This document shows, one piece after another, positions 1-64,000 of a DNA stretch of 64,000 bases. The stretch spans positions 20,365 to 84,364 of the forward strand of contig JAZSQQ010000077.1 of assembly GCA_045538055.1 (NCBI GenBank), given 5' to 3'. The notes beneath the pieces are model-generated. The model made no database searches. It had not been told where the DNA came from and saw nothing but the letters and a program-made list of their open reading frames with translations. A program made the translations under genes and the position numbers. The DNA is from Acutalibacteraceae bacterium (GTDB lineage Bacteria > Bacillota > Clostridia > Oscillospirales > Acutalibacteraceae). How positions within the stretch are numbered: the first letter of the stretch is position 1; each line of letters opens with the position of its first letter.

Positions 1-3000
1 GATATGGTAGCGTTACCTACTCTCTTTCCGCTGACAACGCCATTATCGTTGACAGAGGCAACTCTTGTATCACTCGATTCCCAATAAATTACTTTTAATC
101 CATTAGGTATTTTTTGTGAAAGATTTAAAGATTTGTCCATTGTGATATGATAAAGAGGTTTTATTTTTAAAGCTCTCTTATAAGTGGCACTGTTTCCTGA
201 AGAATCAGTCACTTCAATTACGAAGTTGTAGTTTCCCTCTTTTTCGGGTTTGAACATGAAAGTATTTTCTGTTGAATCTGTTTTGGAATAAACAGGCTCA
301 CCGTTATACGACACATAGTATGACCAGCTATACGGCATTGTTCCACCAGTTGTAGTAACTGTGAAAACTATGTTTTTTCCGGTTTTTAGTTCACCTGATG
401 TTGAAACATCTGATATTTCAATATCAGTTTTTGTGAATCTTGCTTCAAGTGTTCGATTTCGATTAACAGCTAACTCACATTTTTGTGGTAAACCTGCAAT
501 AAGCACACCATCTTCATACCAACCTTCAAATTGATAACCGGGTGAAGGAATTGCACTTATTGAGGCATATGAATCGTTAGCGTATACCCCCGAACCCGAA
601 ACACTTCCGCCGACTTCGCCCATAAGAGTGACTGAATAGTCAGGAAAGATCGTTATGACTTCATCATTATTACCATAGTCCGATTCTGTAGAATCGGATA
701 AAATAGATAAATAATATATCCCGGATTCCTCTGAGTTTAAATCATCTTCGCTTATGGTGAAATCATACTCTACCGTTGACCCCGAATCAATAGATGGTAC
801 ATCAAAACTTTCAATCAGTTCTCCATTTACACTTTTTTTGAATAGTTGAATTTTTGTAGAAGTACTTGTTTCAAATCCTTCGTTATAAATAGAAACAACT
901 ATACTTCTTCCGCTTTCTATTCGTTTTTCTTTAATATCGCTAATAACAAGATCGGCATAACCTAACGAGAATATGGTTTCATTGTCGGAGAGGGAAACAT
1001 CATCACCATCCATTGGCAAAATCTGAATTCTATAATCTTCTCGACATATTTTATCTGGCATCATAAACGGAATTTCTAAATCCACATATTCTCCCGAAGA
1101 TATATCTTGTTCAAAAGAGAATGTATTTATTATATCATCATTGTTATCAAATATATTTATTTCGAGTTGACTGATATTTTTAGAACCACCATTGTAAACA
1201 CCTGCTATCAAATATATTTCTTCACCAGCAACAATTGCATCATCGCACGAAGCAATGGGTTCAACGGCAATGTTATAAAACTCATTTATGGGTTTTTGAA
1301 CAAGACTTAACGTACCGTAAGGCACCCCGTTATTTCTATCTTCTAAATAATCAGCATAACAATATGAAAATTCAATTTGTCCATTAGGCAATATACAAAC
1401 ATCCCAACCACGAACAACACCATCGTTGAATTCTAACGGTTTAACTCTGTCAAACGATAGCGTTTCCAAATTGTAGTTAGAGCCGTAGAATGTCATTCCA
1501 TTTTCATCTTCATATTCCCATATGATCGCTTTTTTACCATGGTTATTACCTATAACTTTGATTTCAGATACGCTCATGCTCAAATTTTCAATTACTGTTT
1601 CCATGGTTGAGACATCTCCATTGGTGGTACAAATGATGGAATCGTCTTTAACCCAGTATAACTCTTCATTGTAGAAACAAGGTGATATATCTGGTGTATT
1701 ATCATTAGTAAGTTGTGTTGTTTGTATACCATCAGTATAATACACCTCAAGGTCATTAATTGATGATGAGTACATACTACTTTGGGCAACATACGCAACT
1801 ACACTTTTGCTATTAACATAGGAAGTGTCAAGATTGGTGATTACGGACAAGTTAGACGATATTGTTTCTTGATTCTGCCAATTTCCAGATATTAGCTGTT
1901 TCCTTAATATGGTATTTGTTCCGCTCAAACCATAAATATCATTTTCACTGTTTTGTTGCCAAACAATTGAAACATCTGAACCTGATGAAACAATTTTATG
2001 TTTCATTTCCAAATCTTGATTGTTACTGGTGATAGGTGCTAGTTTTTCGAATGCATTGCCGTTCCAATGAATATAAAACAAATCTATTTGGGATGCCATT
2101 TCTTCTATAGTTACATCGTTTTCAAATTCAGTGGTTGCATTTTGCCACAAAATATGCACACCACCATTATTATCGCTACATAATATTGGTTCAAAATCGG
2201 CAGTACTATCATTAGAAATTGGCTTAGGTTCGCTCCACGCATCGTTACTGAAAACTGAATACATAAGAATAGGGCAATTTGCGCTTGTTCTATCAGATGC
2301 GGCTTCAATGTAAGTCATAAACATATCGCCATTTTCAAGACTTATAATTTGAGGTTTTGTATATACTTGAACATTTTCTTTAAAAACATCTGGTGAATTA
2401 TAACTTACAATACTCGCTTGAGAACTCGGCTCAATTAGTTTCAAACGATTCTTATCTATTGATAATAGTTCCGTAGACGCAGTTCTTGGATAAATCTGCA
2501 ACTCTTTAAAATCCCATTCATCGTAATTTTCAAAATTAAGAGCATAATATTCTAAATAAAAATAGGCATTTAATTTAGCTGAAAACGAATTCTCAAAAGT
2601 ATCAAAAGGAAAATTAACCGAGCAAGCAAGTTTTCCACCTGCACCAACATATGCATTAGCGACAATCACATTAAAACCAACACCCGCACTTATTTTCAAG
2701 TCTAATCCCATATGACCGCCGAAATCCACAGTATCAGGTTTCCTATAAACAAGTTTAAAACCAGTTTCCAAGTCACCTTCAAATCTTAATTTTAAACATA
2801 CCGTAGGTGCTAACGGGTATTGTATGCTTTTTTCTAATTCTCCAATAATTCCAACTTCTCCATTTGTTAATATCGGTTCCCCATTTTCAAAAGAAAATGA
2901 CATATATCCAACAACACTAATTGATGTATCAAAACCGATTTTTACTCCTTTGTCTAAAAGACAACCTTTTACAGAATTATATTTTCTTGTGAAGGTTTGT

Positions 3001-5207
3001 GGGTTTTTATTTATTGAAGAGACCATCATTTTAATTTCTTCAAATGCTTTTTTGTGTTTTTCTCCTTCTAATTTTTCACGAGTACCATAGTGTTTTTCAG
3101 AGTATTTAAAAGCATCTAATCCTATGATTACATTAAGTTCGTCGTCTTGAGGATCATATGAAGCCTCAACAATTATTTTATCATCTGGCCATGAAAAGCT
3201 TGCATCAAATTCAAACAAATCAACCTTTTTGCCAAGTACTTCTATTGTAGGACCATGGATTGTTTCAGTATCTGAAGAACCACCGTTAAAGTTAAAGTTA
3301 TCGGTGTCAATCATAATACTTTGATCCAATTCACAGACACCTGTATCTCTACCGGAAAAACCATCTTTGTCGATGCTTATTACGCTGTTACCTTCGCCAA
3401 CTGTGACGGTAGCAAATTGGTCAAATGCCCAATTCCCCGGCATTGGGAAGCCAAGATTACCGCTAAAACCTGAAGATAAATTACTTACAAAACTGCTACA
3501 AGCGTAACCTTTATCAGAAACACGGGTACAGACATTTCTTACACCGTAGACACCAGTTTTATAAATGCTTTTCTCCATCGTTTCGTGTACTTTAGCAAAA
3601 TAGGGGAGAACATTATTTGTTATATCGACATCAAGTGCATCAAAGTCAACAGCAAAATAAATAATAGTTCCGTTAGGTACACCGAGCTTGCGAGCTGCTT
3701 CTATCGCCGCATTTGCATCAGCTGTACCTTGTTCCGCAGTAAAATATTCTTTTTTAGTTCCGACGGTTTGATAGATAGGAAAGAAATTTAAACCGGCATC
3801 AAGAATTATTTGAGCTTCTTCAATGGTAATATCTTTATCAAGACCACCGGGAACCTTAGTTAAATAACGACCTACATACCTGTATCCGTTATCGTACAGT
3901 GTTTTTGCTTTATCAGCTGTAAGTTTTGTTGCACAGTCGCAAGCTAATGCCGAGCGACTTTTGTCACCGTAACTTACAAATAAAGATAACCAAGTTGTAA
4001 GATCTACTTTTCCGGTAACCGGTAAGGCGAATTTTTTCTGAAATTCTGTGACATTCTGTTGTGTTTTAGCGTCAAAAATACCGTTAATAGTTCCGTCGCC
4101 AACACCATTAACATACATGCCAAACTGTAACAGTTCAATGAAATCGGATATTTGAGAATCTGAATAATATGAACCCGAATAATTTTTAACCGCAGATGAA
4201 GTTCTATTATAAGGAATATTCGGACAACTTGCTTGTGTTTTAGAACCAAAAGTGCCGGTAGCAACACTGACAGGCATACCTTCAATTGCCTGTAGAACAT
4301 AAATTGTCGCTTTGTTTGTGCTCCTGCCATAAACACCGTCGCACGGCATTAGTCCGATATATTCTTCAAATTCTCTGTTGAATTTCTGTTGCATTTCTCT
4401 GACAACTTCTTTACCACCGTAAGAGGACAGAAGCTTGAATGCATCCATAGATAACAGAGCCTTCATTGTGTTGACAGTTACCACTCCGTCAGGGTCAATT
4501 AAACCAGCATCAGTTTTCATTTCGATGACAGCTTTTTCCACAGCTTCATCAAAAACAGCATCAACCGTTACTGTTTCGGTAATTGAATTATAATTGAAAT
4601 TGTATCCAGGGGAATATCCCTTACACCACAATGCACCCTGCAAGATAGCATACATATTATCTTTAACACCATCTTGTCTTGAAAGAATATTCTCTTTATA
4701 TTTCGCCTGAGTTTGCGATCCGAAATTATCCGCTAGGCTTGTTATACCAAGCTCGTGTTGCAAGGCACGGGTTAAACCATAAATTGTATTCCATCCTGTT
4801 TTTCCGTTTTCTGTAACAGAACCAAAACCAGGAACATCTCCATATTCCTGATTTAACCATTTTTGAGTGAGATATACCATATCGTCACCAGGCAAATCTA
4901 CACCAAGTGGTACAGGGTCGTTTGCGACAGCTTGTGCATAAAGTTCGCTAAAATAGTCATAGTCTGATTGAATGTTTCCAAGTTCATCCCAATTGACATC
5001 ACTAGTTCCATCAGAAAATTCATCTCCCTCATCAAGAACTATTTGAGCATTGCTGAGTGCTTCTGCAATCTGCTCGTTGGTTATTGGTGAGGTATCTTTT
5101 TGCATAGAGGTAGCAAATACAGGCATGTTTGCCGTGTCTAAAAATATTATAATTAAACACAACAAAAATGCAAGTGACCTCATAAGATATTTCTTTGTCT
5201 TTGTCAT
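1..5207 (-). CDS. Giant secreted cell-wall-associated protein, truncated at its 3' end by the window edge (>1735 aa). Signal peptide, peptidoglycan-binding (PG_binding_1-like) repeats, DUF1906/Rv2525c-like glycoside-hydrolase-like domain, then a long beta-rich region ending in a Big_2-like Ig domain
   Basis: Absent from the ORF track because no stop codon lies in the window. ATG at 5207 (cat at 5205-5207) is preceded by an AAAGGAAG RBS. My translation starts MTKTKKYLMRSLAFLLCLIIIFLDTANMPVFATS. I translated it open from 5207 to about 2580 and again at bases 3-110, and all listed minus-strand ORFs in 1-5226 are in other frames. Motifs: GVGDGTINGIFDAKTQQNVTEFQKKFALPVTGKVD (PG-binding), NGYRYVGRYLTKVPGG...IIYFAVDFD (DUF1906), and at bases 3-110 KVIYWESSDTRVASVNDNGVVSGKRVGNATI (Big_2-like). 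Confidence 0.75.
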   Translation of the reverse strand, partial: MTKTKKYLMRSLAFLLCLIIIFLDTANMPVFATSMQKDTSPITNEQIAEALSNAQIVLDEGDEFSDGTSDVNWDELGNIQSDYDYFSELYAQAVANDPVPLGVDLPGDDMVYLTQKWLNQEYGDVPGFGSVTENGKTGWNTIYGLTRALQHELGITSLADNFGSQTQAKYKENILSRQDGVKDNMYAILQGALWCKGYSPGYNFNYNSITETVTVDAVFDEAVEKAVIEMKTDAGLIDPDGVVTVNTMKALLSMDAFKLLSSYGGKEVVREMQQKFNREFEEYIGLMPCDGVYGRSTNKATIYVLQAIEGMPVSVATGTFGSKTQASCPNIPYNRTSSAVKNYSGSYYSDSQISDFIELLQFGMYVNGVGDGTINGIFDAKTQQNVTEFQKKFALPVTGKVDLTTWLSLFVSYGDKSRSALACDCATKLTADKAKTLYDNGYRYVGRYLTKVPGGLDKDITIEEAQIILDAGLNFFPIYQTVGTKKEYFTAEQGTADANAAIEAARKLGVPNGTIIYFAVDFDALDVDITNNVLPYFAKVHETMEKSIYKTGVYGVRNVCTRVSDKGYACSSFVSNLSSGFSGNLGFPMPGNWAFDQFATVTVGEGNSVISIDKDGFSGRDTGVCELDQSIMIDTDNFNFNGGSSDTETIHGPTIEVLGKKVDLFEFDASFSWPDDKIIVEASYDPQDDELNVIIGLDAFKYSEKHYGTREKLEGEKHKKAFEEIKMMVSSINKNPQTFTRKYNSVKGCLLDKGVKIGFDTSISVVGYMSFSFENGEPILTNGEVGIIGELEKSIQYPLAPTVCLKLRFEGDLETGFKLVYRKPDTVDFGGHMGLDLKISAGVGFNVIVANAYVGAGGKLACSVNFPFDTFENSFSAKLNAYFYLEYYALNFENYDEWDFKELQIYPRTASTELLSIDKNRLKLIEPSSQASIVSYNSPDVFKENVQVYTKPQIISLENGDMFMTYIEAASDRTSANCPILMYSVFSNDAWSEPKPISNDSTADFEPILCSDNNGGVHILWQNATTEFENDVTIEEMASQIDLFYIHWNGNAFEKLAPITSNNQDLEMKHKIVSSGSDVSIVWQQNSENDIYGLSGTNTILRKQLISGNWQNQETISSNLSVITNLDTSYVNSKSVVAYVAQSSMYSSSINDLEVYYTDGIQTTQLTNDNTPDISPCFYNEELYWVKDDSIICTTNGDVSTMETVIENLSMSVSEIKVIGNNHGKKAIIWEYEDENGMTFYGSNYNLETLSFDRVKPLEFNDGVVRGWDVCILPNGQIEFSYCYADYLEDRNNGVPYGTLSLVQKPINEFYNIAVEPIASCDDAIVAGEEIYLIAGVYNGGSKNISQLEINIFDNNDDIINTFSFEQDISSGEYVDLEIPFMMPDKICREDYRIQILPMDGDDVSLSDNETIFSLGYADLVISDIKEKRIESGRSIVVSIYNEGFETSTSTKIQLFKKSVNGELIESFDVPSIDSGSTVEYDFTISEDDLNSEESGIYYLSILSDSTESDYGNNDEVITIFPDYSVTLMGEVGGSVSGSGVYANDSYASISAIPSPGYQFEGWYEDGVLIAGLPQKCELAVNRNRTLEARFTKTDIEISDVSTSGELKTGKNIVFTVTTTGGTMPYSWSYYVSYNGEPVYSKTDSTENTFMFKPEKEGNYNFVIEVTDSSGNSATYKRALKIKPLYHITMDKSLNLSQKIPNGLKVIYWESSDTRVASVNDNGVVSGKRVGNATI

Positions 5208-5830
5208 AGTTTCTACTTCCTTTCATTATTTTTGAGGAGTCTAGCTCCTTTTGCCCAAATTTTTATTTAATAATGAATGGTTAATAATCGTAGTAATACT
5301 AATCGGGGAGAAAATCTGTTTGGGTATTGAAGAAAAATTTTATGGTAATGATTTATTAAGTTGTATTTAATTTTTATCCAAACCCTCTATGTATAAATGA
5401 CTGAATAGTTATTTTGTCACACAAAAAGTTTATAATACTTTAATTTTCTGCTTTTTTTACAATGCGAAACAATATAATTTGTGCAATGTTACGATTTGAG
5501 AATAAAAAAGAATTGGAAAGAATATTTCTGATAATGATGTTTTTAAGCGCTAATAACTTTATTTCCCTCTTTTGTTGACATAGCTGTCTCAATATTTTTA
5601 CTATAGCTACCTTTATTTCTTTGTAATATTGCTATTTTTCTATATTTCGGTGTAAAAAGCATAGCATTGACATCTCTTACTTGTATGCTCTAAACTATTT
5701 ATGTTTTTTCTTTTGCGTAAAGTTTTCCTTGATGTTTTAGTTGTGTGGTCGACAATCCACCTCTACTATATCAAGGAGTTTTTTGATCCCCCCTGTAGAA
5801 CAGAGGGTGATTTTGCTACAAACAAATAAA

Positions 5831-5862
5831 AACTGACCTGCTTAAAGTAGGTCAGTTTTTTG
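5831..5862. terminator. Hairpin terminator downstream of the ROK gene, possibly bidirectional
   Basis: CTGACCT-N9-AGGTCAG stem with an A-run on the left and a T-run on the right, about 30 nt beyond the minus-strand stop at 5894. Confidence 0.5.
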
Positions 5863-5893
5863 TAGAATTATATTATTGATTTCTATAATTATG

Positions 5894-7297
5894 TTACCAT
5901 TTAATATAATAACTATTACTTGTATCTGAACGGATATTATAATATGCCATTATTGAGGCTCCAATAGCAACTGCATCTGCTTTGCAACTGCCATCAAGAA
6001 TATGACAGTATTTTATAGATGCTGTGAGAGAGTATTTTGACAACAATCCCTCCATATCTTTTTTTAGACGAGGTATGCCATTTAGCAATCTTCCAGAAAA
6101 AACAATTAAATCTACATTTAGAGTATTAGAAATAAAGCAAAGCATTTGTGCTATTAGGTGTTTGAGAACTTTATATCGATATGGATGTTTTTGGTCAAAA
6201 TCTTTTAGCAAAGAGCTTTGAGTTTTTCTTGAAAAATCATCAATATTGTTTGAATTAAAAACCTTAACTCTAATCAATCTTTCTAAGCAACTGTTGTTTC
6301 CGCACGCACAATCTCCTTCTTCAAGTTTTATACTGTTTTCTTGATGTTCATTGCCTTCTGCGTCCACCCATTCGTATTTTTGTTTATCTCTAGCCTCGCG
6401 ACTTTTTGATTCTGGACTTAAATTTTTATCAATTTTAATTTCATTATATGATATTGGGATATGTCCAAGTTCACCTACAGCTCCAGATGCCCCAAGCATA
6501 AGACTGTTGTTAAAAATAAATCCACAACCTAAACCATACCCCATATATATAGAAGCAAGATTAGGCTTGTCTTTATTAACACGTTCTGCATTTATTTCTT
6601 TATATAACCATTCTTTTTCAAAAACAGTTGCTGCGACAGTATCGTGACATAAGTGATAAGATATTCCAGATCTAGATATTCTGTCTCTAAGATCGCTTCT
6701 CAATAATTTTTCTGTGGGCATTGCAACGAATTTTGGAATATTGGGACAAAAAGAAATCTCATTATTGTTTTTATCTATGATTCCAGGAAGAGAAACGCCA
6801 ATTGCGACTAAATGACGATTCGGGTCCTTGTCAAACAGATCTAAAGCCGTTTCTATGATAATAGAACAGATGTCGTGAACTTCAACATTGTCACATACGG
6901 ATTTAAAACACAATATATCTTCTGATAAACTTTTTCCTAGAACTGATTCAAGGTTTTCTTTAAAAGATTGGAATAGATCTGAATCATCAGAGTTTCTGTC
7001 AACTGGCTCAAAATCAAATTGAGTTATGACCGTTTTACATTCTGTTGCTCCGACAGCAACCCCTAAAAAGTAGGCGAATGAACCGTTTGGGAAAAAACGT
7101 TGCAGCCTTGAATCTTTGTGGTCTAGTAAAATATTCCTATGTATCAAATCATCTATTGTAGATTTGACGGTAGGCCATGAGTAAACAACTTTATCAGAGA
7201 TTGATTTGTAGTCAGTTGAGTCGATATGTCTAAGTGTATCTATGATATAGCGATGATCTTTTATGAGTTGAATTGTTTCAGAGCTTCCTAATCCCAT
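5894..7297 (-). CDS. ROK-family transcriptional regulator (NagC/XylR-like) with an atypical insertion in the zinc motif
   Basis: 467-aa ORF. N-terminal winged-helix-like region, sugar-kinase-fold motifs, GAVGELGH and CACGNNSCLE (ROK signature CxCGxxGCxE, here with Ser in place of the second Gly). Confidence 0.75.
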   Translation of the reverse strand: MGLGSSETIQLIKDHRYIIDTLRHIDSTDYKSISDKVVYSWPTVKSTIDDLIHRNILLDHKDSRLQRFFPNGSFAYFLGVAVGATECKTVITQFDFEPVDRNSDDSDLFQSFKENLESVLGKSLSEDILCFKSVCDNVEVHDICSIIIETALDLFDKDPNRHLVAIGVSLPGIIDKNNNEISFCPNIPKFVAMPTEKLLRSDLRDRISRSGISYHLCHDTVAATVFEKEWLYKEINAERVNKDKPNLASIYMGYGLGCGFIFNNSLMLGASGAVGELGHIPISYNEIKIDKNLSPESKSREARDKQKYEWVDAEGNEHQENSIKLEEGDCACGNNSCLERLIRVKVFNSNNIDDFSRKTQSSLLKDFDQKHPYRYKVLKHLIAQMLCFISNTLNVDLIVFSGRLLNGIPRLKKDMEGLLSKYSLTASIKYCHILDGSCKADAVAIGASIMAYYNIRSDTSNSYYIKW

Positions 7298-7383
7298 ACT
7301 AATCTACCCTTCACTTAATTATAACAGAATAATTATATCAAAAAAAATATCTGTTTGTCAATGCTGTTGCATTTGCTTTTTAA

Positions 7384-7407
7384 AATTTATACGAATTCGT
7401 ATAAATT
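7384..7407. promoter_or_regulatory. Perfect 24-bp palindrome, candidate operator in the divergent ROK / small-secreted-protein intergenic region
   Basis: AATTTATACGAA|TTCGTATAAATT reads identically on both strands. A related half-site ATTACGTATAGAAT follows about 8 nt downstream. Confidence 0.5.
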
Positions 7408-7530
7408 GCACAGAATTACGTATAGAATTTTAACAACGCCGTCTCACTTTTGGCTTGAAATAGAGGTTTTGCTATGATATCCTTATTATAGAGAGTGGTA
7501 ACTCTCAAAAAAATAAGGAGCTGAGATGAG

Positions 7531-7899
7531 ATGAAGAAAAGTATCATGTTTGCACTTTTTCTTGTTGTCGTTGCGATTAATATGATGTGGTCGTTTTCGA
7601 TTGTTTCGTTTGCGATAAGTGAGAATTGCACACAAAGTGCTCAACAGCTTGATACAGGGCAGTATGTTGGTGATGTGGTTGGAAAAGTAGCTGAAACAGA
7701 CACAATTGAAGAAGACAAAAACCAAAAACCGATGGTTGTTTTTGCTGACTTTGTGTTTTGGAAGGTTATAGGAGAAGCAGTGGCGAATTCCATCAAAGAG
7801 GTATTTCAAAAAATCAAAAATTCACGATTCTTGAAAGTAGGTAAAACTAGGAATACGCACAAAAAAAAGAAAAAAAGAAAAAAAGAAAAAAAGAAGTAA
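7531..7899 (+). CDS. Small secreted protein with a poly-lysine C-terminus, function unknown
   Basis: 122-aa ORF. AAGGAG RBS 10 nt upstream. N-terminal hydrophobic signal-like segment MKKSIMFALFLVVVAINMMWSFSIVSFA. C-terminus is HKKKKKRKKEKKK, encoded by an (A7G)n tract. Confidence 0.55.
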   Translation: MKKSIMFALFLVVVAINMMWSFSIVSFAISENCTQSAQQLDTGQYVGDVVGKVAETDTIEEDKNQKPMVVFADFVFWKVIGEAVANSIKEVFQKIKNSRFLKVGKTRNTHKKKKKRKKEKKK

Positions 7900-7951
7900 A
7901 AAAGGAATTTTTAATAGGGGAAAACTAAATATGGTGATTTTACACAAGTAG

Positions 7952-7987
7952 AGGTTACGGTACATAAAAATATCGTAACCTTTTTTA
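7952..7987 (+). terminator. Rho-independent terminator after the 122-aa gene
   Basis: AGGTTACG ... CGTAACCT stem followed by TTTTTT. Confidence 0.55.
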
Positions 7988-8090
7988 TATTTAAATGGAT
8001 ATGTTTGTTTTCTATGTACATAGAGATATTTTCCAAGCAGTTCCCACAAAATGTTATTTGATAGGTTTCAAAACAGTATTAAAATAAAAA

Positions 8091-9941
8091 TTATTCAACT
8101 GAAAATTCAAGTGTACCAACTTGTCTCCACACGCTATTTCGGTAGATGAGAACTCTGATTTCATTGAAACCTTCTTTATTCATCCAAGCCTTGCCAGTAA
8201 AGATTTTGTTTCCGTTTTCGTCTGTTGCTTTTGATGCGACGGTGACGGTTGTGTTGTCAGGCATTTTGAACATTACCATTTCGGTTTTCTCATCAGCTAC
8301 AACCGTTGCCGGGACAGGGCCTTTCTTACCTGATGTTGCAGAAAGCTCCATTGAAACAATGGGGTTTGCAAGTATCATCGGGAAATTGTAGGTTTCACTC
8401 TCCCAAGTGTATCTTGAATCTGAAAGGTACTTTGCTCTTGTTCGAATTTCAACATTTGTCATCATATTCGAATAGATGCTCCATACTTCATAAGCCGCAG
8501 TACGGTCGAGTGAGTTGACCTCATTCCCGTTCGCATCGTAGCTTTTAATGGTTACATTCTTATGATTTCTGTCATAGGTTCTTGTACCGTCTGTCGGCTC
8601 AATAAACTGAATCATAGCAGGTCTGCCTTCAACTGTAACGTTAAATGTGTTTCTTGTTTCAGAAGACTTCTCATATTCAATGTTTGTAATGCTCGGTGCA
8701 ACTGTTCTGCGCTGAAGAGTTTTCGGTATAGGATAACCGTTATTTATATTACCTGTATCGACAACATGTTTTTGAAAGCCTCTTTCTTTGAGGTTTTCGT
8801 CTTTAACATAGCTGATGCCATCATCCATAATAATCTGTCCCATACCGAACGGGTCTTCACGTTTAATGGTTAAAAGGTAGTTTTCGTAATCTTCATCTAT
8901 TTTTCCGTAAAAATCTGCTGTGTCTCCCTCGTCACCCTTAAAGGCACACGAAAAAAAAGTTGAAAATGTTCCGTGACTGTTTGTTACAAATTTGCTCGGA
9001 CGCTTTGCATACACATTACCGGCATTATAACAATAATAATACCAATAATACGGGTCGTAGTTATAATTAACTTCTTTAACGGTTCCTACAAAACCCGCTG
9101 CTTCGTTTATTCCGTAAACATCTCCGGAATTTGAGCAGACTTCGACAGTTGTTGCTGATTCGATTACTCCCGCAAATCCACCGAGAGTTTTGCCATCACC
9201 GTAAACTGTTCCGGCATTTACACAATTTTCAAAATAACCTGTACCTTTTCCGACTACACCGCCGACATTGCCGTATTCGTAAGCACCTTTAAGACCAACA
9301 ACTGTTCCATTAAAAAAGCAATTGGACATTTTTCCGTCAAAACTTCCTGCAATTCCACCGGTACTACCACCACTGATTACAATTGCAGAGGAAAAGCAAT
9401 TAACAATCTTGCTTAAATGTGAACCGCTTGAAAATGAGCCGTCATAAGCCACACCACAAATCGAACCGGCACTTCTATCTCCCATAAACAATGAGTTTTT
9501 GATGTTGATGTTTTTGACAGTACCTCGTGATAATTCTCTGAACAAGCCCACATAATCATCGTCGTATTTCTGATTAACATATAATCCACTGATTGTGTGT
9601 CCCTGACCGTCAAAAGTGCCCCAACAAAAATCAACTGTATCAATCGGTTCGGGCAATACAAAACTGCCGTTATACAACGGCTTCTGATTTTCATCAATGG
9701 TAAAAATACCATCGTAAATTATGATATCGTTTGTCAAAATAACAGTCGTGTTTTCGGGTAATGAATCTATTTCCTCAAATATCAAAAATTCTTCTGAGGT
9801 AGAAATTGAATATGTTTTACCGGATAAAATCACACCTCCACATTCGGAAATTGGGATAACAGTTTCCTCTGCTGATGACATAACAGGTAAAACTGTAAAC
9901 ACCATAATTGTTGCTAAGACCAAAGCTAAAAATTTTTTCAT
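8091..9941 (-). CDS. Secreted GLUG-motif repeat protein
   Basis: 616-aa ORF with signal peptide MKKFLALVLATIMVFTVLPVMSSAEE. Repeated G-rich beta-helix-like motifs (GSICGVA, GGIAGSF, GGVVGKG, GGFAGVI, AAGFVGTV) resemble GLUG motifs. Confidence 0.6.
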   Translation of the reverse strand: MKKFLALVLATIMVFTVLPVMSSAEETVIPISECGGVILSGKTYSISTSEEFLIFEEIDSLPENTTVILTNDIIIYDGIFTIDENQKPLYNGSFVLPEPIDTVDFCWGTFDGQGHTISGLYVNQKYDDDYVGLFRELSRGTVKNINIKNSLFMGDRSAGSICGVAYDGSFSSGSHLSKIVNCFSSAIVISGGSTGGIAGSFDGKMSNCFFNGTVVGLKGAYEYGNVGGVVGKGTGYFENCVNAGTVYGDGKTLGGFAGVIESATTVEVCSNSGDVYGINEAAGFVGTVKEVNYNYDPYYWYYYCYNAGNVYAKRPSKFVTNSHGTFSTFFSCAFKGDEGDTADFYGKIDEDYENYLLTIKREDPFGMGQIIMDDGISYVKDENLKERGFQKHVVDTGNINNGYPIPKTLQRRTVAPSITNIEYEKSSETRNTFNVTVEGRPAMIQFIEPTDGTRTYDRNHKNVTIKSYDANGNEVNSLDRTAAYEVWSIYSNMMTNVEIRTRAKYLSDSRYTWESETYNFPMILANPIVSMELSATSGKKGPVPATVVADEKTEMVMFKMPDNTTVTVASKATDENGNKIFTGKAWMNKEGFNEIRVLIYRNSVWRQVGTLEFSVE

Positions 9942-10007
9942 AAGAGCACCTCCAAGTATATTTTGAGTTAATGTATTACTTTTAAAAAACTATTATTCAC
10001 CTCCCAT

Positions 10008-10045
10008 ATAATTGGATTGAAAAAGTTTCTTTTCAATCCAATTAT
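10008..10045 (-). terminator. Long intercistronic hairpin between the S8-LRR gene and the GLUG gene (attenuator or terminator)
   Basis: About 17-bp stem ATAATTGGATTGAAAAG / CTTTTCAATCCAATTAT. There is no clear U-run on the minus strand, so termination efficiency is uncertain. Confidence 0.35.
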
Positions 10046-10061
10046 ATTTCGGGTTGCATGT

Positions 10062-13000
10062 TTAAATTAGATGATTGTCGTAACCATTATCAACCATATA
10101 AGCTATAATGTCATCAAGGTTATCTCTATATACTTTACCATTACACTCTCGCTGAATATAATCATCAAGTTTATCTTCTAGTGACGGTATAGAACGTTCC
10201 TCAATGTTTTCTAAAGAACTACTATTTGTCGTATTTGATTCGAAAGATCGTCTAAATAAAAAAGTTGACATTGTAGTTTCATCTAATAGTATATAAGGAA
10301 TGTCGTTATCTATAGCATATTGATGTGCATATGTATTGGAATAACAATTAATAACAATGTTTTCACAATCCATAAAAGCATTTTGCCATATTGATGTCAC
10401 ACTTGTTCCTAATATTACATTGGTTAGACTCGGGCAGAAATCAAAGCCATATGCTCCTATAGTTTCAACATTACTCAAATCTATTGATTCAAGACTAGTG
10501 CAGTAGCCGAATGCAGAATTGCCGACACGAGTGATGGATGTTGAATTAACGATGTTTGTTAAATTTATACAATCAGCAAAAGCGACGGCTGATAATTTGA
10601 TATTGTTTGATGCAGGGAGAACCACTGTGGTTAATGCTGAACATCCACCAAATGCAGATGACCCAATTTCACGAACGCCTTCAGGAATTGTAACACTTGT
10701 AATACTTGTGTTACTATCAAATGCATATGAGCCGATAGATGTAATAAACCAATTAGAAGGAATTACTAAGTTGGTTGCGGTTCCATTATACGCATTAAGC
10801 ACACCATCAGAAATATCATAATCGGTATTTACATTGATGTTATTCTCGATGCAGTATCCTTCAATATATGAGCCTTCGTTACAGTAAATAGTGAGATTTG
10901 GAATGCCGTAAAAAGCGTTTTCACCTACACAATCAACATCGTCTGGAATTAATAACGAGTTTAATGATGTGCAGCCACTAAAGCACTCAGAACCGATATT
11001 ATATATACCTGAAGCAATGGATATAGATTCTACAGTTGTATTATTTTTAAATGCAGCATCCCCTATACTATCTAATTGCATATAAGTTGGTACCTGAACA
11101 TTTATGTCGTTACCCGTATAGCCATTTAAGACATCACCAGCAATATTGAATCCTAATCTGCAAACAATAACATTATTCTCGTTTTGAAGAGAGTTATCAT
11201 TTGCATATTGCATTAAATATGAATTGTCATTTCCCCACAATGTAATTGGTTTGTACGCTCCCGCGAATGCGTTTGGATCAATAGAGTTAATATTACCGGG
11301 AATATATACTGATTGCAGGTTTTGACAATCACCGAACGCATCGTTACATATTTCTGTTACAGATTCAGGGATAGTTACCTGCTGAATAGGAGCACAATGC
11401 AAAAAGAATGGCTCTAGTTTGGTAATACCATTAGGAATATCTATACTGGTTATACCTGTTCGGTTAAAAGCAGAACGACCTATACTAATCATAGTTTCAG
11501 GTAATAATATTTCCGTTACAGAGCAATCCATAAATGCGTAATCACCAATCACTAATAGATGCTTTGACGTGTTTACGATATCGACATTATCATTAGCGAA
11601 AAAGACAGAATTTGATATTTCTTCAACTGCATTTGGGATATCAACAACACGTTTTCCACTATCATTGATATAATCATATCCAGTTTCACTCTGATAGTCA
11701 AGTAACACACCATTTACTATTTCATAATTAGGATAAATCGTTAATATTCTTAAATGAATCGGCATTTCATTTAACCAACTTGCATCTGCATCGCAATATA
11801 CTGAGGTTTTGTAATATAATCCGTTTGAATCTATCGAAGTAAGAGATAAAGGGATATATATTTGTGTTAAAGATGTGCAAAAGTTAAAGGCATCTGTTAT
11901 GATTCGCTGGCATCGATTATTCAAGATACATCTTTCTAAACGATTGCAAAAATAAAAACACTTCCTAGAAATATTTGTTATATTACCAGCAAACTTAATT
12001 GTTTTCAGTTTGCTACATTTATAAAAAGCGCCTTCAAACAAATAACTTGTTGAACATACGAATTCATATTCTTCAATTCCGGTTGATGCAAATGCATATT
12101 CGCCGATACTTGTTACAGACTTGAATGTCGAAAAATCTTTTAATTTTGTACAATTTTCGAACACATGGCCTCTAATAAACCGCACATTTGCACCACCTTT
12201 TACTTCTGATAGATTTATGCATGGTGAAAACGCATATTCATCGATATTGTGTACTGAGTCAGCAATATCAACCGTCTTTATTTTTAAGTTTGATGCAAAA
12301 GCTTTAGGACCTATCTCATAGATTTTCAAACATTCTGGCATAACAACATCAACATCGTTACCATTGTATTTTACAAGCATTATATTATCGAACGAATTTA
12401 GCTCTAAAGAATAATCACTACATATCTTTACACCGTTATAAGTAAAATCAGGTACATCAGAAGTATTGTTAATCTCCCCGTTCGAATAAACTGTTAATGA
12501 TTCATTGCAACCGTCAAAAGAGTCATTTTTACAAGAATTCAATGCTCCAGTTAATCCAACTTCCTGCAAAGATTTAGCTCCATAAAATGCTTTTGAGTTA
12601 ACAGTAACTGTTGATGAACAATGTATAGAAGTGATGCTTTCACAATTATAAAAGCTCTCTTCTGGAATAGACCGTCCCGAAAAACTAAAATCACCTGATA
12701 ATTCTTTACAGTTTTTAAAGGCTTTTTCACCGAATAAATATACTTTGCAATCTACTGTATTAAATTTTTTTAACAATTCACAATTCTCAAAGCAACTTGT
12801 ATAAACAAAAACAGCATTTGATTTTTCAATGTTAATAAACATTAAATAACGACAATCTATAAAAGCTCTTGCATTTAAGAAAATAGACTGCGCACTTTTC
12901 AAACTAACAGTTTTCAAGTTTTCACAACATTCAAACGCCGAATTTTCAAGATCACTCATTTCATAAAAAATTAAGCTGATATTTTCTACAGCAGTTTTAT

Positions 13001-16000
13001 AGAATGAGTATGAACCAACATTGATTATTTCTAAGTGACCGCCTATATCCGATAGATATATGCAGTTATAAAAAGCATTGTTGCCTATATCGTTTATAGA
13101 TTTTGATAAATCTATGGAGCGAATAGTATGATTATCCGAAAAAGCACCATCGCCAATTTTTGTAATTCCTAGGTAAGGTGGAATAATAACTTTTTCATCG
13201 TTGCCCCAATAGCCCTCAAGTGCTACAACGCCTGTATCTTCAACTGTTCCGTACTTAAAATCAGAATTTATTACAGCACCTGTAAAATTTTTAATAGGAC
13301 TATCGGCAGAAACATACACCAACATATTTGGGCAATTGTCGAAAATATTTTCATTTATACTTGAACATTTGTTTTTAATGTATACTTCAGAAATTCCACA
13401 ATTGTTGAACGCTTCTGAAGCTATATTGGAAATGTCGCGTGATAAAACAAGTGTCCCAATATTACAATTAGAGTTGATTGCATTAGTAGAAATACCAGTA
13501 ATTTGCAATCCTTCTAAAAACAGTTTTTCAGCGTTACCGAATATATTGCTTACACTACTTCCTGTTATGTTAATATTTATAGTGTTGCTATCGTCGATAG
13601 ACTTTGAATCAAAATATCCGAGTTTATCTCCAGTTGAAACATCGATTTCCTTAGTTAAATCATAGTTATCATCTAGCAAGATTTTAATAATTCTTTCGTT
13701 GCCATAATCCTTATATGTAACATTATGATCGAATAAATCATACTCTTTAGCATTATGATAAACTTGTTTTGTTTTGATTTTAGTAGTATCGATAGTGGTA
13801 ACAATGGAAATATAGTTTTCGTTGACAGACTCATCAAAAGTATATTTTTCCAAGGTTGCCGATTCAATTGCGGGCATAAGAAAAGTAACATCAATCGAAC
13901 CTGTTAAACTATCACACTCATAATTTACTGTGCCGGTAACAGATGGCATTACTTGTTCACTTTGGTAATTTTCGTTATATGATATGGTTTTTGAACGTGG
14001 GTTGAAATAGATAATATCATCATTACTACTAATATTAACACTATGTTTAAATGTTGCATCATATGGGAAAACCTGAACATTAGGTTTTACATATTTTTCT
14101 GTCCTTTTTATGCACATATCATAACCAACAAGTTTTTCTGCAAGAACGATTTGTTTGAAAGGTCTTATTGAAAGTGTCGATAACTTACTGCCAATGATTT
14201 CTTTAGAACCCAAAATGGTTTCAATATTTTTTTCCTGTGTTTCGAGGAAATTGTTATCTAAATATATCAAACTAAGATTCTCTAACAACAAAACATCTGC
14301 AATATCTGATATCAAGTTGTTATTTAAATAAAGACGCCACATATTATCAAGATTATTTAAAGGTGAAATATCTGTAATATAGTTATTGATAAGATCCATT
14401 TGTTCCAAAGTCTGTAAATTCGATAGAGCTTCGATATCAGTGATATGATTATCACTCAAATCAAGTATTCGGATGTTTTTCAAACCAGATAAGAATGATA
14501 CATCATTAATCATACATTCTTGCATTAATAATTTGTTAAGATTATTAAAAGATGTTAACTTTGAAACCCCTCTTAAATTCATGTTTGAGTTAGCATTTAC
14601 AGAATAAAGATTCGGAGAAAAATTTACAGGTATTTCTAAATATGAGATTCTAGTATTTTCTATTTGCAGTATTTCTAAGTTATTAAAAGTATTATTTTGA
14701 AAGATCAAATTTACAGCTTCATCAGTTATTTTACTTCCTGTAAACTTAATACCAATCAAATTATAAAACTCAGATAATTGGTCAGCAAACCTACGTATTG
14801 TGTTTGTTGTTTTTATTTCAAGAAAAGAAATAAGTCTAATGTCTTCGTTAGTAACAATCTCATTTTCAGAAAAATCGTTATCGAACTGTAGTTTTATAAA
14901 GTTGCAAAAATCGAAAAAAGTTTCATCGTTTGGACCAATATATGGAGAATCAATTTCTTCGTTCGGAATAACAGACAAAATATGCGTTATATCTAATTGA
15001 TTAGACAGCAACTGTTCTTCTTCTACTACTTCATCATCTATTGATAAAGCTTCATACTTTTTAACGTTTTTACCGCTGTCCTGCCTAAATGCATCTCGTA
15101 TTTGTCCGGGAGTTGCATTTGGATTAGCTTCCATATATATTGCAACGGCACCTGCTACTATAGGAGAGGCCATTGAGGTTCCACTCATAAAAGTATATTC
15201 AAAAGCTGACGAAATACTACCGGTTTCAGGATCTTTAGTTCTCGCCTTTGTAGAACAAATATTCACTCCGGGGGCAATAATGTCGTAATAGTTTTCCTGA
15301 GAATCAAAATTTGAGCTCCATGACATTGTCATTAAACCTGTTGCTGGATAATTGGCGTTTAATAACGCTTCGTTATTATTAATAATACCAGGATAATCAT
15401 ATGCATATGGGCTACCGCCATAAGCCATTACACCTATAACAGATTTAAATATTGCAGGATATCGTGCACATTTGTCTGTACCATCATTACCTGCAGCGGC
15501 AACGATAACAGCTTTTCGTGCTGCCTTATTACAGGTGAGGTTTAATGTTGGGTCAAAATTGGGTGATCCTAAAGACATATTTATAACATCAGCATTGTGT
15601 TCAAGCGCCCAATCAATGGCCTCTACCAATGTTGCTGTACTAAATCCACCAGACGGATGACTTGCCTGCAAATCCATAATCTGCACATCAGGAGCAATAC
15701 CCTTACAGGTATACTCATCACTTTGTTGCATTGCTATAATTCCAGCTACATGAGTGCCATGGTCATCAGTATATATAGTGTCGTCATTCATTGTGATTTC
15801 AGTATCGGTATATGAATTATATCCAACAACTCCATTGTCGTTCCAAAAACACCCCTCCAAAGCAGGATGAGATAAATCAATACCTGAATCGATTACGGCG
15901 ACAACAACACCATTACCTGTAGGCATTTCAGGTGATACATTTAAAGTGTTCCACATAGCTTGCTGACTTTGTTCACCTTTCGCTTCCTTTTCGCTTATAA

Positions 16001-16487
16001 TGGTATAGCTTGGTGTTGCTTCGCAAGTTTCGTAGATGTAATTAGGTTGAGCATATTCTACTTCTTCAAAGGCAGAAACCTCGTGCACAAGATCAACAAC
16101 TGATGTTTTCTCATCAAATGACAAAACATATAAACCCTCAGCATCAGTTGAATCGTTAACACTTAGGGTGTCGAATGCGTTTGGTTCTTCTTCTAAATCA
16201 CATTCTACGGTCAGTTCAAACTCTTCGGCAAGGTCATCAAGTGTTTGAGAATTAGTAGTAGGCGAATATTTAACGATCATTTCACCCTCAATATAATCCT
16301 CACCGGGAACCAAATCATTTAAATTCTCGTAGTAGTCTTCGGACGTTTCGACGTTTTCAAGGGATTCTTCTGAAACATCATAATTGGTAATCGTTTCTGC
16401 ATGAGCAATTGGAAAAACTGTAATTATCGAGGTAATTACTATCATTAGAGATAACATAATCGACAAATTCTTTTTTACGAATTTCAT
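10062..16487 (-). CDS. Giant secreted subtilisin-like (S8) serine protease fused to internalin-type LRRs and many BspA-type (LRR_5) repeats
   Basis: 2141-aa ORF. AAAGGAG RBS and a signal peptide. Catalytic triad motifs VAVIDSGID, HGTHVAGII and SGTSMASPIVAG. 22-aa LRRs (LDLSDNHITDIEALSNLQTLEQMDL). More than 15 repeats of the AFxxCxxLxxIxIP type. Confidence 0.85.
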   Translation of the reverse strand: MKFVKKNLSIMLSLMIVITSIITVFPIAHAETITNYDVSEESLENVETSEDYYENLNDLVPGEDYIEGEMIVKYSPTTNSQTLDDLAEEFELTVECDLEEEPNAFDTLSVNDSTDAEGLYVLSFDEKTSVVDLVHEVSAFEEVEYAQPNYIYETCEATPSYTIISEKEAKGEQSQQAMWNTLNVSPEMPTGNGVVVAVIDSGIDLSHPALEGCFWNDNGVVGYNSYTDTEITMNDDTIYTDDHGTHVAGIIAMQQSDEYTCKGIAPDVQIMDLQASHPSGGFSTATLVEAIDWALEHNADVINMSLGSPNFDPTLNLTCNKAARKAVIVAAAGNDGTDKCARYPAIFKSVIGVMAYGGSPYAYDYPGIINNNEALLNANYPATGLMTMSWSSNFDSQENYYDIIAPGVNICSTKARTKDPETGSISSAFEYTFMSGTSMASPIVAGAVAIYMEANPNATPGQIRDAFRQDSGKNVKKYEALSIDDEVVEEEQLLSNQLDITHILSVIPNEEIDSPYIGPNDETFFDFCNFIKLQFDNDFSENEIVTNEDIRLISFLEIKTTNTIRRFADQLSEFYNLIGIKFTGSKITDEAVNLIFQNNTFNNLEILQIENTRISYLEIPVNFSPNLYSVNANSNMNLRGVSKLTSFNNLNKLLMQECMINDVSFLSGLKNIRILDLSDNHITDIEALSNLQTLEQMDLINNYITDISPLNNLDNMWRLYLNNNLISDIADVLLLENLSLIYLDNNFLETQEKNIETILGSKEIIGSKLSTLSIRPFKQIVLAEKLVGYDMCIKRTEKYVKPNVQVFPYDATFKHSVNISSNDDIIYFNPRSKTISYNENYQSEQVMPSVTGTVNYECDSLTGSIDVTFLMPAIESATLEKYTFDESVNENYISIVTTIDTTKIKTKQVYHNAKEYDLFDHNVTYKDYGNERIIKILLDDNYDLTKEIDVSTGDKLGYFDSKSIDDSNTININITGSSVSNIFGNAEKLFLEGLQITGISTNAINSNCNIGTLVLSRDISNIASEAFNNCGISEVYIKNKCSSINENIFDNCPNMLVYVSADSPIKNFTGAVINSDFKYGTVEDTGVVALEGYWGNDEKVIIPPYLGITKIGDGAFSDNHTIRSIDLSKSINDIGNNAFYNCIYLSDIGGHLEIINVGSYSFYKTAVENISLIFYEMSDLENSAFECCENLKTVSLKSAQSIFLNARAFIDCRYLMFINIEKSNAVFVYTSCFENCELLKKFNTVDCKVYLFGEKAFKNCKELSGDFSFSGRSIPEESFYNCESITSIHCSSTVTVNSKAFYGAKSLQEVGLTGALNSCKNDSFDGCNESLTVYSNGEINNTSDVPDFTYNGVKICSDYSLELNSFDNIMLVKYNGNDVDVVMPECLKIYEIGPKAFASNLKIKTVDIADSVHNIDEYAFSPCINLSEVKGGANVRFIRGHVFENCTKLKDFSTFKSVTSIGEYAFASTGIEEYEFVCSTSYLFEGAFYKCSKLKTIKFAGNITNISRKCFYFCNRLERCILNNRCQRIITDAFNFCTSLTQIYIPLSLTSIDSNGLYYKTSVYCDADASWLNEMPIHLRILTIYPNYEIVNGVLLDYQSETGYDYINDSGKRVVDIPNAVEEISNSVFFANDNVDIVNTSKHLLVIGDYAFMDCSVTEILLPETMISIGRSAFNRTGITSIDIPNGITKLEPFFLHCAPIQQVTIPESVTEICNDAFGDCQNLQSVYIPGNINSIDPNAFAGAYKPITLWGNDNSYLMQYANDNSLQNENNVIVCRLGFNIAGDVLNGYTGNDINVQVPTYMQLDSIGDAAFKNNTTVESISIASGIYNIGSECFSGCTSLNSLLIPDDVDCVGENAFYGIPNLTIYCNEGSYIEGYCIENNINVNTDYDISDGVLNAYNGTATNLVIPSNWFITSIGSYAFDSNTSITSVTIPEGVREIGSSAFGGCSALTTVVLPASNNIKLSAVAFADCINLTNIVNSTSITRVGNSAFGYCTSLESIDLSNVETIGAYGFDFCPSLTNVILGTSVTSIWQNAFMDCENIVINCYSNTYAHQYAIDNDIPYILLDETTMSTFLFRRSFESNTTNSSSLENIEERSIPSLEDKLDDYIQRECNGKVYRDNLDDIIAYMVDNGYDNHLI

Positions 16488-16670
16488 ATTTATGTCTCCT
16501 TTTTAATTTGTTTTTTTGCATGAAAGGTATTTTAATCGCTGTTTGATGTTTAATATATATTTTAAATATCGCCCCCTAAAACAGATACTATATCTCACTA
16601 AAATTTTACACGTAATTAGCTTGATGATGAAGACTGAATGCAAAAAAATGCAAAAAAATGACAAAAAAAT

Positions 16671-16692
16671 AAACGGTCAAGATTGACCGTTT
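16671..16692. terminator. Bidirectional hairpin terminator at the end of the histidine kinase gene
   Basis: AAACGGTCA-AGAT-TGACCGTTT flanked by an A-run (left) and a T-run (right). Overlaps the kinase stop codon by 2 nt. Confidence 0.6.
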
Positions 16693-17983
16693 ATTTTTTG
16701 GGTATCAATATCACTATTTTAAACTCTTTATTTTCAAACATCCACTCGAGTTCACCATTGTAGTTTTTTAAAGCGTTGTAAACACTCTTCATTCCGTAAC
16801 CATGAATATTCTTGTTCTCTTTGGTAGAGATCAAAGTATCATTTTCTGCCAAAGGAGCAGTTGAACAACTATTCTTGAGAATGATTTTATGGAACTTGTT
16901 GTCGCACTCTAAAGTTAGTTCAATATAAGGATGCGTTTCTTTTTCAGCTCGCTCAATAGCATTACTTAATAGGTTGTCAAGTATAGCAGATAAATCATAG
17001 TCATTAATAAACGATAGGTTTTCGTTTAATGCGAGAATGGAAAAATTTATATGTTTATCTTTACACAACAGTGAATACTTGTTGATTATTACATCTAACA
17101 ATTTGTTCTTGGTTTTAGCCTTAATTGAGATGTCATTAGCTTTATCGTATATGTTGTTAATATATTGCTTAACATTCTCTTCTGTTGTCAGGTTGCTAAT
17201 GTTGATAAGATTGTTTTTGATGTCGTGCACAAGGATTCTTGTTTCTTCATCTTTCTTTTCTAAAATGTCCAAATATTCGAGATTAATGGTTTGTTTTTGT
17301 TCAAGCATTTCTATATCGTGAAGTTTTTTCTGATCACTTATGGCTCGTTCGTGGACAAAAAATACAACAATTATAGAAATAAACATAAATACTTCGCTCA
17401 ATATAAACAGAAGATTAGTTTCTGTATTTGATTTATAATAGATATTTTGGTAGCGAAAAACAACTGTTATAAAAAATGTCATTGCGGGTAGGGTAGTTAA
17501 TATGATTGATGACATATAACCATCTTTTGTCTTAGTTTTTTTTGAAAAAGATGATATGATTGCCAATAAAACGAAGTATATAAGTTTAGAAGCAAATGCT
17601 TCTTCCACAAAAAGAATTGAGTCGTTTTCGTATTGATTAACCGGTACATTCAAGAACGACGATGTTATAAAGAAAATGAAAAATTCAGCAATGTTCATTA
17701 TTGCTACAAGTAATAACGAATGAAAACTTGATAATTTCCAATCACTCTCAAAAGCAGTAAAGAAAATAATCCAATAAAGTATAAGGGTAGCCGGAATGTT
17801 AATATATGGCTTCGAGAAAAAAATAATCAATAGCCATAATATCACATTAGCAACGAAACAAATCAATAAGGATTGTTTGAAATTGTGTTTATAGTTAAAT
17901 ATTCTACCACCGTACCAAAAAACAATATATGTTCCTAATACATAAACAATAAACATAGTTATTGCAAACATTGTCTGGCTCAT
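16691..17983 (-). CDS. AgrC-like membrane sensor histidine kinase (HPK10/GHKL type)
   Basis: 430-aa ORF. The N-terminal half has about 6 hydrophobic helices. The C-terminal half has a phospho-acceptor region (ILVHDIKNNL) and ATPase-like motifs (LDNLLSNAIE, GYGMKSV). The gene abuts the LytTR regulator gene. Confidence 0.8.
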   Translation of the reverse strand: MSQTMFAITMFIVYVLGTYIVFWYGGRIFNYKHNFKQSLLICFVANVILWLLIIFFSKPYINIPATLILYWIIFFTAFESDWKLSSFHSLLLVAIMNIAEFFIFFITSSFLNVPVNQYENDSILFVEEAFASKLIYFVLLAIISSFSKKTKTKDGYMSSIILTTLPAMTFFITVVFRYQNIYYKSNTETNLLFILSEVFMFISIIVVFFVHERAISDQKKLHDIEMLEQKQTINLEYLDILEKKDEETRILVHDIKNNLINISNLTTEENVKQYINNIYDKANDISIKAKTKNKLLDVIINKYSLLCKDKHINFSILALNENLSFINDYDLSAILDNLLSNAIERAEKETHPYIELTLECDNKFHKIILKNSCSTAPLAENDTLISTKENKNIHGYGMKSVYNALKNYNGELEWMFENKEFKIVILIPKK

Positions 17984-18691
17984 TTACATTCCCCTTTCAG
18001 CAAACAGAAACATTTTTGTGCGGAATTCTTGTTGCCTTTTTGGAGCAACAGAAACTATAAAGCTTTTTTCTTCAAAGGCAAGAGTGAGCGTTTTACGAGT
18101 GAAACTTTTGACAAAGTTGAAATTTATGATGTAGCTTGTATGCGGAGAATAAAATTTCAATTCACTTAATTTTTCTTTCCAAAAATCAATATGTTCTTTA
18201 GATATATACTCACCTTGGGTGGTTACAATTTTTGTTTTTCGTTTATACGATTCGCAGAATATTATAGAGTTAGTTGGAATTATTACAGATTCGTTATTTG
18301 GACAAATTATTTTAACGTCTTTACAGGACATTGTTAATAATGCAGCATCCAATGAACGATATAAGCGAGTTACGTCTAAAGGTTTTTGCAAAAATCGATA
18401 AGCACCAAGATCAAATGCATCGTCAAGATATTCGGAATATGCGGTTATCATAAAGATAACTATGTTGTTGGATCTTTGCTTTAGCTTTTTCCCAACATCA
18501 ATACCATTAATGCTTGGCATCTCAACATCTAAAAAAGCCATATCGAAATATACATTGCTATTTAGTAATTGGTTTCCATCCTCGAAGCATAATATCTCAG
18601 TGGATATAATTTTCTCGGAAAAATAGTTTATTAATGCATCTTTGACCTCAGTTATTCTTTTAGGTTCATCATCGCAGATGGCTATCTTCAT
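17984..18691 (-). CDS. LytTR-family response regulator (AgrA-like)
   Basis: Receiver domain MKIAICDDEP...FLDVEMP...ITAY plus a C-terminal LytTR-type domain. I place the start at the ATG at 18691, which has a GGAGGA RBS, rather than the ORF-track start at 18721. Confidence 0.85.
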   Translation of the reverse strand: MKIAICDDEPKRITEVKDALINYFSEKIISTEILCFEDGNQLLNSNVYFDMAFLDVEMPSINGIDVGKKLKQRSNNIVIFMITAYSEYLDDAFDLGAYRFLQKPLDVTRLYRSLDAALLTMSCKDVKIICPNNESVIIPTNSIIFCESYKRKTKIVTTQGEYISKEHIDFWKEKLSELKFYSPHTSYIINFNFVKSFTRKTLTLAFEEKSFIVSVAPKRQQEFRTKMFLFAERGM

Positions 18692-18768
18692 TATTCTATC
18701 CTCCAATAACAAATGCCGCAAACTGATTACAGTTTACGGCATTAAAAATAAATTGTCAAATATAATTT

Positions 18769-19098
18769 TTATTTTGTGTTATTGTGGTTATCGGCGATTG
18801 CTTTAATCATTACCTTGATGAGTTCAATTTCATCATCAGAGCATTCACGGAGATATTCTGATATTTCTTCTATTTTGGTTTTCTTTACAACCCCAAAAGC
18901 GAAGTAGTCAAGGGTAACATCTAAGCATGTGGCAATATCATATAGTAATTCAACCGAGGTCTTGCTTCTTCCGGTTTCAATAGCAGAGATATGCTTAGAG
19001 GTAACATTTACTTTTTCGGCTAGTTCCTCTTGTGTCATATTAAGTTTTCTTCTTCTGTTACTGATTCTGTATCCAAGCATTTTGAAATTTAACTCCAT
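18769..19098 (-). CDS. XRE-family HTH transcriptional regulator
   Basis: 109-aa ORF. HTH_3 signature LNMTQEELAEKVNVTSKHISAIETGRSKTSVELLYDIA. First gene of the minus-strand xre-RR-HK unit. Confidence 0.8.
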   Translation of the reverse strand: MELNFKMLGYRISNRRRKLNMTQEELAEKVNVTSKHISAIETGRSKTSVELLYDIATCLDVTLDYFAFGVVKKTKIEEISEYLRECSDDEIELIKVMIKAIADNHNNTK

Positions 19099-19148
19099 AA
19101 AACCACCATAGTAATTTTATCATTAAAAAGAGTTAAATAACACCAACA

Positions 19149-19218
19149 GATAATAGAAAAATCTATTATTAGATTGATTTTTATGTTTGATAATAGATAA
19201 AAATACCTGACAATAGGA
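19149..19218. promoter_or_regulatory. Repeated GA(T/C)AATAG(A/G)A boxes in the divergent agr control region
   Basis: GATAATAGA at 19149-19157, with its inverted copy TCTATTAT at 19162-19169. GATAATAGA again at 19189-19197 and GACAATAGGA at 19209-19218. The last two are direct repeats with starts 20 bp apart. Confidence 0.4.
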
Positions 19219-19314
19219 TTTGTTATTTTTTTTTATAGATTTTTGATATTTTAGTTTACGTTATTGAAAAGATATTTATCAGAAAGTATATTGAAGTATA
19301 AAGGGGGTGGATTT

Positions 19315-19476
19315 ATGTCTGTAAAAGAAAATATGCAGAAAAAAACTGCGAATTTTATCAAGAGGATTGTAGAACATTCTTTGAGAGTAGATGCAAATAA
19401 TCTTACAAGTCTTTGGGTTTATCAGCCTAAGGTTCCGGCAATGCTAAAAAATTTTAGCAGAATCAATAAAGGATGA
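19315..19476 (+). CDS. agrD: AgrD-like autoinducing-peptide precursor (53 aa), serine type
   Basis: ATG at 19315 with an AAGGGGG RBS. C-terminal half is NNLTSLWVYQPKVPAMLKNF, which contains the QPxxPxxL recognition tail I recall from clostridial AgrD. The stop overlaps the agrB start (ATGA). Confidence 0.65.
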   Translation: MSVKENMQKKTANFIKRIVEHSLRVDANNLTSLWVYQPKVPAMLKNFSRINKG

Positions 19477-20063
19477 TAGGTCGTGTAGTATCTGGTGTTG
19501 TCGAAAAACTTACCGATAGTGCGACTATTAGTGATAGTGAAAAGGAACTATATCGATATGGGTTCTTTATATTAATCTCACAGATATTATATTTCATTAT
19601 AACAATTATTATGGGAATTTTGTTGGATATATTTTCTTTAAGTGTAGTTTTTTATATCTCTTTTCAGTTTATTAGAAGATATGCCGGTGGAATACATGCT
19701 TCAAGTGAATTGAAATGTGAGATTATAAGTACAATATCAATTATTATCTGCCTTTTGTGTGTTAAATCAAATGTAATGTTCGACATGCCAATCCCGACAT
19801 TGATTTTAACCCTCTTTGCTTCTATTGTCATATTTATTCTTTGTCCGCTTGACACACCAGAAAAACCACTTACAAAAGAAGAACTACGATATTTTCGTAA
19901 GATTTCCCTAATAGTTTTGGCAATAATGTTATCTATTAGCATTATTTCAATTGTTATAAGGTTAACTATTGCGTATCCAATCTGTTTTAGCATAATATTA
20001 GAGAGCGTTTTCTTGGCTGCAGGGAAAATTAAAAGAGAACATAGTAACAAAAATGTTGAATAA
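19473..20063 (+). CDS. agrB: AgrB-family membrane peptidase (AIP processing)
   Basis: 196-aa polytopic ORF with the signature FQFIRRYAGGIHASSELKCEIIS (the AgrB R..aGG.H...C motif). Confidence 0.85.
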   Translation: MIGRVVSGVVEKLTDSATISDSEKELYRYGFFILISQILYFIITIIMGILLDIFSLSVVFYISFQFIRRYAGGIHASSELKCEIISTISIIICLLCVKSNVMFDMPIPTLILTLFASIVIFILCPLDTPEKPLTKEELRYFRKISLIVLAIMLSISIISIVIRLTIAYPICFSIILESVFLAAGKIKREHSNKNVE

Positions 20064-20442
20064 TTGTGTGTTTGGTGCGTTTCTCAGGGAAAAAAGACGG
20101 CAGCAAGGCATGTCGTTAAGAACCCTTGCAAATGAGTTGAATTTATCACATTCCTATTTGTCCTGTATTGAAAACGGTAAGAAACCACCTCCTAGTGATG
20201 CTGTGTTAATTAAAATAGCCTCAATATTATCTATGGATTACAATTCAAAATTATTATTGTTCGATATTGCTTCTGAGATTAAAAGTATTAATAGTAATGA
20301 TTTTTATCTTTCAGCTGATGTTTCAAAATACATTAAAGAAAAGGAATCGCTGAAACTTTTGATTCGGGAAGCAGATAAATGTGGTTGTTCTGATGAGTTT
20401 TGGAATGAAATATTACAAAAACTTAAAAATATGTCCCAGTGA
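20053..20442 (+). CDS. XRE-family HTH protein overlapping agrB (probably co-transcribed)
   Basis: 129-aa ORF. Motif MSLRTLANELNLSHSYLSCIENGKK. Its start overlaps the agrB 3' end by 11 nt. Confidence 0.75.
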   Translation: MLNNCVFGAFLREKRRQQGMSLRTLANELNLSHSYLSCIENGKKPPPSDAVLIKIASILSMDYNSKLLLFDIASEIKSINSNDFYLSADVSKYIKEKESLKLLIREADKCGCSDEFWNEILQKLKNMSQ

Positions 20443-20488
20443 ATGGGATATATTTTTTGGTAATTTTGGTAACCAATGGTGAACATAA

Positions 20489-20686
20489 ATGATCGTAATT
20501 ACACAATTTATTTCAATATCTGATAGCGTAAAAAAGGTACATTGCCCGGTGTGTGGAGCAAGATTATGTGATGTTAAAAAAAATCAAAAAATTAGTGAAA
20601 GAATTTTTAACAATAATTCAGACGGAATTATTATTAAGTGTTATAAATGTCGAAGAAAGTTTAATATTGTAACAACAGATTTATAA
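20489..20686 (+). CDS. Small zinc-ribbon protein
   Basis: 65-aa ORF with CPVCGARLC ... CYKCRRKF (two CxxC pairs). Confidence 0.5.
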   Translation: MIVITQFISISDSVKKVHCPVCGARLCDVKKNQKISERIFNNNSDGIIIKCYKCRRKFNIVTTDL

Positions 20687-20724
20687 AACAGATTGAATTA
20701 TATGTACAGTGCACCATAGTAATA

Positions 20725-20762
20725 GGAGCCTGACGAGTTTTCGTCAGGCTCCTATATTTTTT
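20725..20762 (+). terminator. Rho-independent terminator ending the agrD-agrB-xre-zinc-ribbon unit
   Basis: GGAGCCTGACGA-GTTT-TCGTCAGGCTCC followed by TATATTTTTT. Confidence 0.85.
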
Positions 20763-20878
20763 GACTTGATGGAAACAGAAAGGTCAAAATGCAAAAGAAG
20801 TGGCAAACGTATATTGCTAAATATCCATAGTCTCCGAAGTTTTGATAGCTGAAAATTTCAAAATAAGGAGACTAAAAA

Positions 20879-21448
20879 ATGTCAAAAAAATATTTGGTTT
20901 GGAAAGATCCTAATTGTAATGGCAAAAATATTGAGTGGCTTGATTTAAGTAAAGATGAGTTCCTCGATTTGGTCAATCAACCTGAAAGTGCAAACAGATA
21001 TTTTGTAAAACTATCAGGTGAAACACGTGATGAAATAATTTATATTGAAGCCACGGAAGAAAGATATAAGGCTTGGAAAAAGGAAAAGAATAACGAATAT
21101 TATTTAAGGCAGCAGAAACAAAAAAGAGGATTCCAAGAGTGGCCTTTAGCTGTGTTGCTTAGAGATTTAAACGAAGAATTTGTCGCAGATATCGTTTCTC
21201 TGGAAACTGAAACTTTAGAAGATTTTGCTGAGCGTGATATGTTTTTACAAAATCTTCAACTAGCACTCAAAGAACTACCACAAGATGAATTAGATATTGT
21301 GGTGAAATTGTATTTGTTAAAAGAAAAGAATTGGACTGAACGCGAGATTGCGAAAGCCTTGGGAATTTCTCAGGTTGCAGTTAACAAGAAAAAGAAAAAA
21401 ATCTTAAAAAAATTAAGAAATATGGTTATAAATTTTGAAACAGGTTAG
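20879..21448 (+). CDS. Sigma-70 region-4-like HTH protein (the mobile-element type of small sigma or regulator)
   Basis: 189-aa ORF with an AAGGAG RBS. C-terminal WTEREIAKALGISQVAVNKKKKKILKKLRN resembles a sigma region 4.2 HTH. Confidence 0.55.
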   Translation: MSKKYLVWKDPNCNGKNIEWLDLSKDEFLDLVNQPESANRYFVKLSGETRDEIIYIEATEERYKAWKKEKNNEYYLRQQKQKRGFQEWPLAVLLRDLNEEFVADIVSLETETLEDFAERDMFLQNLQLALKELPQDELDIVVKLYLLKEKNWTEREIAKALGISQVAVNKKKKKILKKLRNMVINFETG

Positions 21449-21825
21449 CAATAGTATAGTGTAAGGGTTTAAAAAGCTGATAATTCATAATTATCGTCAA
21501 TATAAGCCGTCAACAAAGTCACAAGACTGTAGATGTTAGAGCGTGACATAGTGTGAAGTTGAATAGTGTGCTTACATAACTGGTGTGAAAACACGGAAGA
21601 AGTAATTTAATAGCCGTTAAGTTTTTCCTCAGAATATATAAGCACACTATTTTAAAAAACATAAATAAAAACAAGTAAGACTTAACTATACATCTATTTT
21701 GTTCATTTATGCTGATGAGCAATCTGCAAGGATTCATATATTTATGCGTAAGTGGTTATGGTGCTCTTGTGTAAAAGAAATAATTTTTGATAATACTAAA
21801 CGAAAAAGATGGGGGAGAAGTTAAT

Positions 21826-22038
21826 GTGAAAGAAGATAATCAGATTAGAATCGATATCATGGCGAGAGAGATAAGATTGCATTATTATAATAATTATCTT
21901 TATGAAAAAGGTGTAATAAAAAAACGTGAATATGAAAAAATGAATCTTACAATAATTGAAAAATGTGGAAAAAGAAGACATAAAGAGCTTGGAGAAATGT
22001 CTTTTGAAGAAAGATTGCCAAGAATGTGGCATATATAA
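21826..22038 (+). CDS. Hypothetical small protein
   Basis: I prefer the GTG at 21826, which follows a GGGGGAG RBS, over the TTG at 21787. No recognisable motif. Confidence 0.35.
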   Translation: MKEDNQIRIDIMAREIRLHYYNNYLYEKGVIKKREYEKMNLTIIEKCGKRRHKELGEMSFEERLPRMWHI

Positions 22039-22283
22039 TTTGGTGATATATAACTATATGACAGAAAGCAGATGCTATAGACGTTGATATAACCCTTAAG
22101 TGATAATTAAGAATTAATGGGGTAATTCTTATCGAAAACATTAAATGAAAATAGGCATATTATGGAATCGTATGGGTTTAATATTGGTGAAATATACATT
22201 GTGTTTTATAATTTATTTGAGATATGATAAGTAATGCAATGGTTTAGTATTTTAACTGAAATGAACCTTGATGTTTTATTAGC

Positions 22284-22388
22284 TTGCAAAATCTGATATA
22301 TTGTGTTATAATGATACAACAGATACAAGATGTTGGTTTGATTGATTGCAAAAAAACACTTGTAATTGTTCTATTGCTGTGTTATAAT
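22284..22388 (+). promoter_or_regulatory. Two tandem near-consensus sigma-A promoters in front of the RelA/SpoT operon
   Basis: P1: TTGCAA (22284-22289), 17-nt spacer, TATAAT (22307-22312). P2: TTGTAA (22360-22365), 17-nt spacer, TATAAT (22383-22388). Both have TGTGT immediately upstream of the -10 (extended -10). Confidence 0.65.
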
Positions 22389-22433
22389 ATTACCACTTTT
22401 TTATTAGTACTATCTATTGTAGGAGTGAGAAGG

Positions 22434-22622
22434 TTGAAAAGAATTAATGAGGAAGAGTCTGCAAAGGTGTTTATTCAAAAATTGAGCAACGGATATTATC
22501 AGTATGACAGATCACAAAACAATGAAGTGGATTATTGCGAAGTCAAAGAAAAACGTGATACCGATGCGGTGAAGAGTTTTGTTCAGAGTAAATGTTTCGA
22601 AACCTTAAAAAAAATGAAGTAA
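22434..22622 (+). CDS. Small hypothetical protein (62 aa), first gene of the RelA/SpoT operon
   Basis: TTG at 22434 lies 8 nt after an AGGAG RBS (22421-22425). The longer 112-aa ORF-track version would overlap both promoters. Confidence 0.45.
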   Translation: MKRINEEESAKVFIQKLSNGYYQYDRSQNNEVDYCEVKEKRDTDAVKSFVQSKCFETLKKMK

Positions 22623-22637
22623 AAACGAGGGCTAGCC

Positions 22638-23168
22638 GTGTGTGACAAGAATCAAGATTATATTATTCATTTAAAGGATACATATCCTTTTGAACAAAGA
22701 TATATCAATATATTAACGCAAATTCAAGATATTCTTGAAGCTCTTGACATTATGGACTTTGTCAATATAAATACCGACTTGTTAGGACAGGCAATATTGG
22801 ATTATTTTGAAGACATTGATAGGTTGAAGAAATATGAAGATATTAAAAAGGTGAATGTCGACAAGATCTATTCGTATCAAACTTATTGGCTTATCAAAAG
22901 AAAGCCGATACAAATTACAGATAATGATATTGCAAAAGAATATTTACATATCAATGAAAAAGTGTTTACTTGCCTTTTGATCATTAAAATGCTCACAGAG
23001 ACTCACAAAGGTTTTGATGATGTTAACCCTAAGATGTCATCATTTATCGAGCTTATATACTATAATTTTAAGTATAGGACATATACACAAAAAACTCTTG
23101 AGTTAATGGTTTCTAGCTTCATTTGTGGATGCAGTTTTAAAATTTCGGAGGCAAGTGTAGATGCTTAA
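22638..23168 (+). CDS. Hypothetical 176-aa protein, candidate antitoxin or partner of the RelA/SpoT protein
   Basis: GTG start after a GAGGG RBS. Its 3' end overlaps the next gene by 8 nt, which suggests translational coupling. No recognisable motif. Confidence 0.55.
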   Translation: MCDKNQDYIIHLKDTYPFEQRYINILTQIQDILEALDIMDFVNINTDLLGQAILDYFEDIDRLKKYEDIKKVNVDKIYSYQTYWLIKRKPIQITDNDIAKEYLHINEKVFTCLLIIKMLTETHKGFDDVNPKMSSFIELIYYNFKYRTYTQKTLELMVSSFICGCSFKISEASVDA

Positions 23169-24000
23169 TGGTAAGATGACGTTTGAGCAGATAAAAAATA
23201 ATAAAGATGAGTTTTTGTCTGTGTACGGTTTAAAAGATAAATTTAATGAATGCTGTTGTACATGGGAAGAACTGATGGCAATAGGTGAAGACTTTGAAGC
23301 TAAAAGAAATGGTGACTATTTTGAACTATTGAACAAGTATATTGTAGAGATTTCAAAGTTTGATAATGTACACTCTTATCGTTATAGGATTAAAAGTACA
23401 GATAGTTTGCTTGCTAAGATTATAAGTAAAAGCGCAAAAAAGAAAGAGCCAATTACGCTTGACAATTATTTTTGTGAAATAAGTGACCTTCTAGGAATTC
23501 GAATTCTTTATGTTTTTAAAGAGGATTATTGGTCAGTTCATAAACAGATTATGGACTGTTACAAGAAACGTTTTGCTGAAAATATTCATTTGAAACTTCG
23601 TGACGGAGATGACGAAAAAACATATGAAAAACTGTTGAGTAGTCGAGATGTCCAAGTTGAAAAAAACATGGTTTATAGATCTATCCATTACACAATATAT
23701 GCTGATCCGTCTGATATTGAACATAGTCCCAAAATAGAAATTCAGACTAGAACAATTTTTGAAGAGGGTTGGAGTGAAATTAATCATAAACTTGTATATA
23801 AGAAAGGTATGGTCAGTAATCCTAATCTTGAAAAAACCTCTTGTATACTAAGTGAATTAGTGGGCAGTTGTGATGCGGTTGGAACTTTGATGAAATATCT
23901 ATATGACGAAGGAATAATATCACAACCTCTTTCTGAAACAGATGAAAGTGATTCAACAGAACGCGTTGGTGAGGCAATACGTAAACTGCTGCTTAAATAA
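23161..24000 (+). CDS. Stand-alone RelA/SpoT-domain nucleotide pyrophosphokinase (small alarmone synthetase / toxSAS-like)
   Basis: 279-aa ORF with synthetase-fold motifs YRYRIKSTDSLLAKI, DLLGIRILYVF, YRSIHYTIY and IEIQTRTIFEEGWSEINHKLVYK. No hydrolase (HD) domain. Confidence 0.8.
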   Translation: MLNGKMTFEQIKNNKDEFLSVYGLKDKFNECCCTWEELMAIGEDFEAKRNGDYFELLNKYIVEISKFDNVHSYRYRIKSTDSLLAKIISKSAKKKEPITLDNYFCEISDLLGIRILYVFKEDYWSVHKQIMDCYKKRFAENIHLKLRDGDDEKTYEKLLSSRDVQVEKNMVYRSIHYTIYADPSDIEHSPKIEIQTRTIFEEGWSEINHKLVYKKGMVSNPNLEKTSCILSELVGSCDAVGTLMKYLYDEGIISQPLSETDESDSTERVGEAIRKLLLK

Positions 24001-24009
24001 AATAACGAA

Positions 24010-24040
24010 TAAGCCAGCCAATACAGGCTGGCTTATTTAT
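24010..24040 (+). terminator. Rho-independent terminator after the RelA/SpoT gene
   Basis: AAGCCAGCC-AATACA-GGCTGGCTT followed by ATTTAT. Confidence 0.7.
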
Positions 24041-24180
24041 ATTGAGGGGATTGAAGGTTGCACTCGGTACTATTAGTGTAAAAGACGTGGCTGAACAGTA
24101 AATGTTTATAAATTTGCTTAAATACGGTATTCATCCATATATTTAAATGGTGTGTTATTTTACAAAAAGGGGGACTACTA

Positions 24181-27100
24181 ATGAATGAGATAAATTGGAA
24201 CCAATTTATGCTTAAAAATTCAAATCCACAGGAAGCGTTTGAAACGATTTGTAGAAATTTATTTCTGAGAGAATATAAAGTGAGTAGCCATGGTTTTACT
24301 TCCAATTACAATCAAATAGGATTAGAAACTGAACCTGTTCACTTTAAAGGTAAATACTATGGCTTTCAGTGTAAGTACTCTGAAAGTGAGAATGGTGCGG
24401 CTTTATATAAACAGGTATATGATTCACTTGATAAAGCGGTGAAATTGTATCCACAATTAGATGTGGTAATTATTTATACCAATCTTGATGTTAAACCAAA
24501 TGTTTCAAAACAAGAATTAGAGGAGTCTAAAGTAACAAATAGAATAAAAATACATAAGCTCGGAATGGAGAATGATATAGAAATACGCTGGTTTTTAAAA
24601 TCAAATTTCGAAAAAGCTTTGAATGATGTAAAAAATTATGATTTGTACAGAACATTCTTTTCTTCGCAAAATCTCCGAGGATTATTGAATGATGCCATAA
24701 CACATGATGATCGTACATTTTTAGCATCTGAACAATTTATAGATTTATCGCTAAATGGCAAAAAGTTTTCGAATATTAAAGAAGATATTCTTTCACAAAA
24801 TATCAGTATTATTATTGGTTCTGCCGGTACTGGCAAAAGTGAGATTTTAAAAAATTTATATTTTCAGTGTGAAACCCAATATTTATCAAACATTAACACA
24901 GTTTTCTCTGATAGTGATATTTCTATTCCTATTTTCTTGAGAATGAGAGAGTGCTTAAATGGTGATTTAGAGGGATTGCTTAGAAACAGGTTAAAGGATT
25001 TTGATGTTGATTTTTTAAACAAGAGAAATCATTATATTTATTTTTTGGATGGCATTGATGAGATAAGCACAGGTGACTTTGGCGGTGTGATTACATATAT
25101 TACACGTTTAGAGAGTCAAGAAACAACAAAAGCATTTGTGCTCACATCACGTAACAACACTACTAATTTGACAACGGTTTTACGTGATTTAAAACCGAAG
25201 GTTTACACGATTGAACCATTGAATAGTAATGCCGTGGAAGATTATTTCAGCCGGTATAACAATCCTGAAAAACAGAAAAAATTACAAGAAATAAAAGAGA
25301 ATAATCCATCCTTTTTTGAAGATATTACGGATATTTTTTCTGCAGTATTGTTTAATAAAAACATATTTCAAATTGATGAAACTACAACAAAGATTGATTT
25401 GATAAAATTCAATGCTGAAAAATTAGTTGAAAACAATCAAAAATACTCATTAATTAATTTGCCAGAACCCAAATTACTATCCGTAGAGAAAATATTGGGA
25501 CAAGTTTCTGAATTGATGCAACGTTCAGGTAATATTTCGGTGAGTCAAGAAGATTTACAGAGAATAATTGATAAGTTATTCCCTAATTGTAGTTACTTGC
25601 AGGTTGATGAAATTATTGATTTTATTTCCGAAATGTTTTTTGAACATTCGTTTTATGAACTTTCTGGTAGAAGATATTCATATAGACATAAGCGATATTT
25701 TGAGTTCTATTTGTATAGTGCAGTAAAAAATGTGTTTTATGATAATCCTGCAATTTTGAGAGAATTACGATTGTTGTCAAACCAAGATTTTATTATAAAT
25801 ATTTTTTTGCTTCAGGAACTTAAAAATAACATATTAAATAACAACCTTCAACGAACTCTTGTATTGCGTTTCTTTGAAGCATATTTGGGTCAGGCTTATT
25901 TGTGTAACGTGAAATCTCCGTGGCTTGTATCAAAAGAATTATTGCTTTGGGATACTGATTTTTACTTACAATCGCCATACTTGAACGATTTTCTATGCAC
26001 AAAACGAGAGGAGGATTTACGAGATTTTATAAAAAATGATCCACTGTCTATTAGTAAGTTTTTAACAACTAAAAACTATTATTCTTTTGTTAAGCAATAT
26101 CACATAGCAAATGGTATTGATATTAGAAAATTGCTAATTGAAACTTATTTTTTAAGTGAAGAATGGTTGGAACAAGCTGCACAAAAAGACCAAAGTTCAT
26201 TGTGGTATTGTAAATGTGTAATTGATGGTGAATCGATAAATGATGTATACATTAACCTTTGTTGTTTGGAAGCTGTGACAATAAACGACGTAGAACACTA
26301 CAGATACAATTTAAATAAAGCTAATGTTGTTGCAGAGTTTTTTGAAATGGCAATTGAATATTTTAATGAGTGGTTAGTTTCAATTGTAACAGTTATTCCT
26401 GTTCGGCATTTGGAAGCACTAAGTTATGTGTTATTAAGATCTCATAACCTTCGGCACATACAAACACATGAAGGTTTGTCTCCAATATCCGCAGCAATTG
26501 TGGATAGAGTAAATTCATTTGTAGAACATTATGAGATTCACACAATTACATTGTATAAAGTATTAACTGGTGATACCATTCAAGGCGAAGATATTCAACA
26601 ACAAGCTAAAACTGCCAATACCACTCACTGTGAAACATGGCAAGAAAATTTTGAATTAAATAGTTATATTGGGTCACTATATAGAGATTTTGAACCTTAT
26701 TGCTATGATTGCAAATTAGGAATTGCGTTAAGAGAAAAAATGAGTTTTTCTTATTTGAAAAGAAAAACTGATGTATTACCAACAATATTAGAGGAAGTGA
26801 AGAAGTTTAATTTGGTATGCAAAAACCGATTTTCACATTATAATGCGATATTTATAGGAGAAATTATTGCGTATTTTAATGTTGGTAGCTCAGAGGTAAA
26901 GAAGTTTATTGCTGATTTGAGGAGATATAGTAGCGTTGTCTCAACTTTTCAAGTTTTGTACACTATAATGAAAAGTAATCCGAAATTATTTAGTATTATT
27001 GCAAATCCAAGTTTAATTACCTCAGAATACGAAAAAGTTTCTAAAGATCTATCTCATTATGATTATACTTTAGAGCTAGGTTTTATGTACGCAACTATGA

Positions 27101-28275
27101 TTTCTTGTTTTGATATATTGAAGGCAGATTCCTTGTTTGAACGTGCACTGAATAACAGTGTTTTTAGACCTATTTCCCAAAAGGAAAACCTGATTGATTA
27201 TCATTTGTCTAGTTGTTTGTTAACAGCATATAATAACTATTGGTTTTCAAATGAGGAGTTGGAACTTTTAATAAGAAGACAATATGTCATTATGAAAATA
27301 GCTAAAGACACATTATATAACGGTGCCGATTATGGATATTTTAAATATTTAATTGAGCAAAGTTGTCCACACTTGTTAAATATATTTGAAACTTTAGACA
27401 TTGAGTCTATAAAGATAGAAAGAGAAATAGAATGGGAATCGTTTGGCAGTAATTTGCCAAAAGAGAATGTTTCAATAGATAATATTTCAGAATATTATAA
27501 TTGCAACATAAGTGGTATTAATTATTCATCGATTTCTGTTTGGGAAGAACTTATAGGAATAGAATTAATGTATGATAGTGAACTTAACATCTTATATAAA
27601 GTACTAGATGAGAAGATTTTTCCTGGTGCTGAGTCTACAAAGATAAGTAATTGTTTTCATATTATAATAGCAGTCTTGATTTCAAATATTAAAACTAGAC
27701 CGAAAGTTATTGATTTTATCATAAGACATACAGGGCGAATGGGGTTAGTTTACATGATTAAATCTTTTGCCTTGATAGGTGACGATCAATCTGGTCGCCA
27801 CTATATAGAAATGTTGATGAAATTGTGCGAAACTATAGTATATCCGCTTACATGGAACATGAAAAAGATAGAAGGACTTAACAACAACACAGAAAAGATA
27901 GTTGATATTGTTTGTGACAGCAAAACTAATGATTGGGAAGTTGAAAGTCAAGAGTGTATAATGATTTATAAGTTAGACCCTAAAATTTCTGTTAGGTGGG
28001 ATCAGCCTGAAATGCAAGAACCTTATACTGAACAGTGGGCTAAAAAACATTCAAACAAAAAAGCTTCTAGTGTTAGGTATTACATTTACTATCGGGAGGA
28101 AAAAATTAAGACTTTTAACATGGTGTGGGTCGATGATTATAAAGCCTTGATTCCTATGCCCAATATTACAAATAAACATATTGATAGAAAGAGCTATAGT
28201 TTTAGTTGTTTGATTAATCATGATATAGACACTCTGAATAGATATATTATGTCTTCTGGATTGATAGTAGATTAA
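24181..28275 (+). CDS. STAND/NACHT-type P-loop NTPase with an N-terminal PD-(D/E)xK-like nuclease module and a >1000-aa C-terminal helical region (Avs/bNACHT-like antiphage candidate)
   Basis: 1364-aa ORF with a GGGGGA RBS. N-terminus has GLETEP...YGFQCKY (an E-x-E...Q-x-K arrangement). Walker A IIIGSAGTGKSE (aa 211-221). Walker B/NACHT motif YIYFLDGIDEIS. Confidence 0.75.
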   Translation: MNEINWNQFMLKNSNPQEAFETICRNLFLREYKVSSHGFTSNYNQIGLETEPVHFKGKYYGFQCKYSESENGAALYKQVYDSLDKAVKLYPQLDVVIIYTNLDVKPNVSKQELEESKVTNRIKIHKLGMENDIEIRWFLKSNFEKALNDVKNYDLYRTFFSSQNLRGLLNDAITHDDRTFLASEQFIDLSLNGKKFSNIKEDILSQNISIIIGSAGTGKSEILKNLYFQCETQYLSNINTVFSDSDISIPIFLRMRECLNGDLEGLLRNRLKDFDVDFLNKRNHYIYFLDGIDEISTGDFGGVITYITRLESQETTKAFVLTSRNNTTNLTTVLRDLKPKVYTIEPLNSNAVEDYFSRYNNPEKQKKLQEIKENNPSFFEDITDIFSAVLFNKNIFQIDETTTKIDLIKFNAEKLVENNQKYSLINLPEPKLLSVEKILGQVSELMQRSGNISVSQEDLQRIIDKLFPNCSYLQVDEIIDFISEMFFEHSFYELSGRRYSYRHKRYFEFYLYSAVKNVFYDNPAILRELRLLSNQDFIINIFLLQELKNNILNNNLQRTLVLRFFEAYLGQAYLCNVKSPWLVSKELLLWDTDFYLQSPYLNDFLCTKREEDLRDFIKNDPLSISKFLTTKNYYSFVKQYHIANGIDIRKLLIETYFLSEEWLEQAAQKDQSSLWYCKCVIDGESINDVYINLCCLEAVTINDVEHYRYNLNKANVVAEFFEMAIEYFNEWLVSIVTVIPVRHLEALSYVLLRSHNLRHIQTHEGLSPISAAIVDRVNSFVEHYEIHTITLYKVLTGDTIQGEDIQQQAKTANTTHCETWQENFELNSYIGSLYRDFEPYCYDCKLGIALREKMSFSYLKRKTDVLPTILEEVKKFNLVCKNRFSHYNAIFIGEIIAYFNVGSSEVKKFIADLRRYSSVVSTFQVLYTIMKSNPKLFSIIANPSLITSEYEKVSKDLSHYDYTLELGFMYATMISCFDILKADSLFERALNNSVFRPISQKENLIDYHLSSCLLTAYNNYWFSNEELELLIRRQYVIMKIAKDTLYNGADYGYFKYLIEQSCPHLLNIFETLDIESIKIEREIEWESFGSNLPKENVSIDNISEYYNCNISGINYSSISVWEELIGIELMYDSELNILYKVLDEKIFPGAESTKISNCFHIIIAVLISNIKTRPKVIDFIIRHTGRMGLVYMIKSFALIGDDQSGRHYIEMLMKLCETIVYPLTWNMKKIEGLNNNTEKIVDIVCDSKTNDWEVESQECIMIYKLDPKISVRWDQPEMQEPYTEQWAKKHSNKKASSVRYYIYYREEKIKTFNMVWVDDYKALIPMPNITNKHIDRKSYSFSCLINHDIDTLNRYIMSSGLIVD

Positions 28276-28626
28276 CCATATAGCAGTTTGATTTATTTAT
28301 TAATCGTGCATTAATGAAAAGAAGCAATAATCAAACAAATCTACAAAGGGAACCAATAGTTGTAGAGTGTTCGAGTAAAACTGAGTGCTATACACGGTGG
28401 CTGGTAAAGAAGAAGGCTCATGCAAAGTTAAAGGTATGTTTGGATCTATTAGTTGAGATTTCAAAGATAATCAAATTATAAGATTATCACTTAGTAAAAA
28501 ACTATAACTATACAAATAATAGTTTAACTGATGAACTGATTGATAGTAAATTAAATATGCATTTTGAGTTTCAAAAAAACAAGACATTCTGACAAAGAAA
28601 AAATGCTGTTGCATTTGAGATGAAAT

Positions 28627-28660
28627 AAAAGAGCAGTTCAATTTTGAACTGCTCTTTTAT
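28627..28660. terminator. Bidirectional terminator between the NACHT gene and the mobC-like gene
   Basis: AAAAGAGCAGTTCA-ATTT-TGAACTGCTCTTTT, a perfect 14-bp stem with A and T runs on each side. Confidence 0.8.
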
Positions 28661-28769
28661 TGAACTTAAACAACCAATTTGAAATTATATACAAACTGTT
28701 TTTCGTGACCAACAATCCAACGATAGTTACGAGTGAATTGCATATGTCGTACAGGACATATCTTCTTAG

Positions 28770-29096
28770 TCATATGGATTTCTCCTTAAAACCGTATAAG
28801 GTTTTGTTGATTTGGTCGATGACTTCAAGTAAATCTTTGCTGACATTATTACCGTTTTCGATACGCTTCAGTTCATTAAGTACGGCAGCAAGTTCCAGTT
28901 TAAGTGCCTTATATACCTTGGGATTTCCCTCGACAACAATTTCACGATCGGTGCACTTCCTGTAACAGTATTCCTGTTTGGAAAATCCTGAGAGAGCAAC
29001 AATGCGATTAATGGTTTCATATTCTTCGGGAGAGACTCTGAACCCTACGGTTATGGACCTGAATCGATTATGTTTATCTAAATTTTTAGCTGACAT
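28770..29096 (-). CDS. MobC-like ribbon-helix-helix relaxosome accessory protein
   Basis: 108 aa, MSAKNLDKHNRFRSITVGFRVSPEEYETINRIVALSGFSKQEY. A paralog of the product of 59660-59983. Overlaps the int stop. Confidence 0.65.
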   Translation of the reverse strand: MSAKNLDKHNRFRSITVGFRVSPEEYETINRIVALSGFSKQEYCYRKCTDREIVVEGNPKVYKALKLELAAVLNELKRIENGNNVSKDLLEVIDQINKTLYGFKEKSI

Positions 29097-30177
29097 TTTG
29101 CATTGTCTCCTTTCGGAAATTGTTTAGCTGATCTGCCATATCCGTTTGTGTAGACGGAAACAGATGAGCGTAATTATAAGTGATGTTGATGCTTTCGTGT
29201 CCTACACGTTCAGCAATCGCAACTGCCGAATATCCCATTTCTATTAAGAGAGAAATGTGACTATGTCTCAAATCATGGATACGGATACGCTTAATGCCTG
29301 CTTCATCTGCACCTCGTGTCATTTCACGATGCAAATAATTTTTTGATATATTAAAAATTCGATCATTCTTTTTAAGTCCATAAATTTTTGAAATATAAGT
29401 TTTAATTTCTTCAGCAAGAAAATCAGGCATTTTAATAACACGATTACTTTTTGTCGTTTTGGGGTCAGTAATAACATCTCGACCGTCTATGCGTTGATAG
29501 GATTTATTAATTGTAACTGTGCTATGTTCAAAATCGAAATCACCCGCCGTCAACGCTAACAATTCTCCTTCACGAATACCGCACCAATAAAGCATTTCAA
29601 AAGCATAGTATGATATCGGTTTATTCATCACAGCAAATGCGAATTTCTGATATTCCTCTTGTGTCCAAAACAACATCTCACGGTTTTTAGATTTACCCAT
29701 ATTACCAACCTTTGCTGCAGGGTTTTCTTTCAATCCATAGAACTTAACTGCGTGATTGAAAATTGCGCTAAGCTGATTGTGTAATGTTTTAAGGTATACC
29801 GGGGAGTAGGTTTGATGATTTTTGTTGCGAGCTTTAATCATTTCATTTTGCCAAGCGATAATATCCCTTGGCTGAATTTCATTTATTTTACGTTTACCGA
29901 AGTACGGCAGAATCTTCGTTCGAATAATATGCTCTTTAGTTTGCCAAGTATTTTCTTTAAGGCGAGTTTTCATATCCACCGTATAGGTTTCAATAAAGCT
30001 CGCGAAGGTCATACTGAGGTCAGCCTGACTCTTGTTCAAAAACTCACGCTCCCAAGCAAGTGCATCTCGCTTTGTAGGAAATCCTCTCTTGGTGCTTTGC
30101 TTTCGCTCTCCCTTCCAATCGGTTACTCGGTAGTAAACCATCCAGGTGTTTGTTTTTTCATCTTTGTAAACAGCCAT
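29086..30177 (-). CDS. int: Tyrosine site-specific integrase (element A)
   Basis: 363 aa. N-terminal arm-binding-type domain MAVYKDEKTNTWMVYYRVTDWKGERKQSTKRGF. Catalytic region HDLRHSHISLL...GHESINITYNYAHL. Confidence 0.9.
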   Translation of the reverse strand: MAVYKDEKTNTWMVYYRVTDWKGERKQSTKRGFPTKRDALAWEREFLNKSQADLSMTFASFIETYTVDMKTRLKENTWQTKEHIIRTKILPYFGKRKINEIQPRDIIAWQNEMIKARNKNHQTYSPVYLKTLHNQLSAIFNHAVKFYGLKENPAAKVGNMGKSKNREMLFWTQEEYQKFAFAVMNKPISYYAFEMLYWCGIREGELLALTAGDFDFEHSTVTINKSYQRIDGRDVITDPKTTKSNRVIKMPDFLAEEIKTYISKIYGLKKNDRIFNISKNYLHREMTRGADEAGIKRIRIHDLRHSHISLLIEMGYSAVAIAERVGHESINITYNYAHLFPSTQTDMADQLNNFRKETMQNVS

Positions 30178-30182
30178 TTATA

Positions 30183-30383
30183 TCACTTCCTTTCCTTATT
30201 TTTGGCTGCATCATAACATGTTTTTTCTAAAAAGAATTGTTTATTGACTTTGCCGGCCATTACGAAAAAGCCTTGTTCTTTTAATTCGGCGTTCATTTTT
30301 CGGATTACTTTATAAGCAAATGATTTTGAAATTTTGAGTGCTTGTGCAACATCGTCAGCAGTCATATAATAATCTTCAAACAT
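30183..30383 (-). CDS. xis: Excisionase-type small HTH DNA-binding protein (element A)
   Basis: 66 aa, MTADDVAQALKISKSFAYKVIRKMN. Lies immediately upstream of int, with an AAAGGAGA RBS. Confidence 0.7.
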   Translation of the reverse strand: MFEDYYMTADDVAQALKISKSFAYKVIRKMNAELKEQGFFVMAGKVNKQFFLEKTCYDAAKNKERK

Positions 30384-30416
30384 TGTACCATCTCCTTTCT
30401 TGATTTTTAATCACAT

Positions 30417-30547
30417 GACTTAACTTGATTTGTTTAGTGCATCTGTATTATACTAAACAAATTTGATTAAGTCAAGCGTGTTTTGAAAAAATATTAAACA
30501 AAAATGTTTATATTATATTGACTTAACTTAAACATTTGTGCTATACT
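30417..30547. promoter_or_regulatory. Divergent promoters with shared TTGACTTAA boxes (xis-int promoter and XRE promoter)
   Basis: Minus strand: TTGACT (30475-30470), 17-nt spacer, TATAAT (30452-30447). Plus strand: TTGACT (30518-30523), 18-nt spacer, TATACT (30542-30547). An imperfect inverted repeat (30417-30438 with 30452-30473) overlaps the minus-strand promoter. Confidence 0.6.
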
Positions 30548-30581
30548 ATCGCATATTGCATAAGCAAGGAGTGAAATTTCT

Positions 30582-31076
30582 ATGGCAATTGGTGAAAGAA
30601 TTCGATTTTTTCGAAAACTGAAAGGAATGACACAAAAGTTTCTCGGCGTTAAGGTTGGATTCCCGGAGAAAACTGCCGACATCCGCTTAGCTCAATATGA
30701 GTCCGGCACAAGAACACCTAAAGCAGATTTAACTGAAGCACTTGCCGATGCTTTGGGCATTTCTACTATGGCACTGAATGTTCCTGATATTGATACGGAT
30801 CTCGGCTTTATGCATACCCTCTTTGCATTAGAGGATATTTACGGCTTGAAGATCGACAAGCTCAATGACGAGGTTTGTATTCGCCTTGATAAAAACAGAG
30901 GAACATCTAACATTTCTTTGCTTGAGCGTTTTGCCGCTTGGCAGAAAGAAGCGGAGAAGTATCGCAACGGTGAAATCAGCAAAGAGGAATATGACCGTTG
31001 GCGTTATACATATCCCGAAGTAGAAGTACAGCGCACAAGGGATGCCCTTGATGCACTGCGAGATCAAGAGGGGTAA
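30582..31076 (+). CDS. XRE-family regulator of element A
   Basis: 164 aa, IRFFRKLKGMTQKFLGVKVGF...RLAQYESGTRTPK. Confidence 0.75.
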   Translation: MAIGERIRFFRKLKGMTQKFLGVKVGFPEKTADIRLAQYESGTRTPKADLTEALADALGISTMALNVPDIDTDLGFMHTLFALEDIYGLKIDKLNDEVCIRLDKNRGTSNISLLERFAAWQKEAEKYRNGEISKEEYDRWRYTYPEVEVQRTRDALDALRDQEG

Positions 31077-31087
31077 TTCAAAACAAA

Positions 31088-32176
31088 ATGGAAGATAAAG
31101 ATGCGTTGAATACAGCTTTAAAAGCGTTCTATGATGCCGAAGTTGAGCACCAGGAAAAGTTAAAGGAAAAATATCCTGATGATGTACCTAATACTGTGTG
31201 TAATCACGCTTTCATCCGTGGATATTCTTTAGAGAACAGTTTTGGACCTAAAGAAGGAGATTACAACTATTTTTGTCAGATAGGATTTGAAACCCTTTAC
31301 ATATGGACATATCAAAAGAACGTTAATTCTGCTTTGGTATCTGAAACCCAACTTGCAGTTAAAGAATTACCATATTGGAAAGCGGCAGCCAATCTAATAT
31401 GGCTCTCCCTGTCTTTTGCAAAATGTTTCGAGTGTGCAACGATAGACGATCTGCCCGATTATAAATGGATGTATTATTTTGATCCTTGTAAATCCACCAT
31501 TGACAACACTACTTTTTATAACTTATCGAGCATTGAGCAAAAATTTATGTCGACAGGAATCCATTTAAAACCAACGGAAATTGCTTCATTGGCATCGGTA
31601 ATTGAGTTACTCATACGAGATGATCAAGCATATACTGCACTTTCTCTTGTGTTTTCTGCCTTTTGCACTCACTCTTGTTGTCTAATCTGCGAAATGAGTA
31701 AGCATCCTTGGCATGACCATTTAGCTGAAGAACCCTCAATATGGCAACAAGCACAAATGTTGCCAAGCCTTGAAACAGCAGTTGTTCAATCATGCCGAGC
31801 TATTGAAGCTATAATTGGTGAACCACCAAATCAAAAAAAGCACGGAAAAGTATTTGCACATAAGCAGCACTGGAAAGACACAATTGGTATTGACCCCGAC
31901 GATATATTTGAAAAAGCAAATATGTCGTATTTAGATTTTTACTACAAACTTTTCTTCGACCTTCGAAACCCTTCTGCTCACAGTTACGGAAATATACACT
32001 ATGATTTGGCTCGTAAGCGAGCAGTTGAGTCTCAATGCTTTGCAGCGATAATTGTTCAAAAATACATTGATAAACATACTGTTGATAACGAAACAGCAAT
32101 TGATTCTCTAAAATTCAATAGAGAATTGCTTGATAAAGTATCAGAAACAATGTCAACCTGCATGACAAAAGAATAA
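31088..32176 (+). CDS. Hypothetical 362-aa protein with a possible HEPN-type Rx4H motif
   Basis: Good ORF directly downstream of the XRE gene. The motif FDLRNPSAHSYG (R-N-x-x-x-H) lies near the C-terminal third. No other recognisable domain. Confidence 0.5.
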   Translation: MEDKDALNTALKAFYDAEVEHQEKLKEKYPDDVPNTVCNHAFIRGYSLENSFGPKEGDYNYFCQIGFETLYIWTYQKNVNSALVSETQLAVKELPYWKAAANLIWLSLSFAKCFECATIDDLPDYKWMYYFDPCKSTIDNTTFYNLSSIEQKFMSTGIHLKPTEIASLASVIELLIRDDQAYTALSLVFSAFCTHSCCLICEMSKHPWHDHLAEEPSIWQQAQMLPSLETAVVQSCRAIEAIIGEPPNQKKHGKVFAHKQHWKDTIGIDPDDIFEKANMSYLDFYYKLFFDLRNPSAHSYGNIHYDLARKRAVESQCFAAIIVQKYIDKHTVDNETAIDSLKFNRELLDKVSETMSTCMTKE

Positions 32177-32179
32177 AAA

Positions 32180-32224
32180 AGAGCTAACAGACTTTGTAAC
32201 AAAAATCTGTTAGCTCTTTATTTA
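32180..32224 (+). terminator. Rho-independent terminator
   Basis: AGAGCTAACAGA ... TCTGTTAGCTCT followed by TTATTTAT. Confidence 0.7.
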
Positions 32225-32317
32225 TGAATAATCTGAAATTGTTGTCAAAACGTTGTCACGAGGCTTTTTGAAACCTCGAAAACCTAGTGTTTATGCGGGT
32301 TTTCAGCGTTTTTGGTA

Positions 32318-32329
32318 TTATTCCCACTC
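32318..32329. repeat. att core copy 1 (identical to the guaA 3' terminus)
   Basis: TTATTCCCACTC matches 61826-61837 at 12 of 12 positions. The upstream GGTATTA also resembles GGTTATTA at 61821. Confidence 0.75.
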
Positions 32330-32594
32330 ACTTAAGTTCGTTATTTTAAATTTTATGAAACCGCGTAAAATCAAGCTTTTTTAAAAGTCGGGACAGGGCA
32401 AAATGACCACTTTTGACCACTTGATACTGTACTTTCAGTATCACCGACACTTTTACCGGGCCGAAAACCAACCCCATCAGCCTGAAAATATGTATTTCAC
32501 GATTCCAAATGGATTGTACCACACAAAAATATAAATGTCAACACTTTAAAGTGATAAAGTACAATCTCTTAGTGTTTTGTTGTTATATCAGTTT
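32319..32594 (+). repeat. Copy 1 of a direct repeat of about 265 bp (element left arm)
   Basis: Aligns with 42968-43230. I count 4 mismatches in the first 165 nt or so, with more divergence after that. Contains TGATACTG (32422) and CAGTATCA (32436). Confidence 0.85.
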
Positions 32595-32770
32595 TAGTTT
32601 TATAAAAGCTGTTGTTTTTTCGTTTGGCTTTGAATTTTGCATAGCTCTTGAAACGGCAATATTTCTGCCGAATTGTTAAAAATAATCACGATATTATTGT
32701 ATTTTATTTTCTATTGTGATATTATCAAATGGGTATCTACATTCAATAGTATAATAAGGGCGATGATTCT

Positions 32771-33133
32771 GTGACTGATAAAGAATTAAAAAGGTTAAGC
32801 CGACTTGAATTGCTGGAGCTTCTTCTGACAGAGACCCGTGAAAACGAAAGACTCAGAGAAGAACTTGAAAAAGCAAAACAGGAAAACAGCATAGAAAAAA
32901 GTGCGGTGCTCCTTAACGAAACTGCAAAGCAACTGGATGAAGCTTTGAAAAAAGTTTCTTCGATGAGCAACATACCGACTGATGCAGGCAGTACCGCTAA
33001 AAAGTCTTTCGCGGGACATAAGATTTTCTCAGGTAATAAACCGAAATTGCTTGATGTTTTTTCAAAAGATATATTCAAGTTAACTGCAAAAGACCGTAAG
33101 ATTAAAAGCCAAAAGAAAACAAAAGCGAAATGA
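32771..33133 (+). CDS. Coiled-coil, lysine-rich hypothetical protein
   Basis: 120-aa ORF with a GTG start. KELKRLSRLELLELLLTETRENERLREELEKAKQEN. The coding call is supported mainly by its position upstream of the signal peptidase. Confidence 0.4.
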   Translation: MTDKELKRLSRLELLELLLTETRENERLREELEKAKQENSIEKSAVLLNETAKQLDEALKKVSSMSNIPTDAGSTAKKSFAGHKIFSGNKPKLLDVFSKDIFKLTAKDRKIKSQKKTKAK

Positions 33134-33174
33134 TTACGATTCTTCTGGTATATTAACGGAGGACATTTTTGTAA

Positions 33175-33822
33175 ATGGCATTCAAAAGAAAGAAAAAAGA
33201 ACTTCAATTTCCCACGTCGATGCAAATCGAAAAAGCGATTGCTAAAGAGCAATACAGCCGTAAGTACAAGAAGGTGCTGAAAAGTACTCTTTCTTCGCTT
33301 ATTGTTGTGGCTGCTATCGCCGTGCTTATTGCAACGCTTGCTTTGCCTGTTCTTCAGATTCAGGGAAGCAGTATGGAACCGACGCTTAATGACGAAGAAA
33401 TTGTTGTTCTTATAAAAACACCAAATCTGAAAAGGGGACAGCTTTGTTGCTTCTCTTATCAGAATAAACTTCTTATAAAAAGAATAATCGGTGTACCGGG
33501 AGATACAATCCTCATTAACGAAAAAGGTTTTGTTTATGTTAATGATGAATTGCTGGACGAACCGTACATTCTTGACCGTGCTCTCGGTGAATGTGATATC
33601 GATTTTCCTTTTCATGTAACCGAAAATCACTACTTCATTCTCGGTGACCACCGTTCTACATCAATCGACAGCCGAAGCTCAGTTGTAGGACTTGTAAGCT
33701 CCGAACAGATTGTCGGCAGGATATTCTTCAGAATCTGGCCTTTTGAGAAGATGGGCGACATAGATTATGAAGAATATCAGGAAAATATCGAAAATCCTGA
33801 TGAACAGAAAACCCAGGAGTAA
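33175..33822 (+). CDS. Type I signal peptidase (S26), pilus-locus associated
   Basis: 215 aa. N-terminal TM segment, catalytic Ser box GSSMEPTL, Lys box LIKRIIGVPGD, and LGDHRSTSIDSR. Confidence 0.85.
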   Translation: MAFKRKKKELQFPTSMQIEKAIAKEQYSRKYKKVLKSTLSSLIVVAAIAVLIATLALPVLQIQGSSMEPTLNDEEIVVLIKTPNLKRGQLCCFSYQNKLLIKRIIGVPGDTILINEKGFVYVNDELLDEPYILDRALGECDIDFPFHVTENHYFILGDHRSTSIDSRSSVVGLVSSEQIVGRIFFRIWPFEKMGDIDYEEYQENIENPDEQKTQE

Positions 33823-33857
33823 ATTGCTGAAAAAATAACAGAAAGGGGGAAGCAATT

Positions 33858-36800
33858 ATGTCAGGTGTGAATCATGAATATCTCAAAGACCATAAGTTGT
33901 TCAGAGTGCGCAACAAAAGAATAGTTGCTTTGTTCCCTGTTATTGCTGTTATTGTTGCAATTGCAGTTTTCTGGTGTCTTAAGCTTGTCGGTATTACGAT
34001 TACGAGTGACGCATTGTGCGAGCTTAATGAGCATACTCATATCAGCAGCTGTTATTCGGGCGACGAGCTTGTCTGCCTTAAGCCTGAGCATACTCATACT
34101 GCAGAATGCTTCCCTGACAAGACAGTTGACACGGAAACAACAGCAGACTGGCTGAAAACCTTAGAACATATAACAATCACAAATAATCTTTCAGAAAATC
34201 TTGTTGCTGTTGCAACGTCGCAGGTCGGATACAGCGAAAGCGACCGCAACTATGAATACAATGCATTCGCTGAAAAGAATAATTACACCCGCTACGGTGA
34301 ATGGTACGGAAGTCCTTACGGTAACTGGAACACGATGTTTGTTTCTTTCTGTATCGGACACGCAAATATCAATAATTCAGATTTGTTGACAAGCGCTTCT
34401 GCAGAATCGATGAGACAGGCATGGCAGAAAAAGGCTGTTTATTCTTCGGCTGAAAGCTATGACGCTCAGAGAGGCGACGTTGTTTTCTTCGATACGGACG
34501 CTAACGGTAAGGCAGACCGTACGGGCATTGCAATTTACAAAAGTGACAAGCTTCTTATGGTTATTGAGGGCGACGTTGACGGTGAGGTAAAGAAGGTTAA
34601 TTACACCAAAACAGATACTGTTCTCGGCTACGGTAAGACAAGCAAACTTTATGTTGCAGAGCATATCACCTCGGTTGATAAAGGCGAGTCAGATATCGGT
34701 ACCGTCAAGCCGACACTTGTGGGTAAGCTTAAGTATTACATCCCAAACAGTGCAACTCATACTACATACAATCTCAGACATTCAGTTCCGCAAAGTGTTT
34801 ACGACAGTGAACCGCTCATTATGATGGCTGCAGCAAATCAGGATATTACATACACCTCACAGCTTGAAGATGAAGTTGTTAATGCTGTGTTTAAAGACCT
34901 GAACGGCAATGTGCTTGGCAGCGGTTCAACTGTTCATATAGGTCAGTCTTACGTTGTTTCGCTTGAATTCAGCGAAATCAACAAGGGCAGTCAGTGGATT
35001 CAGTTTGAGCACAATGATGACGGATATCTAACATATCATATTCCGTCAAACCTCCATTGCGATGAGTTTGACAGCTGGCATAAAATTTCAGCAAAAACCG
35101 AAGCAGGAACTGTTGAAGATGTTGGTGAATATTATGTTGACGGCAACGGATTGTTGAAAGTTAAATTTTATGAAGATGCCAATGGTGTCAACTTCGTTGA
35201 TAAATACGCTAACGTTGACTTCACTATCGATTTCAGTGCAACGGTTGATGCAACACAGTCAGGCGATTCTACAGAAATAAAATTCAACGACGATATTAAA
35301 ATTAACCTCGAAATCGATGGCGAAGCAGGTATTATTGTTACAAAAACTCACGGTGAATACAACGAAGACGATAACACTCTTGAATACACTATCAGGGTCG
35401 ATGCAACGCACGGTCTTGTTAAGGATCTTGTTATCGATGACCAGATATGGGAAAACCATTATGCATTAAGAGACACAATCGTGGTAACAGATCTTGACGG
35501 TAATCTTATCGTTCCGCAGCCGACAGTCAGCGATCATCCTGATCAGTACGCGAACTCAGGCTTCAGGCTTTCCGGTTTTCCTGATTTTTCAGCGGGAGAA
35601 GGTTTCCTTATCAAATACAAATCAACTCCGTATGAAAATCTTCTTTCCAACGATTTCGTTGATATGTGGAACGGTATCGACGCTAACGGTAAAAATCCGA
35701 ATGGCGGAAATGTTTACGACTGGGGTGAAGACTGGATAAAGGTTGAGTTTACAAGGATTGAAAAAGACGGTAAAATGGTCGTTCTTACTGACGCTCAGGG
35801 CAACAAAATTCCTGTCATCGAATGGGGCGTTGGTATCAGAAAAACAGCCGAAAACCTTCAGGGTACTGTTATTATCGATACCCTCGGTGAAGGCCTGGCA
35901 TATTACACAGACCAACCGATTACGATCAAACGTTATGATGAATGGGGTAACAGACTCCCCGATACATACCTTAGTTGGGATCAGGTAACTATCACAAATA
36001 CTAACGGTAAAACTTCAATGCAGTTTGCCCTTCCTTCGGGTTATGCATTTGATCTTATTTACTACACCACTTTCCCACCGTTGGATGAAGGTGAAACAAA
36101 TACCCATACAAACAGAGTTGAAGCAATTATCAACACAAGACCTGAGGGTACTGAAGGTACGGCAGACGTTATCGGCTTCGTGCCTCACGTTGAGAAGCAC
36201 GCAAGCGGTAATGACGGTGAATATATCAACTTCGAAATTAAAGCGGAAGTTTCCGGTGCGATCAAGGATTGGGGTCATTTTTTCATCACTGACCTTGCAG
36301 CTTTCTGGGGATACAACAACGCAGAAGGATATCTTTACGTTCAGAACCTTCCCGAAAATCTTGTTGTAACCGCAACAACCGAAAGCGGACAGGTTATAAC
36401 ATTCACACCTTATGTAGAAGGCGGTCCGACAGAAAATACATATATTCTTGTTGCTCCTGCAGAGGGTAATCAGCACCACAGCTTCAATATTCTGTTTAAC
36501 ACAGCGGACACGAATCCTGACACAATGTTCGAATCATCAAAGTGGCTTTTCCACGAAGATGCAACACTCAAGGTTACCTACAGACTTCCGTTTGATGCTA
36601 AAACAGGTACTGAATGGATCGGTGAGCTTACAGGTGATAAAACTCTCGAAGATGTCCTTCTTGAAGGCTACAAAATGTCAAACGAAGTTTATATGAACTT
36701 TACACAGGCTATTCAGGGCGTTGCAAGTTCACAGTACGAATACTCCCCGATGATAACCAAAAAAGGTTATGTCAATGATAACGGAACGATTGATTACAAT

Positions 36801-38195
36801 GTTGTGTTTAATAACTCCGTTCCGGGCTCGGGCGGTCACAGCGGATATCTTAATAACCAGATATCAAACGTAGTGTTCCACGATGATTTTGACGAAAAGC
36901 TTGAATATGTTAACGGTTCGCTTGTTGTTACTTGTTATTCACCGTATAATGCAAACACATGGCTTGCGAAGTACAGGTACAACGGTACAGTATCAGGCAA
37001 TTCCTTTGACATACGTGCAGAAGATTTCCAACTTGTTGAATACAATACCGAAGCCGGATGGGGCGGACTTGCATATACTGCAAATTTAAAGGATTACTAT
37101 GAACACATCAACGCCGGCGGTAAGTATGTTTTTAACTATCAGCTCAAGGTTAAGGATGAGCACCTTACCACAACCGACCATTCAAAGTATCAGCTTGATA
37201 ACGTAGTTGAACTTACTTGGGGCAGAGACAACACATCGGGTCCTGCACACGAATCCGTAGAGTTTGAAACGGGACTTCTTGATAAGACGGTTGTTCAGGA
37301 AGATTCAAAGCTGTTGTTCGGTATTCACGTCAACCGCGGTGCGCGTGACATCCTTGAAGGTGCAGACACACTGACGATTGAAGACGTGATGACAGAAAAT
37401 CTTTCCGTTTATTGGGATTCAATCAAGCTCAAGTATGAGGACGTTCAGGGCAATTGGGTTGATTTTAATACCGAACAAAGCGAATATGAATACACAATCA
37501 CCTACGACCCTGCAAGCAATAAGCTGACTTTTGTTGTTCCTGATGAGCTTCATATTATAATTGATTATCAAACACTTATTACGGAAAGTGGTCTTGTTTC
37601 TGTCAGCAACTCAATTGTTGTTGACGGTAAGGCTGAAGTTTCCGATATCGTTGATGCTATCTTCCGTGTTGAAGACTACAGTGGTGATGCATCAGGTTCA
37701 AACCAAGAGATAACTCTTATCAAGCAGGACGGCATTACGAACCATCCGCTTCCGGGCGCAAAGTTTATGCTTTTCGGCCCGATGGGTGATGCAAATGCAC
37801 CGCTTCCGCCGGGTGTGACCAGCCGTACAATCACTGCAGAGGACGGCACGGTACTTGACTACATTGGCACTTACACAACGGGTACAGACGGAATCTGCAA
37901 TATTGAGACACAGTATCTTACTCAGGGCGGTCCGTATGCGTTTGTTGAGCATACTGCACCTGAAGGGTATGATCTTTTGGATAAGCCCGTATATTTCTAT
38001 TTCTACGATACGGATCCCGAAGGTTTTATCCAAAGCGTTACCACCCTTATCGCAATTGAAAATTTCAAGGGTTCCCCGATAATTTCGGAAACCGGCGGTA
38101 ACGGTGTTTTATATTCGGCAATGATCGGTTTTGCCTTTACGGCTTCTCCGATTTTGTATAGTTTTATTCGTCGCAAGAGGAAAATGAGGTTTTAG
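33858..38195 (+). CDS. Large pilus tip adhesin candidate: N-terminal TM segment, Cys/His motif pair, CHAP-like domain, multiple Ig/CnaB-like domains, C-terminal sorting signal
   Basis: 1445 aa. CELNEHTHISSCY and CLKPEHTHTAECF motifs. CHAP-like YTRYGEWYGSPYGNWNTMFVSFC...RGDVVFFD...ADRTGIA...IEGD. CnaB-like LPGAKFMLFGP...YAFVEHTAPEGYDLL. C-terminus ISETGG, then a hydrophobic helix, then RRKRKMRF. Confidence 0.75.
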   Translation: MSGVNHEYLKDHKLFRVRNKRIVALFPVIAVIVAIAVFWCLKLVGITITSDALCELNEHTHISSCYSGDELVCLKPEHTHTAECFPDKTVDTETTADWLKTLEHITITNNLSENLVAVATSQVGYSESDRNYEYNAFAEKNNYTRYGEWYGSPYGNWNTMFVSFCIGHANINNSDLLTSASAESMRQAWQKKAVYSSAESYDAQRGDVVFFDTDANGKADRTGIAIYKSDKLLMVIEGDVDGEVKKVNYTKTDTVLGYGKTSKLYVAEHITSVDKGESDIGTVKPTLVGKLKYYIPNSATHTTYNLRHSVPQSVYDSEPLIMMAAANQDITYTSQLEDEVVNAVFKDLNGNVLGSGSTVHIGQSYVVSLEFSEINKGSQWIQFEHNDDGYLTYHIPSNLHCDEFDSWHKISAKTEAGTVEDVGEYYVDGNGLLKVKFYEDANGVNFVDKYANVDFTIDFSATVDATQSGDSTEIKFNDDIKINLEIDGEAGIIVTKTHGEYNEDDNTLEYTIRVDATHGLVKDLVIDDQIWENHYALRDTIVVTDLDGNLIVPQPTVSDHPDQYANSGFRLSGFPDFSAGEGFLIKYKSTPYENLLSNDFVDMWNGIDANGKNPNGGNVYDWGEDWIKVEFTRIEKDGKMVVLTDAQGNKIPVIEWGVGIRKTAENLQGTVIIDTLGEGLAYYTDQPITIKRYDEWGNRLPDTYLSWDQVTITNTNGKTSMQFALPSGYAFDLIYYTTFPPLDEGETNTHTNRVEAIINTRPEGTEGTADVIGFVPHVEKHASGNDGEYINFEIKAEVSGAIKDWGHFFITDLAAFWGYNNAEGYLYVQNLPENLVVTATTESGQVITFTPYVEGGPTENTYILVAPAEGNQHHSFNILFNTADTNPDTMFESSKWLFHEDATLKVTYRLPFDAKTGTEWIGELTGDKTLEDVLLEGYKMSNEVYMNFTQAIQGVASSQYEYSPMITKKGYVNDNGTIDYNVVFNNSVPGSGGHSGYLNNQISNVVFHDDFDEKLEYVNGSLVVTCYSPYNANTWLAKYRYNGTVSGNSFDIRAEDFQLVEYNTEAGWGGLAYTANLKDYYEHINAGGKYVFNYQLKVKDEHLTTTDHSKYQLDNVVELTWGRDNTSGPAHESVEFETGLLDKTVVQEDSKLLFGIHVNRGARDILEGADTLTIEDVMTENLSVYWDSIKLKYEDVQGNWVDFNTEQSEYEYTITYDPASNKLTFVVPDELHIIIDYQTLITESGLVSVSNSIVVDGKAEVSDIVDAIFRVEDYSGDASGSNQEITLIKQDGITNHPLPGAKFMLFGPMGDANAPLPPGVTSRTITAEDGTVLDYIGTYTTGTDGICNIETQYLTQGGPYAFVEHTAPEGYDLLDKPVYFYFYDTDPEGFIQSVTTLIAIENFKGSPIISETGGNGVLYSAMIGFAFTASPILYSFIRRKRKMRF

Positions 38196-38205
38196 GATCT
38201 CAAGG

Positions 38206-38480
38206 CCTAGGGAAACAGTGCAAATCCGAACCCGTCTGAAAGCTGTTCTGGTCGTAGCTTTTTGGACGAATCGGGTTTGAATGGCGCAAGCCTTACTGTA
38301 TCCCATAAGCCACCGAAACGCCAAGAGAATCTTATTTCGGAAGTGAAGATTTTTACGGAGCTTTTCGGTACATAACTTCAAAACGCAACAGATTCTTTTG
38401 AATTTGCAGAAGTTTTAACGAAGGGACGGCAGAAATCCACCCAAAACAAACGGGCTCGGATTTTAACTGTTTCCCTAAGC
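38206..38480. repeat. 275-bp intergenic element bounded by imperfect inverted repeats of about 29 bp, between the tip adhesin and major pilin genes
   Basis: CCTAGGGAAACAGTGCAAATCCGAACCCG (38206-38234) against CGGGCTCGGATTTTAACTGTTTCCCTAAGC (38451-38480). A 12-bp perfect block (TAGGGAAACAGT) and a 9-bp block (AAATCCGA + CCCG) are separated by a 2x2 mismatch. Confidence 0.7.
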
Positions 38481-38543
38481 TAAAACCGATTGCGGCGGAA
38501 AAAACAAAAATTGCAAATTAAATTATAGAAAGGAAGTAAGATT

Positions 38544-40085
38544 ATGAAAAAATTATTTGCAGTTTTAGTAGCAATGGCTCTCGTTCTCACAATGGGAACA
38601 ACATTCGCATTCGCAGCGGGTGAAACAGGCACAATCACAATCAACCATGCTGTGACAGGCGCTGTTTACGAAGCTTACAAAATGCTTGACTTTGAACCGT
38701 CTAAGACAGCAGACCAGGGTATCTACACAATCGCAGATGATAAGTGGGATGCATTCTTCGAAACAGGAGAAGGCGCAAACTACTTTGATGTAACAGTACA
38801 GGGCGATGATAAGGTAGTTACACTCAAAGAAGATGTTGACGAAGTTGACCAGACTCTTGCAAAGGCAGCAATTGCTTACGCTAAGGCTAACTCTATTGCT
38901 CCTACAGCAACAGCACCGGAAGATGCACCGGCAACAAGTCCGGAGGAAACAAAAGTAACATTCGAGAATCTTCCGCTCGGTTACTATGCAATTGACACTT
39001 CACTCGGTACTCTTTGTGCAATTACAAACACAGACTCAGACGAAGACATCTGGGAAAAGAACGGCCAGCCGGGTATCGACAAGTACGTTCAGGAAGACAG
39101 CCTTGCAACACAGCCCACAGGCGGTTGGCAGAAGGTAAACGATGCTGACATCGGTCAGGTTGTTAACTACAAGTCAACAATCACAGTTGGCGAAGGCGTT
39201 ACAAACTATGTAATGCACGATAAGATGGAAGACGGTCTTACATTTATCGAAGACAGTGTAGAGGTTAAGATCGGTGACCAGGTTGTTTATCCGCCAAACT
39301 ACACAGTAGTTGTTGATCCTGATGACGGTGACACCTTTGATATCGTGTTCGAGGATGATTTCATTCTTGGTCTTGCAAAGAATTCAACATTCACAGTTTA
39401 CTACTCAGCAACTCTTGATGAGGACGCAGTTATCGGTAACGTAGAAAACGGTAACGAAAACGAAGTTTACCTTTCATACGGTGAAAACAACAGATGGGAA
39501 ACATCTAAGGATAACACATCAACATTCACATGGAAGATTGATATCTCCAAGGTTGACGGCGAAACAAAAGACAAGCTTGCAGGTGCTGAATTCGAACTTT
39601 ACAACACTGATCCTGAGGCTGAAGGCGCAACACCCATTAAGCTTGTAAAGATCAGCGACGGTTCTGTTGCTGAAGACGGCACAGTTACACCCGCAGTTTA
39701 CGAAGTTTATGACGGTACAGCTGAAGTAGAAACAACTACTACAATCGTAACTGATGCAAGCGGTGAGTTCTATGTACAGGGTCTTGACGAAGGTACATAT
39801 TACCTCAAGGAAACAAAAGCTCCTGAAGGATATAATATGCTTCCTGACCCCGAAACAATTACAATCGCAAGCACATACAATGAGGCTGATAAAGCTAACC
39901 TTCAGGCTGACTACACAGTTAACGGAAGTACTCCTGCAGTAATTGAAATTGAAAATAACTCCGGTTCATTGCTTCCTGAAACAGGCGGCATCGGTACAAC
40001 AATTTTCTACGTTGTAGGCGGTCTCCTTATGGTAGGTGCTGTTGTATTCCTCGTTTCCAAGAAGAGAATGGCAACATTTGCTTGA
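38544..40085 (+). CDS. Major pilin (LPXTG-anchored, CnaB/SpaA-type)
   Basis: 513 aa with an AAAGGAAG RBS. Signal peptide MKKLFAVLVAMALVLTMGTTFAFA. Pilin-motif-like IWEKNGQPGIDKYV. CnaB-like LAGAEFELYN...GTYYLKETKAPEGYNML. Sorting signal LPETGG, then a TM segment, then KKRMATFA. Confidence 0.85.
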   Translation: MKKLFAVLVAMALVLTMGTTFAFAAGETGTITINHAVTGAVYEAYKMLDFEPSKTADQGIYTIADDKWDAFFETGEGANYFDVTVQGDDKVVTLKEDVDEVDQTLAKAAIAYAKANSIAPTATAPEDAPATSPEETKVTFENLPLGYYAIDTSLGTLCAITNTDSDEDIWEKNGQPGIDKYVQEDSLATQPTGGWQKVNDADIGQVVNYKSTITVGEGVTNYVMHDKMEDGLTFIEDSVEVKIGDQVVYPPNYTVVVDPDDGDTFDIVFEDDFILGLAKNSTFTVYYSATLDEDAVIGNVENGNENEVYLSYGENNRWETSKDNTSTFTWKIDISKVDGETKDKLAGAEFELYNTDPEAEGATPIKLVKISDGSVAEDGTVTPAVYEVYDGTAEVETTTTIVTDASGEFYVQGLDEGTYYLKETKAPEGYNMLPDPETITIASTYNEADKANLQADYTVNGSTPAVIEIENNSGSLLPETGGIGTTIFYVVGGLLMVGAVVFLVSKKRMATFA

Positions 40086-40300
40086 AAGGATAAAGAATCG
40101 GACGATTCTGAGGAATCAGAAGATTCTGATACTTCCGAAGAATCCTAAGATTCCCGCAGCAGCTGCTGCACAGTAAAAACTCAACCCCTGCCGGCCTTGT
40201 GCCGGTGGGGGCGAATGAAAAAACATTTAAAATTCTGACCGTTGTTATCGAATTCTCGGTGGTAACGTTGAAAATTTTAAAATGAATCAAGAGATAAGCT

Positions 40301-41293
40301 ATGGAAGAGAAAAAAACTAAAAAGAAAATAAAGAAGAAAAAAGCCCCGAAAAAGAAAAGCGGACTCACCTCTACAATAGTACTGGTAGCAATCTTTTTTA
40401 TCGGGTTATGTGTTCTGCTTTATCCGACGATAAGTGACTTCTGGAACGAGAAAAGACAGTCCAAGGCAATTATGAACTATGATGAGTTGCTTGTTGACCT
40501 CACTCCCGAAGATTTTGCGGAATACTTTGAAAAAGCAGATAACTATAACCGTAAGCTTCGTCGTATGAACGCACCGATGTCGGGTTATTCCGCACTTGAA
40601 AAGGAATACTACTCAACGCTCGACATCAACGGTGACGGAATGATGGGTTACATCACTATTGAAAAAATCAAGGTGCAGCTGCCCATTTACCACGGCACAA
40701 GCGCAAAAGTTCTTAACTCTGCTGTCGGTCACGTTGAGGGCACAAGCCTGCCTGTCGGTGGCGAGAATACGCACGCTGTTCTTTCTGCTCACCGTGGTCT
40801 GCCGTCTGCAAAGCTTTTTACAAACCTTGACAAAGTCGAGGTCGGCGACGTATTCACAGTAACAATCCTCGACCGCACAATTACTTACCAGGTTGACCAG
40901 ATACGTGTTGTTCTGCCGAACAAAACAGAGGATCTTCAGATTCAGAAAGGTGAAGATTTCTGTACCCTTGTAACCTGTACGCCTTACGGTATCAATACTC
41001 ACCGAATGCTCGTCAGGGGAACAAGAATTGAGAATATCGAAGAAGCAAAGAAGATAAACGTTATTACGGAAGCTTACCTTGTTGACCCGTTCATCGTAAC
41101 TCCTGCCGTTGCGGCTCCGATGCTTGGCGGACTTCTTATCTTCCTTATGGTTAAGTCTTCAAAGGAAAAAAAGCTTAACGAGGCAAAGCAGAGAGAGAAA
41201 GCAAAAAACAACGGTCAGGAACTTCCCGAAGAACCGAAAAAGAAAGAAAAGAAATTAAAGAAAACTAAAAAGAATAAAAAGAATGAAAAATAA
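40301..41293 (+). CDS. Class C (pilin-polymerising) sortase
   Basis: 330 aa. N- and C-terminal TM segments. VLSAHRG (His), TLVTCTPYGINTHRMLVRG (the TLxTC Cys and the Arg). Confidence 0.85.
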   Translation: MEEKKTKKKIKKKKAPKKKSGLTSTIVLVAIFFIGLCVLLYPTISDFWNEKRQSKAIMNYDELLVDLTPEDFAEYFEKADNYNRKLRRMNAPMSGYSALEKEYYSTLDINGDGMMGYITIEKIKVQLPIYHGTSAKVLNSAVGHVEGTSLPVGGENTHAVLSAHRGLPSAKLFTNLDKVEVGDVFTVTILDRTITYQVDQIRVVLPNKTEDLQIQKGEDFCTLVTCTPYGINTHRMLVRGTRIENIEEAKKINVITEAYLVDPFIVTPAVAAPMLGGLLIFLMVKSSKEKKLNEAKQREKAKNNGQELPEEPKKKEKKLKKTKKNKKNEK

Positions 41294-41319
41294 ATTCAAA
41301 AAGAAAGGTGGTTAAAGGA

Positions 41320-42300
41320 ATGAAAATCAGAAAGATTGTATCGCTTGTTGCAATACTCATATCTTTTGCGATTGTTGCGTTTACTCTGTCTGCAACAGCT
41401 GCCGCTTTTCTTGACAAAAACGGAAGCGTAACTCTCCGCGTTACGGATTCAGAAACAGACATACCGCTGAAAAACGTAGCGTTCCGTCTTTACTTTGTTG
41501 CACGTGCATATGAAAGCGGAAACTCAATTCGTTATGAACTGATTCCACCGTATGACGAAAGCAAAATCGGAATAGACGATCTGCAGGACGCATCCTTGCC
41601 CATTCATCTTGCATATTTCGCAGAGTCCCGTTCTTTGCCATACACAGAAAAGAGCACGGATGAAAACGGTGTTCTCGTTTTTGAAGACCTTACACCGGGG
41701 TTGTATCTCATAGTTCCTGCTCAGGAGATTGAGGGCTGTTATATGCCGTCGCCGTTTGTTGTAAGCGTTCCCGAATACGACACAGTAAATAAAACTTGGG
41801 TGTTCGATGTTGACGCTTCTCCGAAAATTATCGGAGGTGTCGTTGACGGGGATGAGGATACTTATATAAGCGTTGTTAAAAAGTGGAAAACAGAAAAAGA
41901 AATCCCCGAAAAAATTACAATTGTCCTTCTTCGTGATTTCAAAGAATTTGCAAAAATCGAGCTGAACGAAGATAACAATTGGCATTACCGCTGGGACGGC
42001 CTTTCAAAGGATTTCGTCTGGAGTGTTGTTGAATCGCAGGTCCCCGACGGATACAAGGTTTGTTACGAAACCTCGTCTAACACAGTTACAATCATCAACA
42101 AGTATAACGAAGAAGGTACAACCGAACCGGGTGAGGGAACGACCCGACCGTCAGATGGCGAAGAAGATGACGACGGCAAGGATGACCTCGCTGATACGGG
42201 TCAGCTCAATTGGCCGATACCTGTTTTTGCAGTCGCAGGACTTTTACTCTTCAGCATCGGCTGGGCTGTATTGAATTTCGGTAAAAAAGAAAACGAATAA
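41320..42300 (+). CDS. Minor or basal pilin with CnaB-type domains and an LADTG sorting signal
   Basis: I prefer the ATG at 41320, which has a GGTGG RBS. Signal peptide present. LKNVAFRLYF...GVLVFEDLTPGLYLIVPAQ, VVKKWKTEKE...VPDGYKV. C-terminus LADTG, then a TM segment, then GKKENE. Confidence 0.8.
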   Translation: MKIRKIVSLVAILISFAIVAFTLSATAAAFLDKNGSVTLRVTDSETDIPLKNVAFRLYFVARAYESGNSIRYELIPPYDESKIGIDDLQDASLPIHLAYFAESRSLPYTEKSTDENGVLVFEDLTPGLYLIVPAQEIEGCYMPSPFVVSVPEYDTVNKTWVFDVDASPKIIGGVVDGDEDTYISVVKKWKTEKEIPEKITIVLLRDFKEFAKIELNEDNNWHYRWDGLSKDFVWSVVESQVPDGYKVCYETSSNTVTIINKYNEEGTTEPGEGTTRPSDGEEDDDGKDDLADTGQLNWPIPVFAVAGLLLFSIGWAVLNFGKKENE

Positions 42301-42320
42301 ACAGAAAGGGGAGCAATTGC

Positions 42321-42899
42321 ATGAAGAGAAAAGTCGGTATTTCGCTTATAACGATAGGACTGATTCTCATTTTCTGTGCGGCAGCTCTCCTTGTTTACAA
42401 CAATTACGAAAACCGTAGAGCCAAGGAGCATACAGATGCTTTGATGGGTTCTATTGCAGATGAAATCAACAGCAATCATTCAGGTGATGTTGACCCGTTT
42501 GATAAGGAAATGAAGGTTGTTGACATCAACGGATACGGATATATCGGATATATTTCTGTGCCTAACCTGAAAATCGATCTTCCTGTTATGTCTGAGCTGG
42601 ATCAGGGACGACTGAAAATAGCTCCCTGCCGCTATTACGGTTCAACAAAAACAGATAATCTTGTTATCGCCGCACATAATTACAGAAGTCACTTCGGATA
42701 TCTCGGAAGACTTGATATCGGATCTGCAATTTCTTTCACTGATATGGAGGGGAAGAAAAAATCTTACACCGTCACATCGGTTGAAATCCTGCAACCTTCT
42801 GATTCCGATAAAGTAAAGGATACGGGAGACGATCTTATTCTGTATACCTGTACGTACCGAGGTGTCAGCAGAATTGTTGTAAGGTGTTCTGAAGTATAA
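42321..42899 (+). CDS. Second, small sortase (housekeeping or anchoring type)
   Basis: 192 aa. N-terminal TM segment, IAAHNY (His), LILYTCTYRG (Cys), SRIVVRC (Arg). Confidence 0.75.
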   Translation: MKRKVGISLITIGLILIFCAAALLVYNNYENRRAKEHTDALMGSIADEINSNHSGDVDPFDKEMKVVDINGYGYIGYISVPNLKIDLPVMSELDQGRLKIAPCRYYGSTKTDNLVIAAHNYRSHFGYLGRLDIGSAISFTDMEGKKKSYTVTSVEILQPSDSDKVKDTGDDLILYTCTYRGVSRIVVRCSEV

Positions 42900-42901
42900 A
42901 A

Positions 42902-42937
42902 ACAAACAACCGAGATCGTTAGATCTCGGTTGTTTGT
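42902..42937 (+). terminator. Strong hairpin terminator closing the pilus operon
   Basis: ACAAACAACCGAGATC-GTTA-GATCTCGGTTGTTTGT, a 16-bp perfect stem, followed by TGT. Confidence 0.7.
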
Positions 42938-42967
42938 TGTAATGAAGAGCTTTGTTATACAAAACTC

Positions 42968-42977
42968 ATTCCCACTC
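42968..42977. repeat. att core copy 2 (10 nt)
   Basis: ATTCCCACTC, followed by the same arm sequence (ACTTAAGTTCG...) as at 32330. Confidence 0.7.
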
Positions 42978-43230
42978 ACTTAAGTTCGTTATTTTAAATT
43001 TTATGAAACCGCGTAAGATCAAGCTTTTTTAAAAGTCGGGACAGGGCAAAAAGACCACTTTTGACCACTTGATACTGTACTTTCAGTATCACCGACACTT
43101 TTGCCGGGCCGAAAAGCAACCCCATTTACCAAAAAATCTTCATTTCACAATTGCAAATGGATTGTACCACACAAAAAGCCAAATGTCAACACTTTAAAGC
43201 AATGAAGTTAAATGTGTTTGTTGTTATTCT
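42968..43230 (+). repeat. Copy 2 of the direct repeat of about 265 bp (left arm of element B)
   Basis: See 32319-32594. Contains TGATACTG (43070) and CAGTATCA (43084). Confidence 0.85.
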
Positions 43231-43254
43231 TACATAGCTAATTATCATAGTTAA

Positions 43255-45759
43255 TCATGCATTTTTAAAAGTTTCCATATAATTTGCAACAATATCGGTA
43301 CTTCTCAATTTATATTGAGTTATCAAGGTATTAATTCTACTTTCATCTAACCAGTTGTCATTTTGAGAAACAGCAATCACAAATTCATTCACATTCCTTT
43401 TAAGTGAATCAAGTTTATCAGGTGTAATAATCATCATATTAGGAATAGAAGTTGCTTGCCTATCAATAATTGTTGATTTGTGAACCATTATAGGGGTTGC
43501 TGAATAAAGATCACCATATTCAGCATCAAACCATCTTATAGAACCACCTAATTGATTACAATAATCTTTTGAAATTGTTTCTGAAACAGCTGCACTTTTA
43601 CATTCAATTACAAAATATTTGTTGTTTCCGACGGCCCAAAGATTATCAGGACCTTCTCCACAAGTCTCTTTATCTGGACGAGTTGATACAAAACCGATCA
43701 TTTCACCAATGGTTTGCAATGCATTCTCGAATTCATCAGCGTCAGCCGAAAACACAAGAGAAGAAGAGATTGCATTTGCATGGATTACATAATCGTTTTG
43801 TGAAATTTTATTTTTTTCTATATACTCACATACAGCCTTAGCTTGAGCAATATTATTGATTGATTTATCGTATCTAATTCCGTTAATAGGAGCAAGAGTG
43901 CTAATATTAACCGATCTTCCCGCCAGTAAAATTTGCTGCGCTCTTGATCCATCGATAAAATTCATAAATTTTGCTTTTGTTTGCAACAGATAACCTTTAG
44001 TCGATTTGGTTGCTTCACGATTAATAACTTGATCAATAAAATCAACAGATTTTTGCCATTGTAACATCATAGCAGAATCATACGCATTGCGTAAAGCGAG
44101 TGTATTATCATCAAACTGTGGTTCTGTTGAATACATAACACTAGATAAACGCTCTTTACTTTTTTGTATCCATTCAACATTCCTATTAAGTGAAAAATAT
44201 GCTAAGTCAAACACATCATCAACAGTAGGCTTGGGATTTTCTTCTTTTAACAACCACCACAACTCTTTTGATAAATTATATTGTTCTCTTGTAGCGTTAC
44301 TAAAAAATGATACTCCATTACTTCTAAGTAAGATATCAGCAAGATTATCACCCATTAAAACAACGCAACAAGAGTCACTATTTGACCTAACGCCTCGTCC
44401 CATTCCTTGCTCAATTCGCTGTATCTGTTCTCTTCTTAGAATGTTACTAGATGGATCTATACTTTGTATGTATTTGTCTTTTTCATTTCTTAAAGGTGGC
44501 AAGCCATCAATGATCAACATCCTACAGGCATCATCCGGCAAATCAATCCCATCATATCTATTAACAAAAACAAAAAGTCCAACATGATTATTTTTTAATG
44601 AGCTAACGAATTTATCTATATTGTCTTTTGTTGCAGTCCTCAAACCATCTGGATCCCAATATTTTGCCCTATCAAACGAAGGTACAATAACAACAACATT
44701 GAAATCTTGAGCAATTGAAAGCACCTTATTTTTGATATCGTCATTTGTTATTTCGTTATTGAGATGCCTAGGAAAAAGAATTAGCCTATCACCAATATCG
44801 TTTGCATTATCTGGCGATATCACCCCGCGCACATCTTCTTTATGTAAGCCAATTGCAGAAATAAAAACACTATCATCTGAAAGCGTTGCGCTCATAAAGA
44901 TTCTTCTTTGAGCATTCATAAAACTTTGAATTTTTGAAATAGAGATTCCCTCTGGTATTATTTCAATATATCTTGATGTTACGAAACAATCACAAGTTTT
45001 TAAAGAGTCATCAATCAAAGGCAGATTAAAATAAATGCAACGATTTGCTTCTTCATCGGTATTATACTTGGAAAGTAAAGTGTATACTTCCGCCTGCTTT
45101 TCTTGCCACATCCAAAATGGAATAATAAAGTTTTTTGACAAATCACTATTTTTTACAATATTAATGTATGAACTGCTATTATAACTTTTCCATTGTTCAG
45201 CAAATAAAGCAATTAGTTCCTTATAAAGATTATGCGTGGACGGTATTTTTACGGAGAATTGAGTTGTAATTGTATCAAAACAAGCATGAACATCATCCAT
45301 TAAAATACTACCAATAGGATAATTAGTTGTTTGTCTCATTCCAAAAACGCTGTGTCCATTAACCAAAGAAAAAATAGACATAACTAATATTGCCTTGTTC
45401 TCAGTATAGGCATAGTCCTCTCTATTCGTTACTGCTTGTATTCCAAGTTTTTTTGCTTCGTCGCATACTTGATCTACTAGATAATTATCTGGCACAACAT
45501 ATACAGCCGGACCTTTTCCTTCATTTAAACAACTTTGTAATATCATTAATCCAACAACAGTTTTTCCACTACCTGTATTCATTTTAATGATACAGTTTTT
45601 TTCGTTTCTTACATCGAACCATTTTTTCCACACCTCAGATTGAACATCCCTTGGATACTCGTATCTTTTGTCTTTCTGTGGCAAAGCCATAAAAATTTCT
45701 CTTGGTTCAATAGGAACAGATTTAGTTGTTCCACTTAGTTTAGAAAGTAATGAAGTCAT
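43255..45759 (-). CDS. SF2 DEAD/DEAH-type helicase fused to a C-terminal PD-(D/E)xK-like nuclease (single-gene helicase-nuclease defence candidate, Hna-like architecture)
   Basis: 834 aa with a GGAGGA RBS. Motif I MNTGSGKTVVG, motif II ILMDDVHAC, motif III FMSATLSD, motif VI EQGMGRGVRS. C-terminus has GPDNLWAVGNNKYFVIECKS (D...E-x-K). Confidence 0.75.
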   Translation of the reverse strand: MTSLLSKLSGTTKSVPIEPREIFMALPQKDKRYEYPRDVQSEVWKKWFDVRNEKNCIIKMNTGSGKTVVGLMILQSCLNEGKGPAVYVVPDNYLVDQVCDEAKKLGIQAVTNREDYAYTENKAILVMSIFSLVNGHSVFGMRQTTNYPIGSILMDDVHACFDTITTQFSVKIPSTHNLYKELIALFAEQWKSYNSSSYINIVKNSDLSKNFIIPFWMWQEKQAEVYTLLSKYNTDEEANRCIYFNLPLIDDSLKTCDCFVTSRYIEIIPEGISISKIQSFMNAQRRIFMSATLSDDSVFISAIGLHKEDVRGVISPDNANDIGDRLILFPRHLNNEITNDDIKNKVLSIAQDFNVVVIVPSFDRAKYWDPDGLRTATKDNIDKFVSSLKNNHVGLFVFVNRYDGIDLPDDACRMLIIDGLPPLRNEKDKYIQSIDPSSNILRREQIQRIEQGMGRGVRSNSDSCCVVLMGDNLADILLRSNGVSFFSNATREQYNLSKELWWLLKEENPKPTVDDVFDLAYFSLNRNVEWIQKSKERLSSVMYSTEPQFDDNTLALRNAYDSAMMLQWQKSVDFIDQVINREATKSTKGYLLQTKAKFMNFIDGSRAQQILLAGRSVNISTLAPINGIRYDKSINNIAQAKAVCEYIEKNKISQNDYVIHANAISSSLVFSADADEFENALQTIGEMIGFVSTRPDKETCGEGPDNLWAVGNNKYFVIECKSAAVSETISKDYCNQLGGSIRWFDAEYGDLYSATPIMVHKSTIIDRQATSIPNMMIITPDKLDSLKRNVNEFVIAVSQNDNWLDESRINTLITQYKLRSTDIVANYMETFKNA

Positions 45760-45816
45760 AAATAATCCTCCTAGTTGATTGGTCTTTTGCGCAAAACGTA
45801 TCCTTTATTGTATTTG

Positions 45817-45885
45817 TTATTTTAACTTTTTGCACAGCTACAGAATTTGCTCAAGTTTAGCAACAATGCGTTTTTATTGGTAGAA
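45817..45885 (-). pseudogene. Orphan remnant of an hsdS 3' conserved tail
   Basis: The minus strand reads AAACGCATTGTTGCTAAACTTGAGCAAATTCTGTAGCTGTGCAAAAAGTTAAAATAA, which translates as KRIVAKLEQIL*LCKKLK*. The intact hsdS tail at 46466-46525 reads KRIVAKLEEILPLCERLK*. About 70% nucleotide identity by eye. Confidence 0.7.
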
Positions 45886-45903
45886 AAATATTCTTTGTCG
45901 TGA

Positions 45904-46458
45904 CTATCCTCGTTCTTTTTTTGTGTACACATAATCTTTTTTATCTTCGTCTGCGTGCATACATGTAGCTACAACATAATCATTGCCTACAAAATCCATA
46001 TATGCAAGCCAATCTTTCAACTCAATTCTGTAAAGCATTTTGTTTCTGTCATAGTCAGAAGAAACATAAAAGCCGTCAATTGCACCATTATCATTATAGG
46101 ATAAAAAGAAAACATATGAATGAATCAGCCAATTACATATATCAGCACCAGATTTTGTATACGTTTCTTCGTGCCCCCAATTATGCGTATCGTCATCAGG
46201 CCATCTATGCATTAAATCGATTTCTTTTGTGGGGCGAACACCCTTCAAATGGAATGTATACTCATCTACTTCATCGCTAACCTTCCCTTTGCAATCAATC
46301 AGCTTTCTGATAATAAATGCGGAATAAAAGATTGCTTTCTCTATAACTGTGTATGCTCGATCATACTCTTCAGCAAGAAGCTCAGCACGATTATATTTTT
46401 GAATAAGTCGTCTTCTTCGTAACAAGTCTTGCTTCCACGGATAGCTTTCGTAAATCAT
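45904..46458 (-). CDS. Hypothetical 184-aa protein lodged between hsdS and the duplicated hsdS tail
   Basis: The ORF starts 7 nt after the hsdS stop. No recognisable motif (MIYESYPWKQDLLRRRRLIQKYN...). Confidence 0.6.
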   Translation of the reverse strand: MIYESYPWKQDLLRRRRLIQKYNRAELLAEEYDRAYTVIEKAIFYSAFIIRKLIDCKGKVSDEVDEYTFHLKGVRPTKEIDLMHRWPDDDTHNWGHEETYTKSGADICNWLIHSYVFFLSYNDNGAIDGFYVSSDYDRNKMLYRIELKDWLAYMDFVGNDYVVATCMHADEDKKDYVYTKKERG

Positions 46459-46465
46459 AATACAA

Positions 46466-47896
46466 TCATTTCAACCTTTCACACAGCGGCAGGATTTCTT
46501 CGAGTTTGGCGACGATGCGCTTCTGTTCGGCAAGAGGCGGAAGTGGAACAAACAGCGAGTGGAGTGTTCCCGAAGACAATCCTTTAATGCCGATTCCTTT
46601 ACCATTGATCATTCCTGCATTCTTGTACAGGTAAAAAACATGATAGAAGTATTTGATGCTTAAATTTCCATAAGGACGCAGTCTGTGAATATGGTTTTGT
46701 ATTCGCATTGGAAAATCATAGTTCCAAATAGCAGCTCTACCAACATCGCCGCCTTCAAGAACCAGAAGGTCGCCTTTTTGAACAGTACATTTGTCAACCT
46801 CTGTTTCTGTAAATAGCATTGTTTTCAGTTTGTCAAGCGTGAAGCTGTTCCAGTATACATTTGAGGTTGTGATATATTCCATTGGGTTTCCGGATTTATC
46901 AGAAGAGTTCAATGCTTTTCCTGTATTATGTTGAAACAAATCACCTATATATACCCATTTCCAACTTTCCGGAATATCAAACGGGATTTCGTCCTCTGTA
47001 ATTTCGGATAGGGGCTTTTCTTTTTTGGTTTTGCCTGCTTTGATAAGAGATTGCTTTTCTGCCTGAATCTGCTGGAACAGTTCTTCTCCGGTGCCTTCTT
47101 CGGGGCGTTGCTCTACAAGCTTGCCCTGAATGGCCATTTGAAGGATAGATTTCTGCATATCCACAGGGAAACGCTTGTTGAAGTCTTCCAACTTGCTCCA
47201 TGCCTGTTCGTAGCGGTCAATCAGAGGCAACAATTCCTCAATTTTCGCCACAATGCGCTTCTGCTCTGCAAGCGGGGGTAGTGGTACAACCTGGTTTTTG
47301 ACCACATCACCTGTTATTGCTACAAAAGTGGTGCCAGTAGCTTTCTTAACAAAGATGTTTTCCATTGTTGCAAGCCAGTAGTAAACAAAATCTACAGAAA
47401 CACCACAAATAGGCTTTACAGCACACAAACCACGACCGATACAAATTTGTCTTTTGGTAATATTCACTTTGCCCACTGGAGCGCGGACACAAAGTAATAC
47501 AGAATTTGGTTCCGCATATTTAGTAGGCGCGGTAGTCTTTTGTGGGGAAAGTTGTAACTCCATCTTACCAAAATGGACTTTTCCCTGATGAAATTCTATT
47601 CCATCACCTATTTCTGATACAGTGTTACCGTCGGGAGATTGTCCCATTTCAAGACAAAACACCTCTCCTAATCTAACATGCCTCCAACTTTCAGGAATAT
47701 CGAATTGAATCTCGTCTTCAGTAATTTCAGGTAATAGCTTTTCTTTTTTAATTTTGCCTGATTTAATCAACACCTGCTTTTCTGTCCGGATCTGCTGAAA
47801 GAGTTCTTCGCCTGTGCCTTCTTCGGAAAGCTGAGGAACCAGTTTGCCCTGAATTGCCAACTGCAGAATACTTGCTTTTAATTCCTGCGGTGTCAT
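46466..47896 (-). CDS. hsdS: Type I restriction-modification specificity subunit
   Basis: 476 aa. Two variable target-recognition regions are separated by duplicated conserved repeats (LPPLAEQKRIVAKIEELLPLIDRYEQAW and LPPLAEQKRIVAKLEEILPLCERLK; AIQGKLV...EEGTGEELFQQI occurs twice). Confidence 0.9.
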   Translation of the reverse strand: MTPQELKASILQLAIQGKLVPQLSEEGTGEELFQQIRTEKQVLIKSGKIKKEKLLPEITEDEIQFDIPESWRHVRLGEVFCLEMGQSPDGNTVSEIGDGIEFHQGKVHFGKMELQLSPQKTTAPTKYAEPNSVLLCVRAPVGKVNITKRQICIGRGLCAVKPICGVSVDFVYYWLATMENIFVKKATGTTFVAITGDVVKNQVVPLPPLAEQKRIVAKIEELLPLIDRYEQAWSKLEDFNKRFPVDMQKSILQMAIQGKLVEQRPEEGTGEELFQQIQAEKQSLIKAGKTKKEKPLSEITEDEIPFDIPESWKWVYIGDLFQHNTGKALNSSDKSGNPMEYITTSNVYWNSFTLDKLKTMLFTETEVDKCTVQKGDLLVLEGGDVGRAAIWNYDFPMRIQNHIHRLRPYGNLSIKYFYHVFYLYKNAGMINGKGIGIKGLSSGTLHSLFVPLPPLAEQKRIVAKLEEILPLCERLK

Positions 47897-49413
47897 TCCT
47901 GACCACCTCCGAGAATTGCGGTTATATCAGCTAGCACACGGTCAATCTCTGCATTGAGAGATGCACGCTCGCCCTGATATCGCTGAATCAAATCCATTGG
48001 AGCAAGAATTTCTTCTTCTATGTGAGGATAGCCGCACTGGTCGAAGTTGTAACCCAGTTCTTCTGTCAACTGCTGAACCGTAAATTTCTTTGATTTATCA
48101 AAACCGTCAACAGTGATTTCTTGACGGTTGTTCCACCACTCAACAACAGGTGCAAAGTGTTCAACCTTCATAGGCTTGGTCTTTGAGAAATGTTTATAAC
48201 CTTCCGGCATATCCATACGGTAGAACCAAGTTTCTTCTGTCGGCTTTGTTCTGTCAAAGAAAAGGATATTGGTAGTAATTGATGTATAAGGCGCAAAAAC
48301 ACTACCCGGCATACGAATAACTGTATGCAGATTAAATTCTGATAAAAGTTTCTTTTTAAGATTTACCTTTGCATTATCTGTGCCGAAAAGGAAACCATCA
48401 GGCAGAATAACAGCAGCACGACCATATTTCTTTAAACGATACATAATAACTGCCATAAACAAGTCGGCTGTTTCACTGCTTGCAAGGTCATCAGGGAAGT
48501 GGTTTTTAACATCAGCTTTTTCACTTCCGCCATACGGAGGATTCATAAGAATAACATTAAACTGATCATCAACGGTATAGTCAAGAACATCTCTTAAAAG
48601 AGTGTTATCGTGAAAAACCTGAGGAATATCCAAACCGTGTAACAAGAGATTTGTTACACAGAGCATATAAGGAAACTGCTTCTTCTCAATACCGTAAACT
48701 GATTCACCGTACTTTTTAGCATCTGCAGTACTGTTAACTTGCTTCTGTAAAACTTTAAGCCAGCTTGTGATAAATCCACCTGTACCGCAAGCAAAGTCAG
48801 CCATCTTTTCACCGATTTTCGGCTGAATCATCTGTGCCATAAAATCAGTTACAGCACGAGGGGTATAAAATTCACCTGCAGAGCCTGCACTTTGTAATTC
48901 CTTAAGTATAGACTCATAAATCTCACCGAAAGCGTGGCTTTCTTCGTAGTCATCGAGTTCAAGTTCATCAATAACGTTGATAACCTGACGAAGAAGAACA
49001 CCGTCTTTCATATACTGGTTCGCATCGGCAAATGTTGTCTGAACAATAGCTTTTTTGATAGGTGTATCTGCAGTTACTTTAACACCTTCAATCAGAACAT
49101 TGCCTGATGAATCCTTGATATCAGTACCTTTAAGAACCGGGAAAAGAGTGTTGTTGACAAAATTCAGCAATGTATCACCCGTCATAGCTGAGCCTGATTT
49201 ATCATCATGTGCCCAGCTGCTCCAACGGCAGGGTTCGGGAATGATAGATTCATAATTTGTTTCATCAAATTCCCAGTCCTGTTCCTTTGCATCATATACT
49301 TTCAAAAAGAGCATCCATGCAATCTGCTCGATACGCTGTGCATCACCGTTGATACCGGCATCATTACGCATAATGTCACGGAGTCTTTTTATAAATCCTG
49401 ATAAATTACTCAT
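47893..49413 (-). CDS. hsdM: Type I R-M N6-adenine DNA methyltransferase subunit
   Basis: 506 aa. HsdM N-terminal region, FYTPRAV, DFACGTGGF, ILMNPPYG. Overlaps the hsdS start by 4 nt. Confidence 0.9.
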   Translation of the reverse strand: MSNLSGFIKRLRDIMRNDAGINGDAQRIEQIAWMLFLKVYDAKEQDWEFDETNYESIIPEPCRWSSWAHDDKSGSAMTGDTLLNFVNNTLFPVLKGTDIKDSSGNVLIEGVKVTADTPIKKAIVQTTFADANQYMKDGVLLRQVINVIDELELDDYEESHAFGEIYESILKELQSAGSAGEFYTPRAVTDFMAQMIQPKIGEKMADFACGTGGFITSWLKVLQKQVNSTADAKKYGESVYGIEKKQFPYMLCVTNLLLHGLDIPQVFHDNTLLRDVLDYTVDDQFNVILMNPPYGGSEKADVKNHFPDDLASSETADLFMAVIMYRLKKYGRAAVILPDGFLFGTDNAKVNLKKKLLSEFNLHTVIRMPGSVFAPYTSITTNILFFDRTKPTEETWFYRMDMPEGYKHFSKTKPMKVEHFAPVVEWWNNRQEITVDGFDKSKKFTVQQLTEELGYNFDQCGYPHIEEEILAPMDLIQRYQGERASLNAEIDRVLADITAILGGGQE

Positions 49414-49418
49414 TATAA

Positions 49419-50048
49419 TTAACCTGCGCTTTCTTCTATTTCCGAGAAGTCAAGAGGAATATCAATCCCCATTACATCTTTGATCCTTTTGTTTTGCTCT
49501 ATCTGCAATTCTTTTATCATTTCTCTTGTGGGATATATTTTATGTGGTTGGTCTGCATCTACTGTGCAATCAAAAGCGACATAAGGTGGCATATGCTTTT
49601 CTGCATAAAGAAATGGGTCATTATCATCGCTTTGCTGTTGATCGCTGGAATGGGAAAGATATTCAAAATGATAATCTTCGGCTTTAATCAAAGCAATTCC
49701 ATGTGATTTAGCGTATTCAATTGCACCACTTTGAAAATCACTAGTAGAAATTAAAATACCTTTTTGCGCACCAATGCTTTCAAGTTTCCGATGTAAAATA
49801 GCAACCTTATCTCTATTTACCCTGTTTTTGTATTTCTTGCATTCACATAAAACTTTATGATGCACACCCAAAGCAGTATATTCAATATAAACATCAATTT
49901 GATATTTACCATCAGGTGCTTTGATTTTTGTATCGTGTGTTATTTTAAAATCTGGCAACTTTTCTTTTTCTGCATACCCCTTTAAAAATTCACAACAATA
50001 TTTCTCAAATTCTGTTGGTGTAAGCTCATAAATACTTTTACGTTCCAT
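49419..50048 (-). CDS. Mrr-like restriction endonuclease domain protein embedded in the type I R-M operon
   Basis: 209 aa. TPTEFEKYCCEFL...DGKYQIDVYIEY...VLCECKKYKNRV (D...E-x-K), then ISTSDFQSGAIEYA. Confidence 0.7.
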   Translation of the reverse strand: MERKSIYELTPTEFEKYCCEFLKGYAEKEKLPDFKITHDTKIKAPDGKYQIDVYIEYTALGVHHKVLCECKKYKNRVNRDKVAILHRKLESIGAQKGILISTSDFQSGAIEYAKSHGIALIKAEDYHFEYLSHSSDQQQSDDNDPFLYAEKHMPPYVAFDCTVDADQPHKIYPTREMIKELQIEQNKRIKDVMGIDIPLDFSEIEESAG

Positions 50049-50065
50049 TCAACCACCTTTGATCT

Positions 50066-52447
50066 TTAACTTGCTTTATACAATTCTTCTTCCAATTCTT
50101 TTATAGCTTTAAGATAGCCGTCCTTTCCGCCAAAATAGTTCGCAATTTTTGAAGGTTTGCCGAACTTCTTAAACGGATCAAGCTGAAGAATTTCAGTCTT
50201 CTCTATTTCATAAATACCGGTATTCATATATTTATCAAGTAAAGCCTCAAGCACTTCTCTTGCAACACCACTGTATTTGCTCAAGAAATCACGCTTTTTA
50301 ACATTGTTTGCTCTCTCTCGGCGGGTAAGCGGTTTCTGGTCATAAGCAACATGACAAATGAAGTCAAAGTCATCCACATCGCTCAATCCCTGATCAGCTT
50401 TCATCTGCTCAAGATCAATACCTTGTTCTCTCAGCAATTCACGAATTGCTTCTTTCTTTTCTTCACCTGTCCATTTAAGAATGAAGTTATCAAGAGACGC
50501 GTATTTGCCGAGAATGTTTGACTTTGTATAGTCAACAATGCTTTCCTGACGAAGAAGTTTCCCATCAGAATCGTATACCTCTACACGTTTACCGATAATA
50601 TGAACATCACAACCGTTTTCATCAACAATGGGTTTGATTCTTGGCTGTGGAGGAGTGTCGGGACCTGTGCCTCCTCCGGGTGTGTCAGGTCCTGTTCCGC
50701 CTTTCTTCTTCGGGTTTGGATCATATCCGTCAACCATCTCAATAGGTCCGTCCCAATCAGGGTCAGAGAACAATCTTGTAACGTTACGGAAATCCATAAC
50801 AACAAAGTGACTCTTACCTTCTTTCTCTCTAAGACGAGTGCCACGACCGATAATCTGCTTAAACTCAGTCATTGAGCTTATCATTTCATCGAGAACTATA
50901 AGCTTAGTCATTTTGCAGTCTGCACCTGTTGAAAGGAGCTTTGATGTTGTGGCAATAACTGGGCCTTCGGGATTAACTGAAATAAAATATTTCAATTTGC
51001 TCTTACCATAAGGGTCTGAACCGGTAATTCTGACTACATAGTCAGGATTATCTTTACACATATCAGCGTTTAGATTGGTAAGAGCAGTTCTCATTCTGTC
51101 TGCATGGTCTTCGTTAGCACAGAACACGATAGTTTTCTGCATTCTGTCAGTGCTTTTAAGATATTCTGTTATTTCTTTTGCAACCTCAAAAGTACGGTCT
51201 TCAAGAATAATGTTGTAATCAAAATCACTATTAGTGTAAATTCGGTCTTCAATTTCATTACCGAATTTATCTCTCTGACCATAGCATGGGCGCCAACCTT
51301 CACCGATATCGGTTTTGATGTTGATAACTTTAAAAGGTGCGAGGAAACCGTCTTCAATACCTTCACGAAGGCTATATGTATATACAGGCTCACCGAAGTA
51401 ATCAATATTTGAAATATACTTTGTTTCCTTTGGTGTTGCTGTCATACCTATCTGAGTTGCAGATGAGAAGTATTCAAGAATCTTTCGCCAGTTGCTATCC
51501 TTTTTAGCGGAACCTCTGTGACACTCATCTACGATAATGAGGTCAAAGAAATCTTTGCTGAACAGCTGTGCAAAACGCTCTACTGCATCTTCACCAGAGG
51601 TTTCATCTTCTTCATCAGCATTATTGCCTGCAAGCTGCTGATAGAGTGAGAAATATACTTCGTGAGAAGTTATAGTAACGGGGTCATCCTTTGCAAAATT
51701 GATTTTATGAATCGTTTTTTCAAGCGGTGAAAAGTCCTGCTGAATAGACTGGTCAACAAGAATGTTTCTATCCGCAAGATATAAAACCTTCTTCTTTAAA
51801 CCACTTTTAAGCAAACGGTAAACAATCTGAAATGCAGTATATGTTTTACCCGTACCTGTTGCCATTACAAGCAACAGACGATCTTGTCCTTTTGCTATTG
51901 CTTCTACAGTACGGTTGATAGCATTACGCTGATAATAACGAGGAGCGTAAGTGTTCTGACTCGAATAGTAAGGCTGTGCAATAACTTTTCTCTCATTATC
52001 AGAAATGCCTTCACCGTCATTAGCTCCGACTTCCCAACGAGCAGTCAACTCCTCAACTGTGGGGAACTCGTCCATAGCTAAAGTTCTTTCTTTTCCTGTA
52101 AGGAAATCATACTCCTGAAAACCATCACCGTTAGAACTGTACGCAAACGGTACGTCAAGCATCAACGCATATAATTTTGCTTGTTGTAAGCCATAGGAAA
52201 TAGAGTGATTATTATCCTTTGCTTCAACAATAGCAATAGGTTTATATTTATTAAGATATAAAACATAGTCTGCCTTTTTGGGCTTTTCTCTTGCAACAAG
52301 ATTACCTTTAATGTTGACTCTACCGTCAGTTATCCTTGTTTCCATGGTAATACGGTCAAGACCCCATTTACCCTGAATAGCAGGAGTTATGTAGTGAAGT
52401 TTTATGTCTTCTTCTGTCATTTGCTTTTTATTTAATATGGGACCCAT
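50066..52447 (-). CDS. hsdR: Type I restriction enzyme R subunit
   Basis: 793 aa. N-terminal nuclease region ADYVLY...IVEAKD, helicase motifs MATGTGKT and IVDECHRG, and a C-terminal EcoEI-R-like tail. Confidence 0.9.
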   Translation of the reverse strand: MGPILNKKQMTEEDIKLHYITPAIQGKWGLDRITMETRITDGRVNIKGNLVAREKPKKADYVLYLNKYKPIAIVEAKDNNHSISYGLQQAKLYALMLDVPFAYSSNGDGFQEYDFLTGKERTLAMDEFPTVEELTARWEVGANDGEGISDNERKVIAQPYYSSQNTYAPRYYQRNAINRTVEAIAKGQDRLLLVMATGTGKTYTAFQIVYRLLKSGLKKKVLYLADRNILVDQSIQQDFSPLEKTIHKINFAKDDPVTITSHEVYFSLYQQLAGNNADEEDETSGEDAVERFAQLFSKDFFDLIIVDECHRGSAKKDSNWRKILEYFSSATQIGMTATPKETKYISNIDYFGEPVYTYSLREGIEDGFLAPFKVINIKTDIGEGWRPCYGQRDKFGNEIEDRIYTNSDFDYNIILEDRTFEVAKEITEYLKSTDRMQKTIVFCANEDHADRMRTALTNLNADMCKDNPDYVVRITGSDPYGKSKLKYFISVNPEGPVIATTSKLLSTGADCKMTKLIVLDEMISSMTEFKQIIGRGTRLREKEGKSHFVVMDFRNVTRLFSDPDWDGPIEMVDGYDPNPKKKGGTGPDTPGGGTGPDTPPQPRIKPIVDENGCDVHIIGKRVEVYDSDGKLLRQESIVDYTKSNILGKYASLDNFILKWTGEEKKEAIRELLREQGIDLEQMKADQGLSDVDDFDFICHVAYDQKPLTRRERANNVKKRDFLSKYSGVAREVLEALLDKYMNTGIYEIEKTEILQLDPFKKFGKPSKIANYFGGKDGYLKAIKELEEELYKAS

Positions 52448-52525
52448 TTTGTGTCCTCCTTGTTATGACTGCTACAAGTGTTTTGTAGCTACTTTTAGTT
52501 TAGTCTTTTACATTTCAACTCATTA

Positions 52526-53383
52526 TTAATGATTGCACTGTATAGCATTTATTTTGGATTTTAATTCTTTAACTTTTATGGCTCTATCTACATTATCTAA
52601 AGTCAAAAAAGCTAGCAATATCATTTGATATAACTCGTCATACCATTTTTCGAGTCTCTGTTTGCTCATTTTTGCAACATATTCTTTATATTTTCCTTTA
52701 TCTTTTTTACTTCGATTATTATGTCGAATATTCATGTTATTCAACATAAAGAAAATATCTTCGGATAGTTGCTTGTTAACTGCTTGAAGTTCTTTACGTT
52801 TTGGCTCTAATTCAGCACCTAAAGATATTAAAATGGTTTTCTTTAACTCAATTTCACCTTGTAAAGAACGATGGTTATATCGAATGATATCCAAAGCCAA
52901 GTTTTCTTCTATTATTTCGGCAACAGCAGTTACCTCGGGTTTATGTTCTATGATCAATACTTGATCACCGTCCACATAAGCTGTATGGTTATACTTTTCA
53001 ATGTTATCAAGCATTACATCGTGAAGATGATAAAAATTGTTTTGCCAACGACTGTCTGATGATTTGTCTTGCAAATCATTATGGGCCAAAAGCCAAAAGT
53101 TATATGTTAACTCAATTAGCGTGATGAATGAATCCGTGTCTCCTTGTTTCGCAGAGTCTTTTAAATCCATATATTTAACAGATTGAAGATAATCTTTTAC
53201 ATCAATAAAATGTCCTCTTTTACTCCATTTTTTGAAACAATATTTGTCAACGAAATCAAAAACTGAATGGCTATAAGGTCGATAGTACATATTTTTCTCT
53301 TCTAATGACATTGATACAATTCGATCCACTTCATTAGACATATTTATTGATTGTTCTGCTATGTCAAAAATACTTCGTCTCAC
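52526..53383 (-). CDS. Hypothetical 285-aa protein between hsdR and the GmrSD-like gene
   Basis: Clean ORF with no recognisable motif. The C-terminal half looks helical and coiled-coil-like. Confidence 0.5.
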   Translation of the reverse strand: MRRSIFDIAEQSINMSNEVDRIVSMSLEEKNMYYRPYSHSVFDFVDKYCFKKWSKRGHFIDVKDYLQSVKYMDLKDSAKQGDTDSFITLIELTYNFWLLAHNDLQDKSSDSRWQNNFYHLHDVMLDNIEKYNHTAYVDGDQVLIIEHKPEVTAVAEIIEENLALDIIRYNHRSLQGEIELKKTILISLGAELEPKRKELQAVNKQLSEDIFFMLNNMNIRHNNRSKKDKGKYKEYVAKMSKQRLEKWYDELYQMILLAFLTLDNVDRAIKVKELKSKINAIQCNH

Positions 53384-53502
53384 TACGTTCCTCCTTTAAC
53401 AGAAACTTATCTTTTAAATTGATATTTTTTTATGTGATTTCGGTTTACATAAAACAACCTGTTAAATGTTCTAAATTTAAGAATTATTTAATCGTTTTAG
53501 AT

Positions 53503-55350
53503 TTACCACTTATACATATCCATCAAAGTTGCAACAATCTTGTCTGTACGGTCCTTGATTTTATCTACAGTCCAAGTATTTTCAGTTACAACATCCTGAT
53601 TTAAGAACAGACCGTTTCGATAACCGATATCTTTTGTCTTGTCTTTAGATTTTCTATCCTTCTTATGTTCAAAAGACATGTTTGAAAGGTTTTGGTTATA
53701 ACCGGTAATTGTTAAATTACCCAGTGTATGTACATAATCAAATCTATATTGCTTTGCTTTTGCTGCATCACCATCCGCAATCATATTTACCCAATCAGAC
53801 GGTATGTTTTCACCTTCGGGGAAAATATGTTCAATTGTCCAGATATACTTGTTGCTACTGTCTCTTGACCATAAATCAGAATATATTTCTTTTGTCTGAT
53901 GCTGAGCTTCGATGCTGCAAAGCACAAAACGAGTAGCTTCAGGGTTTTCATCATAGATAGGACCACGCAGTTTATCTTCAAACATTTCATCGGTGGCAGA
54001 GACATTTTTCAACATCTCTTTAACAGCGTTTACAATGTCTGTTCCAGATTCAGTCTTGATTTTTAAAATTATATCTATAAATAACTGTGTGAGCTTACGA
54101 GTGTTGGGTACATCAGTAAGATTACGACGAACAAAGAATATTATTAGTGTTTCAACTATTTCTTTTATGGAATCATCGGTAAGTGCTAAAGCTTCCTGAT
54201 TAGTGAGTAAATACATTAAGAGAATATATGAAGGAGCACCTGAGATTCTTGCAAGATTTTGCATGCTTGATGTATATACATAATCGTCATCAGTGTTATT
54301 CACAAGAATTGCATATTTGGATGCTTTCTCCAACAAATCATTCAACAAATCCTGATAATTATGTTTTATCATTTTTTCATAAATATCGATCAATGTAGTT
54401 CTAGTAGCCAAGTAACCAAGATAATATTTCTTGTCGCCATCTTTATATGGCTCATTAAGTTCATCTCTGAAAGCATTGTAGAATTGTCTAAAGAAACGCT
54501 CTTGAATCGAATAGTCGTCCTGACCAACATATTTCAAAATTTGTTTCCATTGCTCATAAGCATTATCCGCATCTGATGAGTTTTCTGCCTGAGCAATGAG
54601 TGAGTTTTTTATAAGGTCAAGAGCAGAGAGTGGAACACCTCTGTGGTTTAATGATTCAAAAAGCATATATGCATCCTTATTAGTGTCAACTTCAATTCCA
54701 ACTAATACGGCTGCTTCAAATTTTCTAACAATCTGAAATAAAGCTCCAATATCAGAAAAATTTGGATTTTCTGCTTTGATTTCAGCGATTTCTTCATTTA
54801 TAAGTTTAATAAAGTGTCTGTAAGCTTTAGCGATTCTTCTATTACCAAAATTATACGGCTTGTTTTTAGGTGCGGTAATAATTCCGTTGTCAGCCAAGAT
54901 GAATGTGTAATCTTCATCATTAGAATTCTGCTTCTGCAAGAGAAGTCTCTGTGTATATTCAGTTATCTTACTTCCGTTCGGAGTAAACTTTTGATTTTTG
55001 TTAGCAAGTTCATTTCGAAGATTTGCTAAGTCACTTAAATCATCTTCGTCCATTTCGCTTTTTCGACTTGCCAATTCAAAATATAAAGCGGCAAGTAAAA
55101 GGGTAATTGTAGAAAAACGTTGTTGTCCATCAATCACTTCTAAAGTTGTTCCTTTTAATGAACCGCTATTCACACAAATATATGAGCCTAAGAAATATCC
55201 AGCATCGTTCTCAGTTACATCTTTAAACAAAGCATCCCATTCCTTGATGCCCCAAGTATATTCTCTTTGATACTTAGGAATTCGGTACACTTTGTCACTT
55301 GAAATAGAAAATACATCTGCAATTGTAGTTTGTGAAACAGTTTTAATCAT
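53503..55350 (-). CDS. DUF262/DUF1524 (GmrSD-family) type IV restriction-like enzyme
   Basis: 615 aa. N-terminal IPKYQREYTW and VIDGQQRFSTITLL (DUF262, ParB-like). C-terminal WTIEHIFPEG...GNLTITGYNQNLSN (a His-Me finger as in DUF1524). Confidence 0.85.
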   Translation of the reverse strand: MIKTVSQTTIADVFSISSDKVYRIPKYQREYTWGIKEWDALFKDVTENDAGYFLGSYICVNSGSLKGTTLEVIDGQQRFSTITLLLAALYFELASRKSEMDEDDLSDLANLRNELANKNQKFTPNGSKITEYTQRLLLQKQNSNDEDYTFILADNGIITAPKNKPYNFGNRRIAKAYRHFIKLINEEIAEIKAENPNFSDIGALFQIVRKFEAAVLVGIEVDTNKDAYMLFESLNHRGVPLSALDLIKNSLIAQAENSSDADNAYEQWKQILKYVGQDDYSIQERFFRQFYNAFRDELNEPYKDGDKKYYLGYLATRTTLIDIYEKMIKHNYQDLLNDLLEKASKYAILVNNTDDDYVYTSSMQNLARISGAPSYILLMYLLTNQEALALTDDSIKEIVETLIIFFVRRNLTDVPNTRKLTQLFIDIILKIKTESGTDIVNAVKEMLKNVSATDEMFEDKLRGPIYDENPEATRFVLCSIEAQHQTKEIYSDLWSRDSSNKYIWTIEHIFPEGENIPSDWVNMIADGDAAKAKQYRFDYVHTLGNLTITGYNQNLSNMSFEHKKDRKSKDKTKDIGYRNGLFLNQDVVTENTWTVDKIKDRTDKIVATLMDMYKW

Positions 55351-55368
55351 ATTTTTACTCCTTACATT

Positions 55369-55575
55369 TTACTCTTCCGCAACAAATTCCATAATATCAT
55401 CTACACCGCAATCGAGGGCTTTGCAGATTTTGCCGAGGGTTTCGACGGTAACGTTTTCTCCTTTGCTCATTTTTGTAATTGTGTAGTTGCTGATATCGGC
55501 GACCTTTGCAAGGTCCTTTTTCTTCATATCGTGATCAATCAGAAGCTTCCATAATTTCTTATAACTTACAGACAT
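55369..55575 (-). CDS. XRE-family HTH regulator preceding the GmrSD-like gene
   Basis: 68 aa, LIDHDMKKKDLAKVADISNYTITKMSKGENVTVETLGKICKAL. Confidence 0.8.
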   Translation of the reverse strand: MSVSYKKLWKLLIDHDMKKKDLAKVADISNYTITKMSKGENVTVETLGKICKALDCGVDDIMEFVAEE

Positions 55576-55590
55576 AATTACACCTCAGAA

Positions 55591-55621
55591 AGAATATAAT
55601 TTTACTTCTACATTATATTCT
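55591..55621. promoter_or_regulatory. Perfect 10-bp inverted repeat operator overlapping the XRE promoter
   Basis: AGAATATAAT-N11-ATTATATTCT lies 15 nt upstream of the XRE start. A TATAAT hexamer is present on the minus strand within it. Confidence 0.55.
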
Positions 55622-55853
55622 TCTTGAATAGCTTTTGCAAGAAAAAATGAAGCGAAAACTAAATTTTTATTCAAAAGACCTACAATGTGCACATATATTC
55701 CCTGAAGTGTCTGTGAAGACATACTTTTCCTATATATATAAATGACTAAAATCGCAGAATGTCACATATAATTTTCAGTTTCTTACAATGTTCTACCTTT
55801 TACACAGTACAAGGTAATACAGATTGTGCAGTATTACGACAGAAAACGACAAA

Positions 55854-55883
55854 ATCGGCAGAGAGATTATTCTCCCTGCCGAT
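55854..55883 (-). terminator. Hairpin terminator after the 151-aa gene
   Basis: ATCGGCAGAGAG-ATTATT-CTCCCTGCCGAT (one mismatch). An A-run on the plus strand gives a U-run on the minus-strand transcript. Confidence 0.5.
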
Positions 55884-55921
55884 TGCGGTTATCAGTTAAA
55901 ACTAAAAATATTTTGATGTAA

Positions 55922-56377
55922 TTAACATTCCAGCTTCTTGTTTCGATCGATTATCTCATTAGCACACTCAACGAACTTGCTGACGTCTGCTTCATGCAGA
56001 GTATCATACATTGACAATACGGTTGAAACAGAAAGTCCGCACTTTACGATGTCTTCAAAAGTTTGGTTTGTTTTCCATTGGTAATATGCGAGAATCCAAC
56101 CTGCCCAATACTCTCTGCCGAAGGCTATTGGCGTTGTGGGGTCTTTATATTCATAGGGTATATTCAATTCTCTGAGTATCAATAATGCGAGTTCATAGCC
56201 TGATATACCGGCGGTATATTGAGGATTACCGTGTCCGAATAACCGCGCATATCCTGATGTGATAAATAGGTTAAAAAATTCATCAGGCTCAAAGCCTAAG
56301 TCGCAGACGGTATATTCAATCATTACTCCGAGATTTTCCATTGCTTCATCTATGTATAATTCGTTATAAGCTTCCAT
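55922..56377 (-). CDS. Hypothetical 151-aa protein in the mobile-element backbone
   Basis: Clean ORF within the backbone module. No motif I can name with confidence. Confidence 0.5.
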   Translation of the reverse strand: MEAYNELYIDEAMENLGVMIEYTVCDLGFEPDEFFNLFITSGYARLFGHGNPQYTAGISGYELALLILRELNIPYEYKDPTTPIAFGREYWAGWILAYYQWKTNQTFEDIVKCGLSVSTVLSMYDTLHEADVSKFVECANEIIDRNKKLEC

Positions 56378-56434
56378 ATTTAATATCCTTTCTTCTGTGA
56401 GGAGTAGCAGAGTTTTCTGCTACTCCTGTTTTAG

Positions 56435-56788
56435 TTAAGCGTAAATCAATTCTCTGTTCACAACTTCGGTTGCACGTTGGTGGATGTTATTCATTCGCTC
56501 AACCCATTCGAGCTGATTGTTTTCTTTGAGCTCCTCGGTCACGTTTTCTGCTTTTGCGATTTGTGTTACGAGTGTATCGAAAAGTTCTCCTGCCTGCTTG
56601 TCAATCTCTGCGAGATGACTCCATAGTTTACCTGCCGAGAAGAGCTGAGTGAAAAGCACCTGTTTGTTTTTCTGCAGATATAAACCGTGGGCTCGTCCCC
56701 ATTTACCGAGTCTGATTTCCTTCGCTTCGGTTGGTAAGGTGAGATTCGGGATTTTATAATCTCCGACCTGTCTGTAAGTGATGTTCAT
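56435..56788 (-). CDS. tnpV: TnpV-family protein
   Basis: 117 aa. MNITYRQVGDYKIPNLTLP...WGRAHGLYLQKNK...LAEIDKQA...EWVERMNNIHQRATEVVNRELIYA matches the TnpV pattern known from clostridial transposons. Confidence 0.7.
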   Translation of the reverse strand: MNITYRQVGDYKIPNLTLPTEAKEIRLGKWGRAHGLYLQKNKQVLFTQLFSAGKLWSHLAEIDKQAGELFDTLVTQIAKAENVTEELKENNQLEWVERMNNIHQRATEVVNRELIYA

Positions 56789-56800
56789 AATTTTCTCCTT

Positions 56801-57067
56801 TCATTTTACAAATACATCGTGTGTGAATTTTGCTCCGAGTCTGAATCCTGAAATAAAACTGTCGGCAATACTTATGCTGAGAAATTCATTGTATGAATTT
56901 GTGTATTGCTGAAACATTTTCTTTTCTTCTTCGGATAGCTTTTCTCTGAACTCATCTTCGTTTTTTACGAGTGAGTTCAGTTCCTTTTTAAGGGAAGAGC
57001 CGAGCTCAGAACTGAGTTCCTGCGGCTCTATGTTGCCGTAATAAAATTCTTCAATAAAGCTTTTCAT
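56801..57067 (-). CDS. Small hypothetical protein in the mobile-element backbone
   Basis: 88-aa ORF tightly packed between mob and tnpV. Confidence 0.5.
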   Translation of the reverse strand: MKSFIEEFYYGNIEPQELSSELGSSLKKELNSLVKNEDEFREKLSEEEKKMFQQYTNSYNEFLSISIADSFISGFRLGAKFTHDVFVK

Positions 57068-57073
57068 ACCGAC

Positions 57074-58267
57074 CTACCTTTCTTCTCTGTCTTTGTGTCT
57101 TTGCCTTGGTGTGGGTTTTGTTCTGAACGGTTTTTTGTAACGTGCCTGACGATTGTTCCATTCTATTTCCTTTGCTTGTGAAACAAGTGTGTTTATCTGC
57201 TCATCTCCGAAAATTTTGCGAAGCAGTTTGTGGTCCTGAACCTCTCTGTTGAGTTCATCGTTGCGGGATAACAGTGAACGATTTTCTTTTCTTAATCTTT
57301 CTGTTCGCTCTTCTGCAAGTCTTTCGTAATACTTTCGGTCTTTTACTCTGTCCTGAAGATGAATACAAAGCAGTACCGCAGCTTTCGCAATTCCGATAAT
57401 TTTTTTGAAAAGCGGTTCAACAATTTTTGTTTTGTAAGCCTTTGCAGTCATAAGGGGAGAGGGATCCGGCAATTTGAATTCTTCCTCTTCATCAAAATTC
57501 CTGTGTATTACGTCAATATCAATTTCAAATTGAGTCAGACTTTCTACCTGTTCTCTGAGCAGGTCAACTTTTATATTCAGTTCCTGTGCTTCGTCTGTGA
57601 GCTTTTCGACTTCCTCGGAACGCATTTTCTTTTCGTAATCATAAACCGATAAGTGTTTTTCGTGAGTGCCTTTGTGCTCCCATTCGATACCGTAACGCTC
57701 CATAACTTTTGAAAGCTCTTCCTTTTCTGACTCAACCCAAAGGCTCCATTCGGTTTCGTGTTTTGAACTTCCGACAAAACCCTGATTCGCTAAAGCTTGT
57801 TTAAGAGATACCCTTGTGTCAAGTCCGCGATTGCTTTTTGTTGTGAATGGTACAAAGTCAATGTGCAGATGCGGCGTCGCTTCATCCATATGAAGGTGAG
57901 CAGAGAAAACTTTCAGGTACGGATTGCGTTTCTGAAAATCCTGATAATACTCATCAAGTATTTTTTCAGCGAGTTCACCGTCGGAAGTTTTTGCATTCAT
58001 GTTGTCACAGTTACCGACCTGAATTATGATTTCGTGAAAAGTTTTTTCCTGTCTGCCTGAACGGATTTTCTCATAGTAGTTTTCAATTTTTCTGTCAGCA
58101 CGTTTTTGCTTTTGGTTATATCTTCCGAGTGCATCGTCGAATAGCTCGTGATACACATCTTTGATTTTCTCATTGCAGTATTCGGTGTTCAGATGAGTTC
58201 TTTCGGGATCTGTGTTTTTTGCATTGAACTCACGGCTGTTATGATTGACCGAACCTTTTCCGACCAT
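57074..58267 (-). CDS. mob: MobV-family (Mob_Pre) relaxase
   Basis: 397 aa. HLHMDEATPHLHIDFVPF (the HxDE...PHxH motif) with a coiled-coil C-terminal half. Confidence 0.85.
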   Translation of the reverse strand: MVGKGSVNHNSREFNAKNTDPERTHLNTEYCNEKIKDVYHELFDDALGRYNQKQKRADRKIENYYEKIRSGRQEKTFHEIIIQVGNCDNMNAKTSDGELAEKILDEYYQDFQKRNPYLKVFSAHLHMDEATPHLHIDFVPFTTKSNRGLDTRVSLKQALANQGFVGSSKHETEWSLWVESEKEELSKVMERYGIEWEHKGTHEKHLSVYDYEKKMRSEEVEKLTDEAQELNIKVDLLREQVESLTQFEIDIDVIHRNFDEEEEFKLPDPSPLMTAKAYKTKIVEPLFKKIIGIAKAAVLLCIHLQDRVKDRKYYERLAEERTERLRKENRSLLSRNDELNREVQDHKLLRKIFGDEQINTLVSQAKEIEWNNRQARYKKPFRTKPTPRQRHKDREER

Positions 58268-58439
58268 AATACTTATTGTCCGTCTTATACAATCACTGTC
58301 CTTCTTCTTTATAATCTACAAACCTTTTTTGTTCTGTTACTCTTGTCAAGAGTAACGCAAAAGCACTTTTGACACACCTTGTATATCAAAAGGTGCTGTT
58401 GCGCTCTCCGAGGGTTCGGAACTGTACACCAAACGGCTG

Positions 58440-58530
58440 TTGATGCACAGTTCCCCGTGTCAACCGTGACGACTGTGACAACCTTGAGAGGGGCCCCTAT
58501 AGGTTGTCACGGTTGACGCGGTTGTCACGC
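58440..58530. other. Candidate oriT: nested palindrome plus GTTGTCAC / GTTGAC repeats upstream of mob
   Basis: GTGACAACCT-TGAG-AGGGGCCCCT-ATA-AGGTTGTCAC. Outer 10-bp arms enclose a 10-bp self-complementary core. Flanked by CGTGTCAACCGTGAC and GGTTGACGCGGTTGTCACGC. Confidence 0.5.
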
Positions 58531-59667
58531 TTGCAGTACGAATTTTATTCTTCTGCCTGCGTGAGTGCGTCTGCTTTCGTAGAGAATGTTGTACTCATTA
58601 AGCAGTCGCCCGGCGGTGACATTAAGCTTCATTCCTAACTGAATGGGCGTAATGTCCATTGGTAAAAAATCTCTGAAGTCGGAAATACTTCCCTCCCAAT
58701 CAGGATTTTCTACTGTGATTTTTTCTGCAATAACTTCGAGCAAAGGGTCGGGTTTTTCTTTCCAAAGTTCAGTTTCAACTTTATCAAGTTCCCATATAAG
58801 CCGCTCTTCGTTTCTTACAAGGAAAAGTTTTTGGTCAGGTTGGTCTCTTCCTGAGACAGCAAGTGTTGCAGTTTTTGCAGTTCGCTTTTCTTTATACATA
58901 ACAAATGCTCCGTCAGCTGCACCGAATAAACCGTGAGTACCTGATATCATTGCGAAGATATCTTCTGCTTTTTCTTTTCTTGTGTGATGAACAAGCAGAA
59001 AACAAATTCCGTATTTGTCCGAAAAACTTTTGAGCTTGGATGCAACATCATAATCATTTGCATAAGAACATGTTTCGGATAAGTCCTCTCTGACTTTTTG
59101 CAAAGTGTCAATAATGATAAGACTTGTATCAGGATTGTTACATAAAAACTTTTCAAGTTGGTCAAAGAGTCCGTTACTTAAGTTCTTTGCCGAAATAGAG
59201 AAAAGCAATTTATCTGTTCCGTCAGTTCCGAACATTCGGTAAAGTCTTTTCTGCAGTCTTGCATAATCATCTTCGAGTGCAAGATAAAGCACCTTACCTT
59301 GTCGTACTTCGTTTCCCCATAACGGTTTACCTGTGCTGATATGATAAGCAAGCTGTGCCATTAAAAAACTTTTTCCCACCTTAGGGGCACCTACGAAAAG
59401 GTAGGTGCCGGGAAGAAGAAGGTCGTCAATGATCGGAGGTTTGCCGAGATAAGCTGAATCATAAAGTTGATTCATTGTTACCGTTTCCATATATGACGGG
59501 TCAAGACTCTTATGGATTTCTCTTTGCATCTCTTCGATTTTTTCTTTATAGCTATTGATGTTTGTTTTACTTTCGGGTATACTATTGTCAGTGTTTTGAT
59601 TTGACTGTCCGTCATCTGCGCCAACAGATGAGAAGAGGACGGTCATTTCTTTTTTTATTTCATTCAT
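58525..59667 (-). CDS. AAA_25/RepA-like P-loop ATPase (element replication or primase-helicase-type protein)
   Basis: 380 aa. Walker A FVGAPKVGKSF, Walker B-like LIIIDTLQK, and YLALEDD. Confidence 0.7.
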   Translation of the reverse strand: MNEIKKEMTVLFSSVGADDGQSNQNTDNSIPESKTNINSYKEKIEEMQREIHKSLDPSYMETVTMNQLYDSAYLGKPPIIDDLLLPGTYLFVGAPKVGKSFLMAQLAYHISTGKPLWGNEVRQGKVLYLALEDDYARLQKRLYRMFGTDGTDKLLFSISAKNLSNGLFDQLEKFLCNNPDTSLIIIDTLQKVREDLSETCSYANDYDVASKLKSFSDKYGICFLLVHHTRKEKAEDIFAMISGTHGLFGAADGAFVMYKEKRTAKTATLAVSGRDQPDQKLFLVRNEERLIWELDKVETELWKEKPDPLLEVIAEKITVENPDWEGSISDFRDFLPMDITPIQLGMKLNVTAGRLLNEYNILYESRRTHAGRRIKFVLQA

Positions 59668-59983
59668 TTAATTCTCCTTTCATTTCGCGAAGTGTCTCGG
59701 TGATGAGCCTGATAATCTCAAGCATCTCATCGGACACTTCGTTTTTGTTTTTTAATTCAGTGAGTATATCTGCAAGATTGTTTTTCAAAGCCTTGAACAC
59801 TTTCGGGTTACCGCCGTGAACTACAATGTCTTGCTTCATACAACGGCGGTAGCAATATTCCTGTTTGCTGAGTCCCGATATCGCAACGACTCTGTTTATC
59901 TGTTCGTTCTCTTCGGGTGAGACTCTGAATCCGACAGTTATACTGCGGAAGCGGTTGTGCCGATCTAAATTTTTTGCTGACAT
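59660..59983 (-). CDS. MobC-like ribbon-helix-helix relaxosome accessory protein (element B)
   Basis: The start is set at MSAKNLDRHNRFRSITVGFRVSPEE by analogy with 28770-29096. The 158-aa ORF-track version runs into int. Confidence 0.65.
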   Translation of the reverse strand: MSAKNLDRHNRFRSITVGFRVSPEENEQINRVVAISGLSKQEYCYRRCMKQDIVVHGGNPKVFKALKNNLADILTELKNKNEVSDEMLEIIRLITETLREMKGELNE

Positions 59984-59984
59984 T

Positions 59985-61052
59985 TTATTCACGCTCCAGG
60001 CTGAGTTTTTGTGCAATCTCCGTTTGCTTTGACGGGAACAGGTGAGCATAGCGGTAAGTGATGTCGATGCTTTCGTGACCGACTCTGTCCGCAATCGCAA
60101 GTGCAGGCAATCCGATATCGATGAGAAGTGACACATGCGAATGTCTCAGATCGTGAATACGGATTTTCTTCACTCCCGTTTCGGCACAGCCTCTTCGCAT
60201 CTCGCGATGAAGATAACCTTTGGTTATGAGAAAAATTCTGTCATCCTTTTTCGGCTTGTAAAACCCGCTGAAGTATCTTTGCATTTCATCACAGATGAAG
60301 TCAGGCATTGTGACTGTGCGTATGCTCTTTTTTGTTTTCGGGTCAGTAATAACATCACGTCCGTCGATACGCTGATATGACTTGTTGATTCGCACGGTCT
60401 GATTTTCAAAATCAAAATCACCGATAGTCAGTGCGAGCAACTCACCGAGACGGATGCCGCACCAATAGAGCATTTCAAATGCGAAGAAAGATACAGGCTT
60501 GTCCATCATTGCTTCTGAAAACTTAAGATATTCTGCCTTTGTCCAGAAAAGCATTTCGCGGTGTTTTTCTCTGCCCATATTACCTGCCTTTGCTGCAGGG
60601 TTTGATGGTAGATCGTAATATCTCACTGCGTGATTGAAAATTGCACTGAGCTGATTGTGAATTGTTTTAAGATAACCGGGCGAATACGGTTGGTCATTTT
60701 CATCGCGGTAGCACATCAGCTCCTTCTGCCACGCGATGACATCGGCAACCTTGATTTCACACATCCTCTTCAGACGGAAGTAGGGGAGTATTTTTGTTTC
60801 AATAACATTTGCTTTCATAATCCACGTGCTTTCCCTGAGCTTAATCTCAAGGTCACTTTTGTAGACGTCATAAAACTCTGCAAAGGTCATTGTCAGATCG
60901 CCTGTGTGCTTGTTGATGAATGTGGTCTCCCACGCTATTGCATCACGGCGTGTTTTGAAACCGCGTTTGAGCTTTCGGTCATTTTCGCCTTTCCAGTTCG
61001 TGAAGTAGACCGAAACATACCACGTACCGTTTTTGTCTTTGTAAGCTGGCAT
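59985..61052 (-). CDS. int: Tyrosine site-specific integrase (element B)
   Basis: 355 aa. MPAYKDKNGTWYVSVYFTNWKGE (arm-binding-type N-terminus). HDLRHSHVSLL...GHESIDITYRYAHL. A paralog of the integrase at 29086-30177. Confidence 0.9.
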   Translation of the reverse strand: MPAYKDKNGTWYVSVYFTNWKGENDRKLKRGFKTRRDAIAWETTFINKHTGDLTMTFAEFYDVYKSDLEIKLRESTWIMKANVIETKILPYFRLKRMCEIKVADVIAWQKELMCYRDENDQPYSPGYLKTIHNQLSAIFNHAVRYYDLPSNPAAKAGNMGREKHREMLFWTKAEYLKFSEAMMDKPVSFFAFEMLYWCGIRLGELLALTIGDFDFENQTVRINKSYQRIDGRDVITDPKTKKSIRTVTMPDFICDEMQRYFSGFYKPKKDDRIFLITKGYLHREMRRGCAETGVKKIRIHDLRHSHVSLLIDIGLPALAIADRVGHESIDITYRYAHLFPSKQTEIAQKLSLERE

Positions 61053-61069
61053 TTAATTTCTCCTTTCTT

Positions 61070-61252
61070 TTAATTTGCCGACATACCGTAAATCTGCTCT
61101 GAAAGATAACGACGGCTTACTTTGCCCTTGAATACATAGTATCCCTTGGCTTCAAGTTCCTTGTTAAACTGCTCGATAATCTGATAAGCAAGAGTCAGGG
61201 AGATACCGAGCTCTTCGCTTACCTGCTTTGCTGTCATAAGAACGCTTGGCAT
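61070..61252 (-). CDS. xis: Excisionase-type small HTH protein (element B)
   Basis: Start at the ATG at 61252 after an AAAGGAGGA RBS. MPSVLMTAKQVSEELGISLTLAYQIIEQFN. Confidence 0.7.
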   Translation of the reverse strand: MPSVLMTAKQVSEELGISLTLAYQIIEQFNKELEAKGYYVFKGKVSRRYLSEQIYGMSAN

Positions 61253-61825
61253 AAGCTTTTCCTCCTTTCCTGTAAAATTTATTACAAGTCGGTTGCCCGA
61301 CGTGAAATACGAAGAAACCCCTTCACTTATTAACGGACATTTTTTAGTCAAAACAGGACCCCTTTTTTTGAAAAAATTTTTTACCCTCTATTATGTACGC
61401 ACTGGGAGAGACCAAATTCGGCATCATTTTCCAAAAAGTTCACAAAAATTTCAAAAAAGTCCTTGAAAAACCCCTCTATTTACTTATTGCTGTCTTTTTT
61501 CAGAATTTATAACCAAAAATTTGATTTTGCTGAAAAATGCTTTTATTTTACCTATCTACTTATCTGTTGCTGACTGTTTTGAAAATTTATAACTAAAACT
61601 TTAAAAATTTATTTCAGAGGAAAAATACGATCGGATTTACAGTATCACTCTTCTGATTTTGGACATAAAAAATACCCCTCTCGGATGAACTAAGTGTTCA
61701 AACGAGAGAGGTTATCTCTGTATGATTTTATTGTGAACAAGCCGTATTCAGTATCATTTGAGTATCAGACGGCTTTCCCGAAGTCCTGAAACCCTTGATA
61801 AATAAGGACTTTTTCGCTTCGGTTA

Positions 61826-61837
61826 TTATTCCCACTC
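61826..61837. repeat. att core copy 3, which is the authentic guaA 3' terminus
   Basis: TTATTCCCACTC encodes ...E-W-E-stop on the minus strand. Confidence 0.8.
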
Positions 61838-62827
61838 GATTGTGCCTGTCGGCTTGGGAGTGAGGTCGAAGAGGACACGGTTGATGCCTTCAACTTCGTT
61901 TGTGATTCTTGCTGTGATCTTATGAAGAACAGGGTAGGGGATTTCTTCGATTGTAGCTGTCATGGCATCCTTTGTGTTGACTGCGCGGATGATTGCCGGC
62001 CAACCTTCGTAGCGGCTTTCGTCCTTGACACCGACACTCTTGATATCAGGCACAGCGATGAAATACTGCCATACTTTTTCAGCAAGTCCGCAGTTGTCAA
62101 ATTCCTCGCGGAGAATTGCATCTGCTTCGCGGAGAGCGTGAAGTCTGTCACGTGTGATTGCACCAAGGCAACGTACGCCGAGTCCGGGACCCGGGAACGG
62201 CTGACGGTAAACCATAGCGTGAGGAAGACCGAGAGCTTCACCGACAACTCTTACTTCGTCCTTGAAGAGGAGCTTGATCGGCTCAACGAGCTGCAATTCC
62301 ATTTCTTCGGGAAGGCCGCCTACGTTGTGGTGAGATTTTACTGCTTTCTTGCCCTCTGCCTGCTTGATGCTTTCAAGGATGTCAGGGTAAATTGTACCCT
62401 GAGCGAGGAATGAAATGCCGTCAAGCTTTGCAGCTTCTTCGTCGAAAACCTTGATAAATTCTGCACCGATGATTTTTCTTTTGCTTTCAGGGTCGCTTAC
62501 ACCTGCAAGAAGGTCAAGGAAACGGTCTGTTGCATCAACATAGATGAGGTTTGCGTCGAGCTGATTTTGGAAAACTTCGATAACGTTTTCGCTTTCGCCC
62601 TTACGCATAAGTCCGTGGTTAACGTGAACGCATACGAGCTGCTTGCCGATTGCCTTAATGAGCAATGCTGCAACGACTGATGAGTCAACACCGCCTGAGA
62701 GAGCGAGAAGAACTTTCTTGTCGCCTACCTGCTCCTGAACGGCTTTTACCTGCTCATCGATGAATGCATTTGCAAGCTCAAGATTGGTGATTCTTTCCAT
62801 TGATTCGGGTCTTTTGTTCTGATCCAT
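61826..62827 (-). CDS. guaA: GMP synthase, ATP-pyrophosphatase and dimerisation domains only (no glutamine amidotransferase domain)
   Basis: LALSGGVDSSVVAALL (PP-loop), VCVHVNHGLMRKGE, HHNVGGLP, C-terminus GTIEWE. Start set at the ATG at 62827, 8 nt after AGGAGG. Confidence 0.9.
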   Translation of the reverse strand: MDQNKRPESMERITNLELANAFIDEQVKAVQEQVGDKKVLLALSGGVDSSVVAALLIKAIGKQLVCVHVNHGLMRKGESENVIEVFQNQLDANLIYVDATDRFLDLLAGVSDPESKRKIIGAEFIKVFDEEAAKLDGISFLAQGTIYPDILESIKQAEGKKAVKSHHNVGGLPEEMELQLVEPIKLLFKDEVRVVGEALGLPHAMVYRQPFPGPGLGVRCLGAITRDRLHALREADAILREEFDNCGLAEKVWQYFIAVPDIKSVGVKDESRYEGWPAIIRAVNTKDAMTATIEEIPYPVLHKITARITNEVEGINRVLFDLTPKPTGTIEWE

Positions 62828-62890
62828 ATTACTGACCTCCTGCATATAGTTTTCGAGAAAATCTCGCAGTTAGTATTTTTAATGTAGAAG

Positions 62891-62919
62891 ATTATATCAC
62901 ATCGTTTTTTGAATATCAA
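62891..62919 (-). promoter_or_regulatory. Consensus-like sigma-A promoter of guaA
   Basis: On the minus strand: TTGATA (62919-62914), 17-nt spacer, TATAAT (62896-62891). Confidence 0.65.
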
Positions 62920-63002
62920 TATTTTATTGAGTAAAATAATGCACTTTTTTGATGCAATTTTTGTTATATTCAAGACAGAAACAATTTTCGTCCATACACT
63001 CA

Positions 63003-63200
63003 TGTAAATTCGGGTTTGTCCATTTCTTGGTTACCACCTTATCCGCCTCGTTCCTCGGCACCTTCTCCTCAAGGAGAAGGCTGAAAAACTACGCAAGTCC
63101 AAGGCTTCCCCTTGAGGGGAAGCTGTCACGAAGTGACTGATGAGGTGTAGGTTGCAACGCAACAGTTATAATAAAACATCCCGACAAACCCGAATTTGCG
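63003..63200. other. Hairpin-rich intergenic element of about 195 bp closed by a 15-bp perfect terminal stem (structured RNA or MITE-like repeat)
   Basis: AAATTCGGGTTTGTC (63006-63020) is the exact reverse complement of GACAAACCCGAATTT (63183-63197). Internal hairpins at 63061-63080 (8 bp), 63104-63123 (8 bp), 63125-63137 (5 bp) and 63151-63163 (5 bp). Confidence 0.6.
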
Positions 63201-63217
63201 CAATTGTTTTTCAGTAC

Positions 63218-63246
63218 TTGACAAGCGGAGAGATTTGAATTATACT
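63218..63246 (+). promoter_or_regulatory. Sigma-A promoter of the GNAT gene
   Basis: TTGACA (63218-63223), 17-nt spacer, TATACT (63241-63246). Confidence 0.65.
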
Positions 63247-63288
63247 ACCTTAAAAGAACAAATGTTCGGGAAAAGGCAGGTTTTAGCG

Positions 63289-63861
63289 ATGGATGTTTAT
63301 GAATCCTATCCGAAATATAACGGACTGCGATATTCACTCAGAATAGTCGAAAGAAGTGACTGTGATGATTTGCTTAAGGTGTATTCGGATATCAAATCAG
63401 TTCCGCTTTTTAACAGCGATAATTGTTACGGCGATGATTTTCACTATACTACAAAAGAAGAGGTTATGAATGCAATCGGTTTCTGGCTTGACAAGTACAA
63501 TCGTAGGGAATTCGTAAGATGGTCTGTTGTTGACAATACAGAAAAAGAGGTTGTCGGTACAATAGAAATGTTTCACCGTGATGCGGACGATGCATTTACA
63601 AATTGCGGATTGCTTCGCCTTGATTTGAGGAGCGACTATGAATTTTCAACCGAAATCATAAAAATTCTCCGTCCGTTGCTGAATGTGGCTTTTTCATGGT
63701 TCGATTGTGATAAAGTCGCTACAAAGGCAATTCCTGCGGCGGATGAGAGGATTAACGCTTTGAAAAGCCTCGGTTTCGGGAAGTCTGACGAAAAGCTTAT
63801 CGGTCACGATGGGACTGAATACGGTGACTATTATGTTTGCCGTAAATCTGTACCAGCATAG
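63289..63861 (+). CDS. GNAT-family N-acetyltransferase (RimJ/RimL-like)
   Basis: Start moved to the ATG at 63289, downstream of the promoter, with an AAAGGCAGG RBS. Pattern LRIVERSDCDDLLKVYSD...VVGTIEMFHRD...KVATKAIPAADERINALKSLGF. Confidence 0.6.
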   Translation: MDVYESYPKYNGLRYSLRIVERSDCDDLLKVYSDIKSVPLFNSDNCYGDDFHYTTKEEVMNAIGFWLDKYNRREFVRWSVVDNTEKEVVGTIEMFHRDADDAFTNCGLLRLDLRSDYEFSTEIIKILRPLLNVAFSWFDCDKVATKAIPAADERINALKSLGFGKSDEKLIGHDGTEYGDYYVCRKSVPA

Positions 63862-64000
63862 GAGAATCCGCTACCGCTACTGAAAGAATTTGAAAAATTT
63901 ATATTGAAATAGGTTTTGTTCCTAAAGCGGTTCTGAAATAGTGAATTATCATAACACTTTCCTTTGGGGAGAGTGTTATTTTTATTGCTTTTAAAAAAGA

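Follow-up and report, generated by a model that had tools for sequence, protein, structure and literature searches.

[quoted passage not shown] The explanation that we favor, with some reservation, is that homologous recombination at the conserved hsdS 3′ end stacked accessory genes in this place, and that ORF184 is one such cassette, encoding an autonomous accessory or defense protein. The window (the whole stretch of DNA that was analyzed, 64,000 nucleotides from an Acutalibacteraceae bacterium) contains a type I R-M operon (hsdR, an embedded Mrr-like gene, hsdM, and hsdS) carried on an integrative mobilizable element; no att repeats bounding the element were found with a 12-nt seed. ORF184 shares the locus with other variable defense-type genes (GmrSD, the Mrr-like gene, and PDC-S28). 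The features, in window coordinates, are as follows.

43255 to 45759, minus strand: 834-aa DEAD/ResIII helicase, PADLOC candidate PDC-S28 (PDLC04986, E = 3e-294), the next cassette
45817 to 45878, minus strand: degenerate copy of the hsdS tail (KRIVAKLEQIL*LCKKLK*), the right-hand repeat, non-coding and decaying
45904 to 46458, minus strand: ORF184, 184 aa, uncharacterized family (based on homologues, dN/dS, and an AF2 model)
46459 to 46465, minus strand: 7-nt spacer TTGTATT from the hsdS stop to the ORF184 start (read from the sequence)
46466 to 46555, minus strand: conserved hsdS 3′ tail (...LFVPLPPLAEQKRIVAKLEEILPLCERLK*), the left-hand repeat, forming the left boundary of the mobile block
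46466 to 47896, minus strand: hsdS, type I R-M specificity subunit, 476 aa, two target-recognition domains (TRDs) (Pfam Methylase_S, E = 4e-35, two stretches; NCBIfam type I S subunit)
47893 to 49413, minus strand: hsdM, methyltransferase subunit, same operon (operon position and homologues)
50066 to 52447, minus strand: hsdR, restriction subunit, same operon (Pfam ResIII, EcoEI_R_C, HSDR_N)
52526 to 53383: u285, 285-aa protein
59985 to 61052: tyrosine integrase of the whole mobile element, beside guaA, about 13.5 to 14 kb from the repeats

The assignment of hsdM is based on its 79 to 86% identity to the gene between hsdR and hsdS in two related loci, L001 and L003 (L numbers denote related loci throughout), and on its grouping with genes of L028-L034 that bear HsdM_N and N6_Mtase, the domains having been scanned in those relatives.

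The two tails are true homologues. The best local alignment pairs 46527-46468 with 45878-45819 over 60 nt without a gap, 44 of the 60 positions being identical (73%), and a 58-nt alignment ending at the stop codons has 42 identities. A preliminary description of the locus had stated that ORF184 is flanked by direct repeats of the hsdS tail, and the formal alignment bears this out far above chance level. The same description had placed a copy with about 70% identity and an in-frame stop at 45817-45885; the copy and its stop stand, whereas the left limit of 45885 was slightly generous, as no further similarity to the hsdS tail is found upstream of 45878. A match this short and just 73% identical could be put down to an AT-rich intergenic stretch happening to resemble the hsdS tail, but its score of 40 compares with 13.2 ± 1.9 for shuffled sequences (maximum, 21; n = 500) and lies about 14 standard deviations above them. 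When both strands of the window were scanned as 2,130 tiles, the only scores above 40 came from hsdS itself (160/150) and its central conserved repeat (56), unrelated tiles reached at best 28 to 30, and the median was 14; a tblastn search of the whole window with the tail peptide returned the remnant at E = 1.6e-5. The remnant also retains the reading frame, its stop codon falls where the hsdS tail has its own (the C-terminal end reads ...LPPLAEQKRIVAKLEEILPLCERLK*), and the arrangement is mirrored in several related loci, so that coincidence has practically no claim as an explanation.

We call the downstream tail decaying because it has two in-frame stops, 13 of its 16 differences from the hsdS tail are GC-to-AT changes, and the GC content drops from 0.50 in the hsdS tail to 0.31 in the copy (window mean, 0.36). 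When both tails were folded as DNA on both strands, no hairpin better than those of shuffled sequences was found (z = +0.60 to +0.84).

The extent of the mobile block emerges from comparison with related loci. The window is colinear with nine relatives (L001, L003, L028/29, L036, L038-L041, and L050) from 46524-46553, inside the hsdS tail, and this starting point holds whatever lies upstream. Colinearity stops 0 to 42 nt past the ORF184 stop, and with L001, L039, and L040 it carries on into the beginning of the remnant (as far as 45874/45862). In L036 and L050-54, the hsdS gene is gone and the tail remnant still stands ahead of the ORF184 ortholog, while L004 and L008 show the same remnant pattern for a second hsdS family, with the tail end LLP[RK]LMSGxLEV. 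Right-hand tails follow ORF184 orthologs in L001/L039, L028-35, and L040, and the genes after the right-hand tail vary: PDC-S28 in the window, ORF89 in L001/L039, Hypoth_Ymh in L028-35, and an unknown gene in L040. The two-tail form is not universal; the right-hand tail is absent from some orthologs (L003, L038, and L002), and no second tail was seen in the hsdS-u285-ORF184-hsdR loci of the second hsdS family.

These comparisons bear on the idea that the remnant is local debris and no part of a cassette. In that case, an incoming hsdR-M-S-ORF184 block would have replaced a resident hsdS by one homologous and one illegitimate crossover, leaving the last ~60 nt of the old gene in front of PDC-S28. 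The decayed, non-coding state of the remnant would agree with such a replacement, an ancestral hsdS-PDC-S28 junction is plausible given that PDC-S28 is typically embedded in R-M loci (bioRxiv 10.1101/2024.01.29.577857), and the ~85 nt from 45862 to 45778 have no counterpart in relatives of either ORF184 or PDC-S28. However, at least four other lineages, which differ in their downstream genes, also have a right-hand tail after the ORF184 ortholog, and the colinearity with L001, L039, and L040 passes from ORF184 into the remnant. Moreover, homology with the PDC-S28 relatives (91% and 78%) begins only 12 to 19 nt before the ATG (window positions 45778/45771) and includes no tail, so that the remnant lies outside the PDC-S28 unit. 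We regard replacement of a resident hsdS as decidedly unlikely.

Cassette insertion at the tails is best seen in a filled and an empty site. The array of L001 has the order hsdS-tail, ORF174, tail, ORF184, tail′, ORF89; where L039 reads hsdS-tail-ORF184, L001 reads hsdS-tail1-ORF174-tail2-ORF184, with flanks that are 80 to 92% identical. The single tail of L039 matches tail1 at 89% and also lies within a 91.8% block starting at tail2. This pair records the insertion of another cassette, ORF174, together with duplication of the tail. Tails within one array differ (78% identity) and hence do not stem from recent local duplication. For the arrangement in the window, we found no empty counterpart, in which PDC-S28 would come straight after the hsdS tail, and we infer its order of assembly by analogy with L001 and L039; exact look-ups of both ORF184 and PDC-S28 recovered the arrangement on one further short contig and nowhere else. 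The survey of homologous loci suggested in the preliminary description has produced recurring right-hand tails and a filled/empty pair, and of the two origins offered there the data favor the capture of a cassette by recombination within the conserved hsdS repeat.

The other origin, in which the downstream tail is the rest of a silent spare hsdS′ half-gene for phase-variable specificity switching, has a precedent in known hsdS invertons, whose recombination sites are duplicated conserved regions of hsdS (PMC7672463). Here, however, the repeats are direct and not inverted, neither the interval between them nor the sequence beyond resembles a TRD, and relatives have three tails parted by unrelated small ORFs. 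There is also no adjacent invertase, the nearest recombinase being the tyrosine integrase of the element about 13.5 to 14 kb away, and we consider a spare half-gene very improbable.

We hypothesize that accessory genes joined the 3′ end of the operon successively. The moving unit comprises the last ~60 to 90 nt of hsdS, the 7-nt spacer, ORF184, and a second, decaying hsdS tail, which is often present. The hsdS 3′ end encodes a conserved C-terminal helix and thereby stays similar between otherwise unrelated hsdS alleles, which would make it a piece of homology that can travel. Exchange between tails by ordinary homologous recombination could then insert a cassette behind hsdS and leave a tail on each side, either by Campbell-type integration of a circle bearing one tail or by a double crossover with the left exchange in hsdS/hsdM and the right one in the tail. 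Thereafter, selection would keep the upstream tail as the end of hsdS, and the downstream tail, being non-coding, would decay to the state found at 45817-45878. In the window, such recombination would be historical, since 73% identity is too low for efficient homologous recombination. Conservation of the upstream tail could come in part from translational coupling signals rather than from recombination.

The arrays resemble those of integrons: a fixed gene is followed by a series of single genes, promoter-less and all pointing the same way, a ~60-nt sequence recurs at the boundary of each unit, and the filled/empty pair shows the insertion of a whole unit. Unlike in integrons, Pfam scanning of genes of the element revealed no IntI integrase, the tails form no attC-like hairpin (the fold z-scores are positive), the repeat is coding sequence kept similar by protein constraint, and the presumed pathway is general homologous recombination. 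In the search for site-specific machinery, the element integrase was the sole recombinase nearby, and no attC-like site was found. With hsdS domain movement, allele exchange, and phase-variable invertons (PMC7672463), the arrays share the use of conserved non-TRD parts of hsdS as the recombination substrate; however, those processes reshuffle TRDs and change specificity, whereas here unrelated genes lie between direct repeats.

In the window, L003, and L028, ORF184 starts +7 nt from the hsdS stop, and in L010, L016, and L020 the distance is −4 to +2 nt, a tight spacing that spans two unrelated hsdS families, and the hsdS-spacer-ORF184 junction of the window is kept in L001, L003, L028, and L036. 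No minus-strand terminator-like site is predicted between hsdS and the next gene, and the frequency of promoter-like sites does not exceed that in shuffled sequence. Co-transcription of ORF184 with hsdS, as the preliminary description had predicted, is plausible because the 7-nt spacing is kept in several lineages and no terminator-like site separates the genes. Translational coupling to hsdS would allow ORF184 to be co-expressed with R-M systems.

ORF184 is a real gene, as judged by strong purifying selection (dN/dS, 0.09 to 0.12), the size and uniform length of its family, and a confident structural model. At the cluster level there are 328 close and at least 1,244 distant homologues, all of ~180 aa and single-domain, and no domain fusions were found among 150 distant representatives. 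The AF2 model (pLDDT, 92.9) consists of a basic N-terminal helical hairpin and an acidic α/β domain; the pI is 5.5, with a basic N-terminal third. R51, H113, and S114 are invariant in the family, and the conserved polar cluster formed by R51, K59, H113, S114, S134, and D135 suggests a putative binding or catalytic pocket. Reading D135...E145-x-K147 as a PD-(D/E)xK motif was dropped, as E145 and K147 are not conserved. ORF184 is a functional, strongly constrained cytoplasmic protein.

Searches with ORF184 against Pfam, NCBIfam, PADLOC, and PHROGs gave no match. Sixty-one diverse family members were likewise negative against Pfam, including Methylase_S, and had only scattered matches in PADLOC, none better than E = 0.002 and with at most two members per model. 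Foldseek found no match for the model in the PDB or BFVD (best PDB E = 0.28, no HsdS chain listed), and the sole match in a profile search of PDB sequences, a helix of ribonucleotide reductase R2F, was marginal (E = 0.006) and was disregarded. The source names of eight homologue clusters give only 'hypothetical protein'. ORF184 is not an HsdS target-recognition domain, as the preliminary description had maintained: no Methylase_S match appears even at E ≤ 1, and Foldseek with the pLDDT-93 model retrieved no HsdS structure. The family is seldom found in phages or plasmids: searches of 2.9 million viral contigs and of 50,697 phage records gave a single match each, and 72,556 plasmids yielded 4. 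A DNA mimic of the ArdA/Ocr type, which is strongly acidic and borne by phages or plasmids, was rejected in view of this rarity, the pI of 5.5, the basic N-terminal third, and the lack of a Pfam match.

The genomic company of ORF184 in other lineages is dominated by R-M systems. Clustering at 90% identity gives 44 lineages, of which 21 have it at a type I locus, usually in the order M-S-ORF184-...-R, and 2 at a type III locus, and hsdS or an hsdS fragment is the commonest upstream neighbor (44 of 114 neighbor pairs); about two thirds of the lineages with enough context place it inside or beside R-M operons, mostly directly after hsdS, and 12 of the 36 with at least 6 kb of context have no R-M nearby, all these counts being phylogenetically non-independent, as most of the loci were recovered from gut metagenomes and belong to related Clostridia. 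The frequency of hsdS as the upstream neighbor, the tight stop-start spacing in two unrelated hsdS families, and the absence of a predicted terminator between the genes would all suit a dedicated partner of the type I enzyme (a regulator, an assembly factor, or an HsdMS-inhibition guard comparable to PrrC, which is held by EcoprrI), with the tails a by-product of the position at the hsdS 3′ end. However, orthologs with 70 to 73% identity follow type III Mod-Res in L042-49 or have Cas9 in the same locus, ~1.3 kb downstream (L050/51), and some have no R-M nearby, while homologues with 50 to 56% identity follow a type IIG-like methylase and helicase (L005/6) or a Ser/Thr kinase (L011 and L116). 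PrrC and RloC guards have an N-terminal ABC-type ATPase and a C-terminal anticodon nuclease domain and are about 400 aa or more in length. Like them, ORF184 stands directly after hsdS, and by analogy a second-line defense role is plausible; unlike them, it has 184 aa and no ATPase domain, its orthologs also occur away from type I systems, and it shows no sequence or structural similarity to PrrC/RloC and resembles no PADLOC model. A dedicated partner therefore seems doubtful to us. Because the orthologs with 70 to 73% identity also stand beside type III R-M and near Cas9, we infer that ORF184 is a candidate autonomous R-M-embedded defense or accessory protein. The preliminary description had proposed an R-M accessory or anti-anti-restriction factor; the placement of these orthologs speaks against a dedicated subunit of the type I enzyme.

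Earlier work put forward the view that most genes embedded in R-M loci serve defense and that the hsdS-hsdR junction may be a hotspot of recombination (bioRxiv 10.1101/2024.01.29.577857; PMC12255303). Cases of such 'guilt-by-embedding' include the PADLOC HEC/PDC candidates, DarTG2 (EPEC RRDM island), TgvAB (V. cholerae VPI-2), and PrrC (EcoprrI) (PMC12255303, PMC11411939, bioRxiv 10.1101/2024.01.29.577857). Like these genes, ORF184 lies on the same strand as the hsd operon, inside it or at its end, mostly right after hsdS. PADLOC HEC/PDC candidates are encoded within or bordering a BREX, DISARM, or type I R-M cluster and in its orientation, and ORF184 has such a position, yet unlike the embedded PADLOC candidates it matches no PADLOC 2.0 model. 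Our finding is a variation on the known theme of the embedded defense gene, to which the tail-flanked arrays add a new element: embedding in the cited literature is not tied to repeated hsdS 3′ copies, and our literature search found no description of hsdS-tail-flanked arrays of non-hsdS genes.

R-M-embedded genes are mined for new defense systems, and their arrival is mostly described just as a 'hotspot'. Tail-flanked loci offer a concrete and checkable mechanism of embedding. If it holds generally, a search for additional hsdS tails would mark the limits of cassettes and point to defense candidates without recourse to protein homology. ORF184 is a good target in itself, with a large, constrained, R-M-linked family and a confident predicted structure that matches no known family or solved fold. 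More tentatively, the hsdS 3′ end might be a general docking site in Clostridial type I R-M systems, where a recombinase-free, integron-like exchange stacks small defense genes as tail-gene-tail arrays, and ORF184 might be a widespread defense or R-M-accessory protein with a fold absent from the PDB and BFVD; we see this wider proposal as possible, though with the odds against it.

Other genes recur beside ORF184. The recurrent downstream neighbors (c5, 338 aa, and proteins of 319 to 385 aa) show no mutual similarity by BLASTP. u285, whose model has no PDB match, adjoins ORF184 homologues in ~21 loci, in either order. A two-gene system of ORF184 and u285 was rejected, as close u285 homologues head R-M operons without ORF184, and u285 is treated here as an independent R-M-associated gene.

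The tails of hsdS, the last ~60 to 90 nt of the gene, mark cassette boundaries; this reading of aligned sequences is our main result. It concerns ORF184, a 184-aa gene in the following type I R-M locus.

Genes of the R-M locus in transcription order, followed by the element genes upstream of it
53503-55350, minus strand: GmrSD-type enzyme, first in the locus
52526-53383, minus strand: u285, a 285-aa gene of no assigned family, between GmrSD and hsdR
50066-52447, minus strand: hsdR
49419-50048, minus strand: Mrr-catalytic-domain gene (209 aa, type IV-like nuclease), embedded between hsdR and hsdM
47893-49413, minus strand: hsdM
46466-47896, minus strand: hsdS
45904-46458, minus strand: ORF184, starting 7 nt after the hsdS end
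144-nt spacer, minus strand, between ORF184 and the helicase gene
43255-45759, minus strand: 834-aa helicase (DEAD/ResIII and Helicase_C_2), matching the PADLOC candidate PDC-S28 (E = 3e-294)
56435-56788: TnpV
57074-58267: Mob_Pre relaxase
58525-59667: AAA_25 protein
59660-60136: NikA-like protein
59985-61052: tyrosine integrase, adjoining guaA
61826-62845: guaA, beside the element insertion

The C terminus of HsdS reads ...LPPLAEQKRIVAKLEEILPLCERLK*, and KRIVAKLEQIL*LCKKLK* is encoded 3' of ORF184 on the same strand. The duplication of the hsdS tail after ORF184, proposed in the preliminary description, is confirmed by a gapless 60-nt alignment (46527-46468 versus 45878-45819) with 44 of 60 positions identical. 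Its local score of 40 compares with 13.2 ± 1.9 (maximum, 21) for shuffled sequences and up to 28 to 30 for unrelated window tiles; of the 2,130 tiles cut from the two strands of the window, those of hsdS and of its central conserved repeat alone scored higher. Thirteen of the 16 differences are GC-to-AT changes, and the GC content falls from 0.50 in the tail to 0.31 in the remnant, as happens to a once-coding segment when selection on it ends and the genome around it has 36% GC.

When the window is compared with nine relatives, the homology block begins inside the hsdS tail (46524-46553) and ends 0 to 42 nt past the ORF184 stop, and these edges are unchanged by the sequence further upstream. 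In six of our numbered loci with ORF184 homologues (L036 and L050 to L054) the hsdS gene is gone and a tail remnant still precedes the homologue, L036 even retaining the spacer and start found in the window; L004 and L008 have such a remnant from a second hsdS family. Degenerate right-hand tails follow ORF184 orthologs in several lineages, and the next gene differs: LTKL.GILPLCERLK precedes ORF89 in L001 and L039, EKKHIVAKYKEVTSLCERLK precedes a Hypoth_Ymh protein in L028 to L035, and QSKSIVTKLGEILPLCERLK, with 85% DNA identity to the functional tail of the window, precedes an unnamed gene in L040. Less probably, the remnant, at the window locus alone, is the relic of a resident hsdS that was replaced; this would leave the recurrence of the right-hand tail with ORF184 elsewhere unexplained. 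The window and its PDC-S28 relatives (91% and 78% protein identity) have just 12 to 19 nt of upstream sequence in common, and neither relative has a tail before PDC-S28; hence, the remnant belongs with ORF184 rather than PDC-S28.

L001 contains three tails, in the order hsdS-tail, ORF174, tail, ORF184, tail', ORF89, and L039 is the matching empty site with the order hsdS-tail-ORF184. L001 5932-7413 and L039 5932-7413 are 91.8% identical, and the hsdR-hsdM flanks are 80% identical; the single L039 tail matches the first L001 tail at 89% and lies inside the 91.8% block, which starts at the second. Therefore, a 545-nt cassette was inserted and the tail was duplicated. Identity between tails of the same array is only 78%, so recent local duplication did not produce them. 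Both tails fold no better than shuffled sequence, and no recombinase adjoins them. In L008, a 73-aa chimeric ORF (5776-5997) directly before the ORF184 homologue joins an N-terminal hsdR fragment to an hsdS tail (…LLPRLMSGKLEV) and looks like a scar that recombination left at a former S-R junction.

The simplest account of these sequences would be general homologous recombination at the 3' end of hsdS, where alleles are kept alike by the need to encode the conserved C-terminal helix of the specificity subunit. A circular molecule of tail plus gene could integrate behind hsdS by a single crossover, or linear DNA from a donor array could recombine with its left crossover in hsdM/hsdS and its right crossover in a tail. 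By either route, the gene would come to lie behind hsdS, flanked by two tails, the 5' copy remaining the hsdS end and the 3' copy decaying, and repeated insertions would generate arrays. At 73% identity, the repeats in the window are now too diverged for efficient recombination. The earlier suggestion of a replaced spare hsdS' did not hold up: the orientation and content are wrong for it, and an invertase is missing.

ORF184 is a genuine gene, with a dN/dS of 0.09 to 0.12 against four 184-aa orthologs, and its family is unannotated. A word-indexed search returned 328 homologues of 160 to 237 aa without a Pfam domain or informative name, and an exhaustive profile search returned 1,244 clusters (E ≤ 0.001), the full-length ones of ~170 to 280 aa (mostly ~180), matching in a single stretch and with no domain fusion seen. 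The window protein has no match in Pfam, NCBIfam, PADLOC, or PHROGs, and 61 diverse members have none in Pfam or PADLOC. An AlphaFold2 model from 32 sequences (pLDDT 92.9, pTM 0.89) predicts three N-terminal helices (residues 3 to 55) followed by a seven-stranded α/β domain. Foldseek searches of the PDB and BFVD gave a best match of only E = 0.16. The protein is therefore no HsdS target-recognition domain, and the outcome that the preliminary description had named as refuting its reading, a divergent target-recognition domain, did not occur. R51, H113, and S114 are invariant across distant members, and S5, W8, K9, E40, K59, S134, and D135 nearly so; we read these residues as a putative pocket. 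The protein is soluble (pI 5.5), with basic residues 1 to 60 (pI 9.6) and an acidic remainder (pI 4.8).

Genome, metagenome, and viral collections yielded 117 loci, whose genes we labeled by similarity to window genes and to Pfam-checked neighbors; we then collapsed the ORF184 homologues at 90% identity into 44 lineages. Of these, 21 lie in type I R-M operons, for which the usual order is hsdM-hsdS-ORF184-(other genes)-hsdR; two follow a type III Mod-Res pair, one follows a Ser/Thr kinase, and 20 show no R-M system (8 of these on contigs of <5 kb). Phage and plasmid collections contain almost no members of the family. The upstream neighbor is hsdS or a fragment of it in 44 of 114 neighbor pairs, and the homologue starts −4 to +7 nt from the hsdS stop in two unrelated hsdS families. 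A dedicated type I enzyme subunit is unlikely, because orthologs with 70 to 73% identity lie beside type III R-M systems (L042 to L049) or share a locus with Cas9 (L050 and L051).

In the abundant lineage L005 to L007, L013, and L067 to L091, a 95- to 134-aa hsdS fragment (c4), ending in the central conserved region in L007 and L013, always precedes ORF184, and an unannotated 338-aa protein (c5) always follows; an Eco57I-type methylase and a T5orf172-ResIII helicase sometimes precede the trio. The arrays of L001 (7475-8083), L039 (8150-8665), and L059 (3729-4241) each carry a second, divergent paralogue of the ORF184 family (~25% identity, 170 to 202 aa), 1 to 2 kb downstream from the first. 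In L011, L014, L015, and L116, a 514-aa Ser/Thr protein kinase gene ends 62 nt before homologues of ~50% identity. These contigs are labeled as different phyla (Lentisphaera, Oscillospiraceae, and Anaerovoracaceae), and in L116 a large serine recombinase adjoins the pair, which suggests a mobile pair of kinase and ORF184.

With modest confidence, we consider ORF184 a putative autonomous accessory or defense protein co-expressed with R-M systems, based on its position and orientation, its tight coupling to hsdS, the lack of a terminator-like site on the minus strand from hsdS to PDC-S28, its neighbors (GmrSD, Mrr-like, PDC-S28, Hypoth_Ymh, DUF6236, and Fic), and published evidence that the genes found inside BREX, DISARM, and type I R-M clusters are mostly defense-related (bioRxiv 10.1101/2024.01.29.577857; PMC11411939; PMC12255303). 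A PrrC-like guard role would be an analogy only. That R-M loci harbor embedded accessory genes is well known, and ORF184 adds one uncharacterized case to thousands. New relative to the literature found are the tail-flanked cassette arrays with a filled/empty pair, which point to a mechanism of embedding, and a large R-M-linked family under constraint that is confidently modeled and lacks known relatives.

The TnpV, Mob_Pre, AAA_25, NikA-like, and integrase genes upstream indicate that the R-M locus is cargo: 43255-61052 looks like an integrative mobilizable element beside guaA that carries the whole defense cluster, and a search for its ends did not find them. The protein u285, helical and encoded just upstream of hsdR, belongs to a family of 654 members without a match in Pfam, PADLOC, or NCBIfam, and its AF2 model (pLDDT 81) has none in the PDB. 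Its homologues lie directly beside ORF184 homologues in ~21 loci, in both orders, and close ones (69 to 73%) are the first gene in R-M operons of integrative elements without ORF184. The slot of the Mrr-domain gene holds a different 170-aa ORF or none in related loci. The PDC-S28-type helicase also matches phrog_16128; by eye, its C terminus (...PDNLW...VIECK...) resembles a putative PD-(D/E)xK nuclease motif, and close relatives follow other R-M cargo or, elsewhere, a patatin/nSTAND3 pair. Judged from translations alone, a pilus cluster adjoins the element (38544-42899, plus strand), with a 513-aa protein bearing a C-terminal LPETGG sorting signal (probably a pilin), two sortase-like proteins, and a second cell-wall-anchored protein.
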